Part shown: piece by piece, positions 1 to 64,000 of the stretch
Position numbering within the stretch: position 1 is the first letter of the stretch
How the letters are laid out: each line of letters opens with the position of its first letter
Position numbers and translations under genes: made by a program
NCBI GenBank assembly: GCA_041663005.1
Contig: JBAZRK010000001.1
Location: 93,360-157,359, forward strand
Direction of reading: 5' to 3'
Length of the DNA stretch: 64,000 nucleotides
Source of the DNA: Minisyncoccota bacterium
Lineage (GTDB): Bacteria; Patescibacteriota; Minisyncoccia; Phycocordibacterales; UBA9973
Notes under the pieces: generated by a model
The model's input: only the letters and a program-made list of their open reading frames with translations
The model's database searches: none
Told to the model about the DNA's origin: nothing

Positions 1-262
1 TCCCAAAGGAGAAGTATGGAAAATAGAGGAAATGCTCCCCAAGCTTTTAATGCAAGTGAGAAAAGTTCTAAGCGATAAGCCTATTTTTGTAATTCTAACT
101 TCGTATGCCATTGATTCTTCAGCCCTGTCTCTCGGCTACGCGCTTTCGAGTGCGATGCAGGATTGCGAAGGTAGCGTCGAAGCAGGGGAATTGTGTGTGC
201 TAGAAAAATCAAACGGAAGGATGATACCGCTTGCAAACACTGCAGTGTGGGAGGCGAAATAA
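1..262 (+). CDS. 3' end of a gene running in from upstream of the window (C-terminal fragment; possibly a SAM-dependent methyltransferase C-terminus)
   Basis: Frame is open from position 2 to the stop at 260-262. The tail ...IFVILTSYAID... resembles methyltransferase C-termini, which is weak evidence. Confidence 0.3.
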   Translation, partial: PKGEVWKIEEMLPKLLMQVRKVLSDKPIFVILTSYAIDSSALSLGYALSSAMQDCEGSVEAGELCVLEKSNGRMIPLANTAVWEAK

Positions 263-268
263 TTTTGT

Positions 269-631
269 TTACTGTGAAGCTTCTGGATCCTCTTCGTCTA
301 TAATTTCTCCCTGAATATCTTCGACATCTTCTTGAATTTCATCAACGTCTTTTTGGATTTCATCGACATCCTCCTGAATTTCGCCGATATCTTCAGAAAC
401 CTCCTCAAGTTCTTCAGCGTGTTGGTTCACTGTCATTTGTATAAAAATCGAAAGGTAGATTGCTTCGAGGGAGACCACCGTAGTTAGTATCAAGAGTACA
501 TCTTCGGAAGAAATTCCAAAAATTCGCAATCCTAACATTCCGACGAAGAAAAGGGTATGTACAATAATAGACTGGGGAGACCCAATCCATCGAGTAAGTT
601 TTCTAGAAAAATTCTCAAACTTTTTTCGCAT
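269..631 (-). CDS. small membrane protein (DUF1003-like) with a C-terminal acidic tandem-repeat tail
   Basis: Two predicted TM helices (HTLFFVGMLGL..., LLILTTVVSLEAIYLSIF). The C-terminus carries EIQEDVDEIQKDVDEIQEDVEDIQ repeats, visible as a roughly 24-nt DNA repeat at about 290-400. Confidence 0.5.
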   Translation of the reverse strand: MRKKFENFSRKLTRWIGSPQSIIVHTLFFVGMLGLRIFGISSEDVLLILTTVVSLEAIYLSIFIQMTVNQHAEELEEVSEDIGEIQEDVDEIQKDVDEIQEDVEDIQGEIIDEEDPEASQ

Positions 632-729
632 TGCTTTGACTGGACATTACGCTAACGACTATGTATATGATACAATAGGATTTAAGGGAATACAAGTCGC
701 CCTTGCTAATTTAGTCAATTGTAAATCAT

Positions 730-1323
730 ATGAAAGAGTTTATAAAGAAAAACTTTGCCATACTGCTCGCTTTTATTTTACCGGTATTGCTCATAGTGGT
801 TGTGGTTCTGGTTACTTACATACCCTCATTTTTTGTGGATACAAATTATAACTTCATTTATGTGTCTTGTGGTGACGGCAATAATTATTATTCGTACAAT
901 TATGAATGCGCCGGCCTTGCAAGGCAAAGGTATTCAGTGGAGAATAACAGACTTGTAATAAACCCCGTTAGCCCACAGGAAGATATAGACACAAATAAAA
1001 TAACAAACCTTTCTGCCACCTTAAACAACGCACGTATTTTTTTACACAATACTGAAAAGAACGAAAGTCGAGAAATTACCTTGGCTGAAGCACAGATGCT
1101 AACTTTGAATGGTCTTATCACTGCGCCCGATGGTGTGACTATCTCAAGTTATTATCAACAAGGAGATTACATATTTCCCTTCGGTGGAAGTTCTTCCTCG
1201 TATGGATATTACCTGACCAAAGGCAAAGGTAAGCAAAAGCTGAACCTCGTAAATACTTCTGATCGGTATTATTATCGTGACAACTTCGAATTCATTGGAT
1301 GGGTTTTGCCAGGCAGAAATTAA
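730..1323 (+). CDS. hypothetical membrane-anchored/secreted protein
   Basis: N-terminal hydrophobic helix ILLAFILPVLLIVVVVLV followed by an N/Y/S-rich extracytoplasmic region. No recognisable catalytic motif. Confidence 0.45.
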   Translation: MKEFIKKNFAILLAFILPVLLIVVVVLVTYIPSFFVDTNYNFIYVSCGDGNNYYSYNYECAGLARQRYSVENNRLVINPVSPQEDIDTNKITNLSATLNNARIFLHNTEKNESREITLAEAQMLTLNGLITAPDGVTISSYYQQGDYIFPFGGSSSSYGYYLTKGKGKQKLNLVNTSDRYYYRDNFEFIGWVLPGRN

Positions 1324-1344
1324 TTATCAATTTTAGCTATTTTT

Positions 1345-2322
1345 ATGACTAAAGAAGAATTATTGCAAGAGCTTTCAAGTAAAATAAGTTCTGGAGAATT
1401 AAACAAAAGTGAAATTATGACTCGGCTGAATATAGCTGTAACTTCAGGAGAGAGTGCAGTAGTTCATAACGAACCTTCTCGTTTTTCTCCAACAAAAATG
1501 CTTTATGTTTTAGGAGCGGCGATAGCGTTAATCGGCATTATAATTTTTGTTGGGCAGATCTGGGACCAACTAGGATCCTTTGGGCATATTGCTGTTACTT
1601 TGGGCATGGGATTAATTCTCGCTATTATGGGCGCGGTGTTGCTACGACAAAAACCAGCAGACAAAATAGGCGCAGTATTTCACTCTCTTGGCGGGCTCCT
1701 TATTCCAGGTGGCGCTGTTGTGTTGTTGAATGAGATGAACTTGGTGACAGCTTGGCCCTTGGCTCTGACATTCGGAGTGATTTTCCTTTTCTATTTAATG
1801 CTCTGTATGGTTCAAAAGAGTGCGGTGCTAACTTTCTTCGCAATAGCCAATGGCACGGTATTTATATATTTGATTGTGCAGGCAATACTCGGGGGAGCAT
1901 TTTACCAACACGGAGATGTGTATGCTTACTTAACAATGGCAATCGGGGTAAGTTATCTTTTGTTGGCCCACGCTTTTCGCTCGGGGTGGAACCAGCCAGT
2001 TGTTTCAGCGCTGTCATTTTTTGGTAGTGTTGGATTTTTTGGAGCTGCATTCACCAGAGTGTTCGATTCAACGCCGTGGCAGATGTTTTATTTTCTTCTT
2101 GTAATAGGTGGCCTCTTCCTGTCCGCCCACCTTAGAAGTCGAAGTCTCTTGATTGTTAGTACGATGTTCTTGATTGCTCATGTTTCGTATATTACAGGAG
2201 AGTATTTTGCGGATTCCATCGGGTGGCCGGTGGCGCTCATCCTCTTGGGATTTATTTTTATCGGACTGGGATATGTGTCTATAACTATAAACAAGAAGTA
2301 CATTAAATCAGTGGTCGCGTAA
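1345..2322 (+). CDS. polytopic integral membrane protein of unknown function
   Basis: A roughly 45-aa soluble N-terminus followed by at least 7 hydrophobic helices. Long ORF in a coding-dense region. Confidence 0.5.
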   Translation: MTKEELLQELSSKISSGELNKSEIMTRLNIAVTSGESAVVHNEPSRFSPTKMLYVLGAAIALIGIIIFVGQIWDQLGSFGHIAVTLGMGLILAIMGAVLLRQKPADKIGAVFHSLGGLLIPGGAVVLLNEMNLVTAWPLALTFGVIFLFYLMLCMVQKSAVLTFFAIANGTVFIYLIVQAILGGAFYQHGDVYAYLTMAIGVSYLLLAHAFRSGWNQPVVSALSFFGSVGFFGAAFTRVFDSTPWQMFYFLLVIGGLFLSAHLRSRSLLIVSTMFLIAHVSYITGEYFADSIGWPVALILLGFIFIGLGYVSITINKKYIKSVVA

Positions 2323-2365
2323 ATCGTTTTGCAAAAGCTTATATTTTAGGTATTATTAAGAGCAT

Positions 2366-5200
2366 ATGAAAGAATATGAGCACTTAAAGCTGGAAAAAAA
2401 GTGGCAGAATGAATGGGAGAAAAAGAGGATTTACCACGCTCAAAACAAATCTAAAAAACCAAAGTATTACAGTTTGATTGAATTTCCGTATCCCTCAGGC
2501 GATGGTCTCCATGTCGGGCATCCTCGCCCATACATAGGAATGGATGTGATTTCTAGGAAACGCCGATTAGAAGGCTATAATGTTTTATACCCAATAGGCT
2601 GGGATGCGTTTGGTTTGCCGACGGAAAACTTTGCCATAAAAACAGGGAAAGATCCGCGAATAGTTACTAAGAAAAATAGTGAAAATTTCAAACGCCAAAT
2701 AAAATCTCTTGGGATTTCTTTTGATTGGTCTAGGGAAATAAATACCACCGATCCGAAATATTATAAATGGACGCAGTGGATATTTTTACAATTTTTGAAA
2801 AAAGGTTTAGCCTACAAGGCGAAGATTGCGATAAATTGGTGCCCGAAAGATAAAATTGGTTTAGCCAATGAAGAAGTCGTCGGAGGAAATTGCGAACGAT
2901 GCGGAACGCCCGTTGAAAAAAGAGAGAAAGAGCAATGGATGCTTGCTATTACAAAATACGCAGAGCGCCTAGATAAAGATTTAGATGATGTGGATTATTT
3001 ACCACAAATAAAATTAGCCCAAAGAAACTGGATAGGTAAATCCGAAGGGGCAGAGATTGATTTTCCAGTTGCACATCCGAGGGTCAAAAGATTCGTTATT
3101 CTGCACGGCAGGTCCAGTAGGCCCGGCGACAATTCATATCCATGGCTAAAAAAGGAATTAGAATCACGGGGATATAAAGTCGAAGTACCTGAAATGCCTA
3201 ATTCGGGGGAACCGAACGATTTAGAGCAAGCGGATTTTGTAAAGAAACATTGCCAATTAGACGAGGGTACAGTTGTGGTGGGACACTCTATGGGAGGCAT
3301 TGTTGCACTTAGACTGCTTGAACAAGGTGCCAAAGTTCACGGAGTAGTCTTGGTGGCTACTCCTTCAACAGGGTTATTCTTAGACAAAAAACCTAGACCC
3401 ACAGTTACCCAAGCTGCGCAAAGAGGATTTAAATATGGGGAAATAAAACAGAACGCAGACTATTTTAGACTTTTGTATGATTCAGGCGATACCGTTGTTC
3501 CTGCCTCTGACGGCGAATTGTTTGCAAAAAAATTAAATTCCTATTGTCAATTTTCAACTGGAGAAAAACCTCATTTTCAGGGCAAAGAAGAACCAGCCAT
3601 TTTAGATTTACTGTTGCCGCATATTAAAGTTTTCACAACTCGACCTGATACTATTTTCGGAGCGACGTTTTTAGCGATTGCACCGGAGCTTGCTAAAAAA
3701 TTGACTGGTAAAAATTTCGGTATTAAAGTTGACACGGAAAGGGAGAACAGGGAAAAGCTGGGTGCAGATACCGGACTTAAAGCAAAAAATCCTGCAACCG
3801 GTCAAGAAATTCCAGTTTGGGTAGTTAATTATGTGTCGGCAGATTATGGCACGGGGGCAATTATGGGTGTGCCTGCTGATGACGAGCGAGACAACGAATT
3901 TGCAAAGAAGTTTAATTTGCCAATAGTTGAGAATTATAAAAAGGCAGGATTTGAAGATTTCGGGAAAAGGATTACAAAGTTTAAGCTTCGCGATTGGGTG
4001 TTTTCTCGCCAGCGATATTGGGGAGAGCCGATACCCGTGATTCTTTGTGAGAAATGTGGCATTGTTCCTGTTCCAGAGCGTGATTTACCGGTAGAACTTC
4101 CTAAAGTTAAAAATTACCAGCCGACGGATAGCGGGGAAAGCCCTCTTGCTAATATTTCCAAATGGGTAAATACCAAATGTCCAAAATGCAAAGGTACAGC
4201 AAAAAGAGAAACAGACACTATGCCAAACTGGGCTGGCTCTAGCTGGTATTACCTCCGTTATACAGACCCGAAGAATGCAAAAGCTTTTGCCGATAAAAAG
4301 GCATTAAAATATTGGACACCGGTGGACTGGTACAACGGCGGGAATGAGCATACCACTCTTCACTTACTATATTCGCGTTTTTGGCATAAATTTTTGTATG
4401 ATTTAAAACTAGTGCCGACACCAGAACCCTATAAAAAACGCACTTCGCACGGTATGATCTTGGGCGAAGGGGGAGTAAAGATGTCTAAATCTTTAGGCAA
4501 CGTCATAAATCCAGACGAAATTGTGAAAACTTATGGAGCGGATACTTTGCGAGTCTATGAGATGTTTATGGGGCCTTTTAATCAGTCCGTGGCTTGGTCT
4601 ACGGAAAGTATTATCGGAGCGAGGAGATTTATTGAAAAAGTTTGGAGGATAGGGGAGAAAGTTGCCTCGCCTAACGCTTCTGCTCAGGACTTCCTGCAGA
4701 GCAACGTCAGCCATTCGCAAAAGCATTTAGGCTCGAATTCTTCTTTACCAAAACTTCTGAACAAGACAATTAAAAAAGTTTCCGAAGATATTGAAACGAT
4801 GAGTTTCAATACAGCAATATCTTCTCTGATGATTTTAGCGACAGAGATGGAGAAAGCTCCAAGCATTTCAAAAGATGATTATAAAAAATTCTTACAGATA
4901 CTTTCTCCATTCGCTCCCCACATTGCCGAAGAGGTGTGGGCATCTTTAGCTGAGAAAAAGTCTATCAACCTTTCCGTGTGGCCGGAATGGGACGAAGCCT
5001 TGGTAAAAGACGATGAGATAAAAATTGCAGTCCAAATAAACGGCAAAGTGAGGGCCGAGATAATGATAGAAATACAAGACAACGAAGAAAAAATCAAAAA
5101 ACAGGCCTTGGGAGACCCTGCAGTTTTAAGGCACGTAGCCGGTCAGGAAGTTAGAAAAATAATTTATGTCAAAAACCGCCTTATTAACATTGTTTTATAA
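2366..5200 (+). CDS. leuS: leucyl-tRNA synthetase carrying an inserted alpha/beta-hydrolase domain
   Basis: Contains the HIGH motif (HVGHP), NWIGKSEG, the editing-domain motifs TTRPDT and GTGAIMGVPADDERD, and KMSKS. Between EIDF and TTRPDT lies a roughly 185-aa segment with HG...GHSMGG (GxSxG nucleophile elbow) that looks foreign to LeuRS. Confidence 0.9.
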   Translation: MKEYEHLKLEKKWQNEWEKKRIYHAQNKSKKPKYYSLIEFPYPSGDGLHVGHPRPYIGMDVISRKRRLEGYNVLYPIGWDAFGLPTENFAIKTGKDPRIVTKKNSENFKRQIKSLGISFDWSREINTTDPKYYKWTQWIFLQFLKKGLAYKAKIAINWCPKDKIGLANEEVVGGNCERCGTPVEKREKEQWMLAITKYAERLDKDLDDVDYLPQIKLAQRNWIGKSEGAEIDFPVAHPRVKRFVILHGRSSRPGDNSYPWLKKELESRGYKVEVPEMPNSGEPNDLEQADFVKKHCQLDEGTVVVGHSMGGIVALRLLEQGAKVHGVVLVATPSTGLFLDKKPRPTVTQAAQRGFKYGEIKQNADYFRLLYDSGDTVVPASDGELFAKKLNSYCQFSTGEKPHFQGKEEPAILDLLLPHIKVFTTRPDTIFGATFLAIAPELAKKLTGKNFGIKVDTERENREKLGADTGLKAKNPATGQEIPVWVVNYVSADYGTGAIMGVPADDERDNEFAKKFNLPIVENYKKAGFEDFGKRITKFKLRDWVFSRQRYWGEPIPVILCEKCGIVPVPERDLPVELPKVKNYQPTDSGESPLANISKWVNTKCPKCKGTAKRETDTMPNWAGSSWYYLRYTDPKNAKAFADKKALKYWTPVDWYNGGNEHTTLHLLYSRFWHKFLYDLKLVPTPEPYKKRTSHGMILGEGGVKMSKSLGNVINPDEIVKTYGADTLRVYEMFMGPFNQSVAWSTESIIGARRFIEKVWRIGEKVASPNASAQDFLQSNVSHSQKHLGSNSSLPKLLNKTIKKVSEDIETMSFNTAISSLMILATEMEKAPSISKDDYKKFLQILSPFAPHIAEEVWASLAEKKSINLSVWPEWDEALVKDDEIKIAVQINGKVRAEIMIEIQDNEEKIKKQALGDPAVLRHVAGQEVRKIIYVKNRLINIVL

Positions 5201-5226
5201 AGTCGTTTTATAGTATAATTAACGTT

Positions 5227-7212
5227 ATGCGTACAAACACATTCGACAAGCTTTCTTTATTATCATTATTTTTTGTAGCGGTTTTGCTCCCTATTTTCTG
5301 TTTACCCTTCACTAGTGTCTCGACAGAAATCTCTAAAGGTCTTCTTCTGGTGGTTGGGCTTACGATAAGTGTAGTTTTGTGGGCCGTGGGTAGATTTTTT
5401 GACGGCAAAATCACGATTCCTAAATCTTGGCTCTTAGCTACTGGGGGAGTCATAGTTTTAATAACACTTATCTCGGCCTTGTTCTCTCAGGCGCCAAAGG
5501 CCTCTCTTTTTGGTGTAATGTTTGACCTGCAAAGCTTCTTTATGATTTTGGCGGGATTTGTTTTGATGTTTATGTTCTCGGTTTTTTTCCGCACCCAGAA
5601 ACATGCCCGGATGCTTTTATTCGGCATAATCTTATCTTCGGCAATTGTTTTAATATTCCAGAGTGCGCGTTTGTTTATGCCTGGTATTTTATCTCTTGGA
5701 ATTTTCAGTGTCACGGACAAAACTGCTAATGTTATTGGCACCTGGAACAGCTTAGGCCTTTTCGCTGGATTTTCCGCGCTGATGTTCCTTTTAGTTATTG
5801 AATTTTTTTCAATTTCAAAATTGACCAAAATATTACTGCAGGTCTTTATACTGCTTGCGGTGTTGCTTGCTGCTGCAGTTAACTTTACACTTGTCTGGAT
5901 GTTGCTCGGACTATCGAGTTTGATTATCTTCGTATATAAAGCTTCCGCATCATTCCAACGTAAACCGGAAGAAGAAACGACACAGAAGCATTTCCCAGTT
6001 GTCGCATTTGTGGTTGTTATGGTTTCCCTTGTTTTTCTTACCGCAGGACCAGCATTTCGGGCTTACGCACCTGAGAAACTAAAAATAACAAATAATATCG
6101 AAGTTGGACCCTCACTCTCAGCTACTTTAGCAGTAGGAAAGAACGTTATTGTTCGAGATCCGATTTTAGGTATTGGTCCAAATAAATTTAGTCAAGCTTG
6201 GTCTCAATATAAACCTCTTGAAGTTAATTCCACCGTTTTGTGGGACGTGCCATTCGACGCAGGTTCAGGATTATTGCCCACAATTTTCGCTACTAATGGT
6301 ATCTTAGGATTGCTACCGTGGCTTGCATTCTTGGGATTATTTCTGTTTGTGGGAGGAAAATCCGTATTCTCGAATATTAAGAACGGTGTTAATTGGGAGA
6401 TGATGGCATTTTTCGTGCTGTCTCTATATCTATTCATAACTTTGTTCTTGTATGCTACGGGGGTTGTTATGTTGCTTTTATTCCTAGCCTTCACTGGAGT
6501 ATTTGTCGGGCTTGCCACGGGGAGTAAAGATCAAGAAATTTCAATTTTATTCTTAAACGACCATCGCAAGAGTTTCTTTTCTATCCTCGCGCTTATTCTT
6601 GTTGTTATTGCTTCTATCGCGGGTACTTTCAGATATTTCGAACGCTTTGCCTCGGTGCCTGTTTTCAGGAGAGCACTTATGGCCACAGAGTTACCGGTAG
6701 CAGAAACTGCAATAAAGAAAGCCATCTCGATGAATTATAATGATTTATATTTGCGTTCTTACGCACAAGTTTATTTTGCAAAATTTAACTCAATATTAGG
6801 CTCGAAGAGTTCTCTGACTGACAAAGAGAAAGCAGACCTAGAAACAGCCTTACAGCAAGCAATAGGCGCCGCTCGGGAGGCAGTAGACTATAATCCTGGT
6901 GAATATCAGAACTATCGTTTACTCGGTTCCATATATGAGACTGCTGGCCTGGTTGGATATCCAGGAGCTTATGCCCAAGCTGTGGCTACTTACCAAACCG
7001 CATCAGAGTTGAATCCATTTAACCCAATCCTTAAGTTAGGACAATCACGTGCGTCATTGGCAGATGGGAAGAGGGAAGATGCTATCAAATATGCCGAAGA
7101 AGCTCTTACACTGGCGCCCTTAGACAAAGGAATTATAGATTATGTTAATTCTCTAAAAACAAAAACTTCCACCACCACTCCGCCACCCGTCACACCGGAA
7201 GCCAATAACTGA
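5227..7212 (+). CDS. O-antigen ligase / Wzy-like polytopic membrane protein with C-terminal TPR-like repeats and a Thr/Pro-rich tail
   Basis: At least 10 TM helices over about 440 aa. The C-terminal soluble region has TPR-like repeats (YRLLGSIYETAG..., AIKYAEEALTLAP). The protein ends in TTTPPPVTPEANN. Confidence 0.6.
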   Translation: MRTNTFDKLSLLSLFFVAVLLPIFCLPFTSVSTEISKGLLLVVGLTISVVLWAVGRFFDGKITIPKSWLLATGGVIVLITLISALFSQAPKASLFGVMFDLQSFFMILAGFVLMFMFSVFFRTQKHARMLLFGIILSSAIVLIFQSARLFMPGILSLGIFSVTDKTANVIGTWNSLGLFAGFSALMFLLVIEFFSISKLTKILLQVFILLAVLLAAAVNFTLVWMLLGLSSLIIFVYKASASFQRKPEEETTQKHFPVVAFVVVMVSLVFLTAGPAFRAYAPEKLKITNNIEVGPSLSATLAVGKNVIVRDPILGIGPNKFSQAWSQYKPLEVNSTVLWDVPFDAGSGLLPTIFATNGILGLLPWLAFLGLFLFVGGKSVFSNIKNGVNWEMMAFFVLSLYLFITLFLYATGVVMLLLFLAFTGVFVGLATGSKDQEISILFLNDHRKSFFSILALILVVIASIAGTFRYFERFASVPVFRRALMATELPVAETAIKKAISMNYNDLYLRSYAQVYFAKFNSILGSKSSLTDKEKADLETALQQAIGAAREAVDYNPGEYQNYRLLGSIYETAGLVGYPGAYAQAVATYQTASELNPFNPILKLGQSRASLADGKREDAIKYAEEALTLAPLDKGIIDYVNSLKTKTSTTTPPPVTPEANN

Positions 7213-7227
7213 TAAATTAATTCAAGA

Positions 7228-8907
7228 ATGGAGAAGATACTGAGAATTTTTACGAAAGAATCGGGGAACATAAACCAGGCAGCATTACTTTTAGGCTCCT
7301 TCACATTTCTTTCTCAAGTTCTCGCTCTTTTCCGCGATCGCGCTATTGCACACTACGTTGGTCCGTCTCCATCACTTGATGCGTATTATGCAGCATTCCG
7401 GGTGCCCGACCTAATTTTTATTAGCATTGCTTCTCTGGCTTCCATCACTGTTCTGATCCCGTTTTTGGTTGCAAAAATGGATGGAGAAAAAGTCACCAAT
7501 GAAGCTCGGAAATTTTTAAACGATGTTTTCACTGTGTTTTTCAGTTTAGTTGTTGTAGTTTCAGCTTTTGCGTTTTTGTTAATGCCACACTTAGTTTTCT
7601 TTATAGCTCCGGGATTTGCACCCGCGAACCAGGCGCAAGTGGTGTTGTTATCCCGTATTATGCTCCTGTCTCCAATTTTAATTGGGTTATCCAATCTATT
7701 TGGCACCGTTACTCAACTTTTTCGTAAATTTTTCATTTATTCCTTAAGCCCCATTTTTTATAACTTTGGTATTATTGCTGGAGTTGTTTTCCTTTATCCA
7801 AAATTCGGCATTTATGGAATGGCTTTTGGGGTCGCTTTGGGTGCATTGTTACATTTTTCAATTCAGGTTTTCGCGGCACACAATTCTGGATTTTCTCCGC
7901 GATTTTCGCTTTCTGTGAATTTCAAAGATATCAAACGGGCTGCCCAGACGTCTTTACCGCGAACACTTGGCTTAGCTTTCAACAACATAGCCCTCATAGT
8001 TATTATCGCGCTTGCGTCTTTCCTGAAAGGCGGCTCTATCTCGATATTTAATTTTTCGTATAACCTACAGTCGGTACCACTCAATATTATTGGAATTTCT
8101 TATGCCGTGGCGGCTTTTCCAATTCTCGCCAAATCTTTCGGTGCTGGCAAACAAGATGAATTCAAGCAGCACCTGAAAGAAGCTTCACGAGCAATAGTTT
8201 TCTGGTCGTTGCCGGTGATTTTCCTTTTTATCGTGCTTCGAGCGCAGATTGTCAGAGTTATTCTTGGTTCCGGATCTTTTTCTTGGGATAATACACGACT
8301 CGTAGCTGCTTGTCTGGCTATTTTTTCTGTTTCGATTCTGGCTCAAGGGATGATTACGCTTTTATCTAGATCATATTATGCTACGGGCAACACGAGGCGC
8401 CCACTCTTGATGAATTTTTCGTGTTCGGTTCTGATTATAATTTTGTCCTACGTTTTAATTCATTTATTCCAAAACGTGCCTCTCTTTCGTTACTTTATCG
8501 AATCCCTTTTGAAGGTTAGTGGTGTGGAGGGAACTGAAGTTTTAATGTTGCCACTTGCGTATTCACTTGGCACGATACTCAATTTCATTTTACAAGCCGT
8601 GTATATTAAGCGTGATTTTTTACCCACGGAGCATTTCGTCAGCAAAACTTTTTTTCAGAGTTTGGGTGCCTCTTTCTTCTTGGGTCTAGTTGCTTATTTA
8701 AGTTTAAACGCGCTTTCTCCCGTATTCGGAACTACGACTTTCTGGGGTGTTTTACTGCAGGGATTGATCTCCGGAGTGCTGGGCATTCTTGCTGGTGGGG
8801 CCGTACTTTATCTTTTGGGCAGCGAAGAATTACGGGCCTTAATGCAAACACTGACTTCGAAATTCTGGAAAGCAAAAGTTATTGCCCCTTCCACAGAAGA
8901 ACTCTAA
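7228..8907 (+). CDS. murJ: lipid II flippase MurJ (MviN family)
   Basis: About 560 aa with 14 TM helices. The N-terminus (LLLGSFTFLSQVLALFRDRAIAHYVG) is typical of MurJ/MviN. Confidence 0.8.
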   Translation: MEKILRIFTKESGNINQAALLLGSFTFLSQVLALFRDRAIAHYVGPSPSLDAYYAAFRVPDLIFISIASLASITVLIPFLVAKMDGEKVTNEARKFLNDVFTVFFSLVVVVSAFAFLLMPHLVFFIAPGFAPANQAQVVLLSRIMLLSPILIGLSNLFGTVTQLFRKFFIYSLSPIFYNFGIIAGVVFLYPKFGIYGMAFGVALGALLHFSIQVFAAHNSGFSPRFSLSVNFKDIKRAAQTSLPRTLGLAFNNIALIVIIALASFLKGGSISIFNFSYNLQSVPLNIIGISYAVAAFPILAKSFGAGKQDEFKQHLKEASRAIVFWSLPVIFLFIVLRAQIVRVILGSGSFSWDNTRLVAACLAIFSVSILAQGMITLLSRSYYATGNTRRPLLMNFSCSVLIIILSYVLIHLFQNVPLFRYFIESLLKVSGVEGTEVLMLPLAYSLGTILNFILQAVYIKRDFLPTEHFVSKTFFQSLGASFFLGLVAYLSLNALSPVFGTTTFWGVLLQGLISGVLGILAGGAVLYLLGSEELRALMQTLTSKFWKAKVIAPSTEEL

Positions 8908-8968
8908 TCTGGAACTGATTTTCTTTTTTAGCTTTGAAATAAAGGGTATTTTGTGATACCATGAGCAG

Positions 8969-10729
8969 ATGTTTTCTTTCAAGAAAATATTCAAATATTA
9001 CCTCATACTGATGAAGCCGTACTGGCTGCCATTTAGCCTGCTTTTTGTGCTTGTTTCTTTAAGAATTTTATTTACTCTGGCGCTTGCCCCTTTTGTCTAC
9101 AAAAACATAATCGATGTTTTAAGCTTGACCGGTCTTAGTGTGACGGAACGATCCGAAGTAGCTTTCTTGTTTCTAATTCCATTTGCGGCTGGTCTTGTTT
9201 CATCGGGAGCAGTGAATAGGTATCGGGAATTTATAAGTTTTAAAATTTTAAGTAATGTTACGAAAGATATTTATGATTTCTCTTTTTCCAAATTAGCTAA
9301 TCATTCATATACATTTTATTCCAACCGTTTTTCCGGCGGCTTGGTGGCCAAGGTGAAGCGTTTCGCGCGTTCATTCGAAGTGATAAATAAAATAATAGTC
9401 GGAAGCTTTTGGTTCGTGATGGTTCTCATAATTGCGGCAACCATCATACTCTACAGTCAGTCAAAGATTATTGCTTTATATTTATCTGTCTGGTCTCTTG
9501 GCTTTGCATTAATCACTCTTTTTTTTGTTAAACAAAAAATCAAACTTGACGTAGTCGAGGCCGAGGCCGATTCGCGCATCACGGCGGTTTTAGCAGATTC
9601 CATTACCAATATATTAAACGTTAAAGTATTCTCTGCTTTTCAGAAGGAGCTAGACTATTTCAAAAAATTTAGCGAATTCTTACGAGAGCGTATTTATGCC
9701 AGTGCTAAGTTTAGTATGCTGCGCTCCATTATCCAGACCGTACTGATGGTTGCTTTTCAGGTTTATATTTTACATACAATGTTATCTCTCTGGAGAGCTG
9801 GAGAAATCAGTCTGGGTGTATTTACCTTGACATACGTCTATGTTTTCTTGATATTCGAGCGTATTTGGGATTTGTCGGAGGACACAGCGACATTTATGAA
9901 AGCGGTAGCCGACATGAAAGAGATGGTGGATATCTTTGAAGTGCCGTCTGATATTGTTGACCCCGTAGACCCAGAGCTGGTTAAAATTAAGGAAGGCCAC
10001 ATTGTTTTTAAAGATGTTTCCTTTAAGTATGAGCTCGGAGAGAATGTGCTTGCCAATTTTAATTTGGATATACAACCGGGCGAGCGCGTAGGGTTGGTGG
10101 GCCATTCGGGGACAGGTAAATCGACTCTTACGAAATTACTTCTGCGGTTTAATGAAGTGACTTCTGGGACCATTGTCATCGATGGTCAAAATATTCGCAA
10201 CATTACCCAAGACGATTTACGTCGCTCGATTTCATATGTCTCACAAGAACCCATTTTATTTCACAGGCCAATTGCTGAAAACATAAATTATGGTAAACCT
10301 TCCGCTACTCTCGAGGAGACAATGGAAGTTGCAAAAAAGGCTCATGCGCATGAATTTATCTCCAAGCTTTCGCGCGGGTATGCTACGCTAGTAGGCGAGC
10401 GTGGCGTTAAGCTTTCCGGCGGTGAACGGCAGCGTATAGCCATAGCTCGTGCAATGCTCAAAGATGCTCCCATCATAGTGTTAGATGAGGCCACGAGTTC
10501 ACTCGATAGTGTAAGCGAATTTTACATTCAGGATGCCTTCGGAGAACTTATGAAAGGCAAAACGGCGATTGTTATTGCGCACCGTTTGTCGACTATCCAG
10601 AAAATGGACAGAATTGTAGTGCTCGATCAGGGTCAAATAGTGGAAGAAGGTACGCACAAGCAGCTACTTGCTAAAGGTGGTATTTATGCCGACCTATGGG
10701 AACATCAAACCGGCGGATTTTTGGAATAA
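8969..10729 (+). CDS. ABC transporter, fused permease/ATP-binding protein (MsbA-like exporter)
   Basis: Six-helix TM domain, then Walker A (GHSGTGKST), signature LSGGERQR and Walker B (IIVLDEATSSLD). Confidence 0.85.
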   Translation: MFSFKKIFKYYLILMKPYWLPFSLLFVLVSLRILFTLALAPFVYKNIIDVLSLTGLSVTERSEVAFLFLIPFAAGLVSSGAVNRYREFISFKILSNVTKDIYDFSFSKLANHSYTFYSNRFSGGLVAKVKRFARSFEVINKIIVGSFWFVMVLIIAATIILYSQSKIIALYLSVWSLGFALITLFFVKQKIKLDVVEAEADSRITAVLADSITNILNVKVFSAFQKELDYFKKFSEFLRERIYASAKFSMLRSIIQTVLMVAFQVYILHTMLSLWRAGEISLGVFTLTYVYVFLIFERIWDLSEDTATFMKAVADMKEMVDIFEVPSDIVDPVDPELVKIKEGHIVFKDVSFKYELGENVLANFNLDIQPGERVGLVGHSGTGKSTLTKLLLRFNEVTSGTIVIDGQNIRNITQDDLRRSISYVSQEPILFHRPIAENINYGKPSATLEETMEVAKKAHAHEFISKLSRGYATLVGERGVKLSGGERQRIAIARAMLKDAPIIVLDEATSSLDSVSEFYIQDAFGELMKGKTAIVIAHRLSTIQKMDRIVVLDQGQIVEEGTHKQLLAKGGIYADLWEHQTGGFLE

Positions 10730-10734
10730 AAGTT

Positions 10735-12537
10735 ATGGACCTCAAACACATAAGAAATTTCAGCATCATTGCCCACATTGACCATGGTAAATCTACCTTG
10801 GCTGACAGGATGCTTGAAATCACACATACCATAGAAAAGAGAAAAATGCGCGAGCAGGTGCTTGATTCTATGGAGCTCGAACGAGAGCGGGGCATAACCA
10901 TAAAAATGCAACCGGTACGAATGCATTATGCTCTTAATAATGAAAAATATATTTTAAATTTGATTGATACACCTGGGCACATAGACTTTTCCTACGAGGT
11001 CTCCCGTGCGCTTAAGGCCGTAGAAGGTTCAATTCTGCTTGTCGATTCTACGCAGGGAGTGCAGGCGCAGACCCTGACGACCTTGGCGATGGCTCGGGAA
11101 GGGGGGTTGAAAATTATCCCGGTGTTGTCGAAAATAGACTCTCCGCTTTCACGAGTCGAAGAAGTAAAAGAAGAAGTTGTCGAGCTTTTGGGCTGCAGAG
11201 AAGAAGAAATACTTCTGGTGTCCGGACGTACCGGCGAAGGAGTGGAAGATTTACTTCACGCAGTGATAAAGATTATTCCCGAGCCTAGGTCTATGCATCG
11301 CGAAGACAATATGCTAAGGGCGCTCGTTTTCGATTTCAAATATTCGAACCATCGGGGAGTAATTGTTTTCGTTCGAGTGCTGGACGGCAAGGTTGCCAAA
11401 GGGGATACCTTACTTTTCGCTGTCTCTGGAGAGAAATTTACAGCTTTAGAGGTCGGCACTTTTTCTCCAGAAGAAACCTCGGCGGAATTCCTCTCGCAGG
11501 GAGAGATAGGCTATATCGTTACCGGAATCAAGAAGCCCGGGATTGCTTCGGTTGGAGATACTATTACGATGTTTAAAAACCCACTACCGGCTTTTCCTGG
11601 CTATATGCAGCCTTTGCCTGTTGTTTGGGCTTCAGTCTTCCCTGAAGATGCAGACGATTTCCCTGAGTTGAAACTTGCACTTGGTAAACTAAAGCTTTCC
11701 GATTCTGCTTTTTCTTATGAAGAGGAGGCATCGGGTTCACTAGGAAAAGGTTTTCGTTGCGGATTTCTCGGGATGCTGCACCTGGAAATTATCACAGAAC
11801 GACTGAAGCGGGAATTTAATTTGAAACTAGTTATTACCACACCCTCGATTACTTACGAGGTGCTACTCAAAAACGGCAAGGTTGAAAAAATTTACTCGCC
11901 TTACTTTTTCCCAGATGATGGTCTCGTTGAAACAGTCTACGAACCGTGGGTGAAATTGAAAATCATAACCCCAGCCGCTTATTTGGGGGGGATTATGCAG
12001 CTTCTTTTCGACCACGAAGGAGAAATAGGAGAAACGGATAACTTCGGAGACAATCGTTCATCTGTTTCGGTGACTATGCCCCTCCGAGAGCTTATGCGGA
12101 ATTTTTTCGATGAATTAAAAAGTGCCTCCTCCGGATATGGCTCTATTTCCTATGAGATAGGAGAAATGCGCGAGGCGAACGTTACCAGGCTCGACCTTTT
12201 GGTTGCCGATGAAGTTGTGCCCGCATTCTCGCGAGTTGTTTCAAGGAAACGCGCCGAGGAAGAAGCGGAAGATGCCGTGGAGAAGCTGGCGAATCTACTG
12301 CCAAGGCAGATGTTCACTTTGAAAGTTCAAGGCAAGGCCTTAGGGCGCATAATCTCATCCCGCACATTGTCCGGTATGAAGAAGGATGTCACTCAGCATA
12401 TGTACGGAGGGGATATTACTCGTAAAATGAAGCTCCGCGAGAAACAAAAAAAGGGTAAGAAAAAAATGAAAGAAAGAGGGAAGGTAAATATTCCCCAAGA
12501 CGTCTTTCTCAAGATGATGCGTTCCAAGGACCGCTAG
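10735..12537 (+). CDS. lepA: elongation factor 4 (LepA)
   Basis: Start reassigned to MDLKHIRNFSIIAHIDHGKSTL, the GTP-binding G1 motif. DTPGHIDF and the LepA-specific C-terminal domain are present. Ends in a basic tail. Confidence 0.9.
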   Translation: MDLKHIRNFSIIAHIDHGKSTLADRMLEITHTIEKRKMREQVLDSMELERERGITIKMQPVRMHYALNNEKYILNLIDTPGHIDFSYEVSRALKAVEGSILLVDSTQGVQAQTLTTLAMAREGGLKIIPVLSKIDSPLSRVEEVKEEVVELLGCREEEILLVSGRTGEGVEDLLHAVIKIIPEPRSMHREDNMLRALVFDFKYSNHRGVIVFVRVLDGKVAKGDTLLFAVSGEKFTALEVGTFSPEETSAEFLSQGEIGYIVTGIKKPGIASVGDTITMFKNPLPAFPGYMQPLPVVWASVFPEDADDFPELKLALGKLKLSDSAFSYEEEASGSLGKGFRCGFLGMLHLEIITERLKREFNLKLVITTPSITYEVLLKNGKVEKIYSPYFFPDDGLVETVYEPWVKLKIITPAAYLGGIMQLLFDHEGEIGETDNFGDNRSSVSVTMPLRELMRNFFDELKSASSGYGSISYEIGEMREANVTRLDLLVADEVVPAFSRVVSRKRAEEEAEDAVEKLANLLPRQMFTLKVQGKALGRIISSRTLSGMKKDVTQHMYGGDITRKMKLREKQKKGKKKMKERGKVNIPQDVFLKMMRSKDR

Positions 12538-12645
12538 CGGAAAATCGGTGCGTAGAGAAGTATCATCGAGATGATGATAAGAACGCTCACAACGGCCCAA
12601 GCTGTCTGTATTTTCTTTTGATGTTTTTTATTGAAAAGCATACAA

Positions 12646-12653
12646 TGTATAAT
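12646..12653 (+). promoter_or_regulatory. extended -10 promoter element (TGTATAAT) upstream of the ftsB-like gene
   Basis: TGnTATAAT match lies about 50 nt upstream of ATG 12706. Confidence 0.3.
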
Positions 12654-12705
12654 AGCACATATAAAGATTATGAGAAACTACGAACACAGTGGCGGGAAAA
12701 GAAAT

Positions 12706-13047
12706 ATGCTGGAATCCAAGCCGGTGCTCATCTTGCTTGGCATGGTTATACTTATTTTCACCTGGAGCGTGTTGCGTTTTTGGATAAAAATGTCGGAAAC
12801 CGGTAAAAACAAGGCTTTAGTTCAGGAAAAAACTGAGGCTCTACGCGAACAGAAAGAAACTCTGGTAACGGATATTAACAAACTCAAAACAGATCGCGGG
12901 AAGGAAGAATTTGTGCGAGAAAACTTCGGCTTGGCAAAGGAAGGGGAGGACGTGATTATAATCGTCGAGGACGAAGCTGTCAAAACCGAACCTAAAAGGG
13001 GCAAGATTTCGGGCTTCTTCGCCTTCTTTGCGGATCTATTTAAATAA
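12706..13047 (+). CDS. ftsB: septum formation initiator (FtsB/DivIC family)
   Basis: Start reassigned to MLESKP. Single TM helix followed by a coiled coil and then RENFGLAKEGE, which is typical of FtsB/DivIC. Confidence 0.6.
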   Translation: MLESKPVLILLGMVILIFTWSVLRFWIKMSETGKNKALVQEKTEALREQKETLVTDINKLKTDRGKEEFVRENFGLAKEGEDVIIIVEDEAVKTEPKRGKISGFFAFFADLFK

Positions 13048-13061
13048 GTTATAATGTCTGT

Positions 13062-14033
13062 ATGAAAATTGCATTTTTTAGTGTGGAAAAAGGGAAGCAG
13101 GCACCCTTTGTCGGGGCTTTTCCGGAGTCGGAAATCGTTTTTATAGAAGAAACACTAAATGAAGACACTGCCAGAAAGGGTAGCGATGCGGACATTGCTT
13201 GCCTCTTCGTGGATTCAAGCGTAAGCAAAAGCGTTATTGACGCTATGCCAAATTTGAAATTTATTGCCACTCGTTCCACGGGTTACAACCATATTGATGT
13301 AGAATATGCCAAGAGCAAAGGAATCCCGGTTGCCAATGTTCCTGCCTACGGTTCGTACACAGTTGCCGAATTCAGCTTCGGGCTTCTGCTCAACCTTTCT
13401 CGTAAAATTATCGAAGCAAGCAACTATGTGAAAAATTCAATGGATTTTCATTACAACAACTCGATGGAAGGTTTTGACCTGCAAGGCAAAACTCTGGGAG
13501 TTGTGGGCACCGGTAGAATCGGGAAAAATATGGTGAAAATAGCGAAGGGTTTCGGTATGAAAATTATCGCCTGCGACCTTTATCCAGACCTAGATTTTGC
13601 AAAAGAATATGGTTTTGAATATAAAACTCTAGATCAGGTACTCGAAGAGTCCGACATAGTGTCCCTCCATACTCCTTACAGCATAGACAATCATCATATC
13701 CTAGCCAGGGAAAATATTTCCCGAATGAAACGCGGGGCTTATGTTGTTAACACGGCTCGAGGCGAGCTTATAGACACCGAGGCTCTAGTTTGGGGGCTTA
13801 AGGAGGGCATCATTGCCGGCGCTGGACTCGATGTTCTCGAAGAAGAAAAAAGTTTAAAGAAAGGAGAGGCAACTAAAATATGTGACCTTAATCGTGAGTT
13901 AATGAAAATGCCTAACGTAATAATTACTCCACACTCGGCATTTTTCACAGTGGAAGCTGTTGATGAAATTTCTAAAGTTACGGTTGAAAATATAAAGAGT
14001 TTTCTTGCCGGAAAGCCGGAAAATTTAGTTTAA
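13062..14033 (+). CDS. D-isomer-specific 2-hydroxyacid dehydrogenase (glycerate/hydroxypyruvate or lactate dehydrogenase-like)
   Basis: NAD-binding motif GVVGTGRIGKNMVKIAKGFGMKI and the catalytic R/E/H context (NTARGELID). Confidence 0.8.
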   Translation: MKIAFFSVEKGKQAPFVGAFPESEIVFIEETLNEDTARKGSDADIACLFVDSSVSKSVIDAMPNLKFIATRSTGYNHIDVEYAKSKGIPVANVPAYGSYTVAEFSFGLLLNLSRKIIEASNYVKNSMDFHYNNSMEGFDLQGKTLGVVGTGRIGKNMVKIAKGFGMKIIACDLYPDLDFAKEYGFEYKTLDQVLEESDIVSLHTPYSIDNHHILARENISRMKRGAYVVNTARGELIDTEALVWGLKEGIIAGAGLDVLEEEKSLKKGEATKICDLNRELMKMPNVIITPHSAFFTVEAVDEISKVTVENIKSFLAGKPENLV

Positions 14034-14038
14034 ATACT

Positions 14039-15313
14039 ATGGACCAAAAACGAATAAAGAACTTTGAGAACTTGGCAACGACCGAAAATCGCAAATTGGC
14101 TTTACTCGTGGCGGAGGCGGGGCTCGACGCTCTGGATACCGGTCGGGTTATTGCAAGCTCAGTTACTCTAAATGGTAATATTTTACAAATACAAGGAGAA
14201 AGTTTTGATTTGTCTAAGTTTAAAAATATTAAAGTTGTAGGTTTCGGCAAGGCATCTTGTACAGCTGCGCTTGCCCTAGAGAAGATTCTAGGTTCACGGA
14301 TAGGCGGCGGGGCGGTTATCGGTTTAGAAAAAAATAAATGTGAATACGTTGAAACTTTTGCTGGAACGCATCCGAAACCTTCTGCTCCAAACATACTGGC
14401 GGGGCAGAAGATTTTCGAATTGGTTAAAAATTCTACAATAGACGATTTGATTATTGCGCTTGTGTCTGGGGGTGGGTCCGCGCTTCTTTGTAGCTCTGCC
14501 AAGGAGAGCGAGCAGGGTATAAAGCTGTATGAATCCTTTTTAAAGACAGGTAAAACTATCAGTGTTTTGAATACTGTCAGGAAGCACTTATCTATCCTTA
14601 AGGGTGGAGGATTGGCCGAGATTGCTTACCCAGCAACAGTTATCGGTCTAATTTTCTCAGATGTACCTGGAGATAATTTTGGTGATGTTGCTTCCGGTCC
14701 TACCTATAAAGATGTCTCTACCGTAGCGGATGCGGAAAAAATAATAGCCGATAATAACCTTGGGGATTTTGATTTAATGGAAACACCAAAGGACGATAAA
14801 TATTTTGAAAAAGTTCATAATTTCGTTTTGGTTTCTAATAAAACCGCCTCAGATGTTATGGTGCTGAAGGCGCGCGAGCTGGGGCTCGACGCAGAAATTA
14901 TTTCCACAGAACTTTACGAAGAGACTCACTTAGCGCTCGATAAGATATTTTCAGCGGAGAAGGAAAATACAGTAATTATCGCTGCAGGAGAACCCAAAAT
15001 GAAGGTAGCAGAACGCCATGGTAAAGGTGGGCGTAGTCTGCATATGGCTTTAATGGCGCTCAATAATAAAAAAATAAATGCAGACTCTGTTTTCATAACA
15101 CTTGCGTCGGACGGCCTAGACAACAGCGATGCTGCGGGGGCAATAGTGGATGCAACTACATTTGAAAAAATGAAAAAGCTAGACCTAGAGTGCGAGAACT
15201 ACCTAAACGGATTTAACTCTTATCCGTTTTTTGCAAAAACTGGAGATATGATAATGACTGGTCCAACAGGCGCAAACGTTGCCGACCTGATGATTCTTTT
15301 AAATAAAAAATAA
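14039..15313 (+). CDS. glycerate 2-kinase (MOFRL/GckA family)
   Basis: VGFGKAS ... ALVSGGGSALL ... GEPKMKV pattern typical of the MOFRL-family glycerate kinases that I recall. Confidence 0.6.
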   Translation: MDQKRIKNFENLATTENRKLALLVAEAGLDALDTGRVIASSVTLNGNILQIQGESFDLSKFKNIKVVGFGKASCTAALALEKILGSRIGGGAVIGLEKNKCEYVETFAGTHPKPSAPNILAGQKIFELVKNSTIDDLIIALVSGGGSALLCSSAKESEQGIKLYESFLKTGKTISVLNTVRKHLSILKGGGLAEIAYPATVIGLIFSDVPGDNFGDVASGPTYKDVSTVADAEKIIADNNLGDFDLMETPKDDKYFEKVHNFVLVSNKTASDVMVLKARELGLDAEIISTELYEETHLALDKIFSAEKENTVIIAAGEPKMKVAERHGKGGRSLHMALMALNNKKINADSVFITLASDGLDNSDAAGAIVDATTFEKMKKLDLECENYLNGFNSYPFFAKTGDMIMTGPTGANVADLMILLNKK

Positions 15314-15320
15314 GCGAAAT

Positions 15321-16433
15321 TTACTCTTTCCCTACAGCTTCCGATATATTTTTATAACCTTCTTGTTTTAAGAGTTCTACTAACCCCAGATTAATGTCGC
15401 TTTGGAGTTGCGGTCCATCGAATATCATACCCGTCATAAGCTGTACAAGGCTCGCCCCAGCTTTTATTTTACGATACGCATCATGGGCGCTAAATATTCC
15501 TCCGACCCCTATAATCACATATTTACCCCTGGTGTTTTTATATACGTATCTGATTAGGTCGTCTGATAATTGGCCTACAACCTTGCCAGAGATGCCACCA
15601 TTTTGGGGTATGTTGTCGTCGAGAATTTCCTTGCTTTGACGATGCTTAGTAAGGTTGGTGCACACGAAGCCGTCTACTTGGAAGTTCGCGCTAACTGCAA
15701 GGATCTCGTCAACTTGGGCAGGACTCAAGTCGGGGGATAATTTTAAGAAAACGGGTTTAGTTTTAGTAATAGAAAAAATTTTCCGGAGTAACTTCTCAAG
15801 TTTATTTTTGTCAGTGAAAGGTTGTCCGCCGAAGGCGTTCGGACAACTTATATTTATTGTTGTGTAGTCACCGATACCCTCGAAAGTTTTATAGGATTTA
15901 AAGTAATCATTTACACCGCCTTCGTCGTTAACAGTATTTGGGTTGTTGGTTTTGGCAATATTGATACCGAGAACCAGTGGAAACTTCTTCCCAGTCAATT
16001 TTTTAGCGATTTTCTCGCAGCCGATGTTTTTAAGTCCGTAATAAACAACGAGTGATTTTGATTTTTTCAAACGCCACAGTCGCGGTTTCGGGTTACCCTC
16101 ACAGGGTTCACCGGTTATAGAACCCACTTCGGTGAAGCCGAAACCGAGCGAAGGCATTATGTCTACCATCTTCGCGTCCTTGTCGAAGCCTGCCGAAAGC
16201 CCCACTGGATTTTTAAATTTTATACCTAGAATGTTTTGTTCTAATGCCGGGTGAGAATATCCCCAGAGACAGTAAGACATTTTTCGCGTCAGGGAAAATT
16301 TCCCCAGAAAATGCAAAGCGACGGACATAATATCGTGGATTTTTTCCGGGTCAATCTGGAAAAATATCGGTTTTACTAGCCACTGGTACTTTTTCCGCAT
16401 TATTAAATTTCGTAGCCAGACTAGGTTTTCCAC
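15321..16433 (-). CDS. pyrD: dihydroorotate dehydrogenase (quinone), class 2
   Basis: N-terminal membrane-association extension, then FKNPVGLSAGFDKD and the C-terminal IIGVGGI FMN-binding signature. Confidence 0.8.
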   Translation of the reverse strand: MENLVWLRNLIMRKKYQWLVKPIFFQIDPEKIHDIMSVALHFLGKFSLTRKMSYCLWGYSHPALEQNILGIKFKNPVGLSAGFDKDAKMVDIMPSLGFGFTEVGSITGEPCEGNPKPRLWRLKKSKSLVVYYGLKNIGCEKIAKKLTGKKFPLVLGINIAKTNNPNTVNDEGGVNDYFKSYKTFEGIGDYTTINISCPNAFGGQPFTDKNKLEKLLRKIFSITKTKPVFLKLSPDLSPAQVDEILAVSANFQVDGFVCTNLTKHRQSKEILDDNIPQNGGISGKVVGQLSDDLIRYVYKNTRGKYVIIGVGGIFSAHDAYRKIKAGASLVQLMTGMIFDGPQLQSDINLGLVELLKQEGYKNISEAVGKE

Positions 16434-16474
16434 GTATGTAATACTATCAAAAATATGGTAAAATAAGAAGTATA

Positions 16475-17695
16475 ATGGATTCGAGTAAAATTATTACCAA
16501 AATTACCGCGGAAGAGATTAAAGATTCGCGAGGTAACCCCACGCTTAAAGTGGTGGTAAATGTCGACGGCCAGTCGGGAAGTTTCTCTGTACCTTCTGGT
16601 GCTTCTACGGGAGCCTATGAAGCCTTAGAGCTCCGTGACGATGACGGCAAAGGCGTAAAAACAGCTGCTGGAAAAGTGAACACGATCATTGCTCCGGCGT
16701 TAGTAGGGAAGAATATTTTTAGCCAAAAAGAAATAGATGAAACAATGCTTGCGCTTGACGGAACGGACAACAAGAGTAACCTAGGCGGCAACGCAATGAT
16801 TGGGGTCAGTATCGCGTGCGCCCGGGCAGGAGCCGTAGTCACTGGTAAAGAAGTCTTTGAATATCTGCGCACATTGGCTGAAGTAAAACCATCACGAGAA
16901 ACCCCGCACTTGTATATGAATGTGGTGAACGGTGGCAAGCACGCAAAAAACGGCCTAGCCTTTCAGGAGTACATGATTGTACCCGACACTCTGAATGCAG
17001 AGGAAGCGCTTGAGATAGGAATTAGTATACAGAATACTCTTAAAGAAAATATAATGAAGAAGCTTGGGCCAGATTCGGTTGTCTTCGGGGACGAAGGAGG
17101 ATTTGCTCCGAAGATTAACGACATCCGAGAGCCGTTATATTTTCTTCATGAAGCAATAAAGCAGAACGGACTGGAAGGTAAGATTCGCTTGGCGCTTGAT
17201 GTTGCCGCCACCTCTTTTTATACGGATGGTCAATATGAAGTCGGCGGACAAAAAATTTCAAAAGAAGAACTTTTGGAAATATACAAATCAATCCAGAAAG
17301 AATTTAATTTGCTGTCTATTGAAGACCCGTTCGAAGAAACAGATTTTGCGAGTTTCCGAGCCCTTACGGGAGAGCACGGTGCCCTGGTGGTTGGCGACGA
17401 CCTTACAGTCACGAACGTTAAACTTTTAAAACAAGCGATAGAGAATAAAAGTATAAGTGCTATGATAATCAAGCCGAACCAAATAGGTACGCTTTCGGAA
17501 ACCCTCGACACTATGAAGCTCGCTAGGGAAAACGACATCGAACTTATCGTGAGTCATAGAAGCGGAGAAACGGATGACGATTTTATTGCGGATTTAGCAT
17601 ATGCGTTCGGTTGTTTCGGATTAAAGGCAGGTGCGCCGTCACGTCCAGAGCGACTGGTGAAATATAGAAGATTAGTGAAGATTACAAATTTATAA
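16475..17695 (+). CDS. eno: enolase
   Basis: SGASTGAYEALELRD, the IKPNQIGTLSET signature and SHRSGETED are all present. Confidence 0.9.
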   Translation: MDSSKIITKITAEEIKDSRGNPTLKVVVNVDGQSGSFSVPSGASTGAYEALELRDDDGKGVKTAAGKVNTIIAPALVGKNIFSQKEIDETMLALDGTDNKSNLGGNAMIGVSIACARAGAVVTGKEVFEYLRTLAEVKPSRETPHLYMNVVNGGKHAKNGLAFQEYMIVPDTLNAEEALEIGISIQNTLKENIMKKLGPDSVVFGDEGGFAPKINDIREPLYFLHEAIKQNGLEGKIRLALDVAATSFYTDGQYEVGGQKISKEELLEIYKSIQKEFNLLSIEDPFEETDFASFRALTGEHGALVVGDDLTVTNVKLLKQAIENKSISAMIIKPNQIGTLSETLDTMKLARENDIELIVSHRSGETDDDFIADLAYAFGCFGLKAGAPSRPERLVKYRRLVKITNL

Positions 17696-17710
17696 GTTTA
17701 ACAATAAATT

Positions 17711-20128
17711 ATGGCAGACCAAGAAGGCAATGTTTTCGTGAAGTGGTATAGCGAGGTAGGAATTGAGGATGTCCCTTTTGTAGGGGGGAAAAATGCAGCA
17801 CTAGGAGAAATGTATTCAAACTTGGTGCCACTTGGCGTAAACGTTCCGGACGGTTTTGCTCTTACGGCAGATGCGTATAGACACTTTTTTAAGGAAACCG
17901 GATTAGATGAAAGGATAAAAGAAATTTTAGCTGATTTAGATACTCGAAGCATAAAGAATTTGCAAGTTCGCGGAAAAAAGGTGCGAGAGACGATTTTAAA
18001 AGCTACCTTACCGCAAGATTTGAAAGATGCTGTTACCGAATCTTACGTCAAGCTTTGTGAAAAATATGGCAAGAATACTGACGTGGCTGTGCGTTCTTCG
18101 GCTACAGCTGAAGACTTGCCAGGAGCTTCTTTTGCCGGACAACAGGAAACATATTTGAATATTCACGGCATTGAAAATATTTTAGTTGCTACCAAGAAAT
18201 GCATCGCGTCGCTCTTTACCGACCGAGCAATATCTTACCGAGCCGATAAAGGGTTTTCGCATTTCGATGCAGCACTTTCCGTCGGTATTCAGAGAATGGT
18301 GCGCTCAGACCTCTCTTCTTCGGGCGTAGCCTTCACAATAGACACTGAAACCGGTTTTGATAAAGTCATAGTCATAAACGGTATTTATGGATTGGGAGAA
18401 TATATAGTGCAAGGTATGGTGATACCGGATGAATTTATTGTTTACAAACCCACACTTGAAGGCGGAGTAAAAAATCCAATCATTGGCAAACACTTAGGAA
18501 AAAAGAGCATTAAGCTGGTGTACGCGAAGGATGGAACCAAAAAAGAAAACGTAAAAGAAAAAGATCAAATACAATATTCTCTAACTGATGATGAAGTCAA
18601 GAAGCTGGCGGGCTGGTGTTTGCAAATAGAAAAATATTTCTCAAAAAAGCATAATAGATATCAACCGATGGATATAGAATGGGCGAAAGATGGAAAAACG
18701 GGGGAGCTGTTTATCGTGCAAGCGCGCCCCGAGACTGTGCGTTCTGCTGAAGATAAAAATGTTTTGAAAGAATATCATTTGGAAAAAACCGGCAAGGTGA
18801 TAGTGAACGGGATTTCTGTGGGGGCCAAGATGGGGAGTGGAAAAGTCCGAATACTAAAAAGCGCCAAAAATATTTCTCAATTCCAAAAAGGGGAGGTGTT
18901 GGTTACTGAAATTACCGATCCGGATTGGGAGCCGATAATGAAGATAGCCAGCGCGATCATAACCGACAAAGGAGGCCGAACTTCGCATGCAGCTATAGTT
19001 TCCCGCGAATTGGGGATTCCTTGCATTGTGGGGTCAAATAACGCCACTAAAACGCTTAAAAATGGGCAGGAGGTGACTGTGGATGCTTCTACGGGACAAG
19101 TGTATGAAGGTATATTGCCGTTTAAGGTTACTGAGCATCATCTGGATAAAGTTGCCAAGCCACCGGTAAAAATAATGGTAAATATTGGTTCGCCGAACGA
19201 CGCTTTTGCTAATCATCACTTACCAGCAGAAGGCGTGGGCCTCGGCAGGCTCGAGTTTATAATCGCTTCATTTGTGCGAGCACACCCAAATGCATTGCTT
19301 CAATACGAAAATCTCAAAAAGGGAAAACAAACTCCTTATATTAAAAATGTTCTAAAAGAAATTGACCGCTTAACTCCGCTTTATAAAAACAAAGCGCAAT
19401 TTTATGTGGATGAGCTGGCGCTCGGGATTGCTAAAATTGCGGCTACATTTGCTCCCCATGATGTGATAATTCGTTTTTCTGATTTCAAGACTAACGAGTA
19501 CCGCACACTTTTAGGTGGAGAGTTGTATGAACCCAAAGAAGAAAACCCGATGCTCGGATGGAGAGGTGCATCACGATATTATGATCCGAAATTTAAAGAT
19601 GCTTTTGCTTTGGAATGCCAAGCGATGAAAAAAGTTCGCGAAGAAATGGGATTCACAAATGTCGTGCCGATGATTCCTTTCTGCCGAACTCCAGAAGAAG
19701 GCAAGCAAGTTATCGAAGTTATGAAATCAAATGGCCTGGATAGAGCCACTGACCCTACTCTTCGAGTGTATGTAATGTGTGAAATTCCTTCAAATATTTT
19801 ACTTGCCGACGAGTTCCTAGAAATATTCGATGGTATGTCTATCGGTTCGAACGATCTGACTCAGCTTACTTTAGGACTTGATAGAGATTCTGGAATCGTC
19901 ACTCATATTGCCAATGAAAATAATCCAGCAGTCAAGAAAATGGTGGCAGAGATAATTCACAAATGCCGAGCGAAAAATAAATACATAGGTATTTGTGGAC
20001 AGGCTCCTTCGGACTATCCTGAGTTTGCAAAATTCTTGATGGAAGAGGGAATAGAAAGTATGTCGCTTAACCCCGACACAGTGTTTAAGATTATAATGGC
20101 GCTTGGCAATTCCACAAAAAGCGGTTAA
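17711..20128 (+). CDS. ppsA: phosphoenolpyruvate synthase (pyruvate, water dikinase)
   Basis: N-terminal VGGKNAALGEM, the phospho-histidine motif GGRTSHAAIVSRELGIPCIVG and the C-terminal PEP-utilising domain. Confidence 0.85.
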   Translation: MADQEGNVFVKWYSEVGIEDVPFVGGKNAALGEMYSNLVPLGVNVPDGFALTADAYRHFFKETGLDERIKEILADLDTRSIKNLQVRGKKVRETILKATLPQDLKDAVTESYVKLCEKYGKNTDVAVRSSATAEDLPGASFAGQQETYLNIHGIENILVATKKCIASLFTDRAISYRADKGFSHFDAALSVGIQRMVRSDLSSSGVAFTIDTETGFDKVIVINGIYGLGEYIVQGMVIPDEFIVYKPTLEGGVKNPIIGKHLGKKSIKLVYAKDGTKKENVKEKDQIQYSLTDDEVKKLAGWCLQIEKYFSKKHNRYQPMDIEWAKDGKTGELFIVQARPETVRSAEDKNVLKEYHLEKTGKVIVNGISVGAKMGSGKVRILKSAKNISQFQKGEVLVTEITDPDWEPIMKIASAIITDKGGRTSHAAIVSRELGIPCIVGSNNATKTLKNGQEVTVDASTGQVYEGILPFKVTEHHLDKVAKPPVKIMVNIGSPNDAFANHHLPAEGVGLGRLEFIIASFVRAHPNALLQYENLKKGKQTPYIKNVLKEIDRLTPLYKNKAQFYVDELALGIAKIAATFAPHDVIIRFSDFKTNEYRTLLGGELYEPKEENPMLGWRGASRYYDPKFKDAFALECQAMKKVREEMGFTNVVPMIPFCRTPEEGKQVIEVMKSNGLDRATDPTLRVYVMCEIPSNILLADEFLEIFDGMSIGSNDLTQLTLGLDRDSGIVTHIANENNPAVKKMVAEIIHKCRAKNKYIGICGQAPSDYPEFAKFLMEEGIESMSLNPDTVFKIIMALGNSTKSG

Positions 20129-20140
20129 TATACCGCTTAA

Positions 20141-20211
20141 GCGGGATTAGTTTAGTGGTAAAATGAGTCCTTCCCAAGGATTAGACGCGGGTTCGATTCC
20201 CGCATCCCGCA
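20141..20211 (+). tRNA. tRNA-Gly (anticodon CCC)
   Basis: Hand-folded. Acceptor GCGGGAT/ATCCCGC, anticodon stem AGTCC/GGATT, loop TTCCCAA, T-arm GCGGG-TTCGATT-CCCGC, discriminator A. Confidence 0.85.
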
Positions 20212-20274
20212 CAAAAAGGGCACGCTTGACAGGTATGCTATAATTAAAATATTAGAAGTTAACAGAGAAAAATT

Positions 20275-20511
20275 ATGCAAAACGTAACCATTTATTCGAC
20301 TCCGACCTGCCACTTCTGCCATATGGCTAAAGAGTTTTTCAAAGAAAACAATGTGGCCTATACCGACTATGACGTTGCGGCAGATTTGGAAAAAAGACAA
20401 GAAATGATGCAAAAAAGTGGACAGCTAGGTGTACCCGTAATCGTTATTGGTAATGACATAACTGTAGGTTTCGATCGCCCAAAGCTCGCTAAGCTTCTAA
20501 ACTTGGCCTAG
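20275..20511 (+). CDS. glutaredoxin-like protein (NrdH/Grx family)
   Basis: 78 aa with a CHFC redox motif after beta1 (YSTPTCHFCHMAK) and a thioredoxin-fold length. Confidence 0.7.
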   Translation: MQNVTIYSTPTCHFCHMAKEFFKENNVAYTDYDVAADLEKRQEMMQKSGQLGVPVIVIGNDITVGFDRPKLAKLLNLA

Positions 20512-21745
20512 TTTTCTTCAGCGGCAAAGTTACGATAAAAGTGCTTCCTTTCCCAAGGGAGCTTTTTACGTCTATTTTGCCTTTATGTAGGTCTATGACC
20601 CACTTTGCTATGGGAAGACCGAGTCCAGAATGGCCACCTTCGCGGTTGTGAGATTTATCCGCACGGAAAAAACGTTCAAATATGTGTGGCAAGTCTTCTT
20701 TGGAAATGCCCACGCCGTCGTCTTTAACATGTATGGCCACGGATGTTTTGTTTGTTTCAATAGCAACCTCAATTTTAGTTCCGCCGTAAGTTATTGCGTT
20801 TCTTACCAAGTTTAGGAAGACCCGTTCTAAGTATTTCTCGTCTCCTAAGATAACAGCATTTTTTGCGCCGCGTTTTTTCAGAATGGTTATGCCTTTTTCT
20901 TTGGCCAGATTTTTTAATTTATCGGCCGCGCGGTGCGCAATATCAGCCACATTTACTGGGACGGAGGTTATTGATCGGCGGACCTTACCCGAGGTTATAA
21001 GTACAAGGTCTGAAAGTAATTCAGACAAGTTCACGATCTCCTCATCTATGTCCTTAAGTGCATTTTTAGCGGACTTCAAATCGTTTTTCTTATTAGCTAG
21101 ATAAATGTGCCCGCGCATAATAGTAAGGGGAGTCCGAAATTCGTGGGTAGTATTTGCGATAAATTCACTTTTCAATTTTTCCTGTATCAGAAGAATGTTT
21201 GTGGCCTTTTCCCTTTCTTTCATAGCTGTGGCTTCTTTTTCTTGCGCAACCAGTTTATGTATCGTTATTGCCTGTGCGGCGGTGCTACCTATTGCTTGCG
21301 CAAAAACCAATTCATTTTTTGTGAAATTATGTGGCTTTTTATTGCAAAACATTAAACTGCCGTAAATATGATTGCCGTGATAAATCGGGATAATGACATA
21401 ACTCTTCATGTAATGATTTATGTCGTCTATGTCTAGTGATTTGTAGTTTTTGTTCTTTACCTGGCTGTCGGAAAAAGGTTTTTTAGTTTTTATAGCTATA
21501 TAATTGCCGCCTTCGGGTCTTGGTAGAGGGGGGTCAAAAGGAACATTGGGGCACTTATACGCTAGCCTGAAACCTTCGCCGTCTTTCCACCACGCCCAAC
21601 CGAAGTCAGCTTCCAGGATTTTAATACCGCTCAATATGAAATTTTTGATTATCACCCTGTCGTCCTTTTCCACCATAGAGTCTAGTGTGGTTTGGTTGAG
21701 CAAAGTTATTTTTTTTGAAATTATATCAATTCTAGGTTGTGTCAT
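20489..21745 (-). CDS. cytoplasmic sensor histidine kinase (GAF-like N-terminal domain plus HisKA plus HATPase_c), with no response regulator adjacent
   Basis: H-box HEFRTPLTIMRG. N/G boxes LVRNAITYG, DDGVGIS and GLGLPIAK. No TM segment. Confidence 0.8.
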   Translation of the reverse strand: MTQPRIDIISKKITLLNQTTLDSMVEKDDRVIIKNFILSGIKILEADFGWAWWKDGEGFRLAYKCPNVPFDPPLPRPEGGNYIAIKTKKPFSDSQVKNKNYKSLDIDDINHYMKSYVIIPIYHGNHIYGSLMFCNKKPHNFTKNELVFAQAIGSTAAQAITIHKLVAQEKEATAMKEREKATNILLIQEKLKSEFIANTTHEFRTPLTIMRGHIYLANKKNDLKSAKNALKDIDEEIVNLSELLSDLVLITSGKVRRSITSVPVNVADIAHRAADKLKNLAKEKGITILKKRGAKNAVILGDEKYLERVFLNLVRNAITYGGTKIEVAIETNKTSVAIHVKDDGVGISKEDLPHIFERFFRADKSHNREGGHSGLGLPIAKWVIDLHKGKIDVKSSLGKGSTFIVTLPLKKTRPSLEA

Positions 21746-21806
21746 AAATTTTTAGAACTGTGCGGGGGAGAGGAAGCATCGCTTCTCTCCACCCGCCAGT
21801 ACTTGA

Positions 21807-22349
21807 TCATGCTAACTTCACACCCCCCATGTAGAATGCGCTCATGTCCCTGAGGCCGGCTCGACCTCCCGTGAATTGAGAATAGTCTCGTACGAGGAAC
21901 GATTCCTGCTTCTGGTTCCACCAGAAGAGCAGGGCGTAGGCATACCGTCCACCAACCAGCATTTGCAGACCGCTGGGATACTGTTTGGCGAAGTTCGGAT
22001 CTTGCAAACACAGCGCAAGCTGGGCCTGAAAGTCCGCACGGAGCCCGTAACGCCTGTACTGTAGGAACAACTCATACGACGAGGTAAACCTCGGGAGGAA
22101 GAAGAAGAAAAGTTCGACTTCCTCTATTCCCGTCCCATACCGACAGAACCGGAGGACTTCCGGGTCTATGTGTTTTCTACCGGAGAGATCCTCTATCTGT
22201 TGCTGGATCGCGTCCCTGTCCACCAAAACTTTTCGAGAAAAAAGTTTTGGTGCGGGATTGTTTAGTTCAGGGCTGTGGACCGAGAGTCGGGCGGACGATA
22301 TTACAAACTCATCCGTTTCGTCTCCCCTCAACACGAGTTTCGATATCAT
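21807..22349 (-). CDS. hypothetical protein encoded in a locally GC-rich patch with a strong Shine-Dalgarno site
   Basis: AAAGGAGGGGAA precedes the ATG on the - strand. Composition is GC-rich relative to neighbours, and several overlapping frames are open, so frame choice rests on the SD site. Confidence 0.4.
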   Translation of the reverse strand: MISKLVLRGDETDEFVISSARLSVHSPELNNPAPKLFSRKVLVDRDAIQQQIEDLSGRKHIDPEVLRFCRYGTGIEEVELFFFFLPRFTSSYELFLQYRRYGLRADFQAQLALCLQDPNFAKQYPSGLQMLVGGRYAYALLFWWNQKQESFLVRDYSQFTGGRAGLRDMSAFYMGGVKLA

Positions 22350-22598
22350 TTCCCCTCCTTTCAGGGGTGTTTTGCGACCCCTTAAGAACGGGGGTGAGGT
22401 TAGAGCATTGTTAATGGAAAGAACAACACTGATGTATTTTTACCACAAAACCGAGTAATCCACAAGAAAATTTAATCTGAATTTAATAGATGAGCTTGAG
22501 CTTATGCGGCTACAAATAATTTTTCGCCATCGCTCAAAATTTTCGCAGTCCACCCCTCGTGGTTTTGCGTGCTCGTAAAACATTGCTGCGGTTGACCC

Positions 22599-22628
22599 AG
22601 AACGAAAAAAAGCGCAACAGTGCGCTTT
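22599..22628 (-). terminator. intrinsic terminator downstream of tRNA-Arg (- strand)
   Basis: Hairpin AGCGCAC-TGTT-GCGCT followed on the - strand by TTTTTTT. Confidence 0.5.
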
Positions 22629-22640
22629 CCTTCGTTTCTG

Positions 22641-22712
22641 TGTCCTCGGCAGGAATCGAACCTGCAATTACTCCTTAGGACGGAGTCGTTATATCCATTT
22701 AACTACGAAGAC
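22641..22712 (-). tRNA. tRNA-Arg (anticodon CCT)
   Basis: Reverse complement folds as acceptor GTCTTCG/CGAGGAC, D-stem GTTA/TAAC, anticodon stem ACTCC/GGAGT with loop GTCCTAA, T-arm GCAGG-TTCGATT-CCTGC. Confidence 0.8.
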
Positions 22713-22788
22713 TTACACCTTATAATTTAGCACACAAAGCGGGGATTAGGAATTGGATTTTTTATATTATTTTTGCTAGTATTTAGCC

Positions 22789-23043
22789 ATGTCGCCCGAA
22801 GAAAGAGAGATGCTTTTGAAATGTGTCACTCTCGCTGAGGAGAACAATAAAATATTGCATGCGATGAAGCGTTCTATGATGTGGACGCGGGTTACACGAA
22901 TTGTGTATTGGACCTTGATAATAGGCTCTACTGTCGGGGCTTATTATTTCATCCAGCCGTATTTAGAGCAGATTATCGGAGTGTACGGCGGTACCAAATC
23001 GAGTATCGACAACGTTAACTCCCTTTTTGAAAATTTTAGATAG
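22789..23043 (+). CDS. small hypothetical protein with one TM helix
   Basis: 84 aa. VTRIVYWTLIIGSTVGAYYFI is a hydrophobic span. Confidence 0.4.
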   Translation: MSPEEREMLLKCVTLAEENNKILHAMKRSMMWTRVTRIVYWTLIIGSTVGAYYFIQPYLEQIIGVYGGTKSSIDNVNSLFENFR

Positions 23044-23048
23044 CAAAT

Positions 23049-23121
23049 GCCTGGGTAGCTCAGTTGGTAGAGCATTCCCCTGAAGAGGGAAGGGTCCGCA
23101 GTTCGATCCTGCGCCCAGGCA
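23049..23121 (+). tRNA. tRNA-Phe (anticodon GAA)
   Basis: Acceptor GCCTGGG/CCCAGGC, D-arm GCTCAGTTGGTAGAGC, anticodon stem TTCCC/GGGAA with loop CTGAAGA, T-arm CGCAG-TTCGATC-CTGCG. Confidence 0.9.
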
Positions 23122-23163
23122 CACAAAACAAAACAGCGCCGCGGCGCTGTTTTGTTTTGTGTG
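23122..23163. terminator. bidirectional terminator (perfect 20-bp palindrome) between tRNA-Phe and the converging hsp20
   Basis: CACAAAACAAAACAGCGCC-GC-GGCGCTGTTTTGTTTTGTG. The U-rich arms can serve either strand. Confidence 0.7.
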
Positions 23164-23652
23164 CTAAATAGATTTAACTCGAATATTTGATTTCTTTTCT
23201 TTGTCTACCTTCTTTATTTTTATAGTGAGTAGACCGTGCCTTTCAGTTGCCTCAACTTCTTCCGGTTCAACTTCTGCAGGAAGAGAAATAGTTCTCGAAA
23301 ACTTGCCCCAGTAAAGCTCCTTTGTGAAATAGTTATCTTCATCGATAGTGCGAGATTCTTCGCGCTTGCCTCGTACGGTGACCACATCGCGGGCGACGGA
23401 AATCTCCAAGTCCTCCGGCTTAACGCCAGCCACCATTGTTTGAATTACCATATCGGTCGGCGTTTGATAGACGTCTACGGTGAGTTCCGCTTCGTCGTTC
23501 TCTTCTTCTATCCAGCTTGCCACGCCTTTCTTATCATTCTTTTCTGATTTGCCATTGCGACCCGCATACGCATTATTTTCTTGTTCGTCTTCTTCCTCCA
23601 GACTCAAGCTGCCGGTTAATCTTTCAAAAAAACTTCTCTTTTTCTTTTCCAT
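23164..23652 (-). CDS. small heat-shock protein (Hsp20/alpha-crystallin family)
   Basis: Alpha-crystallin domain pattern (LTVDVYQT...GVKPEDLEISV...LTIKIKKV). Confidence 0.85.
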   Translation of the reverse strand: MEKKKRSFFERLTGSLSLEEEDEQENNAYAGRNGKSEKNDKKGVASWIEEENDEAELTVDVYQTPTDMVIQTMVAGVKPEDLEISVARDVVTVRGKREESRTIDEDNYFTKELYWGKFSRTISLPAEVEPEEVEATERHGLLTIKIKKVDKEKKSNIRVKSI

Positions 23653-23679
23653 AAATATTTTTTATTAATTATAATTTTT

Positions 23680-24378
23680 TTATTTACTTATTCGACGAAC
23701 TTTTTCAAAAAGTAGCAGAATTAAAATAGTCGCTACCCAGAGAAACGCGAAAACTTTCATAAAATCATTGCCGCTGTTCCTTATTATAAAGAAATTAAAA
23801 GCGCTGTGCAAGGCGATGGCTACAATAAAACCTAAAATTGTCGAGAACGTCCTGGTTAACCTCCCTGAATGCATCGACATTCCTATCGCGATGCCCAAAC
23901 TTCCGCTCGCAACAGTGTGGAGGAGAGTAGAGCCTACGAACCTGAGCTGTCCAGTTAGAAGCGCAACAGTGGCGCCGGAAAGGGCGATAGGTTTTATTAA
24001 AAATAAAGTATTTTCCAGCGTAGCGAAGCCCAATGCCGCCGTAATCATGTATATCGGCCAGTCTATCGGATGGTCCGCGTTGTTGGTTCGGTAAAGCACA
24101 GCTAGGACCGCGAGGTATTTGAGAACTTCCTCCGCACTGGCCCAGAGCGCAAGCTTGCCCTCGTAGGAGCCGATGTGCGCATCAATAAATTTCTGTACCG
24201 GAAGAACTAGCACCACCGTAGCTATGCCCATAGCGAAAACAATAGCGAGTAGAACTGCGGGTTCCGGGTGCTCTTCGTCTTCTTTTAGCCAGAACCATAA
24301 CCAAAAGAGAGAGGGTATAAGCCCGCCGAAAACGAACGCAAGAGCGAAAATTTTTATATCTCCTCCTGGGATGGCCAT
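23680..24378 (-). CDS. PrsW-family intramembrane protease
   Basis: Motifs EEVLKY (EExxK), FATLEN and HSAFNF sit within a 5-6 TM scaffold. Confidence 0.6.
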   Translation of the reverse strand: MAIPGGDIKIFALAFVFGGLIPSLFWLWFWLKEDEEHPEPAVLLAIVFAMGIATVVLVLPVQKFIDAHIGSYEGKLALWASAEEVLKYLAVLAVLYRTNNADHPIDWPIYMITAALGFATLENTLFLIKPIALSGATVALLTGQLRFVGSTLLHTVASGSLGIAIGMSMHSGRLTRTFSTILGFIVAIALHSAFNFFIIRNSGNDFMKVFAFLWVATILILLLFEKVRRISK

Positions 24379-26537
24379 TTTTCTGTCATTAATAAAGTTC
24401 TATTGTGCATCGACCATATTTCTTCGGTAACAAAAGGCATAAAGGGATGCAGGGCTTTGAGTAGGGTGTTGAGTTGTGTCAGGAGCAGAGCTCGCGCCGA
24501 GTCGACGTTGGTATTATTTTTTTCACTTTCGATAATTTTCTTTTTAGAGCGTTCGATTATGATGTCGGCGAAGGTGTGCCAGAAATAATGATACAATTTT
24601 TCAGCGACGATGTAGAACTTGTATTCATCCATTTCATTTGTAATTTCGGCTATGAGGGCGCGCAACTCTTCATCGGATTTCTTATCATCTTCGTCATACT
24701 TAAGTTCTTTGGGATTTTCTGAAAGTGTGAAATCTTGGGTGTTATCGTAGACAAATCGCGCTGCGTTCCAGATTTTATTTGAAAACTTGCTATAAGCTTT
24801 AACTTTTTGAATATCAAATTTGCCGTCGGCACCCGGACCTATGCCTACAATCATAGACATCCGTAAAGCGTCCGCTCCGTGCTCCTTGATAACTTCTAGA
24901 GGGTCTACGCCGTTGTTGAGTGACTTACTAAATTTCTGACCCTTAGCATCACGCAATATGCCGTGGAGATATACTGTTTCAAAAGGTATAGTGCCTATCA
25001 AGTATTGTGACATCAGAATCATTCGCGCCACCCAGAAGAAAAGAATTTCGTAGCCGGGATTAATCACGTTAGTTGGATGAAAGTTTTTCAGGTCTTCGGT
25101 GTTTTCCGGCCATCCGAGTGTTGAGAAAGTCCATAATCCGGAAGAAAACCAGGTATCGAGAGTATCTTCGTCCTGCACCCACCCTGAGCCTTCTGGAGCC
25201 TTAATCCCGCAATAAATCTCTTCGTCCTTGTACCACACTGGTATTCTGTGTCCGTACCAAATTTGACGGGAAATGCACCAATCGCGCAGATTTTCTATCC
25301 AGTTGAAATACACCCGTTTGAAGTGGTCAGGAATTATCTTTATCTTTTTCTCACGAACCGGCTCCAGCATCAGTTCTTTCAGAGACTTGTTTCCCCGAGC
25401 CGGGATTTTTTTATTTACATCCACGAACCATTGGAGCATTATTTGCGGTTCGATAAGCCCACCAGTGCGTTCTGCGGTCGCCACTCTGTTTACGTAATTT
25501 TCATCAACCGAGACCAGAAGCCCTTTATCTTTCAATTTTTCAACAATTTTTTCTCTGGCGTCGGTGATTTTCATACCGACAAATTCTTGGGCAACAGGTA
25601 GAAGTTTACCGTACGGGTCTATTATTTGCTCCTTGTCCAGTTTATATTTTTCCGCTAGAGCGAAGTCTTCGTGTGAATGCCAGGGAGTTATTGTCATAAC
25701 TCCGGTGCCGAATTCCATATCAATCATCTCGTCTTTAATGACCGTAGCTTCTACCGGGCCATTAATCCACTCAAGAGATAGTTTCTGACCGTGAGTATAA
25801 TCTTGGTAGCGTTTGTCGTCCGGATGCATCACTACATACTTGTCGCCAAATTTTGTTTCTGGCCTGGCAGTCCCTATTTCAAAAGGTCCATATTTAAAAG
25901 TATAAAATTTCCCCTTTCTTTCTTCGTACACGAGCTCATCGTCGGAAATAACAGTTTGGCCCTTCGGATCCCAGTTGACGATGCGATGTCCGCGATAAAT
26001 CAGTCCGTCGTCATACATCTGCTTGAAGGCGGTGCGAACCGCAAAGTTGCGCTTCTCGTCGAAAGTGAAAGCTTCTCTGGACCAGTCGAGTGATGCGCCC
26101 ATTTTGCGAAGTTGGCTGACGATAGTTTTCCTGCTACCCTCGACAAATTCGTTGACGCGCTCCAAGAATTTTTCTCGGCCGATATCTTTTTTCTTGATGC
26201 CTTCCTTCTCAAGCATTTTTGTTACCTTTGAATCTGTGGCTATGGCGGCGTGATCCGTACCCGGAATCCATACTGTTTGTTTCCCTTGCATTCGCTGGTA
26301 CCGTATCATCGTGTCTTGCATTGAGTCCTCAAGTGTGTGACCCAAGTGTAAAACACCAGTTGCGTTGGGAGGTGGGAGAACAATAGAGAACCTTTTACCG
26401 AAATTAGCGTTGGTTTTAGAATTTTTTGCCCATTCGGGTCGTACTTCTGGCGCAAAAAAACCGCTCTCTTCCCAAAGCTTATAAATTCTGTCCTCGGTAT
26501 TTTGCGGGTCGTAGGGCTTTTTCAGACGGTCGTCCAT
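24354..26537 (-). CDS. valS: valyl-tRNA synthetase (compact form without a long C-terminal coiled coil)
   Basis: PPPNATGVLHLGH (HIGH), the editing-domain TARPETKFGD...HPDD and KFSKS (KMSKS). 727 aa, ending shortly after the anticodon-binding domain. Confidence 0.85.
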   Translation of the reverse strand: MDDRLKKPYDPQNTEDRIYKLWEESGFFAPEVRPEWAKNSKTNANFGKRFSIVLPPPNATGVLHLGHTLEDSMQDTMIRYQRMQGKQTVWIPGTDHAAIATDSKVTKMLEKEGIKKKDIGREKFLERVNEFVEGSRKTIVSQLRKMGASLDWSREAFTFDEKRNFAVRTAFKQMYDDGLIYRGHRIVNWDPKGQTVISDDELVYEERKGKFYTFKYGPFEIGTARPETKFGDKYVVMHPDDKRYQDYTHGQKLSLEWINGPVEATVIKDEMIDMEFGTGVMTITPWHSHEDFALAEKYKLDKEQIIDPYGKLLPVAQEFVGMKITDAREKIVEKLKDKGLLVSVDENYVNRVATAERTGGLIEPQIMLQWFVDVNKKIPARGNKSLKELMLEPVREKKIKIIPDHFKRVYFNWIENLRDWCISRQIWYGHRIPVWYKDEEIYCGIKAPEGSGWVQDEDTLDTWFSSGLWTFSTLGWPENTEDLKNFHPTNVINPGYEILFFWVARMILMSQYLIGTIPFETVYLHGILRDAKGQKFSKSLNNGVDPLEVIKEHGADALRMSMIVGIGPGADGKFDIQKVKAYSKFSNKIWNAARFVYDNTQDFTLSENPKELKYDEDDKKSDEELRALIAEITNEMDEYKFYIVAEKLYHYFWHTFADIIIERSKKKIIESEKNNTNVDSARALLLTQLNTLLKALHPFMPFVTEEIWSMHNRTLLMTEKWPSQEEI

Positions 26538-26575
26538 TTCGTAATAATATCATACCTACCGGGCCTGAGCGAGGA

Positions 26576-27745
26576 TTACAGGCTTAAATTTCCTGAGGCT
26601 TTAATGCTTTCTGGTTTAGGCACTCGTTTCTTGTTTTTGATAAATTGCAGGTATCCGGCGATGCCTATCATCAGTCCGTTGTCTCCAGTAAGTTCCCTGG
26701 GAGGGAAATATAGTTCGCAGGTTTTCTTAACAATTTTATTTATCTCTTTATTTAAATGTTTGTTCGCCGAAACGCCGCCAGCAACAATTAGTGTTTTAAT
26801 TCTATATTGCTCTATTGCCTTAGCAGTTTTGTAGGTCAGGCATTCTATGGCAGCATTTTCGAATTCGAGGGCTATCTGTGCCTTAGTCTCATCACTTATT
26901 TCTTCTGCACCGCCTAAGTCGCGAACTAAATAGAGCACTGCTGTTTTGAGCCCAGAGAACGAGAATTTAAAATCTTTAGTTCGTAGCATCGGCCGAGGGA
27001 GTGAAAACGGCAGAGCTTGCTTTTCCGAAGCACGAATATTTTTCTGCTGAAAAATTCCTCGTGCTCGCGCCGTCGCGCTCGCAAGTCTTCGCAAAAGCAA
27101 GCTCTGCCTCACGCGCTCTTCTTCCGCAAGCTTTGAAATTTGCGGACCGCCTGGGTAGGGCAGACCGAGCATCCGTGCCACCTTGTCGAAAGCTTCACCC
27201 ACAGCGTCATCAAGCGTTTCGCCTATAATTTCGTACTGCATCCATTTTTTCGAAAATACCAACTGTGTGTGTCCACCGGAAACGAGGAGCGCCAGGAGCG
27301 GAGTTTTAATTTTAGGAATTTTGAAAGTCCCGGTATTTTTCCCAAAGGCTGAGAGCAGGTGCCCCTCCATATGGTTTACGGGGATGAGCGGTATGCCCCA
27401 CTTCTTCGCCAAGTCCTGGGCGAAGACAATTCCAGTCCAAAGTGCTGGTTCAAGCCCCGGTCCATAGGTGACAGCAATGGCGTCCACCGGCACTTTCTTT
27501 TTCGCAAGTTTTGCTTTTTTTAGCGCTTGATCTAGGACCAAGGGCAAATTTTTTATATGTTCTCGCTTGGCGAGAGCAGGGAAGACGCCACCATAAGGAA
27601 TGTGGACATCAATTTGTGACGATATGTGGTGCGCGAGAACCTTTCCGCTTACCGTGGAATTCCCACGAGTTGAGAAAGATCCTTTCATTTCTAGGATTGC
27701 GATACTCGTCTCATCGCAACTCGTTTCAATTGAAAGTATTTTCAT
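26576..27745 (-). CDS. tsaD: tRNA N6-adenosine threonylcarbamoyltransferase TsaD (Kae1/Gcp family)
   Basis: N-terminal MKILSIETSCDETSIAIL, plus HMEGH and GGVSAN motifs. Contains a roughly 45-aa R/A-rich insertion. Confidence 0.85.
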   Translation of the reverse strand: MKILSIETSCDETSIAILEMKGSFSTRGNSTVSGKVLAHHISSQIDVHIPYGGVFPALAKREHIKNLPLVLDQALKKAKLAKKKVPVDAIAVTYGPGLEPALWTGIVFAQDLAKKWGIPLIPVNHMEGHLLSAFGKNTGTFKIPKIKTPLLALLVSGGHTQLVFSKKWMQYEIIGETLDDAVGEAFDKVARMLGLPYPGGPQISKLAEEERVRQSLLLRRLASATARARGIFQQKNIRASEKQALPFSLPRPMLRTKDFKFSFSGLKTAVLYLVRDLGGAEEISDETKAQIALEFENAAIECLTYKTAKAIEQYRIKTLIVAGGVSANKHLNKEINKIVKKTCELYFPPRELTGDNGLMIGIAGYLQFIKNKKRVPKPESIKASGNLSL

Positions 27746-27766
27746 AAGTGGTAATATAAAACGAAT

Positions 27767-27839
27767 GCGCGGTTAGCTCAGTTGGTAGAGCGACCCCTTG
27801 ACGTGGGGTAGGCCACAGGTTCGAATCCTGTATCGCGCA
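27767..27839 (+). tRNA. tRNA-Val (anticodon GAC)
   Basis: Acceptor GCGCGGT/ATCGCGC, anticodon stem ACCCC/GGGGT with loop TTGACGT, T-arm ACAGG-TTCGAAT-CCTGT. Confidence 0.9.
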
Positions 27840-27848
27840 CTAGTTTTA

Positions 27849-29078
27849 TTACATCTTCGCCTTAATTCTTTCAAGCGCTAGGATGAAAGCTGCGGCGCGC
27901 ATATTCGTTTTGAGTTCTTGAGATTTTTCAAATATTTTTTTCGCTGAGTCGTCGAGTATTGGCTGTAGTTTCGCGTTAACTTCCGCTTCAGTCCAGTGTT
28001 CACCTTTGAGATTTTGCTCCCATTCGAAACAAGAAACAGTGACTCCGCCGGAGTTCGCCAAAACATCCGGGATTACGGGGATATTTCTCTTGAACAATAT
28101 TTCATCAGCTTCCGGAGTGGTCGGCCCGTTGGCGAGTTCGAGTATTACTTTTGTCTTCACTTTCTCTACACTAGTTTCGGTGATTTGGTTTTCGAGTGCG
28201 GCGGGGATTAAGAGATCGCATTCTGTTGCCAAGAGCTCAGCGTTGCTTATGTCCTTGGCTCCTGGGAAGCTTGTGAGTAACCCTGTCTTTTTCTTATGTT
28301 CGAATAATGCTTCGATGTCGAGCCCCTCAGGGTTATAAATTGCTCCATCGGAATTTGAAACAGCAATAACTTTATGCCCTTCCTTGTGCCAAATTTTAGC
28401 AGCGAAGCCACCGACGTTGCCGAAGCCTTGCACGACCACACTGCACTTTTCTGGAAGATTTAATTCCTTTCGGAGAGATTCGAATACATAGTATCCACCC
28501 TGGGCAGTTGCTGGTCCGCGTCCTTCTGAGCCACCTTGTTCAATAGGCTTGCCGGTAAATGTTGCGCGAGTTTTATCCCCAGTGATTTTCTCAAATTCAT
28601 CCGCCATCCAGGCCATTATTTCGGGAGTGGTGTTAACGTCAGGCGCTGGCACGTCCTTCTTCGGCCCCAAGACATCGGCGAGCTTCTTAACCCAGCCACG
28701 TGAGAGTCTTTCAAGTTCACCTTTAGACAGTTTCGACGGGTCGACAGTTATGCCACCCTTGCCTCCGCCCATGGGGATTCCGGCTACGGCGCACTTGATA
28801 GCCATCCAGAAGGCGAGAGCCTTCACTTCATTTATTTCCGTGTCATGGTGGTAACGGATGCCGCCTTTGTAGGGCCCGAGAGCGTTGTTGAATTCGACTC
28901 GATAACCTTCGAAAATTCGGAGAGAGCCGTCATCCATCTTGACCGGAATAGAAATCCGGATATCTCTATCCGGTTGTCGCATACGAGAAACGAATTCGTC
29001 TCCGAAGCTGGCAAGCTTGGAGGCTTTGTCTAGCTGCGCCATCGCGTTCTCAAAAGGATTCTTCATATTTTTTATCAA
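27849..29078 (-). CDS. gdhA: glutamate dehydrogenase (Glu/Leu/Phe/Val dehydrogenase family)
   Basis: Catalytic motif IPMGGGKGG and NAD(P)-binding motif GFGNVG. Confidence 0.85.
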   Translation of the reverse strand: MIKNMKNPFENAMAQLDKASKLASFGDEFVSRMRQPDRDIRISIPVKMDDGSLRIFEGYRVEFNNALGPYKGGIRYHHDTEINEVKALAFWMAIKCAVAGIPMGGGKGGITVDPSKLSKGELERLSRGWVKKLADVLGPKKDVPAPDVNTTPEIMAWMADEFEKITGDKTRATFTGKPIEQGGSEGRGPATAQGGYYVFESLRKELNLPEKCSVVVQGFGNVGGFAAKIWHKEGHKVIAVSNSDGAIYNPEGLDIEALFEHKKKTGLLTSFPGAKDISNAELLATECDLLIPAALENQITETSVEKVKTKVILELANGPTTPEADEILFKRNIPVIPDVLANSGGVTVSCFEWEQNLKGEHWTEAEVNAKLQPILDDSAKKIFEKSQELKTNMRAAAFILALERIKAKM

Positions 29079-29127
29079 AAAAATAAAATTGTAATGTCCG
29101 AATTATAGCACAACGGCAAGTCGCCAC

Positions 29128-29880
29128 TTAAATACGACCCACTTTCTCTAAAATTTCAAGTTCTTCTTTTGAGTTGGCGCCCAGCGCTTCCCGGGGGTTT
29201 ACTTCAATACTCCCAATTTTCTCATTCGTGGCGGAAGTCTCTTCCCAGAGGTCGGTGAGGTAGTACTCATTCTGGACATTTTTCTCTCTATCGATCTTTT
29301 GCAAGTTTTCCCAGAGCCAGGAAGCCTTGAAAGCAAAGCAGGAGACATTCACTTCTTTAATTTTTTTCTCTTCCTCTGTCGCGTCGCGATATTCGCGGTC
29401 GATAATTTTGTCCCCTTGGCGGAGGATTCGCCCGTACATTGTGAAGCCCTTGCGCCAGTCTTCGAAGTCTGGCAAGACGGCTGTGGTTATGGTGAGTGTG
29501 GCATTAGACTCAATGTGCTTGCGCAATAAATTTTTAATAGTGTCGGGTGTTATGAAAGGCTGGTCGCCGGAAATTACTATAATGTTCTCCGCATCTCCGC
29601 AAGCCTCCTTCGCGGCGAGGACTGCGTGCCCGGTGCCCAGCTGTTCTTCCTGAACAGCGTACTCATATTTATCTCCGAGCTCTTGCATCACCAAGTCGCG
29701 GCGGTAGCCTACGACCACGATTGGCCTTTCATCTATTCCAGCTTGGTCGACGGAGTCGAGTAAATGCTTAACCAAGGGTTTGCCGTGAAGAGAGGCGAGC
29801 GCCTTCGGCAATTCGCTTTTCATCCGAGTGCCCTTGCCTCCGGCCAAGACAACAATCCTCGTTTTCGATGAATTTTCCAT
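29128..29880 (-). CDS. sugar-phosphate nucleotidyltransferase (GlmU N-terminal-domain-like, stand-alone)
   Basis: VVLAGGKGTRM signature. About 250 aa with no left-handed beta-helix acetyltransferase domain. Confidence 0.7.
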   Translation of the reverse strand: MENSSKTRIVVLAGGKGTRMKSELPKALASLHGKPLVKHLLDSVDQAGIDERPIVVVGYRRDLVMQELGDKYEYAVQEEQLGTGHAVLAAKEACGDAENIIVISGDQPFITPDTIKNLLRKHIESNATLTITTAVLPDFEDWRKGFTMYGRILRQGDKIIDREYRDATEEEKKIKEVNVSCFAFKASWLWENLQKIDREKNVQNEYYLTDLWEETSATNEKIGSIEVNPREALGANSKEELEILEKVGRI

Positions 29881-29904
29881 GTTTGTTGATTATACTAAGA
29901 GTTA

Positions 29905-29933
29905 TTGCCAAATGTCCAGTTTAATGTTATAAA
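29905..29933 (+). promoter_or_regulatory. candidate sigma70-type promoter (TTGCCA-17-TATAAA) for the first GC-rich ORF
   Basis: -35-like and -10-like hexamers 17 nt apart, about 50 nt upstream of GGAGGAG-ATG at 29984. Confidence 0.35.
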
Positions 29934-29983
29934 AATGTCGGAACTCGCCACGCAGAGTGGTGAGTCAACGGAGGAGAGAAACA

Positions 29984-30544
29984 ATGAGACGACGCATCAT
30001 TGTGATTCACAACTGCGATTACAAGTCAGCGGAAATCCAGGATGTCCTCTGGCGCGCGGACGCCGATGCGCGCTGGATCACGAGTAAATATGCCGAGGAG
30101 GTGGGGTTCTGGAAGGGAAGGACACCTCCTACTGGACACAAGGCTCTCGCGGTCGTCGTGTTCCTCGTCGACGATGTCATCGTCGACCAGTTCGTCAGCC
30201 CGCGGAGGCAGGAGCTCGAGGTCTTCGTCCGTAGCTGGGTCAACCCCGACTACGGAAAGGACGACGAGCGCAGCACCGCGGCTCCGAGCGCCGAACATCT
30301 CGAGAGGATGCGCCAGATCGAGGCGTCGCCTGTTCGCTCGAACCACGTGCCGCACCTGAGCGCCACGGAGATGGCCACGGACCACGACGGCATCGCGACT
30401 GTCGTCCACCCGTCGACGCGCATCGAAGTGCCGCCCCCGCCGCGCCCCGACCGGCGGGAGATGTCCGTCCACACCTGGGAGGAGGATGCGAGACAGGAAG
30501 CGCCCGTCCGCATCAACTCTGACGCCCGTAAGATCACCGGCTAG
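29984..30544 (+). CDS. hypothetical protein, GC-rich cassette 1
   Basis: GGAGGAG RBS 6 nt before the ATG. Strong G/C bias at third codon positions in this frame only. The protein is R/D/E/P-rich and unlike neighbouring host proteins. Confidence 0.55.
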   Translation: MRRRIIVIHNCDYKSAEIQDVLWRADADARWITSKYAEEVGFWKGRTPPTGHKALAVVVFLVDDVIVDQFVSPRRQELEVFVRSWVNPDYGKDDERSTAAPSAEHLERMRQIEASPVRSNHVPHLSATEMATDHDGIATVVHPSTRIEVPPPPRPDRREMSVHTWEEDARQEAPVRINSDARKITG

Positions 30545-30560
30545 CGGTCGCGCCAGAGAA

Positions 30561-30712
30561 CCCCGCCGTGACGTTTGTTAGGTCACGGCGGGGGAGGCCA
30601 AGTTCCTTTTCACAATTTTTTTCGTTTTACTTCTCTCGAGCCGCTGGCTCGTAATTATCGAGCCTTTGCGGACTAGAGACTGCACTGGCTCTTTTTCGTA
30701 ATAGTAGCGTGA
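30561..30712. repeat. cassette-end module copy 1: identical 33-nt perfect palindrome plus two downstream hairpins and a T-run
   Basis: CCCCGCCGTGAC-GTTTGTTAG-GTCACGGCGGGG followed by GAGGCCAAGTT. Then hairpin CGAGCC-GCTG-GGCTCG, then GAGCC...GGCTC followed by TTTTT. Confidence 0.6.
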
Positions 30713-30723
30713 TTTTTTAGTAG

Positions 30724-30732
30724 TGCTATAAT
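30724..30732 (+). promoter_or_regulatory. extended -10 element TGCTATAAT upstream of ORF 30785
   Basis: TGnTATAAT match lies about 50 nt upstream of an AAGGAGAT RBS and the ATG. Confidence 0.35.
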
Positions 30733-30784
30733 TTAAATATTAACAATAAATAAAAAATTTATGCCCTCAGAAGGAGATAACCCA

Positions 30785-31051
30785 ATGACAGCTCGCCAAC
30801 CGGAACATAAAAAGCTATTGCCGCAGCGTGGGCAATTGCTACAGCTAAGCAGCGGGTTTGACAGTCGACGGACTGATTTAGCAACCTACGGCAGAGACCC
30901 CTATTTGGTCTTGGAAGTTGTCGGCGACAAAGTCCACGTACGCAATGCTGATGGCCAGGAAGTGGATATACCCTTATCAAAGGTATCTTTACACTCATTA
31001 ACAGACAGCGAGCATTATATAAAGACGCACTTCCCAGATTTTAAGAAATAA
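30785..31051 (+). CDS. hypothetical small protein (88 aa), cassette 2
   Basis: AAGGAGATAACCCA-ATG RBS. Moderate-GC codon usage that differs from the host. Confidence 0.5.
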   Translation: MTARQPEHKKLLPQRGQLLQLSSGFDSRRTDLATYGRDPYLVLEVVGDKVHVRNADGQEVDIPLSKVSLHSLTDSEHYIKTHFPDFKK

Positions 31052-31064
31052 TTTTGAGTTATTG

Positions 31065-31098
31065 AAACGGCTCAACACTGTTGAGCCGTTTCTCGTTT
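31065..31098 (+). terminator. hairpin terminator after ORF 30785
   Basis: AAACGGCTCAACA-CTG-TTGAGCCGTTT followed by CTCGTTTG. Confidence 0.5.
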
Positions 31099-31156
31099 GC
31101 GGCAGCAGAACCTCGCGGAACATAAAAAGTCTTCGAGGCTTTTTCATTTTCCCAAG

Positions 31157-31185
31157 TTGACAGAACGCCCTAAAGTAGGTAATTT
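31157..31185 (+). promoter_or_regulatory. promoter module TTGACAGAAC-N-TAATTT (copy 1)
   Basis: TTGACA, 17-nt spacer, TAATTT. The module sits 17 nt upstream of CAGGAGGAAGCG-ATG. Confidence 0.5.
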
Positions 31186-31202
31186 ATGTGCAGGAGGAAG
31201 CG

Positions 31203-31418
31203 ATGGACAGCCACATTCGAATTACGCTGCCGGAATGGAATCACCGCGGTGTGGTCGAGCAGGTTGCCAAGCTCCTCGACCGACCCGTTGTCATCGTGAC
31301 ATGGGACGTAAAGTCCCTCACGATTAAGTCTAACGAAGCCCCCTTCAGTGGGAAAGACGTGGTGCGGGTTCAGAAAGATCTCGGTTTCACCGCCGAGATG
31401 CTCTACGAGCCCATCTAG
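31203..31418 (+). CDS. hypothetical small protein (71 aa), first gene of a 3-gene GC-rich operon
   Basis: AGGAGG RBS and GC3-biased codons. Confidence 0.5.
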   Translation: MDSHIRITLPEWNHRGVVEQVAKLLDRPVVIVTWDVKSLTIKSNEAPFSGKDVVRVQKDLGFTAEMLYEPI

Positions 31419-31432
31419 GAGGAGAGAGAAGC

Positions 31433-31708
31433 ATGAAAGCTCTGATGAAGGTCGGGATGATTCCCGACAAAACCCCGTTTGAGACCGCGGAAGCAGTTCG
31501 CGATCTCTTCGGTCGCAGTACTCGCCTCGTCTCGACCGACGAGGAAAAGAGGGAGGTTGTCTTGCAGTCGCTGACAATTCCCTTCTGCAAGGAGGATGCG
31601 GCGTCGGTGCGCCGCAATCTCAAGGTGGCCGCCGAGATGCTCGGAAAGCCGGAGGTGCCGGCCGCCGAAGCCAATGATGAACCCCACGTTCACCCGTGGG
31701 TCGACTAA
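31433..31708 (+). CDS. hypothetical small protein (91 aa), operon gene 2
   Basis: GGAGGAGAGAGAAGC-ATG RBS, 14 nt after the previous stop. Confidence 0.5.
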   Translation: MKALMKVGMIPDKTPFETAEAVRDLFGRSTRLVSTDEEKREVVLQSLTIPFCKEDAASVRRNLKVAAEMLGKPEVPAAEANDEPHVHPWVD

Positions 31709-31719
31709 GGAGGAGAAAG

Positions 31720-31977
31720 ATGTACATCACAGTTCGGAGTAACAGTGCAGAAATCGCTGAGGCTCGTCTTCTTCAGTCAGCCGTTTCCCGGCGGCTGGGG
31801 AAAGCGCTCATCTGGGCGCGTCTCGGCAGGGCAATCGTCATTTTCGGGCACAAGCAGGAGGACCAGCTCACCCCCGGAGACGTGCAGCTCCTCAACGGCG
31901 ACAAGAGGTTTGTCGCCCATGAGAGCACTGAGGAGGAGCTGAGCCGTTCGGGGCTGAGGATCCCGCAGGCTTCGTAG
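31720..31977 (+). CDS. hypothetical small protein (85 aa), operon gene 3
   Basis: TAAGGAGGAGAAAG-ATG RBS. Start reassigned to MYITVRS. Confidence 0.5.
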   Translation: MYITVRSNSAEIAEARLLQSAVSRRLGKALIWARLGRAIVIFGHKQEDQLTPGDVQLLNGDKRFVAHESTEEELSRSGLRIPQAS

Positions 31978-31993
31978 TCCTCCTTCCAGAGCA

Positions 31994-32127
31994 CCCCGCC
32001 GTGACGTTTGTTAGGTCACGGCGGGGGAGGCCAAGTTCTTTCAACAACAAGAAATTTTTTTCTCGAGCCACTCGGCTCGAACATCGAGCCTTGTGGACCG
32101 GAAACGCTTCACGAGGCTTTTCTTATT
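31994..32127. repeat. cassette-end module copy 2
   Basis: The 33-nt palindrome and GAGGCCAAGTTC are identical to copy 1. Then hairpin CGAGCC-ACTC-GGCTCG, then AGCCT...AGGCT followed by TTTTCTT. Confidence 0.6.
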
Positions 32128-32128
32128 T

Positions 32129-32560
32129 TTAGACCATAGTTAACTTCGCGCCCTTTTTCAAATACCAAATCGAAAGAATAAAAAGCAAAATATAAAAAAC
32201 GAGGCCATAAGCGCACGTAGGCAGACCCAAGCTATACTCCGTCCCGCCTGCAAGGAGTTTCCCAATTTCCGGTACAGTAAAATATCCGGCAAAGAGAATT
32301 CCAAGCCCAGATACTGTGCCAATAATTTTCAACATAGATTTTTCTTCAATCGTCTTCACCAGACCCAAGAGAGCGGTAAGGAAAATAATTAGAAACATTC
32401 CAAAGCCGAAATAACAAGCTGGGTAACCTAGGAAATAAGGGCAAGGTTCAGATAGCGCACAAGTGGATGTGAAAAATTTGACCCCACTAAGATAACCCGA
32501 AAACAATAACCCCGCGAGCCCGAGCCAAAACATAGTTTTAGCATAATTTAAGGTTTTCAT
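32129..32560 (-). CDS. small polytopic membrane protein (VKOR/DsbB-like thiol-oxidoreductase candidate), with host-like composition
   Basis: Four to five TM helices. Cys pair TSTCALSEPC in a loop. AT-rich codon usage like the flanking host genes. Confidence 0.5.
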   Translation of the reverse strand: MKTLNYAKTMFWLGLAGLLFSGYLSGVKFFTSTCALSEPCPYFLGYPACYFGFGMFLIIFLTALLGLVKTIEEKSMLKIIGTVSGLGILFAGYFTVPEIGKLLAGGTEYSLGLPTCAYGLVFYILLFILSIWYLKKGAKLTMV

Positions 32561-32621
32561 AAGCGTATTATATCACGTAAAGTCCACAGAAATTTGCTAG
32601 CTTTATGTGATTTTTATCAAT

Positions 32622-32650
32622 TTGACAGAACCGTTTTTGTGATGTAATTT
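32622..32650 (+). promoter_or_regulatory. promoter module TTGACAGAAC-N-TAATTT (copy 2)
   Basis: Same architecture as 31157: TTGACAGAAC, 17-nt spacer, TAATTT, then AAGTGCGGGAGG...ATG. Confidence 0.5.
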
Positions 32651-32669
32651 AAGTGCGGGAGGATTCGGC

Positions 32670-32975
32670 ATGATCATTTTGGTCTTGAGGGGGGAAGTGG
32701 CGATGTCTCGCACGGTCGTGGAAATTCTGCAGGGGGTGGATATCCGCCTCTCTATTTCAGGGGATTGGTTGGACAGAATGCATCACCAGGATGCGCTCAT
32801 CAACCAAAAAATCGTCGTGAGCCCCAACAACATAGCTTACCCCCGCCTGTTTGTGGCACAGGGAGGGGTTACGGAGTTTGCCGCGTATGCGGTAACCGAC
32901 ACGATGGCCCGGCAGGCCATCGAGCTCAACAGTGCCCTCGCCAAGCGAGCGAGGTTGCAGGAGGCAGAGAGATGA
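32670..32975 (+). CDS. hypothetical protein (101 aa), cassette 3 gene 1
   Basis: GGGAGG RBS and GC3-biased codons. Confidence 0.45.
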   Translation: MIILVLRGEVAMSRTVVEILQGVDIRLSISGDWLDRMHHQDALINQKIVVSPNNIAYPRLFVAQGGVTEFAAYAVTDTMARQAIELNSALAKRARLQEAER

Positions 32976-33229
32976 AGAAGGTCACCATCAGCGGAGTTTC
33001 CCGGCAGCTTGCCATCGGCGCGCTCGAGCTCATCCTTGACCTCGTCCCCGGCGCAACGTCCGTCGCGTGGGGGGACGACAAGGTCGTCGTCGTCACCGAC
33101 GACGTCGAAGTCGAGGCTCTGGCAACCCTCGCCGTGGCATACGGTGAGGACGAGGGGCTCTCCATCGAAGAGATCGAAGAGATCCTCCCGCCGCGGCCGT
33201 ATGTGCCCTCCGACGCCCCGCACTGCTAG
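32972..33229 (+). CDS. hypothetical acidic protein (85 aa), translationally coupled to 32670
   Basis: ATGA start/stop overlap at 32972-32975. The product has D/E/V-rich tracts (VVVVTDDVEVEAL). Confidence 0.45.
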   Translation: MKKVTISGVSRQLAIGALELILDLVPGATSVAWGDDKVVVVTDDVEVEALATLAVAYGEDEGLSIEEIEEILPPRPYVPSDAPHC

Positions 33230-33244
33230 TGCGGGGCCGCGGAA

Positions 33245-33385
33245 CCCCGCCGTGACGTTTGTTAGGTCACGGCGGGGGAGGCCAAGTTCTTTCAACAAAT
33301 TTTTTTTCTTTTCCCCGAACCCGGTTTCCGAGGTTCGTATCAAGAGCCTCAATGGAAATCCTTTGCGGCTCTTTTCAATTCTAAT
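33245..33385. repeat. cassette-end module copy 3
   Basis: Identical 33-nt palindrome plus GAGGCCAAGTTC. Then hairpin CGAACC-...-GGTTCG, then AGAGCC...GGCTCT followed by TTTC. Confidence 0.6.
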
Positions 33386-33471
33386 TTCTTTTCTTATTGA
33401 TTTAAATTAAAAATTTTGTATTATGAAATCGGCTAGTACCCTCGCAAGAGGCTAAGCCGGGAGGGCATTCG

Positions 33472-33690
33472 ATGACCAAGACGGTTGAAGTAGCTCCCGA
33501 GCAGTTTCCCGACCCGCACAATGTGCGGGAAAACGCGCTGAACGCGCTGTCGGCTTCGCCGACACCTCAGGCCGTGCGTGGCCACCTGCCTCGCCGGGAG
33601 AGGAGGGCGGTTCATCGGGAACTCGTCTACACGAGTGACCGGCAGCAGCCCCACCCGGATCTCCACGATCCGGGAAGACTCCCGAAGTAG
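33472..33690 (+). CDS. hypothetical small protein (72 aa)
   Basis: GGGAGGG RBS before the ATG, GC-rich. Confidence 0.35.
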   Translation: MTKTVEVAPEQFPDPHNVRENALNALSASPTPQAVRGHLPRRERRAVHRELVYTSDRQQPHPDLHDPGRLPK

Positions 33691-33743
33691 AGACCATCGC
33701 GGCGAGAGTCCTAACCTCTCGTCGCACCCTTAACACCGAAACA

Positions 33744-33772
33744 AAAGACGCCCAGTTAGGGCGTCTTTTGCA
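33744..33772 (+). terminator. intrinsic terminator
   Basis: AAAGACGCCC-AGTTA-GGGCGTCTTTTG. Confidence 0.5.
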
Positions 33773-33805
33773 TTTAAGCTTAAAAATGTTATGATATTTT
33801 CCATT

Positions 33806-33877
33806 GGCCCTATCGTCTAACGGTTAGGACATCGGCTTTTCAAGCCGGTAATCCGGGTTCGATTCCCGGTAGGGTCA
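33806..33877 (+). tRNA. tRNA-Glu (anticodon TTC)
   Basis: Acceptor GGCCCTA/TAGGGTC, anticodon stem TCGGC/GCCGG with loop TTTTCAA, T-arm CCGGG-TTCGATT-CCCGG. Confidence 0.85.
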
Positions 33878-35528
33878 CAGACAAGGATTTTTTATCCTGA
33901 AATTCGTCATATAGCTTGTAAGGTATAGATAGTTTTGGTGTTCCATTAAGTAATTCAGTATATGTTGGCAACTCATCAAAAACCAACCCATAAAATGCTC
34001 TTAAAAGAGTAAGATTCTTTTGTTTTATAAGGTATTCTTCTGGGTGTGCCATTAAGTTTTTTACATATCCTACAAAAGAGTGGACATCGTTCTCCTGAAC
34101 CTCAATTCCGTTTCTTTGCTCTCTGGTTTCTTCTATGCGTTGATGAAGTTTATTAATCTCTTTTTCAAGTTCTGCTCGTATAATTTCATTTGTTGTAGAA
34201 GTAAACGCATTAATCTTTTGTGTTTTCTCAAAATCAAGTTCTGCTACAGTTGTTCCCACTTTAACAGAAAACTCACCAAGTTCTTTTTCTTTCTCTCTAA
34301 ATTTATTTATCAGTGTTGCTTCAAGGGCTTTCAAAAAGCTTTTGTCTACGTGCTTTAATTTTTCTATGCAGACAGCAAGACCATCTTCAAATTCTTTCTT
34401 TGAAACTCTATATTGCTTGTGATTCCTAGCACAATGATATGCTGGAAAACTCTTGCCAGATTTACCAGTAGATGCACTACCTAAAAATGGTTTTTGACAT
34501 TCAGGGCACAACACAACTTCTTTAAAAGGATATAGGGGATTATCTTTCATTCGTTTTAACTGATGTGGGTTATAATCTTTATGTATCAAAATAGTTCCAT
34601 CCTTTTTCTCTTCAATAAAAAAATTGCCTTTATTTGCTCTGTTGTATTCGTCTATGCTCACCAACCCCTTGTAGTTAGTCCTAATAGGCGTTTTTAGCCA
34701 CTTTTCAGTATTAATTCCTGCATAGATGGGTCTTTGTATTATTTTCTGTAATTGCTTCACTGTAAGCTTTACACCGCCTCTCGAACCCAATATTTTATCT
34801 TTTGACCTTGACCACCTGTTTTGTTTCTTCGAACGATATCCAATAGCATTTATGTGGTCAACAATCTGCTGGTCTGTGTAAATGCCCGAAGCTCTCATTT
34901 CAAACATAGTAATAAAAAAGTGGGCTCGTTTAGGGTCTGAAACTTGAATCATTTTTTTCTTACCCTCAACGTAAATTCTTTCATTTACGAAACCATCATT
35001 TTCTTGCCTAACTTTATACCCTTCTCTTACTAAAGTTGCTTCTGCTCCAATCATTCTAGTAAGAATTTGATTAACTTCAATTTTACCTTGTTGAGCCATA
35101 ACAAGTTCTGTAATTTCACTAGGGCGTGTGATACTCCAGTCATATTCGAGACCAAGGTGTTCAAGAGTATTTTTTGTGGGCTGTATGATACCGTTAGAAT
35201 CAATTAATTGAACACCGTAATCAGCTAGTCGCTTTTTTAGACTTTCATACCCAAGAGTTCCATTTCTTGTAAAACGGTCTATGGAACGAAATATAATAAC
35301 ATCAACTTTTTTGGGAGACTTTTTTATAAAAGAAATAATGTCTTCAATAACAGGTCTGTCGTCTTTTCTACCAGAAAGTTGTTCCTTGAATGTTTTTAAA
35401 ACATCGAGTTTAAATTTTTCAGCAACACCGAGACAGATTTTTTCTTGCACTTCAAGACTTTCACCTTCTTGGGCTTGCTTTGCGGAACTAACTCGGCAAT
35501 AAATAATACAATTCTTATTTTCTTTCAT
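33840..35528 (-). CDS. large serine recombinase (resolvase/invertase catalytic domain plus recombinase domain plus zinc-ribbon/coiled-coil)
   Basis: N-terminal CIIYCRVSSAKQ contains the catalytic Ser motif. DRFTRN is present. 562 aa with C-terminal CPEC...C...HC. The last 38 nt are antisense to the tRNA-Glu 3' half. Confidence 0.85.
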   Translation of the reverse strand: MKENKNCIIYCRVSSAKQAQEGESLEVQEKICLGVAEKFKLDVLKTFKEQLSGRKDDRPVIEDIISFIKKSPKKVDVIIFRSIDRFTRNGTLGYESLKKRLADYGVQLIDSNGIIQPTKNTLEHLGLEYDWSITRPSEITELVMAQQGKIEVNQILTRMIGAEATLVREGYKVRQENDGFVNERIYVEGKKKMIQVSDPKRAHFFITMFEMRASGIYTDQQIVDHINAIGYRSKKQNRWSRSKDKILGSRGGVKLTVKQLQKIIQRPIYAGINTEKWLKTPIRTNYKGLVSIDEYNRANKGNFFIEEKKDGTILIHKDYNPHQLKRMKDNPLYPFKEVVLCPECQKPFLGSASTGKSGKSFPAYHCARNHKQYRVSKKEFEDGLAVCIEKLKHVDKSFLKALEATLINKFREKEKELGEFSVKVGTTVAELDFEKTQKINAFTSTTNEIIRAELEKEINKLHQRIEETREQRNGIEVQENDVHSFVGYVKNLMAHPEEYLIKQKNLTLLRAFYGLVFDELPTYTELLNGTPKLSIPYKLYDEFQDKKSLSVTLPGIEPGLPA

Positions 35529-35814
35529 ATACCAATTTATTGTTGAATGGGCTAATTATAACATTTTTTTCCTCAATTTTTTCACGCCACATAACATAAA
35601 ATGCTTCAGCTAAATCATCTTGTATTTGTCTAGCTTTAATAATCTCTTCTTCTGATAAACCAATATCATCTACATCTCCTAATGCTTTTTTATATTCTTC
35701 AAGTCCTATCATCCAATACTTTATTCTAATAAAAACCTTGCAAATAAGCTTCAGCTCTATTGTTAAAATTAATAAAAAAACCTTTTCCAGAAGAAAAAGA
35801 TTTACGACAAGCAT
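35515..35814 (-). CDS. small hypothetical protein upstream of the recombinase, overlapping it by 14 nt (possible regulator or directionality factor)
   Basis: The ORF overlaps the recombinase start. The acidic product has no recognisable HTH. Confidence 0.3.
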   Translation of the reverse strand: MLVVNLFLLEKVFLLILTIELKLICKVFIRIKYWMIGLEEYKKALGDVDDIGLSEEEIIKARQIQDDLAEAFYVMWREKIEEKNVIISPFNNKLVYERK

Positions 35815-35959
35815 CCTTCCCTTTAGGGGTTTTGGCTAGCACCGTTGCCACTCGACTGGCTGGTTGCTGGGCGGATTAACGAGCCAAAACTCTACCGCCT
35901 CTCCTGATACTGATATTTAATTTTACTTACCTAATAAGGATAGCACGGTTCTAAAACTG

Positions 35960-36165
35960 ACCCTGTAAAACTGTGGACAACTTTTTTAAGCTATATAATA
36001 CAAGGTTCTCAAAGAGTCGGAAAATTACCCCTATGAGTGCAAAAACCCCTAAGGATATATGCCCGCTAAAGAGTGCGAAAAGTCCTTTCCTCCTACTATC
36101 GTAGTTGTCTATAAACTCCTTCAAAGAGTGTAAAAACTCCCTCCCAAGGCGTGTAAAAACTCCAA
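35960..36165. repeat. iteron-like direct repeat array (consensus GAGTGYRAAAASYCC, plus two TAAAACTG units)
   Basis: Copies at about 36014, 36035, 36071, 36126 and 36149, with TAAAACTG at 35966 and 35981. Spacings are irregular (21-55 nt). Confidence 0.5.
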
Positions 36166-36649
36166 ATTTGCCTTTTAACGGTGATTTGTTATAAACTCTA
36201 CTTACAACTGAATAGTGAGCGTATCCAGAGCGAGGCGAGAGATTGGACTCAATGACCCTCCAACAACCTACCCAAAGGGCAAGGTGCTATCCACCAAGAT
36301 GACAGAAATGTTGTCGGGAAAGATGCAAAGGTCGAACATTTTTCCTCATTATTAGAGGAAATTTTTATTTTATGGAAGTAGTTAAATTAAGTATTAGACT
36401 TGGTCGTGATTCTTTCCAATATAATTCGGAAGTTCTTAGAAAGAATGGAAAATTTTACTATCGTGCAAATGGTGCAATCATAAAAATAACACCAATTGAG
36501 GCAAGATGTGTTATAAGAAACCCACGTCTTTACTATTTCTCTATTGCCTTGAAACTACACTTATTGATTAACAAAAAGCTTAAATCTTGATAGTATTAGC
36601 TTACAAGTAAATAAGAGACCTAACTCTTAAAGATTTTCTTTAAGATATG

Positions 36650-36795
36650 GTCGAAAGACCCATAGAAGATACTGAACCCCACGTGTTCAGCAACCTTCTA
36701 TGGGCTATACAGGGAAACTTGTATAGGGTCGCAAGACCTAGCTGGCGTGGGGTTCTGTGTTTATACCACGCTAGCTATTATCAGCTAGCTTTTTA
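36650..36795 (+). ncRNA. candidate structured RNA or cis-regulatory leader (uncharacterised)
   Basis: Nested perfect helices: CCCATAGAAG/CTTCTATGGG, CTGAAC/GTTCAG, CTATACA/TGTATAG, GNRA-capped GGTC-GAAA-GACC and GGTC-GCAA-GACC. A long-range 10-bp pairing GAACCCCACG/CGTGGGGTTC suggests a pseudoknot. Confidence 0.3.
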
Positions 36796-36799
36796 TTTT

Positions 36800-37033
36800 A
36801 TGAAAAAAGAAACAATAATGAGTCAGGTAATAATACTAGTTTTGGGGCTTACTTTAATTTTTATTCTGAGAGAGTTTCTAACAGATAAAATTATAGTGGA
36901 AGCTATGAGAGTTCAAGTAGAAACAATGGCAAGTAGAGCTGGATGTTTTGCTAACGCAAGAGAAAAAAATATTAATGATGGCGATTGCACGAGCATAGAT
37001 ATAACTGCTTACAAACTTTATCCTAAATATTAA
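36800..37033 (+). CDS. small membrane protein (77 aa)
   Basis: Start reassigned to MKKETIM. One TM helix (VIILVLGLTLIFIL). Sits immediately downstream of the structured region. Confidence 0.4.
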   Translation: MKKETIMSQVIILVLGLTLIFILREFLTDKIIVEAMRVQVETMASRAGCFANAREKNINDGDCTSIDITAYKLYPKY

Positions 37034-37043
37034 TTATAAATTT

Positions 37044-37688
37044 ATGAAAAAACATCTCACAATTTTGTTTCTCACAGTATTAATAATACCTTCTATCGCT
37101 TCTGCAACTTGGTGGAATCCACTTAGCTGGTCAAAAAATTCCAAGCAAATAGATACCATTGAACCAACATCAACTAAGCCAGTTGAAAAATCTATTCCTG
37201 TATCTGAAACTAAAACCACTGAATCAAAAGTTGTTGAAAGAATAGTAGAAAAACCAACAATCCAAACAATAACCGTGCAAGACCCCGCACTTCAAGCGAG
37301 GGTAAATATTCTTGTGGCGGAAAATGAATCTTTAAAAGCCCAAGTTGGTAGACTCCTTGAATCCAACAAATCACTCAATAAAGAATTATTGGCTTGTGAA
37401 GATACCCCAGCATCTACTTTTTCTGCTGATGACCAATGTGAGTATGCCCAAGATTCTCTAAAAGATTTTCTTGAACAGTATACCGAGTTAAGTGCTGAAA
37501 TAAGTAAGGAGCGAGAGAAAATAAAGAAAAACCCTGAAAGTGCCGAGAAACCTTACATAGATATTTATCATCGTTCTGGATTGAATGCTATGCTCAGTAG
37601 TTTCAATATTTCATCAAGTCAAAAACTCAAACCCCTTATTAAGGGAAAGGAATCTGCTGAATCAGCAGTAGCACTCTATTGCAACTAA
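37044..37688 (+). CDS. secreted coiled-coil protein of unknown function
   Basis: Signal peptide MKKHLTILFLTVLIIPSIASA, then a T/K/E-rich linker, then a coiled coil (LVAENESLKAQVGRLLESNKSLNKELL). Confidence 0.55.
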   Translation: MKKHLTILFLTVLIIPSIASATWWNPLSWSKNSKQIDTIEPTSTKPVEKSIPVSETKTTESKVVERIVEKPTIQTITVQDPALQARVNILVAENESLKAQVGRLLESNKSLNKELLACEDTPASTFSADDQCEYAQDSLKDFLEQYTELSAEISKEREKIKKNPESAEKPYIDIYHRSGLNAMLSSFNISSSQKLKPLIKGKESAESAVALYCN

Positions 37689-37869
37689 AGACCTAGAACT
37701 CTCTTCCTGTGGCATCGTAGAGCTTCCAGAACCTTGTCAGAATCTTGCCATCCGTTTTTTAAAGTATCCTAATTTTCAACGTTTTGGTTTTTGAGGACTG
37801 ATAAGGTAGTGTTAATAGTAAAGTGTCGGAAAATTCTCGTAAACCGTGTAGAAGTATTATACTTAAGTA

Positions 37870-39471
37870 ATGTTTAAAAACGAGAAAGGAGAAACAACTC
37901 TTCATATTGATACAAGGCTTGGAGAACTTACCACAGGTGAACCAAACGTGAACGAAGAAAAACTCAAGCAAGCTTTAAAGGCATACAATTTAAAAGAAGC
38001 CCTTTTAACTTTGTCTGAACTATCAAAAAACATTTTCAACGAAAACATTCCTGAACCATTTCAAAAGATGGGGAAAACTGGGATGCGTCATCCCGCAGGT
38101 TTAATTATTGCACAATTTGCTATTGAATATTTAGCTAGTGTTTTTATTATTTCAGGAGCTAACGATTATAAAAAAGAGAGCGTAAAAACAAAAGACAACA
38201 TATTGGGTCTTTTTAATATATATAATAATTCTCTTATACAACCTGTTTTTTTAGGCAATCATTTATCAACTTTACTTATACCGATGTATTTTGTTCAACT
38301 TAGAAGCCAATTTAGCCCCCAAGACCTTTTCACTAGGCAATGGATGATTTTTAGTGAAATGAGAAAAAAGACTAATAATATTTTTGAAGATATAAACAAA
38401 ATTATTTTTGACAACACAAATCTTACCATTGAAGAAATATCAGGGATTTCTTTTTCAATTTTTGCTTACTTAATACAAAATCCACTATTTAATATAGGAA
38501 ACTTAGAAGGACATACGGTTGAAAGCTTTAAAAATCTTTTAACTAAAGAAAAAATTGATTCATTTTTAAACTTATATACAGCTACTTATTCACAAATTCG
38601 TGAGTTAGACCAAAAGTTAAATCCGATAGACCTTAAAGAATATACAAAAGCCCGATTTAACCCCTTATGGAAAAAGCCAATAATAAAATTAGATGAAAAT
38701 TTATTTTTAGCACCTAGTTTAACAGCTTACACAACCGCAAGCTTTTATGGATTATTCTGGTGGTTTGACGATTACTATCGAGAGCAATCACAGAAGAAGC
38801 AAATGGATTTTAGGAAATATTTTGGAATTTTATTTGAAAATTACGCTGGAGAAGTTCTTTCAGATTTGTATGGAGAAAGTTCACTCAGAAAACAAATAAA
38901 GTATGGATTAAAGGGTAAAAAAATTGATTTTACAGATTGGGTAGTAATTAAAAACGATAAAGCGTATCTTTTTGAAGTTAAGGCATATCAATTTCCTCTA
39001 GAGGTTCTTCAAAAAGGAAAATCTGATGATGTTAGGAAACAGGTAATAAAAAAAATTGTTGAATCAATAAAACAGATATATCAAAGGTCTCAAGACATAC
39101 CTAAGCACAAGGAACTATCAGAGTTCAATAAAAAAGTAATAATCCCAATTGTGGTTTTTTATGATTTGCCTTTTATCTCTACTTCTCCTTCTTTGTATAA
39201 AGACGATATACTCAAAGCTCTTAACGGTTTAGATTCTAAATATAATGGGATTAAAGATTTTAAATATTACCTAATGAATATTGATGAATTGGAAGATTTT
39301 TATTATTGCTCTGATAATATTGAGATAGAGGATATCTTTGAGAATATTAAAGATAACCCAGCCAAAGGGGTTAATTCTGAAATTATTATCCATATAAAAG
39401 ACAAGAGTCGAAAGAATTTTCTCGATAGACAATTTAATAAATATTTAGATGACTTAGTGCCTGAATTATAA
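37870..39471 (+). CDS. hypothetical protein with a C-terminal PD-(D/E)xK-like nuclease motif (operon gene A)
   Basis: 533 aa. KKIDFTDWVVIKNDKAYLFEVKAY matches a D...(D/E)xK arrangement. No other domain recognised. Confidence 0.55.
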   Translation: MFKNEKGETTLHIDTRLGELTTGEPNVNEEKLKQALKAYNLKEALLTLSELSKNIFNENIPEPFQKMGKTGMRHPAGLIIAQFAIEYLASVFIISGANDYKKESVKTKDNILGLFNIYNNSLIQPVFLGNHLSTLLIPMYFVQLRSQFSPQDLFTRQWMIFSEMRKKTNNIFEDINKIIFDNTNLTIEEISGISFSIFAYLIQNPLFNIGNLEGHTVESFKNLLTKEKIDSFLNLYTATYSQIRELDQKLNPIDLKEYTKARFNPLWKKPIIKLDENLFLAPSLTAYTTASFYGLFWWFDDYYREQSQKKQMDFRKYFGILFENYAGEVLSDLYGESSLRKQIKYGLKGKKIDFTDWVVIKNDKAYLFEVKAYQFPLEVLQKGKSDDVRKQVIKKIVESIKQIYQRSQDIPKHKELSEFNKKVIIPIVVFYDLPFISTSPSLYKDDILKALNGLDSKYNGIKDFKYYLMNIDELEDFYYCSDNIEIEDIFENIKDNPAKGVNSEIIIHIKDKSRKNFLDRQFNKYLDDLVPEL

Positions 39472-39479
39472 TAATTTAT

Positions 39480-40628
39480 ATGAATATTAGCGAAATAATG
39501 AAAAGTGCTCCCAGATATCTTGCGATGCGGTATGGCTCATTGTATACCTATGTTTGGCAAAGTTTATTTCCCAAGGAATATATAAACAAAGTTCTTTACA
39601 GAATTGACAACCCAAAAGAAAAAAAGGAAAAGTTTTTCCGAATGAAAACAATAGCAGAGGAGGCATCTGTGTTAGTTTTCCTTTTCTATACCAAAAAAAT
39701 GTTAATTGAAGGGGCTAATGCCACAAAGAACACGGTTGATATCCTAAAGGAACTAGATATTAAAGAATTTCGCTTGGGGAAAACAAGGTTTGCTGGAAGA
39801 AACAATAACGTCATATTGGGAGATAGGCTTGCGGAAAGACTTCTACGTTTACTTGATGATGATGTAAAAAGACTTCTTTCAAGAACTGAATATATGTCTC
39901 AAATTATTGACCACTACAGAAGGTTAAGAAACGAGGAACGCACATATAATTATTTATTCGACAAAAAAGAAGCGGAAGTAAAATTAAAAAGATTTTTTGC
40001 AAATGAAAAACCACGCCTACGGACTTTCGGAAATGTTGTAAATCAAGTGTTTGAAGCCTACACTTTTGCCTCTACCATAAAATGGTATCAAAGTAATGAG
40101 TGGTTAGTTCACATAATTAATCCAAAAGTAAAAAGCAAGGGTATTTTTCGGTTGAAATTTTCAACTATGGGTGCACCAAATAAATACAGTTATGCAATAT
40201 GTGAAAAAGGAGAAAAAAAATGCCAAATAAGACACCAGTTAAGAGTAACTACAGAATCCTATCGAGATAAGAATAACTATAGAGCTAATATATGCTGTGA
40301 TATTTCGGTCATAAATAATTTAGATTTGAACCTTTATTCAACTGCTATGGCTATCCCAAACAAGGAATTGATTTCATTTGGTGAAGTTAAACATATGTCT
40401 GCTTTTGCGGAGCTTTTAGCGAACTTTGTTGGATTAGTTCACGAACTACAACCACGTAGATTAAGAACAATTAGAACCAGAAGATGGGCGAGAAATGAAC
40501 ATATTTCACCATTTCTAAACGTCAGTGGGTTTTTGCAACCTACTGCAAAAGGCTTGAATGAAACAATTGAAAAGAGAAAATATGACATTGATGTATACCA
40601 TTATGAAAATAAAATGGTAAATATCTGA
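39480..40628 (+). CDS. hypothetical protein (operon gene B)
   Basis: 382 aa, starting 8 nt after gene A. No recognisable motif. Confidence 0.5.
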   Translation: MNISEIMKSAPRYLAMRYGSLYTYVWQSLFPKEYINKVLYRIDNPKEKKEKFFRMKTIAEEASVLVFLFYTKKMLIEGANATKNTVDILKELDIKEFRLGKTRFAGRNNNVILGDRLAERLLRLLDDDVKRLLSRTEYMSQIIDHYRRLRNEERTYNYLFDKKEAEVKLKRFFANEKPRLRTFGNVVNQVFEAYTFASTIKWYQSNEWLVHIINPKVKSKGIFRLKFSTMGAPNKYSYAICEKGEKKCQIRHQLRVTTESYRDKNNYRANICCDISVINNLDLNLYSTAMAIPNKELISFGEVKHMSAFAELLANFVGLVHELQPRRLRTIRTRRWARNEHISPFLNVSGFLQPTAKGLNETIEKRKYDIDVYHYENKMVNI

Positions 40629-40679
40629 AAGAAATTAAATATATGTTAAAATAGGATAATTTCTAAAAAACAAATTAAA

Positions 40680-41642
40680 ATGATAAAAATTACACTTGAT
40701 ACAAATTGCGTTATAAACCTACTTAACTTTAATGCTGAAACACCTACTTCTGTAGATGAACTTTCCGAAATTATAAAATATGGGCTTGATAGTAATGCTA
40801 ATATCGCTATTACAACCAGAGTTGAAAGCGAATGTGAAGGAGACAAAAATAAAGAACGCAGTAAGGAAATGATACGTAAGATACAAATGTTGCCTGTAAT
40901 TGGCACAGTTGCACGTTGGAATACCTCAAAATGGGATGGCGGTGATGTTTGGGGAGGTCAGGAACACGAAAAGTTGTCTGATGAACTTACAAAAATAATT
41001 TTTCCAGCTCTAAAAAAAGAAGATGCTCACTATAAAAATAAGATAAATGATATTGACCATCTCGTAGGGCACATTATTAATAAAAGAGACATATTTGTAA
41101 CCGATGATGCACAGATTCTTAAAAAATCTGAGACACTTAAAGCAAGTCTCAATTTAACAGTGATGAGTCCAAAACAAGCCCTAGAGTATCTAAATTCTAG
41201 AGGTGATAAAACAATCCTAGTCCAAGATTTTTATGATAAGTTTCTAGAACAGAAAAAATTAATCTTAAAATTTCTCACATCTGAAAAAGATTTGGAACTG
41301 CTCGATAAGTATGAAGAAAATCGTCAATGGTTAATCCGTAAATACCCCAACATTAAAGATGGATTGGGAGATTTTAAAGTGCAACAGATGTCAGTTCCAA
41401 TGGGCGGACAAAGAGCCTTTACTCAAATTGATATTGTTTCTTTGCAGTTCTTTAATAAAAAACTAAATGCCTTGTTGGTGGAAAGAAATCCTCTGAATAT
41501 TCCAGATATTATATCTAATAATCCCGATAGCTACGCTGTCGTTTATTTAAGTGAAGAAGAGAAACTAGGTAAAACCATCAGTTTCTTAAATAAAATAGAG
41601 GATTTACTACTTGGATACTTAGGAAAATTAGAAGGAAAATAA
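40680..41642 (+). CDS. PIN-domain protein with a roughly 150-aa C-terminal extension (operon gene C)
   Basis: N-terminal IKITLDTNCVINLL contains the first PIN Asp. RDIFVTDDAQIL matches the fourth acidic motif. Confidence 0.6.
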   Translation: MIKITLDTNCVINLLNFNAETPTSVDELSEIIKYGLDSNANIAITTRVESECEGDKNKERSKEMIRKIQMLPVIGTVARWNTSKWDGGDVWGGQEHEKLSDELTKIIFPALKKEDAHYKNKINDIDHLVGHIINKRDIFVTDDAQILKKSETLKASLNLTVMSPKQALEYLNSRGDKTILVQDFYDKFLEQKKLILKFLTSEKDLELLDKYEENRQWLIRKYPNIKDGLGDFKVQQMSVPMGGQRAFTQIDIVSLQFFNKKLNALLVERNPLNIPDIISNNPDSYAVVYLSEEEKLGKTISFLNKIEDLLLGYLGKLEGK

Positions 41643-42271
41643 TGACCTCAATTAAAGTCTTAAAGAAAAGGTTCGAAGAAGTTACCAATGCTGTCTCTCG
41701 GTTGGTTGATGATAGATATTTTTTCCTTGAATATAAGAAATACCTCGAAGAACACCCGAATATTGATAAAAATAACGAATTTTTATATTTTATAGGTTTA
41801 AATTATGTAGAAACCACTTGTTTGGGGATATTCCGTCAGGTTGACCGCAATCCAAAATCTCAAAGCCTATTAAACATACTAAAGACTATACAAAAAGAAC
41901 ACGAATCTTTTACTCTTGGATTCTTTTGTAGAAAATACAGAAGAAGTAATGCAGGCTTAGGTAATGGAATAAAAGATTTTTCTCAGTTTGCTCTTAAAGA
42001 TGGTAAAAAAATAAGTCCTAAAAAAGTTAAATCCGATATATTGGCTCTTATAAAAATAACCAAACCCATTGTTAAATATAGACACAAATTTGTAGCTCAC
42101 AGAAATATAAGGAAGGTCACAATAAACGTGAAAATGAATGACTTATACACGGTAATTGATTTTTTAGAGAAAATGGTGAGTAAATATCAGCTCCTTATCA
42201 ATCAAGCAGGAATGCCTTCGTTACGTGCAGGAAATTCGCATCCTAATCTGCAAGCCGTCTTTAAAGAATAA
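41642..42271 (+). CDS. putative HEPN-like protein (operon gene D)
   Basis: TAATG overlap with gene C. YRHKFVAHRN contains an R-x5-H match. The assignment is tentative. Confidence 0.45.
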   Translation: MTSIKVLKKRFEEVTNAVSRLVDDRYFFLEYKKYLEEHPNIDKNNEFLYFIGLNYVETTCLGIFRQVDRNPKSQSLLNILKTIQKEHESFTLGFFCRKYRRSNAGLGNGIKDFSQFALKDGKKISPKKVKSDILALIKITKPIVKYRHKFVAHRNIRKVTINVKMNDLYTVIDFLEKMVSKYQLLINQAGMPSLRAGNSHPNLQAVFKE

Positions 42272-42275
42272 TTGT

Positions 42276-42788
42276 ATGAAAACTTCCGCACCTATTTCTA
42301 AAAGTCAAAATTCAGAAAGTATATTTTTTCAAAATATACTTCATTTTCTTTTATCTACTCACATAATACCGCTAAGAGAATATTCTTTGCAGTATGTTCC
42401 AAAAAATCAAGCAAAAATCGTAACTCTAAAAACGAGTTTTGGAGAAGATATATCTACTTATCTTGAAGAATTACCAACACCTTCAGACAAAGATTTTAAT
42501 CAAATTTCAGCCCGTATTTTAATTAATGGATGTTATGAAATCTTTAAAGAAAGTTCTATAAAAGAAATAACTTCTTCTGAAGTGGTTGAATTTTTTCGAC
42601 ATATACGAAACGCATCATCACATAAAGGTAAATTTATATTTAAAAAAGACGAGCCAAGGAAAAAAGCGAAATGGCGAGAGCTGGAGATTACTAGAGACTT
42701 AAACGGCTCTGACCTATTTGATTTTATAGCTATTGGCGATGTCATATTACTTTTACAAGATATTGATGATTGGGAAATCATAAAGTAA
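42276..42788 (+). CDS. HEPN-domain protein with canonical RNxxxH motif (operon gene E)
   Basis: Start reassigned to MKTSAP, 4 nt after gene D. FFRHIRNASSHKG carries R-N-x3-H near the C-terminus. Confidence 0.55.
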   Translation: MKTSAPISKSQNSESIFFQNILHFLLSTHIIPLREYSLQYVPKNQAKIVTLKTSFGEDISTYLEELPTPSDKDFNQISARILINGCYEIFKESSIKEITSSEVVEFFRHIRNASSHKGKFIFKKDEPRKKAKWRELEITRDLNGSDLFDFIAIGDVILLLQDIDDWEIIK

Positions 42789-42974
42789 AACTTTTGACTC
42801 TAGTTCTATAACTGATTGGGTAATTATTCAAATTGCTTTTACGCCATAAAACCTTTATAATAAAGGAGCTTTGAAACATTTAGGAAACAAGTTCAATGTG
42901 AGCGAAAACATTATTCCAAGTAATAATCATATTTTCAATGGAGTTCCATTGCAGATATGGTGAGCTCACTGCGA

Positions 42975-43061
42975 GGAGGCGTGGCTGAGTGGTTGAAGGC
43001 ACCGGTTTCGAAAACCGGCATTGGGGAAACTCAATCGTGAGTTCAAATCTCACCGCCTCCG
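42975..43061 (+). tRNA. tRNA-Ser (anticodon CGA)
   Basis: Acceptor GGAGGCG/CGCCTCC, anticodon stem CCGGT/ACCGG with loop TTCGAAA, long variable arm, T-arm GTGAG-TTCAAAT-CTCAC, discriminator G. Confidence 0.85.
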
Positions 43062-43107
43062 CAAAATATCTCATTACATATGTAAGGAGACGTGTAAGGA
43101 GATAAAA

Positions 43108-44034
43108 TTATTTCGTATTCAAGTAAAGATAAATATCTTCGAGAGCACGGACGGCATCACCGGCGGCGATGTTGTTCTGGTGATAGAGAATGTTCGTTGC
43201 ATCACCCGCGGCCCAGATGCCGGACACTTCGGTTTTCTGATTTGAAAAGTCTATTTTAATTCTGCCGATTTCATCAAGCGGGACAAGTTCCTTCGCAAAT
43301 CCGGTATTCGGAATCTGTCCTATTTCCACGAAGATACCGGCAACTTTGAGTGGCTTCGTTTCTCCAGTTTTAGAATCCTTATAAACAAGTCCATCCACAA
43401 ATTTATCACCTGTGATTTCTAGGATTTCCGTGTTTTTTATAACTTTCATTTTCGGATTTTTAAGAACCTTCTCTACAGTTACTTCGTCAGCCTTGAAAGT
43501 GTCGCCTCGGATGAGGAGGGTCACGGATTTGCAGTAGGCGAGGAGCTGGGCGGCAGTTTCAAAGCCAGCATTGCCGCCACCCACAACAGCCACATCCATA
43601 TCGGCGAAGAGGGGTCCATCGCAAGAAGCACAGTAGGTGAGTCCTTTGTTTTCGAGCCTGTCAGCTCCTATAGCAGTGAGCTTCCTGCGGAGGCTACCCG
43701 TGGTTATGAGGACGGTCTTCGCCTCGAATTCTTTGCCTGCGTCAGTTTTTATAGAAAAATTGGAACCCTTTTTTTCAACAACTTGGACCTTTTCACCTTC
43801 AACTACTTCCAGGCTGTCGCCGACGTTGGCCATAACGTGCTTTTTGAAATTTTCTGCAAGTTCATTTCCTGAGAGGGAAACAGTACCTATCCAGTTGTAT
43901 ATTTGTTCAGAGACCACGCTCTGTCCGCCCCATTCCGCAGTCACAAAAAGCGTTTTCATACGCTTCCTGGCTGCATATACAGCGGCTGCAGTGCCGGCAG
44001 GTCCACCTCCGATAATTATCAAATCGTAAATCAT
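43108..44034 (-). CDS. trxB: thioredoxin-disulfide reductase
   Basis: FAD motif IIGGGPAGTAAAVYAARK, redox-active CASCDG and NAD(P) motif VVGGGNAGFE. Confidence 0.85.
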   Translation of the reverse strand: MIYDLIIIGGGPAGTAAAVYAARKRMKTLFVTAEWGGQSVVSEQIYNWIGTVSLSGNELAENFKKHVMANVGDSLEVVEGEKVQVVEKKGSNFSIKTDAGKEFEAKTVLITTGSLRRKLTAIGADRLENKGLTYCASCDGPLFADMDVAVVGGGNAGFETAAQLLAYCKSVTLLIRGDTFKADEVTVEKVLKNPKMKVIKNTEILEITGDKFVDGLVYKDSKTGETKPLKVAGIFVEIGQIPNTGFAKELVPLDEIGRIKIDFSNQKTEVSGIWAAGDATNILYHQNNIAAGDAVRALEDIYLYLNTK

Positions 44035-44208
44035 ATTCGTATTATATACTAGTTTAAAATTTCGTACTATTTTTCAAACATAAATTTTTCCGGTACGGAT
44101 TTTTGATTCTGCGGAATCATGTCGCGTAAGTCCTTTAGGCGCGACCAAAAAATCCTGAAGTTCTCGGCTCGTCAGCCTCGAAACCCCTTCAAAATTTAGT
44201 TTAAAAAA

Positions 44209-45402
44209 TTATTTTTTATTTCTTCGCAAGAATGCTGGAACAGCGCTCCAGTCTCCGTCCTCATCTTCAATGATGATTTCGTCTTTCACTTCTTTCTTTT
44301 CAACCTTCTTTATGAAGTCATTGTTCGGGATAGGGTTTACATTACTGGCTATAGTGTTATGAATTTCTTTTTTAGCCTGGACTACATTGTCCTCCTTTAG
44401 CATTGTGCCAGTGGTGCCACCGAAGAGACTCTTTCTAGGCATATCTGTAGGGAAGCTTGTAGCGATAACGGTAACTTTGATTTCGCCTTTTTTGAGCTTC
44501 GGATCGTGGATGGTTCCGAATATAACCTTGGCATCCTTGTCGATAGACTCGGTGATAACCTTGGCAGCTTCTTGGATTTCATTGATAGTAAGCTCGTCTT
44601 CACCTCCGGAGATTGCGAAGAGGACACCCTTGGCACCGTGTACGGAGACTTCGAGGAGAGGAGAATTGATGGCCATAAGTGCCGCCTTTTCTGCGCGCTT
44701 TTCACCTGAAGCCGAACCGATACCCATTAAAGCGCTACCAGCGTTTGCCATCACGGCTTTAATATCGGCGAAGTCGACGTTGATGACGCCCGGAGTTGTG
44801 ATGAGGTCAGCTATTCCTTCTACCGCTTGCCTCAAGACATCGTCGCATTTCTGGAAGGCATCTCGGAAATTAATATTTTTCTCAGCGAGTTGTAAAAGTT
44901 TGTCGTTCGGGATGATGATGATAGCGTCCACTTCCTTGGCGAGTTCCTCGATGCCTTTCTCAGCTATCTTCATTCTTTGGCTACCTTCGAAGAAAAATGG
45001 TTTGGTGGTGACGGCAACAGTGAGTATGCCTTGCTCACGTGCCGCACGAGCGACTATAGGCGCCGCTCCTGTACCGGTCCCGCCACCCATTCCGCAGGCG
45101 AGGAAAATCATATCGGCTCCCTTGACCACGTCCTGAATTTCAGACTTGGTTTCTTCAGCCGCTTTTTTGCCTATTTCCGGATCCATTCCCGCGCCCAAAC
45201 CCTTCGTTAAATTTTTCCCTATATGAATTTTTTTCTCAGCGAGAGAGTGGTGCAAGTCCTGAGTGTCCGTATTCATAGCGATAAAGGACACACCCTTCAC
45301 CTTCGAATTTATCATATGATTTACTGCATTTTTTCCGGATCCGCCGATACCGACGACCATAATTCGGGCGAAACTTTCGATGACTTGGGTTACTTTTGGC
45401 AT
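44209..45402 (-). CDS. ftsZ: cell division GTPase FtsZ
   Basis: GIGGSGKNAVNHM and the tubulin signature GGGTGTGAAPIVA. Confidence 0.9.
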   Translation of the reverse strand: MPKVTQVIESFARIMVVGIGGSGKNAVNHMINSKVKGVSFIAMNTDTQDLHHSLAEKKIHIGKNLTKGLGAGMDPEIGKKAAEETKSEIQDVVKGADMIFLACGMGGGTGTGAAPIVARAAREQGILTVAVTTKPFFFEGSQRMKIAEKGIEELAKEVDAIIIIPNDKLLQLAEKNINFRDAFQKCDDVLRQAVEGIADLITTPGVINVDFADIKAVMANAGSALMGIGSASGEKRAEKAALMAINSPLLEVSVHGAKGVLFAISGGEDELTINEIQEAAKVITESIDKDAKVIFGTIHDPKLKKGEIKVTVIATSFPTDMPRKSLFGGTTGTMLKEDNVVQAKKEIHNTIASNVNPIPNNDFIKKVEKKEVKDEIIIEDEDGDWSAVPAFLRRNKK

Positions 45403-45513
45403 ATTTTTATTTGCGACTTAATAGTTATCTTATATAAGTAATAGACTAACAGAAAGCAGAAAAAAGTAAACCCCCATACTTATGCATAAGTATGGGGGAA
45501 AACGGCTAAAACT

Positions 45514-46677
45514 TTAAGGCATTAACTGCTTCAATCCGGATTTAATACTGGCTTTTAGGTCGCGGAGCAGACCGTCGAGTGTACCAGTAGAGAAATTGCC
45601 GTTGCTTTTTACTGCAGAGAGGAGGCCTATGGCCGGGAACCAGGCTGAGTCACGGAGTTTAGTTTTAGTATTGTTAAACATTTCCGTGGTTCCGAGCGAA
45701 GACGGAAGTTTCAAAATAGATTTCGATAATTCTAAAATGCCTGGGGTGCTCGAGCCACCACCGATGAAGACCACTCCAGCGGGCAGGAGTTCGGAACGTT
45801 TTAATTTTTTAAAATGATTATCTATTGATTCGAAAATGTCGCAGAGGCGAGCCTCGATTATTTCGTCCAGTTTCTTTTTCGGAAATTCTTCTGTGGCTGT
45901 TCCGAGTTTCAAATCTTCTGCTTGCTCCAGCGGAATTTTAAGTCCTAAGGCGATGTCATTGGTAATGTCCGAGGAGCCAATAGAGAAAGTATGTACCGAG
46001 ATGAGAAGACCATTCTCGAAAACGGATACCAATGACTTCTCGGCGCCTATGTCCACCAAGGCAACACCCACGATTTTCTGCTTCTCGGACAGGCACAGAT
46101 CTTGGGCAGAGACTGGCGAGGCTACTACGTCAAGCGTTTCTACTCCGGCTTCGGCCAGAACTCCCAGCAAATCTTCCAAATGAACAATGGAATATGTAAC
46201 GAAAAGGGCCTTCACCTCAAGTTTGGTGCCACGCATTCCGAGCGGACGCCCCTGGACTTCCTTGCCGTCCAGACGGTATGACACTGGGAAAGAATGAACT
46301 ATTTTCTTGTTACCGAGCGAGAGGTTGTCTTCAGCGTCCTCCATCGCCTTGCTCACATCGAGGCTAGTGACTTCACCATCCGCTTTTGAAATTATTGCCG
46401 AGCCGGAACTCGTCTCACCGCGAAGGGTTGCACCGGAGAGCGCGACGAAGGCGCGGCGAATTTTCGCCCCCGAAGACTTTTCAGCTTGCGCGATTGCGTT
46501 TTTAACCGAAGCGATGGCTTGCGCGGTGTTCACCACGTAACCGTGACGCAATCCGAAAGTGGGCGCAATACCAACGCCGATAACCTTAGGATTTTTCTCT
46601 CCTTTGACGAACTCTCCGACCACGACTCGAGTTAGCGATGAGCCGATGTCTATTCCCACCGAAATATTTTTGATCAT
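45514..46677 (-). CDS. ftsA: cell division protein FtsA
   Basis: Actin-fold N-terminus VGIDIGSSLTRVVVGE, DIGA/GGGSS motifs and a C-terminal amphipathic tail. Confidence 0.85.
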   Translation of the reverse strand: MIKNISVGIDIGSSLTRVVVGEFVKGEKNPKVIGVGIAPTFGLRHGYVVNTAQAIASVKNAIAQAEKSSGAKIRRAFVALSGATLRGETSSGSAIISKADGEVTSLDVSKAMEDAEDNLSLGNKKIVHSFPVSYRLDGKEVQGRPLGMRGTKLEVKALFVTYSIVHLEDLLGVLAEAGVETLDVVASPVSAQDLCLSEKQKIVGVALVDIGAEKSLVSVFENGLLISVHTFSIGSSDITNDIALGLKIPLEQAEDLKLGTATEEFPKKKLDEIIEARLCDIFESIDNHFKKLKRSELLPAGVVFIGGGSSTPGILELSKSILKLPSSLGTTEMFNNTKTKLRDSAWFPAIGLLSAVKSNGNFSTGTLDGLLRDLKASIKSGLKQLMP

Positions 46678-47044
46678 ATTTATTTTCCGCTTTCTCCATT
46701 CTACTACTATGTACGTTTCCTTTCAAATGAAGCATTCCGTGGATAACCAAGAATCCCACGAGCTCGCGGAAATTTTTATCAAATTTGCGTTCTTTCGCCT
46801 CGCGGGTGATGACCGCGGGGCAGAGGACTATCTCGCCGGCGCTTTTCGTCAAAGGGAATGACAATATGTTTGTAGCCTTGTCCTTGCCACGGTAGGCCTT
46901 GTTAAGCTCGCGAGATTTAGCGTTGGACACGAAAACGATAGACAGAGAATATTTCTCGCCTAGTATTTCTTGCTTTATCTCTAAAACGGGAAGACGAGGG
47001 AATGGAACCCTCGTCTTGTTAGTTATTGAAATGCCTGTCTCCAT
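46586..47044 (-). CDS. ybeY: rRNA maturation endoribonuclease YbeY
   Basis: NILSFPL and the zinc motif HGMLHLKGNVH. An R-rich C-terminal tail overlaps the ftsA start by 92 nt. Confidence 0.7.
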   Translation of the reverse strand: METGISITNKTRVPFPRLPVLEIKQEILGEKYSLSIVFVSNAKSRELNKAYRGKDKATNILSFPLTKSAGEIVLCPAVITREAKERKFDKNFRELVGFLVIHGMLHLKGNVHSSRMEKAENKYDQKYFGGNRHRLIANSSRGRRVRQRREKS

Positions 47045-47058
47045 CGGCTTTAGGTAAG

Positions 47059-47298
47059 TTATCGTGACTTGGTGACCATTTTGCCCAGCTTCTTTAATTT
47101 TTCGATTTCCTTCCTGCGCTCCATTCTCTTCAAAGCGCTCTTCTTGACCTTGAGCTTGGATTCCTTGCGCTCGTTGTAGCGAGAACCCTTAACCTTCCTA
47201 ATGATGCCGGATTCCTGAATGCGTCGTGAAAAGCGGCGCAAAACGCTTGAATTATTTTCGTTTGGATTCTTCTTGACCTCTATTACTGTTTTTGCCAT
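47059..47298 (-). CDS. rpsU: 30S ribosomal protein S21
   Basis: 79 aa, highly basic. Contains VLRRFSRRIQESGI. Confidence 0.8.
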   Translation of the reverse strand: MAKTVIEVKKNPNENNSSVLRRFSRRIQESGIIRKVKGSRYNERKESKLKVKKSALKRMERRKEIEKLKKLGKMVTKSR

Positions 47299-47464
47299 AG
47301 CCCTAAGATTATCATAAAAAGGATTTTAAGCAAGCGCCATCACTGTAGTAGGAGTAGGGCTTTGACTTTTGCTTCCAAAAAGAGTAAATTAATACTTTGA
47401 ATCCCGTTAGAAATTTTCGAAACGGGGTTTCATCGTTTTATTACCAAAATCTAAAATATTTACA

Positions 47465-47953
47465 ATGAATCAAGCGGGCAATTACATTACGGCAGAGAAA
47501 AGGAAAGCCTTGGAAGCCGAACTTAAGGATTTAAAAGGCCCTAAGAGAAAGGAAATACTCGAAGCGCTAGCGTACGCCAAGTCGCTCGGTGATTTGTCGG
47601 AAAACGCCGAATATCATCAGGCGCGCGAGGAGCAAGGCAAGCTCGAGACCCGAATTAAATGGATTGAAGAAATTCTGGAGTCTTCTCATACCGTGAAAGG
47701 AGGGGGTGGGGACATCATCGAGATAGGCTCTAAAGTAGTTGTGCAAAGACTTGATGCGAAAGGCCTGCCCGCCAACGAGGCGGGAGAGAAAAAATATGTT
47801 ATAGTAGGTTCACAGGAGGCGGATATGGCGGCTGGGAAAATCTCGAACCACTCGCCGATAGGTAGCGCCCTGTTTGGGAAGAAGAAAGGTGCGAGCGTTA
47901 CCTTCGCTACCCCCAAGGGTCCGGTGAATTACAAAATTATCGACGTCTCTTAA
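47465..47953 (+). CDS. greA: transcription elongation factor GreA
   Basis: N-terminal coiled coil with GDLSENAEYHQAREEQ and a C-terminal FKBP-like domain. Confidence 0.85.
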   Translation: MNQAGNYITAEKRKALEAELKDLKGPKRKEILEALAYAKSLGDLSENAEYHQAREEQGKLETRIKWIEEILESSHTVKGGGGDIIEIGSKVVVQRLDAKGLPANEAGEKKYVIVGSQEADMAAGKISNHSPIGSALFGKKKGASVTFATPKGPVNYKIIDVS

Positions 47954-47965
47954 TAGGAATACATT

Positions 47966-49426
47966 ATGTCTTCAATTGATGAAATTAGGGAGACAAGAAT
48001 AAAAAAATTAAAACTTCTGGAAGAGAAGGGTATTAATGCGTATCCAGCAGAGTCGAAGAGGGAGCTAAGCCTCGCGGAAGCAGCGGATAAATTCGATAGA
48101 TTTGAGGCGGGCAAAGATACCAAGTGGATAGCGGGCAGGATAATGTCTATCCGCGGACAAGGAGCCATTATTTTTATCACGCTCTACGACGGCACGGGGA
48201 CATTCCAAGGACTCCTAAAGAAGGATGTCATAGGTGAAGAGAAATTAAATTTCTGGAATGAAGTCGTGGACATCGGCGACTTCGTAGAACTACAAGGCAC
48301 GTTTTTTAAAACCAATCGTGGCGAGAAAACCCTTGAGGCGACTGACTGGCGAATGCTTTCGAAGTCTCTCCGCCCACTGCCCGAGAAATGGCACGGGCTT
48401 ACGGACGTGGAAGAGCGTTACCGCAAGCGATACTTAGACATTCTGATGAACCCGGAACTCAAAGACCTTTTCGAAAGGAAGGCCAAGTTCTGGGACGCCA
48501 CAAGAAACTTTTTGAAAAAAGAAGGATTCCTAGAAGTTGAAACTCCAACCATTGAAGTCACGACTGGCGGTGCGGAGGCGAGACCTTTCAAAACTCACCA
48601 TAACGATTTCGACCTCGATGTTTATATGCGAATTTCCGTTGGAGAGCTGTGGCAGAAGCGTTTGCTCGCGGCGGGCTTCGATCGCGTTTTCGAAATAGGG
48701 AGAGCTTATCGTAATGAAGGCTCGAGCCCAGAGCATACTCAGGAGTTTACAAATTTGGAATTTTACGCCGGGTATATGGATTACAAGCAAGGGATGGAAT
48801 TCACGGAACGAATGCTTAAAAAGGTGGCGCAAGAAACTTTCGGAACTTTAGAATTCGAAACTCACGGACAGAAAGTTGATTTATCTCAAAAATGGGAAAG
48901 GATGGCCTACGTGGATACAATTAAGAAAATGACCGGCGTGGATGTGCTTAATGCGGGCGAGAAAGAAATGACTGCAAAGCTCGATGAGCTCGGTGTGAAA
49001 TATGACGGCAACAACATAGAGCGCCTGACGGATTCCCTTTGGAAATATTGCCGAAAGCAAATAGTGGGCCCGGCTTGGCTCATCGATGTGCCGAAGCTCG
49101 TGTCGCCACTTTCGAAAGCTAAACCCGAAAATCCGTTACTCACCGAGAGGGTGCAGTTACTCCTCGCCGGGGCAGAAATGACCAACGGCTTCTCGGAATT
49201 AAATGACCCCGTAGACCAGGGCGAGCGCTTCGCTCAGCAAAAGAGATTAATCGAGGCAGGGGATGAAGAAGCCATGATGCCTGATGACGAATTCGTGGAA
49301 ATGCTCGAGCACGGAATGCCCCCAGCCTTCGGCTTCGGAATGGGAGAAAGATTTTTCTCTTTTCTGGTAGACAAACCTCTTCGCGAAATTCAACTCTTCC
49401 CGCTAATGCGCCCGAGACAGGAATAA
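47966..49426 (+). CDS. lysS: lysyl-tRNA synthetase, class II
   Basis: OB-fold N-terminal domain. Class II motifs FLEVETP, FEIGRAYRNEG, and GMGERFFSFLVDKPLREIQLFP. Confidence 0.9.
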   Translation: MSSIDEIRETRIKKLKLLEEKGINAYPAESKRELSLAEAADKFDRFEAGKDTKWIAGRIMSIRGQGAIIFITLYDGTGTFQGLLKKDVIGEEKLNFWNEVVDIGDFVELQGTFFKTNRGEKTLEATDWRMLSKSLRPLPEKWHGLTDVEERYRKRYLDILMNPELKDLFERKAKFWDATRNFLKKEGFLEVETPTIEVTTGGAEARPFKTHHNDFDLDVYMRISVGELWQKRLLAAGFDRVFEIGRAYRNEGSSPEHTQEFTNLEFYAGYMDYKQGMEFTERMLKKVAQETFGTLEFETHGQKVDLSQKWERMAYVDTIKKMTGVDVLNAGEKEMTAKLDELGVKYDGNNIERLTDSLWKYCRKQIVGPAWLIDVPKLVSPLSKAKPENPLLTERVQLLLAGAEMTNGFSELNDPVDQGERFAQQKRLIEAGDEEAMMPDDEFVEMLEHGMPPAFGFGMGERFFSFLVDKPLREIQLFPLMRPRQE

Positions 49427-49453
49427 AAAAACACCCATTGGGTGTTTTTTTAT
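49424..49453. terminator. bidirectional intrinsic terminator between lysS and the converging ORF
   Basis: AAAAAAA-ACACCC-ATT-GGGTGT-TTTTTTT. Confidence 0.7.
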
Positions 49454-49454
49454 T

Positions 49455-49859
49455 TTAGTTAAAATCTTTAGGAAGTCCGAAACGTTTGATGAGCATATCC
49501 ACTACCTGCTTGTCGGATTTGTCTGTTGGATCCCAGTCGACTTTATGATGAGGAAGTTTATTAAAAATATTTCGATAGGTCCTAGAGAGGGTTAATGCGT
49601 TGGCGTCTTCTGGAAGCACTGTGATGTCTTCTCTTATTGCGAATACGTTTTCTGCATGTTCCATAATCTCCTTAAACTCTTCGTCGTTATATTCCACGTT
49701 AGTAAAATCAGGCATTTTGCCTCCGAGATATGCGTTCAAAATAGCAATTGTTCGCTTGCGAGTGCCTTCTGGCATTTCCAATTTCTCTACTCCTCTTACT
49801 GGATTAGCTTCTGGCTCAACTTTTTTAACAAAAGTAATTGATTCGTGTTTCGTATGCAT
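49455..49859 (-). CDS. hypothetical protein (134 aa)
   Basis: Clean ORF between terminators. No recognisable motif. Confidence 0.5.
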   Translation of the reverse strand: MHTKHESITFVKKVEPEANPVRGVEKLEMPEGTRKRTIAILNAYLGGKMPDFTNVEYNDEEFKEIMEHAENVFAIREDITVLPEDANALTLSRTYRNIFNKLPHHKVDWDPTDKSDKQVVDMLIKRFGLPKDFN

Positions 49860-50102
49860 AATTTTATTATATCACAAAACGAAAAGCGCCTCGACGATGT
49901 TGTCGAAGGTCGCTTGGATACTTGGCGGTGCGAACACGCCAATTTTTAATTTTGCGAAAGAGCAGTTTACATCATATTTTATATAAAAATCAAGCGAAGC
50001 AGGGGAAGGTAAGCCCGACGCAAGTTCGGGCTCCGACCCCATAGATGAGCGTCGGAGTTATCCACACATTGGGCTTGGCGCTATTTTATGTAGTGGTTTA
50101 TA

Positions 50103-50600
50103 ATGTATATGAAGTGGGAAAAAGTGGGAAATCGGTGCAAAAGTAATTTTTATAAAAAAATGCTGATAGGAGAATACATTCACACAATAGACGAGAAGAA
50201 CCGGGTTTCTGTGCCGGCGAAATTTAGGAAAGAGCTCGGCAAGAAAATCATCATTACCCCCGGACTCGGACAATGTCTGTTTATTTTCACTACAGCAGAA
50301 TGGGCGAAAGTTTCTAAAAAGCTTTCTGACTCTGAGACCGATTTGTCATTCTTGAAAGCTGACCAGAGAAGCTTCAACAGATATATGTTTGGTCGCGCCG
50401 CCGAAGTTGAAATTGATTCTATCGGCAGGATGCTCATACCGGAATTCTTGCAGGAGGGGATTCACTTGCGAGACAAGGCAGCCATCATAGGAGTTAAAGA
50501 TCGCGTCGAAGTCTGGAACGAGAAGGCTTGGGGCGAGCAGAAGGTTAAGGTAGCGAAGGAAGCGGAGCAGTTGGCGGAAAAATTGGCACGCAATGAATAG
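50103..50600 (+). CDS. mraZ: transcriptional regulator MraZ
   Basis: Duplicated SpoVT/AbrB-like halves (IDEKNRVSVPAKFR..., IDSIGRMLIPEFL...). Confidence 0.85.
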   Translation: MYMKWEKVGNRCKSNFYKKMLIGEYIHTIDEKNRVSVPAKFRKELGKKIIITPGLGQCLFIFTTAEWAKVSKKLSDSETDLSFLKADQRSFNRYMFGRAAEVEIDSIGRMLIPEFLQEGIHLRDKAAIIGVKDRVEVWNEKAWGEQKVKVAKEAEQLAEKLARNE

Positions 50601-51486
50601 CATTCACAAGACAGTTCTTTTAAAAGAAACAATAGATGGGTTAAATTTACAGCCGAAGTCCGTCGTAGTAGATGCTACTTTCGGCGGGGGAGGACACAGC
50701 TTGGAAATCTGCAAGCAGTTCCCAGGAGTAAGGATAATAGCCATCGATCAAGACCAAGGAGCGTTCGAAAAAGCTAAAAACAAGTTTGAAGGAACGGTGT
50801 GCGACATAACTTTCGTAAAAGCAAACTTTCGAAACTTGGGCGAGGACTTACACGCTGACGTCGATGGAATTATTTTCGACCTAGGATTAAGTTCAGACCA
50901 ATTAGAGAATTCCGGACGGGGATTTTCTTTCATCCGCAATGAGCCGCTTCTCATGACGATGAAGGAAAATCCCTCTCCAGAAGATTTAACCGCTCGAGAG
51001 ATTGTGAACACTTGGGAGGAGAAATCCCTAGCCGACATCATCTACGGTTACGGAGAAGAGAGGTTTTCTCGATGGATTGCCAAGGCGATTGTGGAAGGAA
51101 GGAAGGACAAAGAAATTGTGACCACGTTCGACCTGGTGAAGATTATCGAGGAAGCAGTGCCGGGAGCATACAAGCGGGGGAGGATACACTGTGCCACCAA
51201 GACTTTTCAAGCATTGCGCATTGCAGTGAACGACGAATTGGGGAGTTTGGCGGAAGGACTTAAAGCGGGATTCGCGAAGCTTAAAGTCGGAGGGAGGATG
51301 GGGGTTATATCATTCCATAGTTTAGAGGACAGGATTGTAAAGAATTTTTATAAAGACAAGAAAGCGAACGGCGAGGCGATACTTATAAACAAGAAACCAA
51401 TTATTGCCGGAGAGACGGAAGTAAAAAGTAACCCGAGGTCACGCAGCGCCAAATTAAGGATTTTAGAAAAAACACAAGCAAATTAA
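50593..51486 (+). CDS. rsmH: 16S rRNA (cytosine1402-N4)-methyltransferase RsmH
   Basis: VLLKETIDGL...VDATFGGGGHS SAM motif. The stop of mraZ overlaps the start. Confidence 0.85.
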   Translation: MNSIHKTVLLKETIDGLNLQPKSVVVDATFGGGGHSLEICKQFPGVRIIAIDQDQGAFEKAKNKFEGTVCDITFVKANFRNLGEDLHADVDGIIFDLGLSSDQLENSGRGFSFIRNEPLLMTMKENPSPEDLTAREIVNTWEEKSLADIIYGYGEERFSRWIAKAIVEGRKDKEIVTTFDLVKIIEEAVPGAYKRGRIHCATKTFQALRIAVNDELGSLAEGLKAGFAKLKVGGRMGVISFHSLEDRIVKNFYKDKKANGEAILINKKPIIAGETEVKSNPRSRSAKLRILEKTQAN

Positions 51487-51491
51487 AAAAA

Positions 51492-51848
51492 ATGAAACAA
51501 GCAAGCTTAAAACTTTACAGGGGGATGCAAAACGTCAATATCACGGCTAACAACGTAGATATGAACCGCGTGATTTTGCGCGCGATGTTAAGTACCGTCG
51601 TATTGCTCGCGCTTACCTATGCACTCCTGGTGGGTCTTATGGTTTGGAATATTGTGGAAAGGAAAAATTTGGAAAAAGAAATGCAAACTCTATCAACTGA
51701 CGTTGGTAATCTTGAGCTTGAATACCTGGCGCTCTCAGGGAGCATTGACATCGAGCTCGGGCACGCTATGGGATTTAAAGAAACTCCTGCCAATTTTGCT
51801 ACCAAGAGGTCGCTCGGCAGTCGCGAGCTCGTAAGCAATGAAATCTAG
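51492..51848 (+). CDS. ftsL: FtsL-like cell division membrane protein
   Basis: Single TM helix plus coiled coil. Lies between rsmH and ftsI, the conserved dcw-cluster position. Confidence 0.5.
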   Translation: MKQASLKLYRGMQNVNITANNVDMNRVILRAMLSTVVLLALTYALLVGLMVWNIVERKNLEKEMQTLSTDVGNLELEYLALSGSIDIELGHAMGFKETPANFATKRSLGSRELVSNEI

Positions 51849-53541
51849 TTTTTCTCTTCGGTCCAGAATAGTGGTATTTTGTATCATACTGTTTTCGGGC
51901 GCGCTTCTAACGAAGCTTTTTTGGGTGCAGGTGGTCCACGGCGACTATTATTCCGGTGAGGCGGACAGACAGTACGTGACTCCGTCCACGGACATTTACG
52001 AAAGAGGCACGATTTATTTCCAGCGTAAAGATGGCGAGCTAATCTCGGCAGCAACGCAGGTGTCGGGCTTCAAACTGGCTGTGAATCCTGTGAAGATTGC
52101 GAATGCGGAAGATGCGTATGAGAAAATAAATAAAATATTTCCACTTGAACGCGCAGATTTTATCGCCAAGGCCGCTAAATCGAACGACCCTTACGAAGAA
52201 GTTGGTTCTCGCTTAACTAAAGAGGAAGCGGACAAAGTCTCGGGGCTCAAGATAGCAGGGGTGAGCGTTTTTAAGGAAAAGTGGCGTTTTTACGCCGGAG
52301 AAAGTTTGGCTTCGCACGTGCTGGGGTTCGTAGGCTTCAAGGGGGACGAGCTGGGCGGCCGTTATGGACTTGAGCGACAATATGATTCTCTCCTTTCACG
52401 CGGAGTGAACGAGCCGTATGTAAATTTCTTCGCGGAAGTTTTTTCAAATATTAAAAAAAGTTTAAATGAAGATAACAAGGAAGGGGATATAATAACAACG
52501 ATTGAACCTCAAGTGCAAGCCTTTCTTGAAAGCAAACTTGACGAAGTTAGATTGAAATACCCCGTTGATAGTATCGGCGGTATCATTATGAACCCTAAAG
52601 ACGGTTCCATATACGCTATGGCGGCGATGCCAGATTTTGACCCGAACAAATTTTCAGAAGCGGAAAACAATTTTGTTTTTACCAATCCGTTGGTAGAAAA
52701 TGTACTAGAATTTGGCTCCGTGGTTAAGCCTCTGGTTATGGCCGGAGCGCTAGACGCCGGAGTGGTGACCGCCAAGACAACTTACACCGACACGGGCTCG
52801 GTGATAGTGGAGAAAAAGGAAATATTCAATTTCGATAAAAAGGGTCGCGGTCCGGGTACAACGATGCAGGATGTTTTAAACCAATCCCTAAACACCGGAA
52901 TGGTTTTCGTTGAGAAAAAGTTAGGGAAGGAAAAAATGAAAAATTACCTTTTAGGTTTCGGCATCCGAGATAAAACAGACATAGACCTGCCCAATGAAAC
53001 CAGTGGACTTGTCTCAGGAATTTTAAATAGCCCTCGTGAAATAGAGTATGCGAACGCTGCTTTTGGACAGGGAATCGCTTTAACACCCATAGAGCTTGTC
53101 CGGGCGCTGGCTTCACTCGGGAACGGTGGTTTACTGGTAAAGCCTCACGTAGTGGATAAAATAAAATACAGCGATGGCACGGAGAAAAAAATGACTTATC
53201 CATCTACGGCTACTAATATTACGGCTGCTACTTCCGAGGAAATCACGCGAATGCTTGTAACCGTTATGGATAAGGGTGTTGGAAAACCGCTTGAGCATTT
53301 TAGTGTTGCAGTGAAGACGGGTACGGCGCAAGTTGCGGATAATGTTTCTGGCGGATATTATAAGGACAAGCATACGCATTCTTTTGTCGGTTACTTCCCG
53401 GCGTATGACCCACAGTTTATAATTCTCTTGTATGCAGTAAATCCAACTGGTACACCGTATGCGGTTACGACCTGGGGTGATCCATTTCTTGACACTACCA
53501 AGTTTCTCTTAAATTATTATAATATTCCGCCCGACAGATAA
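51838..53541 (+). CDS. ftsI: penicillin-binding protein transpeptidase (FtsI/PBP2 class B)
   Basis: N-terminal TM anchor. Motifs SVVKP (SxxK), SLNTG (SxN) and KTGTA (KTG). Confidence 0.8.
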   Translation: MKSSFSLRSRIVVFCIILFSGALLTKLFWVQVVHGDYYSGEADRQYVTPSTDIYERGTIYFQRKDGELISAATQVSGFKLAVNPVKIANAEDAYEKINKIFPLERADFIAKAAKSNDPYEEVGSRLTKEEADKVSGLKIAGVSVFKEKWRFYAGESLASHVLGFVGFKGDELGGRYGLERQYDSLLSRGVNEPYVNFFAEVFSNIKKSLNEDNKEGDIITTIEPQVQAFLESKLDEVRLKYPVDSIGGIIMNPKDGSIYAMAAMPDFDPNKFSEAENNFVFTNPLVENVLEFGSVVKPLVMAGALDAGVVTAKTTYTDTGSVIVEKKEIFNFDKKGRGPGTTMQDVLNQSLNTGMVFVEKKLGKEKMKNYLLGFGIRDKTDIDLPNETSGLVSGILNSPREIEYANAAFGQGIALTPIELVRALASLGNGGLLVKPHVVDKIKYSDGTEKKMTYPSTATNITAATSEEITRMLVTVMDKGVGKPLEHFSVAVKTGTAQVADNVSGGYYKDKHTHSFVGYFPAYDPQFIILLYAVNPTGTPYAVTTWGDPFLDTTKFLLNYYNIPPDR

Positions 53542-53560
53542 TTACCCACAAGTCCGACTT

Positions 53561-54877
53561 GTGGGAAGAAATATGAAAACATTTTTTAAAAAAATACTTA
53601 CATATGTTTTAAAAACAGAATCCCGCCTGGTGTTGTGGAAATACAAGCCGCGGGTTATTGCCATTACCGGTTCCGTGGGGAAAACTTCCACAAAAGATGC
53701 AGTCTATGCCGTGCTGTCGGATCTTTCCTATGTTCGGAAAAGCGAGAAGAGTTTCAATTCTGAGATTGGCTTGCCCCTCTCAGTGCTCGGTATTCCAAAT
53801 GGCTGGAACAATCCAATTTCCTGGATTCTAAATATTCTCCGCGGGTTGTGGTTATTTATTTGGCCACATAAATATCCGAAATGGCTGGTGCTTGAGGTGG
53901 GTGTCGGCAAGCCTGGGGATATGGAGAAAACGGCTCTCTGGCTTAAAACCGATGCGGTGATAATCACGACAATAGGCGAGACGCCGGTGCATATAGAATT
54001 TTTCGAATCGCGAAAACATTTGATAGAAGAAAAAGCCGCGCTAATAAAAACTTTGAAACCGGACGGCTTGCTCGTCCTAAATAGGGACGATGAAACGGTG
54101 ATAGAAATGAAAGGCAGGACCAGGAACCGCTGTGTGACTTTCGGCTTCAGCGAAGGATCTGATATTCGCGGCTCGAGCGACAACATTTCTTACAATGAAA
54201 AAAACGAGCCTGAAGGAATAATTTTCCGTGTGGATGCCGAGGGTAAAAGTTTACCCGTGGTCATTGATGGCGTCTTCGGACGGAATCATGTCTATGCTTC
54301 GCTGTCGGCCTTGGCGCTTGCTTCAGGACTTAAATTAAATATTTTATCCGCTGCCGATTCGCTAAGAAACTATGATGTACCGCCGGGTAGAATGCGACTC
54401 CTGAAAGGCATAAAAAGCTCTCTCATTGTTGACGACACCTACAATTCCTCGCCTTTTGCTTGTGAGTCGGCGCTCCGAACACTAGGGCAAGTAAAGTGCC
54501 GCATTGAAGGCTGTCGCAAGGTTGCAGTGCTCGGGGATATGCTCGAGCTTGGCAAACATACTATAGAGGCACATAAAAATGTGGGCAAACTTGCCAGAGA
54601 TAGTGCTGAGGTACTAATTGTTGTGGGGCCCCGAGCGAAAAATATTAAAGAAGGTGCACTTGAGACGGGAATGAAGGACGATCAGATCTTTGAATTTACG
54701 GACTCCAGAGAAGTGGGAGAATTCCTTAAAACTTTCATCAAGAAAAATGACATCGTGCTTATCAAAGGCTCACAAGGGATGCGAATGGAGCGCGCCGTGG
54801 AAGCAATACTCCTCGAACAAGACAGTAAAAAAATGCTCCTAGTCCGCCAAGACAAAGAATGGTTAGATAAAAAATAA
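53561..54877 (+). CDS. murF: Mur ligase family protein (probably MurF, UDP-MurNAc-tripeptide--D-Ala-D-Ala ligase)
   Basis: P-loop AITGSVGKTSTKD, which is the MurF-like GSxGKTxTK variant, plus the Mur ligase central and C-terminal domains. Confidence 0.6.
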   Translation: MGRNMKTFFKKILTYVLKTESRLVLWKYKPRVIAITGSVGKTSTKDAVYAVLSDLSYVRKSEKSFNSEIGLPLSVLGIPNGWNNPISWILNILRGLWLFIWPHKYPKWLVLEVGVGKPGDMEKTALWLKTDAVIITTIGETPVHIEFFESRKHLIEEKAALIKTLKPDGLLVLNRDDETVIEMKGRTRNRCVTFGFSEGSDIRGSSDNISYNEKNEPEGIIFRVDAEGKSLPVVIDGVFGRNHVYASLSALALASGLKLNILSAADSLRNYDVPPGRMRLLKGIKSSLIVDDTYNSSPFACESALRTLGQVKCRIEGCRKVAVLGDMLELGKHTIEAHKNVGKLARDSAEVLIVVGPRAKNIKEGALETGMKDDQIFEFTDSREVGEFLKTFIKKNDIVLIKGSQGMRMERAVEAILLEQDSKKMLLVRQDKEWLDKK

Positions 54878-54957
54878 TTCTTACTGAAATTTTACAGTAC
54901 CTGGCATTTTGACAATCCTTTTTAAAGAGTATAATTGTTGCTGGATAGAAAGGAGAC

Positions 54958-55245
54958 ATGATGATTCTCGAGATCGCAACGTACCATTCGGTTTTCAGCG
55001 TGTTCGTCAATAGTAGTAAAATCACTATGGTGTTGTCGCAAGCAGAAGTAGACAACATCCGCATGGAATACTGGAAAGGGGATTTTACTATTCACGGTAG
55101 TAGGATTACCGTGTTTGGCACAAGTCCGACGATGTGCCAGGTGAGGGCGAGTCGGATTTTCTGGGCCGTTGAAAAGGCGGCCGAGGATAAAGACAATCAC
55201 GCTGAACTGAGCCCTGTGCTCCCGGAGTTGCTGGTTACCGGATAA
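54958..55245 (+). CDS. hypothetical small protein
   Basis: 95-aa ORF with a plausible start context. No motif. Confidence 0.35.
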   Translation: MMILEIATYHSVFSVFVNSSKITMVLSQAEVDNIRMEYWKGDFTIHGSRITVFGTSPTMCQVRASRIFWAVEKAAEDKDNHAELSPVLPELLVTG

Positions 55246-55349
55246 AAACCAGCAGCACTTTCAATTTCATTTTGACACTATGCCTAAAATTTTCTTATAA
55301 ATTTAAAATTTCCGAATATTCGGACGTCCAACGTCCGAATGAGTTGATT

Positions 55350-55535
55350 TTACAAGGATATTTTGGCTTTGAGTTTTTTGAAAAGATGCGTTACCTTTCT
55401 TCTCCCGAATATCCAAACTAATCCGAGCACCACGAGAAAAGTGCTCCCAGGGATAGGGAGTATGTATGAGGCCAACCCCACAACGATCAGAAGTACACCA
55501 AGAATTGCGTGATGGTGTTCCGTTTTTATTATCAT
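55350..55535 (-). CDS. hypothetical small membrane protein (61 aa)
   Basis: Two hydrophobic helices. Confidence 0.3.
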   Translation of the reverse strand: MIIKTEHHHAILGVLLIVVGLASYILPIPGSTFLVVLGLVWIFGRRKVTHLFKKLKAKISL

Positions 55536-55594
55536 GGACCTATTTTAACACAAGTATTAATTTATAGTTGAGGTTAATGTGATAAAATAGATTT

Positions 55595-56422
55595 ATGAAA
55601 AAGACAGCCTTAGTGGAATCCGGCGGAGGTATGGCAGCTTGCTACATAGCTGGAGCTACGTACGCGATATCAAAAAATTTCAACTCTTTTAAACCCGATA
55701 TGGTCATCGGCGGGTCGGGGAGCACCGGCACGCTGTCTTACTATGTTGCCGGGCAGACAGAATCTATTAAAAATATTTGGCTCAATCTACTATGCAATAA
55801 GAAATTCATAAACCCTTTTCGGTTCTGGCGCGTCATAGACATAGACTATTTAATTGATGTGGTGTTTAAAAAAGAGGATACTTTGGCGGAAGAAAATATC
55901 TATCAATCCAATATTGAATACCTCATCTCTACTACGAATCATAAAACCCGCAAATTGGAATACTTCTCTAATAAGAAGAAAGAAAATGTTTTTGAATCAA
56001 TGCGAGCCAGTATGGCTATGCCCGTGGCATTTAATAAATATATTAGGATTAACCACAAAGAATATTGCGACACAATTGTTTCTGCTTCTGTAAAACTAAA
56101 CATAGAACAAGCGCTCAAGCTAGGCGCGGAGAAAATTATAGTTGTCAGTGTCGATGATTTACACACAAGTAAATTTACCGATTTCTTTTACAATATGTGG
56201 CTTAAGGTGCAAAGCAAGAAATTTCTTAAAAATTACCAGAAAGAAGAAGCCGAAACATATGTTATTCCGGAAAATGTGAAAATTTTACGCATTGAACCGC
56301 GCAAAAAACTAAGTATTGGAACGCTTGGGAATACGAGAGAATTATTGGCGAGAACTTTTGCCCATGGGTACAGAGATGTCCTTAGGAACGAGCTATTGCG
56401 AGAATTTTTGCTTTCGGATTAA
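55595..56422 (+). CDS. patatin-like phospholipase
   Basis: Oxyanion-hole motif ESGGGMAA and nucleophile elbow GGSGSTG, with a downstream Asp. Confidence 0.6.
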   Translation: MKKTALVESGGGMAACYIAGATYAISKNFNSFKPDMVIGGSGSTGTLSYYVAGQTESIKNIWLNLLCNKKFINPFRFWRVIDIDYLIDVVFKKEDTLAEENIYQSNIEYLISTTNHKTRKLEYFSNKKKENVFESMRASMAMPVAFNKYIRINHKEYCDTIVSASVKLNIEQALKLGAEKIIVVSVDDLHTSKFTDFFYNMWLKVQSKKFLKNYQKEEAETYVIPENVKILRIEPRKKLSIGTLGNTRELLARTFAHGYRDVLRNELLREFLLSD

Positions 56423-56428
56423 TCAGGT

Positions 56429-57634
56429 CTAGATTTGCAACAGGTCGGCGATGTAGTCTACGTCCTTATCTCCTCGGCCAGAGAGATTTACAATTATGAT
56501 TTTCTCCCTGCTTAAGGTGGGCGCAAGTTTGATTGCTTCTGCTACGGCATGTGCACTCTCGAGTGCCGGGATAATTCCTTCGACTCTCGAGAGTTCCTTG
56601 AAGGCATTGAGCGCTTCGTTGTCAGAAATTGAAGTGTATCTCACCCTAGATATATCTTTGAGGTACGAGTGTAATGGTCCGACGCCAGGGTAGTCCAAGC
56701 CCGAAGCTATCGAGTGGACGGCATCTGGTTCACCATTTTTATTTTGAAGAACCATAGTTTTCATCCCGTGTATTACCCCGAGTGTGCCGTGAGTTATAGT
56801 AGCAGCATGGTCGCCGACCTTGTGTCCTCGTCCTGCGGGTTCAACTCCTACCAACTGCACAGGGTCATCTAGAAATTCATTAAAGAGACCTATTGCGTTT
56901 GATCCGCCGCCGACGCACGCAATGGCATAGTCTGGGAGCCTATTCTCCCGAATGAGTATTTGCTTCTTAGCTTCTTTGCCGACGACTGACTGAAAGTCGC
57001 GCACTATCATCGGGTAGGGATGAGGCCCGACGACAGAACCAATGGCGAAGAAAGTATCGTGATACTCTTCCATAAACTTCGCAAAAGCGCTGTCCACAGC
57101 ATCCTTCAAGCATTTGCCTCCCGAGTTCACCTCCACAACTTTCGCCCCGAGAAGCTTCATCCGAATCACGTTCGGGTGCTGCTTGGCAATATCTATTGAC
57201 CCCATATGAATTTCGCACTCGAGGCCAACCAGTGCGGCTGCTGTGGCGAGGGCGACGCCGTGCTGGCCAGCGCCTGTCTCCGCTAGTAACTTCTTTTTAC
57301 CCATTCTTTTCGCAAGCAAGGCTTCGCCGATACAGTGATTTATTTTGTGTGCCCCGGTGTGGTTCAGATCTTCTCTCTTTAGGTAAATTTTTGCGCCACC
57401 GAGCTTTTCTGTTAGGTTCCTGGCGAAGTAGAGCGGGGAAGGCCGACCCACATAATTTTTCAGCAATTCCGTTAGCTCGTTTTTGAAGGTTGGGTCGTCC
57501 TTGGCTACTTCATACGCTTCGGCAATTTCTTTTAGTGGCTCTACCAATTGCGGAGGAATAAAGCTTCCGCCGAATTCTCCGTAGTACCCATTTTTATCCG
57601 GTAAGTTTTTTAATGATTTGGTTTGTGTTTGCAT
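56429..57634 (-). CDS. trpB: tryptophan synthase beta chain (stand-alone; no trpA adjacent)
   Basis: [12 protein letters not shown], the PLP-lysine motif [11 protein letters not shown], and GSGGSNAIG-like [10 protein letters not shown]. Confidence 0.85.
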
Positions 57635-58157
57635 ATAATTTTTCTAAATTTGTAATCTTAAAAACTCGAACGAGCTTGGTTCGCCAGAATTCAGTGCAAT
57701 GATGTTTAAAGATAAATTTGTTCATAAAATACAAAATAAAAGCCCACAACTTAAGTGGGTGCGTGTTGCTTATTCTTTAGAGTTAATTATAAATACAACA
57801 AAGGCTACCCACTTATGTGAGTGAGCCACCAAGCTGTATTAAAATAATTAACCTTTCCTAACATGCTTTTATTATATAATGTTTAAAACAATTGGCAAGA
57901 GGCATATTTTTACTTGGGCAGGGGAGTTGGTTCTTCGGTAAAGAGTTGGAAAAATATTTGCAAGGCAGCGTGGAGTAGGAATACTTCGCATGCAAAGCGC
58001 ATGTGAGCCACAATAATTTGCTTACCGTCGTAAGCAAATGTGGTCACAAGTTACTAAATTTTTTACTTCATAAAATCGTAAAAAATATAAGTACTCGCGA
58101 CCCCGGCTCGCGATTGCGTGTGCTCATGCAATATCGCTGCGCCTTCACGGCGAAAAG

Positions 58158-58187
58158 CAAAAAACTCCACGCAGGTGGAGTTTTTTG
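58158..58187. terminator. bidirectional intrinsic terminator
   Basis: AAAAAA-CTCCAC-GCAG-GTGGAG-TTTTTT. Confidence 0.6.
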
Positions 58188-58193
58188 TCGCCG

Positions 58194-58265
58194 TGACCCT
58201 ACAGAGAATCGAACTCTGATTTTATCCTTGAGAAGGATACGTCCTAACCGTTAGACGATAGGGCC
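58194..58265 (-). tRNA. tRNA-Glu (anticodon CTC)
   Basis: Reverse complement GGCCCTATCGTCTAACGGTTAGGAC... The anticodon stem is TATCC/GGATA with loop TTCTCAA, T-arm CAGAG-TTCGATT-CTCTG. The first 25 nt are identical to tRNA-Glu(TTC) at 33806. Confidence 0.85.
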
Positions 58266-58347
58266 AGTAGGGGAAATATAACATTTTATTTTTTGTTTCG
58301 CCACAGTTTTCACTCAGAAATGCCATATTTGCTAGGCATTCTAGTGC

Positions 58348-58377
58348 TTGACTTTTGCCAATAAAATATGTTATAAT
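58348..58377 (+). promoter_or_regulatory. near-consensus sigma70 promoter (TTGACT-18-TATAAT, with TG extension)
   Basis: TTGACTTTTGCCAATAAAATATGTTATAAT. No protein gene lies downstream on the + strand before the rmuC stop. Confidence 0.45.
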
Positions 58378-58515
58378 ATATATGTCTGGGGTTGAGGTGT
58401 CCCGCCTGTTAGTGGCTATGGACGAACGGAACAACGAAGAACTATACCTCATATCCACGCCTCCCCCAGACAACCCCATCACCCGACGCAAGTTGGGCAT
58501 TTTTTTATTTATTTT

Positions 58516-59508
58516 TTAATCTTCGAGTCTTGGCTTTTCGACTTCGAGAAGATTTATCTCTGGGCTAGCGCCGGCAATTTTCAAAACATCTTTATCTATC
58601 TTTTTTAATTCTTTATTCGACGCGTTGTAGTGGTTCACTACAGTGCCCAGGGCGTTTCCAAGTTTGGTGTGATATTCATCGTAGGATTTCAAATGTTTGC
58701 CGAGGTCTTCAACTTTTTTAATTATTTCTTTTGCCGACTCCTCAATTTTAAAAGCTTTAAATCCGTAGAGTACGGACTGGAGGTAGGCCATAAAGGTCGT
58801 CGGAGAAATTACTATGACTTTCTTCTCGTTGTAAGCGTAGTCTATGAGGTTCCTGGTGTTTACTTTTATTGAGCCCACTTCGTTCACCAGGAGATCGTAA
58901 TAAATAGCTTCCGCGGGAATATACATAAAGGCGAAGGGGAGAGTACCTTCTTCTGGGCGGACGTATTTTGCAGTTTCGTCGATGCGCTTTTTTAAATCGC
59001 TTTTGAATTCCTTCTCGAGTTCTTCTCTTTGCCTGTCGTCCATAGCGTGGACCACGCGGTCGTAGTTGTCGAGCGAGAACTTGGCGTCGATAGGGATGAT
59101 GCCTTCTTTGGTTATTATCGCAGCGTCCACCACTTCTTTATTCTTAAATTCATATTGCATCTTGAATTGCCCGGGCGCGAGAGTGTTCGAAAGTATGAGC
59201 TCGAGCGAAGCTTCCCCCCAGTTGCCGCGCTGTTTCTGATGTTTTAAAGTTTTTTCCAAGTCTCCCAATTTATCTGCAATAGTTATGAATTGCCTAGTGG
59301 CTTCGTTGGTCTTCGTTTGTTCACGAGCTACCTCGACTAAATTTTTATTTACTTCACGAGTAAGCTCAGCCATTTGCTGCTGGAGCATCAGGAGCGCCGG
59401 GCTGTCCTCATTCTTCGTCTCAGGTTCCTCCTTTTTTTTATTAAAAATAAAATAGGCTAAAACTCCGCCAATAACCAAACCTAGAATTATTCCTCCCAAA
59501 TTTTCCAT
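58516..59508 (-). CDS. rmuC: DNA recombination protein RmuC
   Basis: N-terminal TM helix, long coiled coil, and the conserved RmuC C-terminal domain (YIPAEAIYYDLL...). Confidence 0.8.
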   Translation of the reverse strand: MENLGGIILGLVIGGVLAYFIFNKKKEEPETKNEDSPALLMLQQQMAELTREVNKNLVEVAREQTKTNEATRQFITIADKLGDLEKTLKHQKQRGNWGEASLELILSNTLAPGQFKMQYEFKNKEVVDAAIITKEGIIPIDAKFSLDNYDRVVHAMDDRQREELEKEFKSDLKKRIDETAKYVRPEEGTLPFAFMYIPAEAIYYDLLVNEVGSIKVNTRNLIDYAYNEKKVIVISPTTFMAYLQSVLYGFKAFKIEESAKEIIKKVEDLGKHLKSYDEYHTKLGNALGTVVNHYNASNKELKKIDKDVLKIAGASPEINLLEVEKPRLED

Positions 59509-59564
59509 AAATATATTTTAGCATAAAAAGGAAAGCCACGGGTGAGCGCGGCTCCCCGTGGCGA

Positions 59565-59807
59565 TTACTTCTTTTTTCCCCCGTGTCGTGAGCGAACCCC
59601 GAACACGAGGGGCGACCACTCTGCGGAATCCAGGAGCTCGTAGCCCCTCGATTCGAGCTCGTCGGAAATGTACTTGGTCAGAGTACCATTACCGAGCCGA
59701 AGCCCCGGCTCAAGACCGAAGCTTACCACACAATGCCCACCCTTCATCAGGTGGGCTTCCGTGAAGTGGTTGTTGTTCCCCTCCACGGCCAGCCAGAATT
59801 TCTTCAT
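59565..59807 (-). CDS. hypothetical small protein (80 aa)
   Basis: Clean ORF with a plausible start. No motif. Confidence 0.4.
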   Translation of the reverse strand: MKKFWLAVEGNNNHFTEAHLMKGGHCVVSFGLEPGLRLGNGTLTKYISDELESRGYELLDSAEWSPLVFGVRSRHGGKKK

Positions 59808-59889
59808 CTGGCCCTCCCGGCGCAGTTAAGCGCCAAATTAGACTCCAATATGGTATTATACACGAAAAAGCCGTTTTGTCAATCTAGGC

Positions 59890-60648
59890 TTATTTTTCCA
59901 GGTAATGTTTGAGGGTGTAAATCCAGTCTTCTTCCATTTGGCCGCTTTCGAGCTTCTGGGCTAGGAGCCACTCCAGGTAGCCGCGGTCGGTGGCACAAAC
60001 TTCTTCGAGCGTCTTGCCGTTGTGTTTGCCGAAGTTGATGGTTCGGAAGATGGATGGGTGCGAAGATATGTCTATCATTTTTGCTATCGCATCTGCTTCT
60101 GTTAACTCTTTCCCGACGCTTGCGGTCGGGACCCCGACCTCTCCGAGCGTCGGGGCTTTTATTATTTTATTTTTAAGTCTGTCGAAAAGTTTCTCGAGCA
60201 CGAGCACATCACCCAGAGCATCGTGTGCTGTGGCTTCGACGTCTAGGTCGAGCAAGTAGCGGAGATATTGCAAATTGTAGCGTTCAATTTTGCCCTCTTT
60301 GTCGAGTTCGCGAGCTACCCGAAGCGTGCAGATGAAATTCTTAGGATTTATGTCTTCGCGGGCCATTATCATCAGGTCGAACTGGGCGTTGTGGGCTACG
60401 ACGACAGAATTTGCGTCCTCAAAAAGCTTTTTAATGATGGGTTGATCGGTGCTTTCTTTGAAGGTAGGCTTGTTCTCTACCATTTTGTTCGTGATGTGGT
60501 GGACCGCGGAAGCTTCGGGGGGAATTTTTACCGGGGGTTTATAGAGTTCGTTAAAAGATGCATCTCCGGTTTTGTAAGCGAGCTGCACTAGGAAATCTTT
60601 TTCAGTATTTCCGGTTGTTTCCGTATCGAAAAATACAAGTTTCTTCAT
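59890..60648 (-). CDS. DEDDh 3'-5' exonuclease (DnaQ-like) with a C-terminal KHNGKTL...YLEWLL domain
   Basis: Exo motifs FFDTETTG, VAHNAQFD and HDALGD. The C-terminal FGKHNGKTLEEV...YLEWLL resembles a DUF3820-type tail. Confidence 0.65.
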   Translation of the reverse strand: MKKLVFFDTETTGNTEKDFLVQLAYKTGDASFNELYKPPVKIPPEASAVHHITNKMVENKPTFKESTDQPIIKKLFEDANSVVVAHNAQFDLMIMAREDINPKNFICTLRVARELDKEGKIERYNLQYLRYLLDLDVEATAHDALGDVLVLEKLFDRLKNKIIKAPTLGEVGVPTASVGKELTEADAIAKMIDISSHPSIFRTINFGKHNGKTLEEVCATDRGYLEWLLAQKLESGQMEEDWIYTLKHYLEK

Positions 60649-60770
60649 AGTGCTATTTTAGCACATTTCTGATAGAATAAATAAATTATAAAAATCAAAC
60701 TTTGCTGCGTTAGGTCATAAGGATAATGCTCTGGCAAAGTTTATTTTAGTAATTTATTCAATTTATTTAT

Positions 60771-61220
60771 ATGATTCACGAAGAAATAAAAAACAAAATA
60801 AAAGAAGCAATGATGGCGAAGGACAGCGTAGCGCTTGAAACGTACCGGGGTATGTCCGCGGCTTTTACTAATGACCTGGTAGCTCGGGGCAAGAAGCCGA
60901 ACGAGGTGCTGGCCGACGATGAAGCTCTGGCTGTCATTACCAAGATGAGCAAACAACGCAAGGACTCTATTGAGCAATTCCAAAAGGGGAACCGCGAAGA
61001 CTTAGTGAAGGCGGAGCAGGCTCAGCTGGCCATACTTGAGACATACTTGCCGAAGCTTATGGAGCGAGGGGAAGTTGAGAAAATAGCGAAGGCCAAGAAA
61101 GAAGAGCTTGGAATTGTCGACCCGGCAAAAAAGGGGATGCTTATGTCCGGACTAATGAAAGACCTCAAGGGCAAAGCGGACGGGACACTTGTTAAGGAAG
61201 TAGTAGACTCTTTATTTTAG
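60771..61220 (+). CDS. yqeY: GatB/YqeY-domain protein
   Basis: 149 aa, ending in GKADGTLVKEVVDSLF, typical of the YqeY family. Confidence 0.7.
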   Translation: MIHEEIKNKIKEAMMAKDSVALETYRGMSAAFTNDLVARGKKPNEVLADDEALAVITKMSKQRKDSIEQFQKGNREDLVKAEQAQLAILETYLPKLMERGEVEKIAKAKKEELGIVDPAKKGMLMSGLMKDLKGKADGTLVKEVVDSLF

Positions 61221-62120
61221 ATGAACAAGAATAAGAAAAAATTAATCACTCATAATGGCTCTTTTCACGCGGACGATATTTTCGCGACTGCGGCGCTGTC
61301 TATTTATTTAGAAAGTAAAGGTGAAGAATTTGAAATCATCCGTACTCGTGACCCGGAAATAATGAAAACCGGTGACTATGTATATGACGTAGGAGGTATC
61401 TATGATGAGGCGACAAATAGATTTGACCATCACCAGGCGGAGGGAGCAGGCACAGGTGCCTACGGGATTGAATATTCTTCGCTCGGGCTAGTCTGGAAAA
61501 AATTTGGGGAAGAGATAGCGGGAGGGTCCAAGCCTGCGAAAATAATCGAGAGAAGGCTTTGCGCGCCGATAGACGCCTGGGACAACGGTTTCGACGTAGT
61601 AAAGAGCGCCCACGAAATATCGCCTTACTATATCCAAAATGTTTTCTTTGCGATGTTGCCGACATGGAAAGAGCATACAGAGGACATTGATAAAGTTTTT
61701 TTGAAATGCGTCGAGCTAGCGAAAATGATTCTCGAGAGAGAAATTATCCAAGCCCGCGATGTGGTTGAAGCCGAAGAAGCCATTCTCTCCGCGTATGAAA
61801 AGTCAGCTGACAAGAGAATTGTAGTGCTCGAGAAAAATTATCCCTTCGAATACGTCCTCTTTAATTTCCCTGAACCAATATACGCGATTTATCCGAGGAA
61901 GACCGGTGACTCCTGGGGGGTGAAGTGCATTCGCAAGGATTTGAAAACTTTTACCAATCGCAAAGACCTGCCGGAATCTTGGGCGGGGTTAAAGGATGAA
62001 GAATTACAAAAAGTTACGGGAGTCGCAGATGCAATATTCTGCCACAGGGCACGCTTCACTGCGGTCGCAAAGTCGAAAGAAGGAGCAATCAAGCTAGCTG
62101 AGCTCGCGGTCAAACAATAA
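61221..62120 (+). CDS. MYG1/UPF0160-family metal-dependent hydrolase
   Basis: N-terminal THNGSFHADD...RFDHHQ histidine-rich motif set. Confidence 0.65.
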   Translation: MNKNKKKLITHNGSFHADDIFATAALSIYLESKGEEFEIIRTRDPEIMKTGDYVYDVGGIYDEATNRFDHHQAEGAGTGAYGIEYSSLGLVWKKFGEEIAGGSKPAKIIERRLCAPIDAWDNGFDVVKSAHEISPYYIQNVFFAMLPTWKEHTEDIDKVFLKCVELAKMILEREIIQARDVVEAEEAILSAYEKSADKRIVVLEKNYPFEYVLFNFPEPIYAIYPRKTGDSWGVKCIRKDLKTFTNRKDLPESWAGLKDEELQKVTGVADAIFCHRARFTAVAKSKEGAIKLAELAVKQ

Positions 62121-62124
62121 ATAT

Positions 62125-63096
62125 ATGGCATTCATTGATGAAATTAAATTTAGTGCGGAAGCCGGTCGCGGTGGCGATGGTGTGGTGCGCTGGCGCCAGG
62201 AGAAGTTCGTGCCGAAAGGCGGGCCTGCGGGAGGTGACGGCGGTCGCGGGGGAAATTTCTACGTCGAAGCAGTTCGCGACATTCACGTTCTATCCAAGTA
62301 CAAGGCCAAGAAAGAATTCGAGGCCGGGCGCGGGGAAGACGGCGGCAAGAAAAGCTTACATGGGAAAAACGGCGAAGACTTTATTTTGAAATTACCGGTG
62401 GGTGCCATTGTTAAGAATCTGGAGACGGATGAAACTTGGGAGCTCGAGAAACCGGGGCAAAGGGTAATGATTTTGAAAGGGGGACACGGAGGCTTCGGTA
62501 ATGAGCATTTCAAAAGTTCCACCAACACGACGCCGAAAGATTTTCGTCCCGGCAAGGATGGTGAGAAAGGAGTGTTTCATGTGGAGCTCGAGCTTTTCGC
62601 AGACATTGGACTTATCGGAGAGCCGAACGCCGGGAAAACTTCACTGCTTAACTCTCTCACCAATGCGGCAGCGAAAGTCGGGGATTATGAGTTCACGACA
62701 CTAGACCCGAACTTGGGAGACTTCTACGGGTATATAATCGCCGATATTCCCGGACTAATAGAAGGTGCTTCAGAGGGCAAAGGTTTGGGTATTAAATTTC
62801 TCCGGCATATTAAACGAACTAAAATGCTCGCCCACCTTGTTTCCTTCGAGAATTCGGCGATGATTAAGCGCTACAAAGAAATAAGGAAAGAATTAAAGAA
62901 ATACGGACAGGGCTTGGATGAAAAAAAGGAAATTATAATCTTGACGAAAAGTGATGTGGTCGACAAGAAATTTGTTGATAAAAAAGTACAAGAATTTAAA
63001 AAAATAAATAGCAAAGTATTTACCCTGACTCTCTACGATGATGCCTCGGTGAAAAAGCTCAGAGACGCACTGGTAAAAATCTTAGAAAAATTGTAA
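62125..63096 (+). CDS. obg: GTPase Obg (no C-terminal TGS/OCT domain)
   Basis: Gly-rich Obg fold (GGRGGNFY), G1 GEPNAGKTS, G3 DIPGLIEGA and G4 TKSD. Confidence 0.85.
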   Translation: MAFIDEIKFSAEAGRGGDGVVRWRQEKFVPKGGPAGGDGGRGGNFYVEAVRDIHVLSKYKAKKEFEAGRGEDGGKKSLHGKNGEDFILKLPVGAIVKNLETDETWELEKPGQRVMILKGGHGGFGNEHFKSSTNTTPKDFRPGKDGEKGVFHVELELFADIGLIGEPNAGKTSLLNSLTNAAAKVGDYEFTTLDPNLGDFYGYIIADIPGLIEGASEGKGLGIKFLRHIKRTKMLAHLVSFENSAMIKRYKEIRKELKKYGQGLDEKKEIIILTKSDVVDKKFVDKKVQEFKKINSKVFTLTLYDDASVKKLRDALVKILEKL

Positions 63097-63107
63097 GATA
63101 ACTAGAT

Positions 63108-64000
63108 ATGAATAAACTTTTCGCATTATTTAAACGTAAATATGTGTACTGGGGCGCCGGAGCCGCTGTTTTACTTGTGGGTGGTTTTTTCTTATTTAGC
63201 GGCGACAACTCTTCAGCAAATACTATTATCATAAATAAGAGCGATTTCGTAAACCAAGTATCCATTTCAGGTAAAGTTGTGACGGCCAGTGAAGCGGATT
63301 TAGGATTTGCTGCTTCCGGCAGAATTGGCCGAATTTATGTTAAGAATAATAACAATGTTAGGGCCGGGCAGACTCTAGCCCAGCTTGAGATTTCCGATTT
63401 ACTGGCGGATTTGAAAATAAAAGAAATAAATTCCAAAACCTCAAGTGCCAGTCTCGACGATGCACGTGAGAATGTGGAAAAAGTAACGACACAGCAAGAC
63501 ACGAAAGTTGAAAGTGCCTATCGGAAACTCTTAGGAGAGGATTTGGATCTCATACCAGACTCAAATTCTTATACCGTAGAGACTCCGACAATTAGCGGGA
63601 TTTATGATGGACCGGAAGGCACCTATAAACTGATAATGGCGAAGGAAAATGTCACCCTTTCCGACGTTAACATGAGAACTTTCGGTTTGGAAAAAACAGA
63701 CAGAGAAATCAATGAGGAGGGTCCTACTCCGCTAGGTACCAGGGGGTTATTCATTTCATTCGAGGATGATGTAGAGACATATGATGATACGACTTGGTTC
63801 CTAAATATACCGAATAAATCCGGGGCATCATATCTTGCCAATTACAATGCCTACAATGAAGCTAAAAAAGCACGCGACCTAGCTATCAAGGACGCTGAGT
63901 TCGAATATCAAAAACTTTTGACGGAAGAGAACGGTGGAATGTCTTCTGTAGCGCAGGCTGAGATAGACAAGATTCGCGCTGACATCCGCAAGAACACTAT
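63108..64000 (+). CDS. HlyD-family periplasmic adaptor (membrane fusion protein); 5' partial ORF that runs off the window
   Basis: N-terminal TM helix, the biotinyl/lipoyl-like hairpin VTASEADLGFAASGRIGRIYVKNNNNVRAGQTLAQLE, and a coiled coil. No stop before 64000. Confidence 0.6.
   Translation, partial: MNKLFALFKRKYVYWGAGAAVLLVGGFFLFSGDNSSANTIIINKSDFVNQVSISGKVVTASEADLGFAASGRIGRIYVKNNNNVRAGQTLAQLEISDLLADLKIKEINSKTSSASLDDARENVEKVTTQQDTKVESAYRKLLGEDLDLIPDSNSYTVETPTISGIYDGPEGTYKLIMAKENVTLSDVNMRTFGLEKTDREINEEGPTPLGTRGLFISFEDDVETYDDTTWFLNIPNKSGASYLANYNAYNEAKKARDLAIKDAEFEYQKLLTEENGGMSSVAQAEIDKIRADIRKNT

What the first reader, a model, noticed from the sequence alone, without database searches (positions are those of the whole stretch)
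3071..3620. alpha/beta-hydrolase (GxSxG) domain inserted into leucyl-tRNA synthetase just before the editing-domain TTRPDT motif
In the bacterial LeuRS sequences I recall (e.g. E. coli), NWIG(R/K)SEG(x)EI(T/D)F is followed within about 20 residues by TTRPDT. Here about 185 residues intervene: HPRVKRFVILHGRSS...GTVVVGHSMGGIVAL...DSGDTVVP...KPHF. That is a recognisable Ser-Asp-His hydrolase of the RBBP9/YdeN type (HG oxyanion, GHSMG elbow). The downstream editing motifs (TTRPDT, GTGAIMGVPADDERD) are kept but the CP1 region is compact. A hydrolase fused at the editing site could be an alternative or auxiliary deacylase, or a moonlighting domain.
Basis: partly seen in the sequence, partly recalled or inferred. 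Interest (0 to 1): 0.7.

Follow-up and report, generated by a model that had tools for sequence, protein, structure and literature searches.

The report
Serine hydrolase nested inside leucyl-tRNA synthetase
A complete, apparently active serine hydrolase of the YdeN/RBBP9 type sits inside the proofreading domain of this bacterium's leucyl-tRNA synthetase; the same nesting recurs across many ultra-small (Patescibacteria) bacteria and does not seem to have been described, but what the extra enzyme does is still unknown.

Summary
The 944-aa LeuRS (window 2366-5200, +) carries a 184-residue insert (aa 236-419, nt 3071-3622). It replaces the turn of the first β-hairpin of the CP1 editing domain, four residues before TTRPDT. 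The insert is a full PF06821 (YdeN/RBBP9) α/β-hydrolase. Its AF2 model has pLDDT 96.5 and TM 0.84 to RBBP9 and YdeN, with the triad Ser308-Asp375-His403.

It is not an artefact. The frame is continuous and composition is normal. At least 61 LeuRS sequences or cluster representatives and 22 species genomes of Patescibacteria carry the same domain. Ser and His are invariant (61/61).

LeuRS catalytic and CP1 editing motifs stay intact with or without the insert, so it does not replace editing. The domain behaves as a cassette:
- Insert identity is uncorrelated with host identity (r = 0.10).
- The gene is a mosaic.
- The domain occupies three different LeuRS sites.
- It is also nested in ValRS, AlaRS, PheRS-β, Fmt, TsaD, UvrB, SecA and EngA.

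Related LeuRS carry NUDIX, Ham1 or an inverted-repeat-bounded DUF559 endonuclease at the same hot spots.

Best reading: an autonomous α-aminoacyl-type hydrolase carried by LeuRS. A cis-acting second deacylase is possible but less supported. This is a new variant of a known kind.

The parts
2366..5200 (+). Host gene: bacterial-type leucyl-tRNA synthetase, 944 aa, with HVGH (aa 49-52) and KMSKS (aa 705-709)
   Evidence: phmmer E=3e-191 to T. thermophilus LeuRS. Pfam tRNA-synt_1, tRNA-synt_1_2 and Anticodon_1.
3050..3070 (+). First strand of the CP1 β-hairpin (AEIDFPV, aa 229-235), immediately upstream of the insert
   Evidence: (strand E229-236 in the full-length model).
3071..3622 (+). Nested YdeN/RBBP9-type (PF06821) α/β serine hydrolase domain, aa 236-419. 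It replaces the 3-6-residue hairpin turn of insert-less relatives.
   Evidence: Pfam. (gap in the LeuRS alignment). (AF2 pLDDT 96.5). (RBBP9 and YdeN, TM 0.84). (YdeN E=4e-33)..
3104..3109 (+). His247-Gly248, the HG oxyanion-hole motif of the hydrolase
   Evidence: (His present in all 56 LeuRS-embedded copies that cover the column).
3287..3289 (+). Ser308, nucleophile in the GHSMGG elbow
   Evidence: invariant. (61/61 LeuRS-embedded copies)..
3377..3397 (+). Lid motif F-x-D-x3-R (FLDKKPR, aa 338-344). It is conserved in LeuRS-embedded copies but not in free-standing homologues. Its Asp aligns within two positions of the RBBP9 α-amine anchor Glu108.
   Evidence: D 43/61, R 48/61 in LeuRS copies. 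(F and R are LeuRS-specific). (profile alignment to RBBP9). (role of Glu108).
3488..3490 (+). Asp375, the catalytic acid in DSGDTVVP
   Evidence: at least 90% conserved. (D or E in 57/61 LeuRS copies)..
3572..3574 (+). His403, the catalytic base in KPHF
   Evidence: invariant. (61/61)..
3623..3652 (+). Return strand of the hairpin plus the CP1 T-rich editing peptide (IKVF-TTRPDT, aa 420-429)
   Evidence: (T424, T425, T429 invariant in 48 sequences).
3848..3892 (+). CP1 editing motif GTGAIMGVPADDERD (aa 495-509), which contains the two conserved Asp residues
   Evidence: (D506, D509 invariant).
3893..3997 (+). Shortened C-terminal part of CP1 up to KLRDW ('site B'). It is only 39 residues here. 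Relatives carry a NUDIX domain or, in one case, the hydrolase at this place.
4046..4189 (+). CxxC...CxxC zinc knuckle (C561, C564, C605, C608). The loop after the first CxxC is 'site C', where other LeuRS carry the same hydrolase.
   Evidence: Cys invariant..

Best explanation
The gene encodes a working housekeeping LeuRS whose CP1 editing domain carries a second, independent enzyme. This is a compact YdeN/RBBP9-family serine hydrolase (Ser308-Asp375-His403). It is spliced into the turn of the first CP1 β-hairpin through very short linkers of about 6 and 3 residues.

Shown:
- The domain is intact, and its catalytic residues are under purifying selection in all LeuRS-embedded copies.
- LeuRS synthetic and CP1 editing motifs are unchanged.
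- The hydrolase is dispensable for LeuRS as such, because sister enzymes lack it.
- Its history is decoupled from the host's.
- It can occupy three different LeuRS loops and loops of unrelated housekeeping proteins.

Inferred: it acts as a geometry-independent hydrolase on diffusible substrates. By analogy with RBBP9, these would be α-aminoacyl amides or esters with a free α-amine and a hydrophobic side chain, such as N-terminal residues of peptides or amino-acid esters. Released aminoacyl-tRNA in trans could be included. LeuRS serves mainly as a permissive, constitutively expressed carrier in a streamlined genome. The domain arrived and spread by recombination of domain cassettes at insertion hot spots at the margins of CP1.
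For: Identity and integrity of the domain:
- Pfam PF06821 above the gathering score.
- AF2 pLDDT 96.5.
- Top structural matches RBBP9 and YdeN, TM 0.84, rmsd 2.2 Å.
- Profile E=4e-33 to YdeN and 2e-26 to RBBP9.
- Ser 61/61, His 61/61 and acid 57/61 in LeuRS-embedded copies that are 30-71% identical.

Host is intact:
- HVGH, KMSKS, T424/T425/T429 and D506/D509 are invariant.
- CP1 motifs are the same in the 20 hydrolase-bearing and 100 hydrolase-free relatives.

Accessory and cassette-like behaviour:
- Only 20 of the 120 closest LeuRS carry it, scattered over the host tree.
- Insert and host identities are uncorrelated, r=0.10.
- The window gene is a mosaic. Its N-terminal part is 95% and its C-terminal part 85% identical to P0020, but its CP1 is only 59% identical to P0020 and 83-86% identical to P0015 and P0038. 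Its hydrolase is closest (71%) to a Doudnabacteria LeuRS whose body is 57-65% identical.

Geometry independence:
- The domain occupies LeuRS sites A, B and C.
- The same domain is nested in ValRS, AlaRS, PheRS-β, Fmt, TsaD, UvrB, SecA and EngA.
- It is fused end-to-end to adenylate kinase, peptidase S51 (two cases), GNAT, glyoxalase, Smr and Ham1.

Chemistry:
- RBBP9 needs a free α-amine and forms acyl-enzymes with Leu/Ile, Met, Phe, Tyr and Trp (PMC8866121).
- RBBP9 activates the valine ester valacyclovir (Shenoy 2020, cited in PMC7730578).

Permissive site: the hairpin turn varies from 11 to 46 residues in insert-less relatives.
Against: - No activity or substrate was tested. YdeN itself has no known function.
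- LeuRS is by far the commonest host: about 61 of the sequences examined, against one each for other nested hosts. It has been invaded at three sites.
- Five of the nine other nested hosts also act on tRNA or aminoacyl-tRNA.
- LeuRS-embedded copies share residues that are rare in free-standing homologues (Q51, V76, A77, F101, R107, D135, E172 of the domain).
- These three points suggest some functional coupling to aminoacyl-tRNA enzymes that a pure carrier model does not explain.
- The host bias is partly a query bias, because the search started from a LeuRS-embedded copy.
- The short linkers imply a fixed orientation on CP1, which would also suit a cis function.
Confidence: 0.5

Rival explanations
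1. Auxiliary cis-acting editing site. The hydrolase, rigidly mounted next to the T-rich editing peptide, receives the aminoacylated 3' end of tRNA-Leu. It hydrolyses mischarged species that the shortened CP1 handles poorly, which widens the proofreading spectrum.
For: - The insert lies four residues before TTRPDT, with short linkers.
- RBBP9-type enzymes cleave aminoacyl groups with a free α-amine, including Leu/Ile and Met, and a valine ester of a nucleoside analogue.
- An acidic lid residue lies near the position of the RBBP9 α-amine anchor.
- CP1 of this clade lacks about 60 residues compared with T. thermophilus.
- Other hosts include the editing synthetases ValRS, AlaRS and PheRS-β, the last between the B3_4 editing domain and B5.
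- LeuRS-embedded copies share specific conserved residues.
Against: - CP1 catalytic residues are fully conserved with or without the hydrolase.
- The same compact CP1 works without the insert in many sister LeuRS.
- The domain also occurs with the long CP1 form (P0010).
- Three different insertion sites in LeuRS and hosts with no tRNA substrate (UvrB, SecA, Adk) argue against a geometry-dependent mechanism.
- A broad deacylase next to the product exit would risk hydrolysing Leu-tRNA-Leu.
- The interdomain geometry could not be modelled (pTM 0.58).
Confidence: 0.2
2. Amino-acid supply module. The domain is an aminopeptidase that releases N-terminal hydrophobic residues from scavenged peptides. 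Its fusion to synthetases for hydrophobic amino acids links peptide breakdown to tRNA charging in an auxotrophic, host-dependent bacterium.
For: - RBBP9 is an aminopeptidase for hydrophobic and aromatic N-terminal residues.
- Homologues are fused to peptidase S51 in two independent clusters.
- The synthetase hosts found are LeuRS, ValRS, AlaRS and PheRS, all for hydrophobic amino acids.
- The pocket residues that align with RBBP9 Phe140 and Leu141 are Val-Val here (read from the sequence).
Against: - Free amino acids diffuse, so tethering gives little kinetic gain.
- The hosts Fmt, TsaD, EngA, UvrB and SecA do not fit.
- No peptide-transport or peptidase context was seen near the gene.
- Specificity is untested.
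Confidence: 0.15
3. Selfish or neutral passenger. The domain was delivered by mobile DNA into a loop that tolerates insertions. It persists only because precise excision is rare, and its catalysis is irrelevant to the cell.
For: - In related LeuRS the same loop holds an in-frame DUF559 endonuclease bounded by 31-nt inverted repeats, and in L046 the hydrolase is bracketed by two direct copies of that repeat.
- Distribution is patchy and the gene is a mosaic.
- Hosts are promiscuous.
Against: - The catalytic Ser and His are invariant in 61 embedded copies down to about 30% identity, and the fold is predicted with very high confidence. This indicates long-term purifying selection on catalysis.
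- The window copy has no repeats or compositional trace of recent arrival.
- The hydrolase has no nuclease or recombinase of its own.
Confidence: 0.1
4. Assembly chimera, frameshift or mis-called gene. The hydrolase would then be a separate gene joined to LeuRS by error.
For: NCBI names the product 'alpha/beta fold hydrolase', which might suggest a separate gene.
Against: - The frame is continuous, with LeuRS sequence on both sides and both hairpin strands preserved.
- Composition is normal.
- The same junctions occur in dozens of independent assemblies and in 22 species genomes.
Confidence: 0.01

Closest known systems
YdeN (B. subtilis, PDB 1uxo) and human RBBP9 (2qs9, 7oex): Pfam PF06821 Ser_hydrolase / DUF1234
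   Same: Same minimal α/β-hydrolase fold of about 185 residues (TM 0.84, rmsd 2.2 Å). Same order of nucleophile elbow, acid and His. Profile E=4e-33 to YdeN and 2e-26 to RBBP9. Shares the PWLKxELE motif with free-standing bacterial homologues.
   Different: Those proteins are free-standing; this one is nested inside another enzyme. Identity is only about 24-25%. It has HG where RBBP9 has PGNGG. The residues aligned with the RBBP9 cage (Tyr99, Phe140, Leu141) are Pro, Val and Val. LeuRS-embedded copies have their own conserved residues: EQ in place of the family's Trp, and a lid F-x-D-x3-R.
Canonical bacterial LeuRS with the CP1 editing domain (T. thermophilus 1h3n, E. coli 4aq7)
   Same: Same catalytic core, HIGH and KMSKS motifs, zinc knuckles, CP1 T-rich and DxxD motifs, anticodon-binding and C-terminal domains.
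   Different: It has an extra 184-residue enzyme in the first CP1 hairpin. CP1 is shortened by about 60 residues. The leucine-specific domain is absent.
Known aminoacyl-tRNA proofreading modules (CP1 of LeuRS/IleRS/ValRS, AlaX, YbaK/ProXp, DTD, PheRS B3_4)
   Same: Possibly the chemistry, that is hydrolysis of an aminoacyl ester with a free α-amine, and the location next to an editing domain.
   Different: None of these is an α/β-hydrolase with a Ser-Asp-His triad (own knowledge of these families). The fold search returned only α/β-hydrolases. No deacylase activity has been shown for PF06821.
Rickettsia palindromic elements and inteins (selfish DNA translated within essential proteins; own knowledge)
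   Same: In-frame insertions in surface loops of essential housekeeping proteins. Distribution is patchy. In relatives, repeat-bounded elements occupy the same loop.
   Different: The window insert has no terminal repeats and no Hint or intein domain. It is a conserved enzyme rather than a short palindromic peptide or a self-splicing element.
Other domain nestings found here in Patescibacteria LeuRS (NUDIX, Ham1-like, DUF559)
   Same: They use the same two or three permissive loops at the margins of CP1, have a patchy distribution and occur in combination with the hydrolase.
   Different: They belong to different enzyme families. In the 120 closest relatives, NUDIX is more frequent (43) than the hydrolase (20).

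Membership tests
Bacterial-type leucyl-tRNA synthetase (class Ia) | Full-length similarity to solved bacterial LeuRS | tested here: met
   E=3e-191 to 1h3n. Four collinear blocks cover Tt residues 1-241, 243-364, 410-580 and 637-875.
Bacterial-type leucyl-tRNA synthetase (class Ia) | HIGH and KMSKS signature motifs | tested here: met
   HVGH at aa 49-52 and KMSKS at aa 705-709. Both are invariant in 48 relatives.
Bacterial-type leucyl-tRNA synthetase (class Ia) | CP1 editing domain with the T-rich peptide and conserved Asp residues | tested here: met
   (PF13603, 6.9e-39), 27 and 69: TTRPDT and ADDERD are present and invariant.
Bacterial-type leucyl-tRNA synthetase (class Ia) | Leucine-specific domain next to KMSKS | tested here: not met
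   query 701-705 spans Tt 580-637, so the domain is deleted. This is a clade feature, not linked to the insert.
Bacterial-type leucyl-tRNA synthetase (class Ia) | Leucylation and editing activity | not testable with these tools
   Needs an enzyme assay.
PF06821 Ser_hydrolase (YdeN/RBBP9, DUF1234) | Pfam model score above the gathering threshold | tested here: met
   28.3 bits for the insert alone, with a cut-off of 22.
PF06821 Ser_hydrolase (YdeN/RBBP9, DUF1234) | Compact α/β-hydrolase fold that superposes on YdeN and RBBP9 | tested here: met
   pLDDT 96.5. The seven best PDB hits are RBBP9 and YdeN chains (TM 0.83-0.84). The next hits drop to E about 1e-7.
PF06821 Ser_hydrolase (YdeN/RBBP9, DUF1234) | Ser (GxSxG), Asp and His triad in the canonical order | tested here: met
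   Ser308, Asp375 and His403.
PF06821 Ser_hydrolase (YdeN/RBBP9, DUF1234) | RBBP9-like recognition of a free α-amine (Glu108) and a hydrophobic cage | tested here: inconclusive
   a conserved Asp lies two profile positions from Glu108. The cage residues differ. No residue-level structural superposition was available.
PF06821 Ser_hydrolase (YdeN/RBBP9, DUF1234) | Hydrolase activity | not testable with these tools
   Needs an assay on aminoacyl-AMC, amino-acid esters and aminoacyl-tRNA.
Aminoacyl-tRNA editing or trans-editing deacylases | Homology to a known editing fold (CP1, AlaX, YbaK, DTD, B3_4) | tested here: not met
   the insert matches only α/β-hydrolase families.
Aminoacyl-tRNA editing or trans-editing deacylases | Deacylation of mischarged tRNA | not testable with these tools
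   Needs a biochemical assay.
Intein or homing-endonuclease insertion | Hint splicing domain and a nucleophile at both junctions | tested here: not met
   no Hint, intein or LAGLIDADG hit. The junctions are ...FPV|AHPRV and ...LLPH|IKVF.
Inverted-repeat-bounded in-frame element (as in L046) | Terminal inverted or direct repeats flanking the insert | tested here: not met
   neither the peptide signature of the repeat nor significant border repeats occur in the window. They are present in the relative L046.

The most novel reading that the evidence does not exclude
The nested YdeN/RBBP9-type domain is a new kind of aminoacyl-tRNA proofreading module: an α/β-hydrolase with a Ser-Asp-His triad. 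It would deacylate mischarged or surplus aminoacyl-tRNA, in cis on LeuRS or in trans. It would have been recruited repeatedly to synthetases that edit (LeuRS at three sites, ValRS, AlaRS, PheRS-β) in Patescibacteria. This would also imply that the large, uncharacterised free-standing YdeN family has an aminoacyl-ester (tRNA) hydrolase function.
Probability: 0.2. Interest if true: 0.85.

Novelty: new variant of a known kind. Interest (0 to 1): 0.62.

Why it matters
Bacterial aminoacyl-tRNA synthetases are usually seen as architecturally conservative. An intact second enzyme nested in the moving editing domain of LeuRS is unexpected, especially one that recurs across many Patescibacteria lineages.

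It matters in three ways:
- It gives a concrete, testable candidate for the unknown function of the YdeN/RBBP9 family in bacteria, namely hydrolysis of α-aminoacyl esters or amides. It also allows a direct test of whether an α/β-hydrolase can proofread aminoacyl-tRNA.
- Together with the NUDIX, Ham1 and DUF559 nestings, it shows that the margins of CP1 are hot spots. Whole enzyme domains are shuffled there between alleles of an essential gene, which is a route to multifunctional proteins in streamlined genomes.
- It causes annotation errors. NCBI names this essential LeuRS 'alpha/beta fold hydrolase'. It also distorts LeuRS-based phylogenies, because the body, CP1 and insert have different histories.

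Tried and rejected
- The word-indexed search with the insert alone returned only seven free-standing hydrolases and missed every LeuRS-embedded copy, including the query itself. A whole-protein search and the exhaustive representative search were needed.
A narrower alignment, A3, worked.
- The AlphaFold-database fold library was not available.
- The full-length AF2 model gave pTM 0.58, with the host poorly resolved.
- The neighbour-joining tree of 180-column hydrolase domains split the LeuRS copies into 26 pure clades. This is too noisy to count capture events, partly because many short 'free' proteins may be gene fragments. The argument for independent insertions therefore rests on the three insertion sites and on P0029's distinct subtype.
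- A first repeat pattern was mistyped and found nothing. It was corrected.
- Five literature searches found no description of hydrolase or NUDIX nesting in LeuRS.
- Considered and rejected: an intein (no Hint domain), a frameshift or chimera, a variant of the normal CP1 or zinc domain, and compensation for a dead CP1 (its motifs are intact).
- The second class I synthetase in the window (ValRS, 24354-26537) was checked for a missing editing domain that the hydrolase might serve in trans. Its CP1 is intact.


Full report
THE OBSERVATION

The window holds one long ORF at 2366-5200 (+) that encodes a 944-aa protein. It aligns to T. thermophilus LeuRS (PDB 1h3n) with E=3e-191 in four collinear blocks. 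Query 1-240 matches Tt 1-241, and the alignment resumes at query 420 = Tt 243.

In the insert-less closest relatives, WIGxSEG and TTRPDT are 15-18 residues apart and form a β-hairpin (AEIxFxI - short turn - xIKVFTTRPDT). Here the distance is 195 residues, and the insert (aa 236-419, nt 3071-3622) replaces the turn.

The insert on its own passes the Pfam gathering scores of Abhydrolase_6, Abhydrolase_1, Abhydrolase_5 and Ser_hydrolase PF06821.

An artefact can be excluded:
- The frame is continuous.
- GC (0.423 against 0.408), GC3 and codon usage of the insert lie within the spread of equally long host segments.
- No repeats mark the borders.
- The identical protein (P0008) is on record from a 336-kb contig of a 'Candidatus Paceibacterota' MAG.
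- Many independent assemblies show the same junctions.

WHAT THE INSERT IS

An alignment of 17 LeuRS-embedded copies and 6 free-standing homologues shows these residues as invariant: the HG histidine, the PWLK...E motif, the nucleophile Ser, the following Gly and the catalytic His. The acid is more than 90% conserved.

With that alignment, AlphaFold2 gives a model with mean pLDDT 96.5 and pTM 0.93. Its seven best matches in the PDB are chains of human RBBP9 and B. subtilis YdeN (E about 1e-12 to 1e-13, TM 0.83-0.84, rmsd 2.2-2.3 Å over 180-186 columns). All other α/β-hydrolases follow six orders of magnitude behind. A sequence profile also finds YdeN (4e-33) and RBBP9 (2e-26) first.

In LeuRS numbering the triad is Ser308, Asp375 and His403, with His247-Gly248 as the oxyanion motif.

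THE HOST

HVGH, KMSKS, both CxxC pairs, the T-rich peptide (T424, T425, T429) and the two CP1 aspartates (D506, D509) are invariant in a 48-sequence alignment.

Compared with T. thermophilus, the enzyme lacks three things: about 15 residues between TTRPDT and GTG, about 45 residues at the C-terminal end of CP1, and the whole leucine-specific domain. Many relatives without the insert share these reductions.

Among the 120 closest LeuRS, the editing motifs are equally intact in the 20 that carry the hydrolase and the 100 that do not. So the hydrolase does not compensate for a dead CP1.

In the full-length model the hydrolase is the best-defined part (pLDDT 93-97). It is flanked by the two hairpin strands (E229-236 and E419-424), with linkers of roughly six and three residues. 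The host is poorly resolved (pTM 0.58), so no interdomain geometry can be trusted.

DISTRIBUTION

The whole-protein search and an alignment of the 120 best hits show that LeuRS of this group is extremely variable in length, from 735 to 1352 aa. The cause is whole domains nested at fixed loops.

Site A, the first CP1 hairpin, carries one of the following:
- the hydrolase alone;
- a DUF559/REase-like module;
- hydrolase plus DUF559;
- hydrolase plus a Ham1-like module.

Twenty of the 120 relatives carry the hydrolase at site A, alone or in one of these combinations.

Site B, between the DxxD motif and KLRDW, carries a NUDIX domain with an intact Nudix box in 43 of the 120.

The exhaustive search of 1.84 billion cluster representatives with the insert gave 1477 hits. 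About 45 of the best 150 are LeuRS with the order N-terminal part, hydrolase, CP1, C-terminal part. Host identity falls as low as 37-60%.

The hydrolase also occurs elsewhere in LeuRS. Five LeuRS carry it at a third place (site C), directly after the first CxxC of the zinc knuckle that follows CP1. One carries it inside site B.

A scan of one genome per species found 22 species genomes with the hydrolase inside LeuRS. Twenty-one have it ahead of the CP1 core; in L018 it follows CP1. They are named Doudnabacteria, Nomurabacteria, Kaiserbacteria, Kerfeldbacteria, Parcubacteria, Paceibacterota and others, plus a few probably mis-binned records. Free-standing homologues exist in the same superphylum, for example Uhrbacteria L023.

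Across 61 LeuRS-embedded copies, the Ser and the His are present in 61/61 and an acid (D or E) in 57/61. This holds although the domains are only 30-71% identical. Catalysis has therefore been under long-term selection.

THE DOMAIN BEHAVES AS A CASSETTE

Pairwise identity of inserts is uncorrelated with that of their hosts (r=0.10). For example:
- P0009: host 80%, insert 47%;
- P0118: host 60%, insert 71%.

The window gene itself is a mosaic:
- Its N-terminal part (95%) and C-terminal part (85%) are closest to P0020.
- P0020 has no hydrolase, carries NUDIX, and has a CP1 only 59% identical.
- The window's CP1 core is 83-86% identical to the compact CP1 of P0015 and P0038.
- Its hydrolase is closest to that of a Doudnabacteria LeuRS whose body is 57-65% identical.

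On a host tree the hydrolase-bearing sequences are scattered next to hydrolase-free sisters.

The same PF06821 domain is nested in ValRS, AlaRS, PheRS-β (between B3_4 and B5), Met-tRNA formyltransferase, TsaD, UvrB, SecA and EngA. It is fused end-to-end to adenylate kinase, peptidase S51 (twice), GNAT, glyoxalase, Smr, DUF1653 and Ham1.

A RELATED MOBILE-DNA OBSERVATION

In relatives, the DUF559 module at site A is flanked by odd peptides (…NPSPALPEGEGE… and …ALSFGEGLGGV…).

At the DNA level in L046 (the gene of P0037), a 31-nt GC-rich sequence, ACCCCTCCCCAGCCCTCCCCGAAGGAGAGGG, occurs three times:
- upstream of the hydrolase, at 878;
- between the hydrolase and DUF559, at 1460, as a direct copy (97% identical over 36 nt);
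- downstream of DUF559, at 1871, as an inverted copy (97% complementary).

All three copies are translated in frame. The endonuclease module thus looks like an inverted-repeat-bounded element living inside the LeuRS reading frame, and the hydrolase can be bracketed by the same repeat. That offers a route for cassette exchange. The window copy shows no trace of such repeats, so this is context and not part of the feature.

HOW IT MOST LIKELY WORKS

Shown:
- The hydrolase is intact, selected and probably active.
- LeuRS is intact, with an intact CP1.
- The domain is dispensable for LeuRS, has a history decoupled from its host, and is independent of position and host.

Known from the literature:
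- RBBP9, the only characterised close structural relative, is a serine aminopeptidase that needs a free α-amine.
- Its active-site trap captured Leu/Ile, Met, Phe, Tyr and Trp, and the authors considered amide, ester or thioester substrates (PMC8866121).
- RBBP9 was also identified as an enzyme that activates valacyclovir, the valine ester of a nucleoside analogue (Shenoy et al. 2020, cited in PMC7730578).

Inference: the nested domain hydrolyses α-aminoacyl amides or esters of hydrophobic amino acids. Because it functions at three LeuRS sites and in unrelated hosts, a mechanism that depends on precise geometry relative to the tRNA 3' end is less likely than action on diffusible substrates. 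LeuRS would then be a permissive and always-expressed carrier. I put this at about 0.5.

In its favour:
- the chemistry fits;
- the location is next to the T-rich peptide, with short linkers;
- LeuRS is the dominant host;
- four editing synthetases are among the hosts;
- LeuRS-embedded copies share conserved residues that are rare in free-standing homologues, such as the lid F-x-D-x3-R, whose Asp aligns two positions from the RBBP9 α-amine anchor Glu108.

A peptide-to-amino-acid supply role gets about 0.15. It is supported by the peptidase S51 fusions and by the hosts all being synthetases for hydrophobic amino acids. A neutral or selfish passenger gets about 0.1. It is disfavoured by the invariant triad. 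An artefact is excluded.

COMPARISON WITH WHAT IS KNOWN, AND NOVELTY

Both parts belong to known families, bacterial LeuRS and PF06821. What is new is the architecture: a second enzyme nested in the CP1 hairpin, and its recurrence.

Five full-text searches found no description of a hydrolase or NUDIX domain nested in LeuRS or in any Patescibacteria synthetase. A 2026 survey of domain insertions treats the LeuRS editing domain only as an insert, never as a host (PMC13114784). Databases hold the sequences but misname them: NCBI calls this one 'alpha/beta fold hydrolase'.

I rate it a new variant of a known kind, with interest about 0.6. It would surprise synthetase specialists and it opens a direct experiment. 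The function is unknown, however, and the evidence leans toward a passenger enzyme rather than a new proofreading mechanism.

Noticed in passing
Relatives P0020, P0010, P0083 and others (site B, corresponding to window 3893-3997): 43 of the 120 closest LeuRS carry a NUDIX domain of about 180 residues between the CP1 DxxD motif and KLRDW. The Nudix box is intact (GGVEEGEDx7REIKEETGY). The window protein has only 39 residues at this place. No publication on this was found.
   Followed up: partly
L046:878-1901 (gene of P0037); peptides seen in P0019, P0023, P0024, P0037, P0043, P0054, P0055, P0072, P0115: An in-frame DUF559/REase-like module in the same CP1 hairpin is bounded by 31-nt GC-rich inverted repeats (1460-1490 and 1871-1901, 97% complementary). 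A third, direct copy at 878 brackets the hydrolase. The repeats are translated as '...PSPALPEGEGE...' and '...SFGEGWGGV...'. Small copies of the repeat peptide are nested again inside the DUF559 module of P0054 and P0055. This looks like a mobile element living inside an essential reading frame.
   Followed up: partly
P0013 (site A, 408 residues) and P0219: One LeuRS carries the hydrolase followed by a Ham1/ITPase-like module in the same loop. A separate 413-aa protein is a Ham1 plus Ser_hydrolase fusion, so the pair may travel together.
   Followed up: no
P0179, P0162, P0269, P0216, P0204, P0205, P0144, P0238, P0187, P0208, P0267: The same PF06821 hydrolase is nested in ValRS, AlaRS, PheRS-β, Met-tRNA formyltransferase, TsaD, UvrB, SecA and EngA. 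It is fused end-to-end to adenylate kinase and, in two cases, to peptidase S51. The domain is therefore a promiscuous insert in housekeeping proteins.
   Followed up: partly
P0135, P0152, P0195, P0215, P0225 (corresponding to window about 4058): Five LeuRS carry the hydrolase at a third site, directly after the first CxxC of the zinc knuckle that follows CP1 (HCxxC-[hydrolase]-G(I/W)xPVP). P0268 carries it inside the C-terminal part of CP1.
   Followed up: partly
window 2366-5200: The LeuRS gene is a mosaic: its N- and C-terminal parts, its CP1 core and its hydrolase each have different closest relatives. It also lacks the leucine-specific domain and about 60 residues of CP1. This matters if LeuRS is used as a phylogenetic marker.
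   Followed up: yes
window 2366-5200 (database record P0008): NCBI names this essential LeuRS 'MAG: alpha/beta fold hydrolase', whereas JGI names it leucyl-tRNA synthetase. The nested domain misleads automatic naming.
   Followed up: no
window 24354-26537 (-): This ORF is a 726-aa ValRS that aligns continuously to T. thermophilus ValRS residues 14-707. Its editing domain is therefore intact, but the C-terminal coiled-coil tRNA-binding arm is missing.
   Followed up: partly
window 33840-35528 (-): A 561-aa protein with an N-terminal resolvase domain (a large serine recombinase). It is a possible sign of an integrated mobile element in the window.
   Followed up: no
window 5227-7212 (+) and 37870-39471 (+): Two large ORFs (661 and 533 aa) have no Pfam match at E<=1e-6. 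The first is a multi-pass membrane protein that ends in a TPR-like, Thr/Pro-rich tail.
   Followed up: no

Follow-up and report, generated by a model that had tools for sequence, protein, structure and literature searches.

A row of compositionally foreign small-gene cassettes with conserved non-coding scaffolds upstream of tRNA-Glu in a Candidate Phyla Radiation bacterium

The stretch of DNA analysed here (64,000 nucleotides, hereafter the window) comes from a small Candidate Phyla Radiation (CPR) bacterium and carries a row of cassettes between a nucleotidyltransferase (NT) gene and tRNA-Glu. Eight small forward-strand ORFs, A to H, span 29984–33690 and form five mini-operons (A; B; C-D-E; F-G; H), joined by one ordinary membrane gene (Table 1). 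A preliminary description of this DNA had placed the block between these two flanks, and both the NTP-transferase gene and the tRNA are indeed present. The gene order in relatives is tRNA-Ser, tRNA-Glu, UDG, NT, GDH, tRNA-Val, TsaD, IleRS, and the block occupies the interval where they carry UDG; UDG was not found within the window and may lie elsewhere in the genome. The embedded reverse-strand membrane gene has host composition, as had been proposed, and looks leaderless, with TATAAT 6 nt upstream of its ATG. It has no homologue in any relative examined.

Table 1. Features of the block and its right-hand flank. Promoters and terminators are predictions, with promoters called at consensus level; L084 and L141 are loci of two sister species; GC/GC3 values refer to ORFs, and z to folding.
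Feature	Position	Strand	Details
P_A promoter/5'UTR (predicted)	29905–29983	+	TTGCCA 29905–29910, 17-nt spacer, TATAAA 29928–29933; 5'UTR hairpin 29944–29964; SD GGAGGAG 29970–29976
ORF A	29984–30544	+	186 aa; 0.64/0.82; N-terminal domain, then P/R/E-rich tail
End module 1	30553–30700	+	H1 12-bp GC hairpin 30561–30593, then GAGGCCAAGTTC and T-rich linker; H2 30637–30651; H3 with U run 30660–30696; z = -5.0; profile E 1e-18
Cassette B	30727–31051	+	TGcTATAAT -10 element (30727–30732); SD AAGGAG (30771–30776); ORF B 30785–31051, 88 aa
3' module of B	31064–31145	+	Hairpin 31064–31092, then H3-type terminator hairpin 31107–31140, conserved loop GCGGAACATAAAAAGTC
P_C promoter (predicted)	31157–31202	+	TTGACA 31157–31162, 17-nt spacer, TAATTT 31180–31185; SD AGGAGG 31192–31197
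Operon C-D-E	31203–31977	+	C 31203–31418, 71 aa, 0.56/0.72; D 31433–31708, 91 aa, 0.59/0.73; E 31720–31977, 85 aa, 0.60/0.73
End module 2	31986–32130	+	H1 31994–32026; H2 32063–32080; H3 with U run 32086–32125; faces 3' end of convergent membrane gene; z = -7.5; profile E 2e-28
Membrane gene	32129–32560	-	GC 0.41; weak VKOR match (PF07884, E 2e-5), below Pfam cut-off
Second P_C-type promoter (predicted)	32622–32669	+	TTGACA 32622–32627, 17-nt spacer, TAATTT 32645–32650; SD GGGAGGA 32657–32663
Operon F-G	32670–33229	+	F 32670–32975, 101 aa, 0.57/0.72; G 32972–33229, 85 aa, pI 4.1, 0.66/0.85
End module 3	33237–33382	+	H1 33245–33277; H2 33316–33337; H3 with U run 33342–33378; z = -5.1; profile E 6e-25
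Cassette H	33397–33770	+	Promoter-like TTGATT-16-TATTAT (33397–33424; promoter scan); SD GGGAGGG around 33459–33465
ORF H	33472–33690	+	72 aa; 0.64/0.73; basic, probably disordered
Cassette H terminator (predicted)	33747–33769	+	Plain intrinsic terminator, read from sequence
tRNA-Glu(UUC)	33806–33878	+	Conserved right-hand anchor of hotspot; same position in L084 (1165) and L141 (1731)

Several features support the ORFs as real genes. They show coding periodicity (GC3 > GC1 > GC2), the stop of F overlaps the start of G (ATGA), genes within operons are separated by gaps of only 11–14 nt, and F and D have homologues at the protein level. Antisense ORFs were rejected as genes, having no ATG/SD and the wrong GC periodicity. 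C and D are paralogues, and one cargo family is modelled as a generic ferredoxin-like fold.

In GC3, codon usage and the use of Shine-Dalgarno (SD) sites, the cargo is foreign to the host as the preliminary description held, "foreign" being a statement about composition alone. GC in 300-nt windows reaches 0.61–0.69 at 30.0–30.6, 31.2–32.1, 32.7–33.3 and 33.45–33.75 kb, against a mean of 0.42 and a maximum of 0.57 outside the block. The contrast reported earlier, about 60% against 40%, is thus real, but the whole-block mean is 0.54 rather than 0.60, lowered by AT-rich spacers and by the membrane gene, which alternate with the GC-rich ORFs. Seven of the eight ORFs have a GC content of 0.56–0.66 and a GC3 of 0.72–0.85, compared with 0.472 ± 0.063 (maximum 0.62) for 38 host ORFs in the window; at z = 3.9–6.0, the block does differ from its flanks, and the described G/C third-position bias is borne out. 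ORF B, with a GC3 of 0.48, is a host-like exception. The strong ribosome-binding sites are equally distinctive: all eight ORFs match AAGGAGG over 5–7 nt, 5–10 nt upstream of the ATG, whereas a match of at least 5 nt at the first start codon is found in 1 of 38 host ORFs, and in 10 of 38 even if the best candidate start among the first 40 codons is allowed. Host genes mostly lack an SD site and often look leaderless.

The non-coding parts of the block are modular. Homologues of P_A lie at 539–626 in L084 and 414–499 in L141 (nhmmer E 1e-17 to 6e-21; blastn), and a P_C profile matches 31144–31202 and 32612–32667 in the window, 149–208 in L087 and 1154–1207 in L141. As described previously, an identical palindromic end module recurs three times: the 45-nt hairpin module CCCCGCCGTGACGTTTGTTAGGTCACGGCGGGGGAGGCCAAGTTC occurs at 30561, 31994 and 33245 with no mismatches among the three copies, and has no further copy in the window (chance expectation 0). 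The identical H1 copies could stem from recent duplication or gene conversion and are not necessarily exchange sites. A full three-hairpin 3' module (H1, linker GTTCTTYnAACAA, H2 and terminator H3) stands behind A, C-D-E and F-G. The 3' module of B is a shortened form, homologous to L084 482–523 and L141 1106–1134, and H ends in a plain terminator; the earlier scheme of a promoter, one to three genes and a common end therefore holds as a cassette-like array but not for these two ends. In the H3 alignment, compensatory changes in 4 of 11 pairs indicate that pairing is kept. Part of the N-terminus of ORF B bears the 14-nt H3 loop motif.

The sharp compositional contrast is also the sole support for reading the block as an assembly chimera or a contaminant from a high-GC organism, a concern of the preliminary description that can be regarded as effectively refuted. 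Sequence that is 100% identical is present in the separate assemblies ENA ERZ27249449, Logan SRR18595301 and Logan SRR6484324, the second of which spans GDH-NT-A and hence the left junction, and short contigs end at the H1 copies, which is how a genuine repeat would behave. Within the block, the sequence switches at intervals of a few hundred bases between GC-rich ORFs and AT-rich scaffolds, the latter homologous to those of sister Paceibacteria, and the architecture has orthologous counterparts in other metagenomes. Control sequences shared with two sister species, which have other genes in the slots, point to a gene-swapping hotspot and not to an assembly error.

Searches for relatives of the cargo returned little. 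Among 1.8 billion representatives and 5.8 billion clusters, six of the ORFs (A, B, C, E, G and H) matched nothing beyond their own genome. ORF A recovered only its own cluster among 5.8 billion proteins and had no match in Pfam, PHROG, PADLOC, NCBIfam or PDB; for ORF B, the protein collection holds copies from its own MAGs only. No cargo protein had a phage, plasmid, Pfam, PHROG, PADLOC or PDB match, and billions of proteins yielded no high-GC donor; the lack of a match in such large collections excludes a well-sampled high-GC donor. D has a homologue at E 2.6e-6. The homologue of F, P0016, shares 50% identity (E 2.7e-15), N-terminus included, and the start of F was set at 32670 on the basis of this conservation. 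In this pair, 48% of identical residues are encoded by different codons, and GC3 is 0.72–0.74 in both. Neutral vertical decay, in a host whose GC3 is 0.47, would hardly leave GC3 so high after such divergence.

Comparison with sister species carries the argument further. Two sister Paceibacteria species (L084 and L141; TrxR 86% identical in amino acids to that of the window) have the same architecture at the same place, directly upstream of tRNA-Glu. In 1.8 Mb of related loci, the scaffold profiles match the window, L084/L148, L141/L136 and L087 only, and the hairpin signature is confined to the window, L084/L148 and L141/L136. The non-coding parts, namely two promoter/5'UTR types and the three-hairpin 3' module, are homologous between species, whereas ORFs in orthologous slots are mostly unrelated. 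Family F stands behind a P_C-type promoter here and a P_A-type promoter in L084, with homology beginning at the ATG, and L141 has a further cassette with the same end type 10 kb away. Scaffolds are thus homologous across three species and cargo mostly is not, with promoter type, cargo and end type re-assorted. This pattern indicates cassette turnover and upholds the earlier reading of a cassette array.

Our preferred explanation, to which we give a probability of roughly one-half, is a variable hotspot confined to one small Paceibacteria clade, in which autonomous and insulated mini-operons trade cargo with a high-GC gene pool that has so far escaped sampling. Each mini-operon would consist of portable non-coding expression scaffolds around one to three small cytoplasmic proteins: a sigma-70-type promoter, a 35–50-nt 5'UTR ending in a near-consensus SD site, and a 3' module. 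Cargo would be imported from the higher-GC pool, swapped by recombination through shared scaffolds and then slowly ameliorated, which would explain why B and some homologues have a GC3 near 0.5. The scaffolds may make expression strong and insulated, and may stabilise the mRNA. The proteins would be fast-turnover accessory factors, most plausibly in conflict or host interaction, so that cargo function is possibly conflict-related. Several results speak against this reading: no donor was found, the cassettes could be tied to no recombinase, direct repeats or excision products, and the assemblies of the strain, all identical, showed no population polymorphism.

Alternatively, these small genes could be native and lineage-specific, either evolving fast or born de novo, with selection (for instance for very high expression, or for a structured and stable mRNA) keeping their codons GC-rich and their SD sites strong. 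We consider this possible but clearly less probable. Native genes would fit several observations: even the largest databases yield almost no relatives of the proteins, scaffold sequences are conserved and clearly native, F and its homologue keep their high GC3, cargo mRNAs fold somewhat better than shuffled sequences (z = -2.5, -2.5 and -5.8), and the loop motif in B is a hint of ORF birth from scaffold. However, the orthologous slots carry unrelated ORFs and not diverged orthologues, 60 kb of host sequence contain no gene with a comparable bias, and the spread of GC3 across cassettes (0.48–0.85, including B, the D homologue in L087 and L084 orf83) looks like amelioration and not like uniform selection.

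It seems unlikely that the block is what remains of a prophage, plasmid or integrative element that integrated at tRNA-Glu, decayed and lost its structural and integration genes, leaving the cassettes as moron-like or early-gene units. The tRNA-adjacent position is a proven integration hotspot: a similar serine recombinase is found at tRNA-Glu in L005, L101, L117 and L178, and a serine-recombinase element lies beyond the same tRNA here. Promoter-gene-terminator units with deviant GC are also a feature of morons, and phage early regions typically encode small orphan proteins, acidic or basic, in tight operons. Nonetheless, neither genes of phage or plasmid type nor an integrase or att repeat occur in 29.9–33.8 kb, the block lies 5' and not 3' of the tRNA, and repeated pieces of tRNA-Glu are missing from seven of the eight end modules that were tested, with the third in the window giving a weak match. 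The suggested phage or plasmid origin likewise gained no match in phage, plasmid or viral-contig collections. Nor does the proposed link to the serine recombinase survive, since that gene sits in a distinct element, 9.1 kb long and low in GC, that has inserted between tRNA-Glu and tRNA-Ser and is missing from L084 although L084 has cassettes; L141 has cassettes yet no match to this recombinase. A scaffolded layout that persists in three species is more in keeping with a maintained locus than with a decaying relic.

We rejected the block as an integron, and integron-like site-specific cassettes, with H1 and its linker acting as a recombination site like attC/VCR for a recombinase encoded elsewhere, are very improbable. 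The array, in which small unrelated ORFs all point the same way and a hairpin repeat, identical within the genome, follows each, does resemble sedentary chromosomal integrons, and replacement of cargo between conserved flanks and the distant L141 cassette would both fit. However, there is no IntI or other adjacent tyrosine recombinase in the gene and Pfam lists, H1 is a perfect 12-bp palindrome without R''/L''-L'/R' boxes, a RYYYAAC...GTTRRRY pair or extrahelical bases, and Rfam returned no match. Every cassette has its own promoter, and homology breaks at the ATG and not at the hairpin.

The hotspot of mini-operons has partial counterparts among known systems. Like sedentary chromosomal integrons and CALINs with VCR-like attC sites, it holds one-directional orphan ORFs with identical hairpins and a content that varies between related genomes, but it lacks IntI, attC architecture and a common Pc/attI, its cassettes bring their own promoters and SD sites, and there are only 3–5 units. 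It adjoins tRNA-Glu with atypical GC and strain- or species-specific content as tRNA-linked islets do, and a true integrated element with a large serine recombinase lies on the other side of the tRNA; unlike islets, the block is on the 5' side, with no integrase of its own or flanking tRNA-derived direct repeats. Phage morons, reportedly described by Juhala and Hendrix in 2000 as autonomous promoter-gene-terminator units of deviant composition, share with it a predicted promoter and terminator per unit, small accessory genes, a composition distinct from neighbours and placement between unrelated genes. In contrast to morons, the block lies outside any prophage, with a housekeeping gene on one side and a tRNA on the other, and without any phage homology, and its promoter and terminator parts are re-used and common to species while only the ORF changes. 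BOX, BIME/REP and Correia elements are modular intergenic repeats that supply promoters or terminators, and the composite hairpin-forming modules here (H1, H2, H3, P_A, P_C) are similarly re-used and re-assorted between genes. The copy number of these modules is, however, very low and confined to the hotspot within 64 kb, and they bracket compositionally foreign ORFs instead of being scattered among ordinary genes.

The cargo of the block between the nucleotidyltransferase (NT) gene and tRNA-Glu is unlike the host in composition and translation signals. Windowed GC, per-ORF GC3, a Shine–Dalgarno (SD) scan and an exact repeat count confirm the GC islands, third-position bias, SD sites and identical end module of the preliminary description. 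In 300-nt windows, GC reaches 0.69 within the block versus a maximum of 0.57 outside it. Seven of the eight small plus-strand cargo ORFs (A–H) have GC3 values of 0.72–0.85, versus 0.472 ± 0.063 in 38 host ORFs (z = 3.9–6.0); ORF B is host-like, at 0.48. Cassette codons mostly end in C or G (CTC 0.59, GTC 0.48, ATC 0.69, AAG 0.75 and GAG 0.67, versus host fractions of 0.21, 0.19, 0.22, 0.34 and 0.32, respectively). The CTC/GTC/ATC/AAG/AGG preference of the cargo may resemble that of some high-GC methanogens, and we treat this as a lead.

An SD match of 5–7 nt with proper spacing precedes the ATG of all eight cassette ORFs but of only 1/38 host ORFs, or 10/38 when the best candidate start within the first 40 codons is taken. 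In the 3.9-kb block, GGAGG precedes a start codon that opens an ORF of 50 aa or more seven times, each time at a cassette start; the remaining 60 kb contain 11 such cases, mostly within genes. A −10-like hexamer lies 4–10 nt upstream of the start in 18 of the 38 host ORFs, including the NT gene and the membrane gene embedded in the block. Given the rarity of SD sites, these predicted signals suggest that leaderless mRNAs are widespread in this organism. Antisense ORFs were rejected as real genes because they lack ATG/SD starts and proper periodicity. A structured non-coding RNA in place of coding sequence was likewise rejected, given the strong GC3 periodicity and the conservation of F and D as proteins; Rfam gave no match in the block besides the tRNA.

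The proposed order of promoter, one to three small genes and an end module, the last with three identical 45-nt copies, is borne out by the sequence, the promoters being predicted. Each unit has its own conserved, predicted −35/−10-like module and 5′UTR, and forms an autonomous promoter–gene(s)–terminator unit, again as predicted, with a composition unlike that of its neighbors. The three copies of the 45-nt module have no mismatch, and the window contains no other. Each end module comprises three hairpins, in the order H1, GAGGCCAAGTTC, a T-rich linker, H2 and, last, H3 with a U run. H1 is a perfect palindrome with an invariant 12-bp GC stem and a 9-nt loop, and no U run directly follows it; H3 is a canonical terminator by prediction. 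Folding z values for end modules 1, 2 and 3 are −5.0, −7.5 and −5.1. A genome-wide terminator or repeat family is not supported, since the motifs are confined to the block within the 64 kb. Exact scans with the H1 module gave no match in genome, viral or metagenome contigs. The end modules were also rejected as att remnants of tRNA-Glu, as 7/8 lack similarity to the tRNA. Separately, H2 of end module 3 (CGAACCCGGTTTCCGAGGTTCG) weakly resembles the T-arm/anticodon-stem region of tRNA-Glu (p about 0.003–0.03 versus shuffles). An exact copy of the 14-nt H3 loop motif CGGAACATAAAAAG lies in the N-terminal coding part of B; part of this ORF may derive from scaffold sequence, that is, from the promoter/5′UTR and end modules.

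Features of the block, its surroundings and related loci (P_A and P_C, promoter/5′UTR module types; elements are listed in approximate order along each sequence)
Sequence	Feature	Coordinates	Strand	Description
Window	110-nt stretch	22505-22613	-	about 110 nt, just downstream of tRNA-Arg
Window	tRNA-Glu–NT interval	29881-33805		occupied by the 3.9-kb block
Window	TATAAT before NT gene	29881-29900		8 nt before ATG
Window	Unit A			P_A (TTGCCA, 17 nt, TATAAA, 5′UTR hairpin, GGAGGAG), A, end module 1
Window	Unit B			TGcTATAAT promoter, B, hairpin + H3-type terminator
Window	H3 loop motif, copy in B	30801-30814		
Window	H3 loop motif	31116-31129		
Window	Unit C-D-E			P_C (TTGACA, 17 nt, TAATTT, AGGAGG), C-D-E, end module 2
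Window	Membrane gene	32129-32560	-	host composition, weakly VKOR-like; runs towards unit C-D-E
Window	TATAAT before membrane gene	32561-32580		6 nt before ATG
Window	Unit F-G		+	second P_C-type module, F-G with ATGA overlap, end module 3
Window	Start of F	32670	+	
Window	H2 of end module 3	33316-33337		
Window	Unit H			promoter-like site, H, plain terminator
Window	tRNA-Glu	33806-33878		preceded by its promoter
Window	Serine recombinase	33840-35528	-	Resolvase + Recombinase + Zn ribbon
Window	9.1-kb element	33879-42974		GC 0.27-0.38
Window	LOOT RNA (RF03000)	36617-36739	+	81 bits (gathering score 46), E 1e-13
Window	ORF	36647-37033		start overlapped by LOOT RNA match
Window	AbiU2-type HEPN protein	41642-42271		
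L084	Tiny SD-led ORF	10-102		encodes MEKEKPPPPPPPPLPPPDDAEPWETTGFGD; at contig end
L084	Slot 1			upstream of tRNA-Glu; SD + GC-rich 83-aa ORF, hairpin CCCTGCTCTCCGAC...GTCGGAGAGCAGGG, then AAGGGCTAGTAGTTCTTCAAACAA, H2, H3
L084	Slot 2			P_A-type promoter + 5′UTR hairpin, F homologue (GC3 0.74)
L084	Slot 2, 3′ end			hairpin CCCCCGC...GCGGGGG, ...GTTCTTTTTTAAC, H2, H3
L084	Right end			tRNA-Glu, tRNA-Ser; no recombinase element
L084	tRNA-Glu/tRNA-Ser spacer	1266-1373		83% identical to the 110-nt stretch
L141	Part 1			NT (- strand), P_A module, orf45 + orf101, end module with H1 CCCTGCTCCGGC...GCCGGAGCAGGG
L141	Part 2			P_C-type module, orf98, end module, tRNA-Glu
L195, L158	SD-led ORF	L195 2362-2679; L158 7650-7967 (- strand)		105-aa basic protein, GC 0.60, GC3 0.75
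L005	306-aa ORF	6352-7272		higher GC; between tRNA-Glu and UDG

The possibility of an assembly chimera, raised at the outset, can be set aside. The region is 100% identical in the ENA assembly ERZ27249449, and identical sequence was found in Logan contigs from SRR18595301, which covers GDH, NT and ORF A and hence the left junction, and from a different run, SRR6484324, which covers B to E. Both short Logan contigs end within the repeated hairpin, as expected of a true repeat. Together, the agreement of separate assemblies and the breaks at a true repeat lead us to reject chimerism, and the chance that the block is an artefact is practically nil. Seven of the small proteins also have exact matches in Candidatus Paceibacterota bacterium MAGs (NCBI MFA6510267 and following; contigs of 336,733 and 332,839 bp), which identifies the window as part of a CPR/Patescibacteria chromosome. 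A search via the exact NT protein found no strain polymorphism.

The cargo proteins are close to orphans. ORF A has no homologue among 5.8 billion clusters. When 1.84 billion representatives were scanned in full with HMMER, B–H matched, besides themselves, only P0016, an F-family protein (50% identity, E 2.7e-15), and P0019, which belongs to the D family (52% identity, E 2.6e-6). P0019 groups with C and D in a single family, and a search with the C/D family profile found no new members. Nothing significant was found in Pfam, PHROG, PADLOC, NCBIfam or PDB sequences, none of the eight proteins matched a phage or plasmid by tblastn, and scans of viral contigs with the P_A pattern, the linker pattern, the F family and the D family gave 0 hits each. 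Searches of Pfam, PHROG, PADLOC and NCBIfam, HTH families included, gave no hit that would point to an Acr/Aca-type anti-defense locus. An AF2 model for F scored poorly (pLDDT 55.6) and was set aside as unreliable. The most plausible guess at function, drawn only from the fast turnover of the cargo, the small size of its proteins, their lack of relatives and the nearby mobile element, is an accessory or conflict role.

Comparison with sister species, covering 64 kb of this genome and at most 13 kb per sister genome, separates the history of the scaffolds from that of the cargo. The contigs encoding P0016 represent one locus in three metagenome assemblies (L084 = L085 = L086), syntenic with the window (TrxR 86% aa). 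Scanning metagenome contigs with 46 nt of tRNA-Glu yielded 119 loci, including L141 (TrxR 86%, NT 71%), which has, at a distance of 10 kb, one more cassette built in the same way, and GC3 of 0.66–0.75 in all its cargo ORFs. In a further relative, L087, the D homologue lies behind a P_C-type promoter, beside a fragment of a UDG gene; its 829-nt contig also carries a tRNA-Glu at another position. Across 1.8 Mb of relatives, matches to the end-module, P_A and P_C profiles are limited to the window, L084/L148, L141/L136 and L087, and the hairpin-plus-GTTCTTY signature is likewise restricted. A small GC-rich SD-led ORF lies upstream of tRNA-Glu in 4/94 loci (L141, L142 and L158/L195, the last two sharing one ORF), in a stringent screen that missed one cassette carrier, L148. 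The L195/L158 ORF, from more distant relatives, lies 250–550 nt upstream of tRNA-Glu and is without scaffold modules. We also observed a tiny ORF just upstream of the 83-aa cassette ORF of L084; a PPPPRP stretch is also present in window ORF A.

The non-coding modules are homologous across species: the H3 stem is kept by compensatory changes in 4/11 pairs with a conserved loop (GCGGAACRTAAAAAGTC), and the structure of H1 persists despite stem sequences that vary among species. The scaffolds are native to the lineage. ORFs in orthologous slots, in contrast, are unrelated. F lies behind P_C in the window and behind P_A in L084, with similarity starting at the ATG, indicating that promoter, cargo and end modules have been re-assorted. 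Divergence has left F and its homologue with 50% identity, and 24/50 identical residues use different codons, yet GC3 is near 0.73 in both (hosts, near 0.47–0.50). This argues against neutral vertical descent and favors repeated import from a higher-GC source or an active bias. The intermediate or host-like GC3 of B, the L087 D homologue (0.54) and L084 orf83 (0.51) fits amelioration after import. Our searches identified no high-GC donor of the cargo. We consider it unlikely that the cargo consists of native fast-evolving or de novo genes selected for GC-rich codons. GC-biased gene conversion was rejected by reasoning, since the recombining scaffolds are AT-rich (GC 0.36–0.52) and GC-richness is confined to the ORFs.

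We therefore favor, with a probability of roughly one in two, a model in which the locus is a hotspot where mini-operons are insulated and strongly expressed, and where shared scaffolds allow their cargo to be traded with an unsampled high-GC gene pool. The 5′ and 3′ hairpins would probably stabilize the mRNA, and H3 would terminate transcription. A bolder version, which we regard as a long shot, is a clade-specific platform for cassette capture and expression, in which the promoter/SD modules and three-hairpin ends not only signal expression and insulation but also act as sites for docking and recombination. Such a platform would be integron-like in function, with one promoter per cassette and neither integron integrase nor attC, and would let the symbiont take up small proteins of higher-GC origin, perhaps out of its host organism's mobilome, and express them strongly.

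The genomic context is consistent with insertion at this site. Relatives (NT identity 44–55%) share the order tRNA-Ser, tRNA-Glu, family-4-like UDG, NT, GDH, tRNA-Val, TsaD and IleRS, and L009 and L010 have just about 0.65 kb between tRNA-Glu and NT. UDG, which precedes NT in the relatives compared (L004, L005, L007, L009 and L010), is not in the 64-kb window but may be present in another part of the genome. In L005, a Nomurabacteria relative, an inserted ORF reminiscent of a sugar-phosphate isomerase/epimerase, as judged without a family search, is further evidence that the tRNA-Glu/UDG interval is an insertion hotspot. The array is flanked by NTP-transferase, GDH and TsaD on one side, and by tRNA-Glu, a large serine recombinase, unknowns and AbiU2 on the other. 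The recombinase ORF and the 3′ end of tRNA-Glu overlap, and the recombinase belongs to a separate low-GC element between tRNA-Glu and tRNA-Ser, which also has several ORFs without assigned function; this element is missing in L084, and the two tRNA genes are adjacent in L004. Similar recombinases abut tRNA-Glu in L005, L101, L117 and L178. The element also contains a LOOT RNA match in Rfam. Elsewhere, a stretch of about 110 nt shared with L084 has no match in Rfam and may represent a small RNA or an att-like remnant.

Members of the CPR/Patescibacteria live as obligate symbionts and have tiny genomes, and how they acquire and use accessory genes is poorly understood. The locus is a clean example of orphan minigenes with a foreign composition that are set stably in native, re-usable expression scaffolds, with cassette replacement across species at one orthologous site and cargo that is predicted to be translated from SD sites in a genome whose genes mostly lack them and often look leaderless. 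If the scaffolds mediate exchange, they would provide CPR bacteria with a new path for gene flux and represent a natural "expression cassette" design, with the cargo proteins as prime candidates for symbiont–host or symbiont–phage factors. If not, the locus is a well-documented small variable islet and a useful marker of strain-level variation.

Our literature search found no description of this phenomenon, and each known system differs from it. Integrons and CALINs require an IntI-type tyrosine recombinase beside the array, whereas Phage_integrase is absent from the flanking gene lists. An attC site is an imperfect palindrome with R″-L″/L′-R′ boxes, an RYYYAAC...GTTRRRY pair and extrahelical bases; H1 lacks this architecture, and GTTAGGT occurs only in its loop, with no ACCTAAC partner. 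Integron cassettes are promoterless and share a common Pc, whereas each unit here has its own predicted promoter. An integron-like site-specific system using H1 is therefore very improbable. Islands integrated at tRNA genes have an integrase and direct repeats of the tRNA 3′ end, whereas this block lies 5′ of tRNA-Glu. Phage morons are similarly autonomous units of deviant composition, with signals that are predicted here, but they reside in (pro)phages. The phage or plasmid derivation suggested by the preliminary description finds no backing, given the housekeeping flanks and the lack of any DNA or protein match in PHROG, phage, plasmid or viral collections, and a moron-like remnant of a mobile element is distinctly unlikely. 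By analogy, the locus appears most like phage morons and, at the level of the array, like chromosomal integron cassettes; because phage context, IntI and attC are all lacking, it falls outside the definitions of both. It is best filed among cassette-type variable islets, limited to a small CPR clade.

Follow-up and report, generated by a model that had tools for sequence, protein, structure and literature searches.

A three-hairpin module at the 3' end of small-gene cassettes in Nomurabacteria-like Paceibacteria

Introduction

The CPR/Patescibacteria have tiny genomes, and their acquisition and expression of foreign genes are, to our knowledge, poorly understood. Integrons have an adjacent integrase with attI and Pc. 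In attC, the 5' R'' box (RYYYAAC) pairs with the 3' R' box (GTTRRRY) within one long, imperfect hairpin that has extrahelical bases and, at its centre, an unpaired spacer. MITEs have terminal inverted repeats and target duplications, REPINs are inverted doublets, and the REP sequences of E. coli operons are hairpins that stabilise the 3' end upstream of them.

Here we analysed a 64-kb stretch of DNA (the window) from the genome of a tiny groundwater CPR bacterium, which is Paceibacteria/Nomurabacteria-like and has a GC content of about 42-49%. It contains an array of GC-rich ORFan units, each closed by a structured module, between an NTP-transferase gene on one side and a tRNA-Glu gene on the other. 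Our literature searches returned no description of such cassettes in CPR bacteria.

Results

Three copies of the module in the window

A sequence-only reading of the window had reported three copies of one palindrome. The 33-nt palindrome CCCCGCCGTGACGTTTGTTAGGTCACGGCGGGG (P1), a perfect 12-bp stem, was indeed found exactly at 30561-30593, 31994-32026 and 33245-33277, each time on the + strand, with no further match at up to three mismatches; 100 shuffles gave no match and none is expected by chance. The copies do follow stop codons (30542-30544, 31975-31977 and 33227-33229), but P1 starts 15-16 nt beyond them and not directly after them, as had been stated.

The module is about 140 nt long and consists of P1, a linker, hairpin H2 and hairpin H3 with a T-run. 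Copy 1 (30558-30700, + strand) has its linker at 30594-30612, then a T-rich spacer, H2 at 30637-30651, H3 at 30660-30691 and the T-run at 30692-30696. The corresponding positions are 32027-32047, 32064-32079, 32087-32118 and 32119-32130 in copy 2 (31991-32129, + strand), and 33278-33298, 33316-33337, 33344-33371 and 33372-33375 in copy 3 (33242-33383, + strand). Our covariance model (CM) R1 scored the three copies at 89, 116 and 99.5 bits, respectively. The second and third hairpins were present in each copy, as the earlier reading had reported, H2 being closed by CGAGCC/GGCTCG in two copies and by CGAACC/GGTTCG in one. From the linker to H3, the GC content is 34-44%.

All three copies are identical over 46 nt, from the A at -1 through GAGGCCAAGTTC. 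Copy 1 diverges after +46, whereas copies 2 and 3 stay identical up to TTTCAACAA (+58). P1 with the following 12 nt shows 98-100% identity between the copies, and the remaining module 44-60%. Elsewhere in the window, P1 and the linker had matches or complements at chance level only.

The cassettes and their payloads

The right-hand border of the array, the tRNA-Glu(UUC) gene at 33806-33878 (+ strand), is fixed in the window and in two related genomes, L124 and L129. The junctions are not an assembly artefact: their sequences recur in one contig each from ENA and JGI, in a MAG at NCBI and in Logan unitigs of two other runs.

Cassette A starts with a promoter-like region and a 5' UTR hairpin of type 1 (TTGCNAAATG...AATGTTATAAAAAT; 29895-29983, + strand). 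This putative promoter can be aligned with the cassette promoter regions of L124 and L129. It is followed by a GC-rich ORFan of 186 aa (29984-30544, + strand; GC 0.64, GC3 0.82), for which only the protein itself was found among 5.8 billion proteins. Between module copy 1 and cassette B lies the ORF X1 (30785-31051, + strand), which encodes 88 aa, has a host-like GC content (0.46) and carries a promoter-like site of its own. Behind X1, a degenerate module (31064-31150, + strand) has no P1 but an H2-like hairpin at 31064-31092 and an H3-like terminator, CCTCGCGGAACATAAAAAGTCTTCGAGG, with a T-run. It scored 23 bits with CM R1 (E ~1e-4), was matched by nhmmer and had a blastn match to the H3 of module n1 in L124.

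Cassette B has a promoter-like region and 5' UTR of type 2 (TTGACAGAAC..TAATTTA..GGAGGA; 31150-31202, + strand), which aligns with the putative promoters of cassette C, of r2 in L129 and of q2 in L127, a third related genome. Its three tightly packed ORFs (31203-31977, + strand; GC3 0.72-0.73) are B1 (31203-31418), B2 (31433-31708) and B3 (31720-31977), B1 and B2 being weak paralogues. By eye, we had suspected kinship between B3, a 101-aa protein of L129 and an 83-aa protein of L124; this was dropped when BLASTP did not support it for the two pairs tested. Inside the array, but on the opposite strand, lies a VKOR-like membrane protein gene of host-like GC (32129-32560, - strand; GC 0.41), whose Pfam VKOR match (E = 2e-5) is below the family cut-off. 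Cassette C follows with a type 2 promoter-like region and 5' UTR, so assigned by promoter alignment (32612-32669, + strand), and two ORFs (32670-33229, + strand), C1 (32670-32975) and C2 (32972-33229), with GC3 values of 0.72 and 0.85. C1 has one relative among 1.84 billion representatives, P0003, at 50% identity, and the P0003 gene also precedes a module. Cassette D (33472-33769, + strand) has a GC-rich ORF of 72 aa, and its 3' end is reduced to a P1-like hairpin of 10 bp at 33699-33725 and a simple terminator at 33743-33769.

As the earlier reading had proposed, the modules stand at the ends of gene cassettes. The payloads have GC3 values of 0.72-0.85 versus 0.46-0.58 in the host genes, and their proteins had no match in Pfam, PHROG/PHROGs or PADLOC. 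AlphaFold models of A (AF2) and C1 reached a pLDDT of 52-56, with 52 for A. DNA motif and protein scans of viral contigs, as well as blastn and tblastn against phage records, gave no match. With a promoter-like sequence, one or more ORFs, a terminator hairpin and an atypical composition, the units resemble morons, the promoter activity being predicted and the context not that of a phage. The promoter-like regions are common to several cassettes and several genomes.

Folding and covariation of the module

Each window module folds far better than its shuffled versions (z = -4.6, -7.3 and -5.8), with none of 200 shuffles folding as well, and the three hairpins are present in every module copy. 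In a CM alignment of eight modules, which was fitted to the structure under test, 84% of the cells were paired, and 12 of 29 pairs had changed on both sides, which none of 500 shuffles reached; slid controls on the same alignment gave at most 51%. The claim that pairing is kept by compensatory changes was therefore borne out. A search of Rfam 15 found no match of the module at the gathering threshold and only chance-level sub-threshold matches at E up to 10. The motif is new: structured, absent from Rfam and supported by covariation.

Two segments are conserved as sequence, the linker core GTTCTT..AACA and the apical part of H3, GGAAC(G)TAAAA(A)GTCC, which hints at recognition by a factor. Another reading of the module is a regulatory RNA. 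The part from the linker to H3 could be freed as a 3'-UTR small RNA, for which the linker would be the seed and P1 would mark the 5' end; alternatively, the module could be a conditional terminator in which pairing of the 3' part of H2 with the 5' part of H3 acts as an antiterminator and allows read-through into the next cassette. A conserved single-stranded linker, two hairpins and a U-tail are the usual layout of a small RNA. The alternative pairing was taken by the RNAalifold consensus, can form with 4-6 bp in 7 of 8 modules and is part of the minimum-energy fold in m1, r1 and n1. However, it shows no double changes and arises automatically because H2 and H3 share their arm sequence. The complements of the linker elsewhere in the window stay at chance level, the module sits at the 3' end, no sensor element or target was identified, and the downstream neighbour varies between a promoter, a convergent gene and a tRNA. 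We consider both forms of a regulatory RNA unlikely.

Modules in related genomes

Six further modules were found in three related genomes, n1 and n2 in L124, r1 and r2 in L129 and q1 and q2 in L127, which brings the known modules to 9 from 4 genomes. The sequence-only reading had called for a search for more copies and would have given up its claim if none existed; this objection is now removed. All related modules keep the order of the elements and sit at the same hot spot, except for one in a cassette between ftsZ and trxB. Their P1 sequences are different, even inside one array in all three genomes, so the threefold identity in the window is local. The identical palindrome is therefore not the hallmark of the family that it had been taken for; the relatives carry other GC-rich hairpins at this place. 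Their P1 loops (CTGG, GCGCG, AATTAAGTCCTCTG and others) all lack a GTTRRRY motif, in line with the earlier view that the GTTAGGT loop of the window copies matches this consensus fortuitously. L127 has the same 12-bp P1 stem as the window with a different loop of 14 nt.

A metagenome scan with the exact tRNA-Glu sequence returned 52 loci, of which two were module-bearing, both already known. When genome contigs were scanned for a 10-bp stem with a variable loop, at least 120 GC-rich palindromes were obtained, mostly from high-GC Actinomycetota and Pseudomonadota; the flank was seen beside none of the matches listed at first inspection, and one of the matches, L037, was afterwards recognised as a genuine relative.

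With its size of about 140 nt, its palindromic content and its position just past ORFs, the module resembles selfish dispersed repeats of the REP/BIME, Correia or MITE type, which might have come to lie behind genes by chance. Such repeats should not be so confined: a CM search with the filters off came up empty in the remaining ~60 kb of the window, and the 52 sources examined from related organisms, 435 kb in all, yielded hot-spot copies only. Moreover, all copies are direct and co-oriented with the upstream GC-rich ORF, and the comparison of the filled and the empty site described below revealed no terminal inverted repeats or target duplications. A dispersed repeat is thus very improbable.

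Replacement of payloads beside a conserved module

The arrays of L124 and L129 are syntenic, and an alignment of their modules extends from P1 to the tRNA-Glu, whereas the upstream ORFs do not align, and the n1 and r1 proteins that were tested showed no similarity. The payload has been replaced beside a conserved module. In L127, the q2 cassette, consisting of a promoter-like region, a 218-aa ORF and the module, occupies the spacer between ftsZ and trxB. This spacer measures 18 nt in a relative. The insert boundary falls exactly at the 3' arm of H3, and no terminal inverted repeat or clear target duplication was seen between the filled and the empty site. At the hot spot, too, the content varies between relatives and an empty state exists.

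These observations raise the question of a recombination site. The module, or P1 with the linker, might be recognised as a hairpin in single-stranded or cruciform DNA by a recombinase or HUH-type enzyme that is encoded elsewhere and inserts or exchanges cassettes, as at attC or the subterminal hairpins of IS200/IS605. Same-orientation cassettes with unrelated ORFs at one variable hot spot with an empty state, the replaced payloads, the cassette inserted between ftsZ and trxB and the three direct, perfectly identical 46-nt sites in the window genome would all agree with it. The identical P1 stem with another loop length in L127 fits recognition of a hairpin and not of a duplex half-site. Yet the arrays of L124, L127 and L129 have no recombinase beside them, and P1 differs within one array in all three. 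The break points of homology are not fixed: the window copies have them at -3 to -11 and +46 to +58, the comparison of L124 with L129 places them within P1 or at the 3' end of P1, and in q2 they coincide with the end of H3. Core sites of attC, terminal inverted repeats and a clear target duplication are all absent, and every cassette has its own promoter-like sequence. We regard such a site as improbable.

A large serine recombinase gene does lie nearby in the window (33840-35528, - strand), only 0.5 kb from copy 3, and P1 has about the size of an att site. The suggested link between the two did not hold. The gene is part of an AT-rich island (29-37% GC) inserted between tRNA-Glu and tRNA-Ser, whose borders at these tRNAs carry no P1. 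At its 3' end, the recombinase gene runs into the tRNA-Glu gene, the arrangement expected when an element has integrated beside or within a tRNA gene. L124 and L129 have modules, but an equivalent recombinase was not found at that position. That the module is the att or binding site of this enzyme is extremely unlikely.

Discussion

The module most likely acts at the RNA level on the sense transcript. H3 always lies 3' of an ORF on the same strand, and in 7 of 9 modules a T-rich run on the coding strand follows directly, while in n2 and r2 it begins 5-7 nt later. A GC-rich hairpin with a U-rich tract downstream of a gene on the same strand is what an intrinsic terminator looks like at the sequence level. 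The preference for folding of the sense strand is weak, with summed energies of -262.7 versus -251.3 kcal/mol and 16 G-U versus 10 A-C cells.

We judge the chances about even that the module is a composite 3' module, made of an mRNA-protecting hairpin and a tandem intrinsic terminator, and that it is the conserved flank downstream of gene slots whose content can be exchanged. Of the three functions that the sequence-only reading had offered, a composite terminator, a small RNA or a recombination/packaging site, the first is the best supported. Nomurabacteria-like Paceibacteria would have a family of small-gene cassettes, self-contained and specific to their lineage, with the module as the conserved 3' end. 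P1, a long GC-rich hairpin 0-38 nt past the stop codon, may protect the 3' end or act as a barrier there. H2 and H3 would act in tandem, and H3 with its U-run, a putative intrinsic terminator, would provide the insulation between cassette and neighbours. Together with the conserved promoter-like region and 5' UTR, the module may form a fixed expression slot in which unrelated GC-rich ORFan payloads are swapped, probably by homologous recombination in the conserved flanks. The perfect identity over 46-58 nt might then be the trace that recent recombination or gene conversion left where payload and module meet, and not a functional requirement. Its ending at +46 in copy 1 and at +58 in copies 2 and 3 is expected from variable crossover end points.

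Several observations argue against a terminator and stabiliser. Such a function needs structure alone, yet P1 with its loop and the next 12 nt are 100% identical in the three copies, in contrast to the rest, L127 shares the 12-bp P1 stem but with another loop, and the linker core and the apical part of H3 keep their sequence. The weak preference for the sense strand also counts against it. P1 and the linker as a crossover site would explain the perfect identity within one genome. Hence, the module and its conserved promoter partner might be the recognition or docking site of an undescribed CPR cassette-exchange system without an adjacent integrase, which captures and swaps GC-rich ORFan payloads at the hot spot linked to tRNA-Glu and, now and then, in other intergenic regions, with P1 and the linker as the crossover. 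We hold this to be doubtful. If the module were a true recombination site, it would belong to a new cassette-capture system.

Under the composite 3' module that we prefer, the locus is a recurring hot spot at which unrelated and compositionally foreign ORFan genes lie between a shared putative promoter and a structured 3' module. It offers a concrete model of modular gene exchange for CPR bacteria, and the covariance model is a searchable signature for more such cassettes and their cargo.

The array resembles integron cassettes with their attC sites, and CALINs, in that small genes, most of them ORFans, stand in one orientation and each has a structured repeat of ~60-140 nt behind it. As in sedentary chromosomal integrons, the repeats are homogeneous within the window genome. 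In contrast to integrons, there are no R''/R' sites, no bulged imperfect hairpin joining the ends of the element and no integron integrase found; the cassettes have putative promoters, and the repeats vary within the arrays of other genomes. We rejected the module as an attC, the sole GTTRRRY, the GTTAGGT that the three window copies have in the loop of P1, lacking a RYYYAAC partner, and the module consisting of three separate hairpins whose 5' and 3' ends do not pair. Precomputed Pfam hits called no tyrosine recombinase next to the arrays in the four genomes, which would still be compatible with a CALIN-type array lacking an integrase.

The hairpins of IS200/IS605 and the REP/RAYT system are likewise directly oriented, combine a conserved stem with a variable loop and flank DNA segments. 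Here, no Y1 transposase or RAYT was seen and no conserved cleavage tetranucleotide was identified, and a single hairpin type per genome holds for the window only. An intrinsic terminator with a REP-like stabiliser shares with the module the GC-rich hairpins just past the stop codon, the final one with a U-run on the sense strand, and the compensatory changes. It differs in that the order of the three hairpins, the linker and the apical loop are conserved here across unrelated genes and four genomes, and that the module is confined to one cassette family and not spread genome-wide.

Like the morons of phages and the minimal mobile elements of Neisseria, the cassettes appear to be autonomous units of promoter, ORF and terminator with an atypical GC content that lie between conserved genes. 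Relatives have alternative contents at one site, and the exchange plausibly occurs by flanking homology. Here, however, the host is a CPR bacterium without a prophage context, and the shared flanks are not the neighbouring housekeeping genes but the putative promoter of the cassette itself and its 3' module.

Three copies of a structured module close the cassettes

The 33-nt perfect palindrome CCCCGCCGTGAC-GTTTGTTAG-GTCACGGCGGGG, which forms the first hairpin P1 of the module, was found in three exact copies at 30561, 31994 and 33245, all on the plus strand. This agrees with the sequence-only reading, which had claimed an identical palindrome in three copies. No near-matches were detected in the window and no matches in shuffled sequence. 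The palindrome was also said to start immediately after a stop codon. It does lie 3' of a stop codon in each copy, but with a gap of 15-16 nt. The stretch identical among the three copies begins one base before the palindrome and extends through GAGGCCAAGTTC (46 nt), and between copies 2 and 3 the identity reaches further, to TTTCAACAA. P1 with the following 12 nt is 98-100% identical between the window copies; the remainder of the module is 44-60% identical.

In each copy a T-rich spacer is followed by two additional hairpins, H2 and H3. The arms of H2 are CGAGCC/GGCTCG in copies 1 and 2 and CGAACC../..GGTTCG in copy 3. H3 is located on the plus strand at 30660-30691, 32087-32118 and 33344-33371 with a T-run directly after each. 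The second and third hairpins described earlier were seen in all three copies. Each module of about 140 nt folded far better than its own shuffles (z = -4.6 to -7.3). The array sequences also turned up in one contig each from ENA and JGI, in a MAG at NCBI and in Logan unitigs of two other runs, the unitigs ending at the repeat. The arrangement of the array is thus not an assembly chimera.

The cassettes differ from the host genes in composition

The contig that contains the window is 333 kb long and comes from a 'Candidatus Paceibacterota' MAG, with Candidatus Nomurabacteria as the closest named relatives. The array is bordered by an NTP-transferase gene on one side and tRNA-Glu on the other. 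Host genes have a GC content of 44-49% and a GC3 of 0.46-0.58. The ORFs closed by the modules are tiny and have a GC content of 56-66% and a GC3 of 0.72-0.85, as is typical of genuine coding sequence of GC-rich origin. Cassette A encodes 186 aa, cassette B three ORFs of 71, 91 and 85 aa (B1, B2, B3) and cassette C two of 101 and 85 aa (C1, C2). The ORF of cassette D (72 aa) is followed by a P1-like hairpin and a simple terminator. Two host-like genes are interleaved in the array. One of them, X1, has a degenerate module without P1 behind it (31064-31150); the other is VKOR-like and is encoded on the opposite strand.

None of the cargo proteins matched Pfam, PHROGs or PADLOC; no relatives were found for ORF A and a single one for C1. 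B1 and B2 (31203-31708) are weak paralogues with 28% identity over 64 aa and a common C-terminal motif, ..V(R)..L....AEML..P, which suggests a tandem duplication within cassette B. Promoter-like sequence is present at every unit of the array, and two types of promoter and 5' UTR recur across cassettes and across genomes. Hairpins were also observed in the 5' UTRs, for example ACTCGCCAC..GTGGTGAGT ahead of ORF A (29935-29975) and a 50-nt hairpin ahead of the q2 ORF at the related locus L127 (9785-9985, minus strand), so that the cassette transcripts are structured at both ends.

Six additional modules are found in related genomes

Copies elsewhere had been asked for, and three related genomes yielded six further modules. 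Modules n1 and n2 (locus L124 and its duplicate contigs) were reached via the sole C1 homologue, r1 and r2 (L129) are from Cand. Nomurabacteria GW2011_GWB1_47_6, and q1 and q2 are at the loci L037 and L127 on the MAG contig CAZKJE010000001.1. Where measured, TrxB identity of the relatives was 78% (L127) and 86% (L129). The synteny ftsA-ftsZ-trxB-[tRNA-Ser, tRNA-Glu]-variable region-(UDG)-NTP-transferase-gdh-tRNA-Val-tsaD-valS is kept, and one relative has the syntenic locus without any cassette.

The six share one plan with the three window copies: the stop codon is followed at a distance of 0-38 nt by a GC-rich hairpin, and then come a linker built around GTTCTT..AACA, an A/T-rich spacer, H2 and H3. 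A T-rich run follows H3 directly in seven of the nine modules; in n2 and r2 it is shifted by 5-7 nt. P1 differs in sequence from one module to the next. The exception, q1, shares the 12-bp stem in full and differs in its 14-nt loop. Every P1 has a C-rich 5' arm and a G-rich 3' arm. In eight of the nine modules the 3' arm and the first linker bases give a Shine-Dalgarno-like GGAG(G) without a subsequent start codon (30585-30598, 32018-32031 and 33269-33282 in the window, and the equivalent in the relatives).

A filter-free covariance-model search of the 64-kb window gave no copies beyond the array. A dispersed repeat of the REP or MITE type was rejected, as such copies in the window, terminal inverted repeats and clear target duplications were all absent. 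No Rfam family reached its gathering threshold on the modules; a cut-off relaxed to E = 10 gave overlaps with sub-threshold, chance-level hits only. Nothing resembling the modules was found in viral contigs and phage records. An exact tRNA-Glu scan of metagenomes returned 52 loci, two of them with modules, both copies of already-known contigs.

Other metagenome loci showed different features at this site. At L137, L138 and L142, the 5' end of tRNA-Glu (GGCCCTATCGTCC...) is partially repeated some 300-400 nt upstream of the gene. Behind each partial copy come an insert and a small ORF that resembles endonuclease genes of the GIY-YIG type; a mobile insertion seems to have disrupted or duplicated a tRNA gene there. 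In other Paceibacteria (L160/L179 and L146/L153), the same hot spot, 0.2-0.8 kb upstream of tRNA-Glu, is occupied by a GC-rich ORF of opposite orientation that ends in hairpins containing GAGCCTCGC or GCGAGGCT. The covariance model did not detect these hairpins, which may therefore belong to a different cassette type.

Pairing is maintained by compensatory changes

In a covariance-model alignment of eight related modules, which was fitted to the tested structure, standard pairs occupied 84% of the cells and 12 of the 29 pairs were changed on both sides (eight in P1, one in H2, three in H3). None of 500 shuffles reached these values and slid controls gave 37-51% pairing, in line with the proposal that the pairing is kept by compensatory change. 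RNAalifold favoured an alternative helix of the H2 3' arm with the H3 5' arm, present in seven of the eight modules with no double changes; the existence of this helix follows from the arm sequence common to H2 and H3. The folding preference for the sense strand was weak (-262.7 versus -251.3 kcal/mol in total; 16 G-U cells versus 10 A-C cells), so the strand was assigned mainly from the T-runs and the position 3' of same-strand ORFs.

We conclude that this structured module is real and conserved and had not been catalogued before. A pure terminator fits poorly with the perfect identity of P1 including its loop, with the same stem in another genome and with a linker and an H3 apical loop, GGAAC(G)TAAAA(A)GTCC, that are conserved as sequence. 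These features keep two other readings alive: the module could contain a hairpin recognised by a recombination enzyme, which we consider improbable, or the module could be a small RNA or conditional terminator, which seems just as doubtful.

The recombinase island is separate from the array

A test of whether the serine recombinase binds or cleaves the palindrome had been suggested. This large neighbouring recombinase of 562 aa is encoded in an AT-rich island of about 9 kb (33879-42970, GC 29-37%) between tRNA-Glu and tRNA-Ser, the 3' end of its gene overlapping the tRNA-Glu gene. The island is separate from the array, its borders lack P1, and the corresponding positions of L124 and L129 showed no such recombinase; P1 as its site was therefore dismissed. 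No counterpart of the island was seen in L124, where tRNA-Glu and tRNA-Ser are about 270 nt apart. The island also has several ORFans and, at 41642-42271, a HEPN_AbiU2-like gene. It probably represents an integrated defence island. Within it, a full-length LOOT RNA (Rfam RF03000) matches at 36617-36739 on the plus strand with 81 bits (gathering score 46) and overlaps a predicted 128-aa ORF (36647-37033) at its start.

Payloads are replaced beside the conserved module

The arrays of L124 and L129, with two modules each, are syntenic. Alignment of n1 with r1 and of n2 with r2 runs from P1 (outer stem or 3' end) through H3 to tRNA-Glu. The ORFs upstream do not align, and the tested n1/r1 proteins showed no similarity, which indicates that the payload was replaced beside a conserved module. 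In L127, the ftsZ-trxB spacer, 18 nt in a relative, is filled by a whole unit of promoter, 218-aa ORF and module q2. This insert ends exactly with the H3 3' arm and has no inverted repeats and no clear target duplication at its ends. Homology break points are scattered, falling at -3 to -11 and +46 to +58 in the window, within P1 or at its end for L124 versus L129, and at the end of H3 for q2. An integrase-independent system of cassette exchange is conceivable here, though unlikely.

The best-supported reading is a composite 3' module acting on the sense RNA; its function is probably that of a common terminator and stabiliser. In this reading P1 would protect the RNA as a hairpin, while H2 and H3 would stand in tandem and H3 would be the intrinsic terminator. 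The module would also flank a conserved slot on the downstream side, as the shared promoter does upstream. Foreign ORFan payloads would be swapped into this slot, in the simplest case by homologous recombination within the two flanks. The local identity of 46-58 nt with ragged ends would then be the footprint of payload exchange or gene conversion. We infer termination, mRNA stabilisation and the exchange mechanism alike.

An attC site was rejected as the identity of the module. The integron attC has R'' and R' boxes, one bulged hairpin and an integrase; the module has neither such boxes nor such a hairpin, and no integrase was found next to the arrays. The setting of the module is unusual in that it characterises, at a hot spot of CPR genomes, a family of GC-rich ORFan cassettes that are exchangeable.
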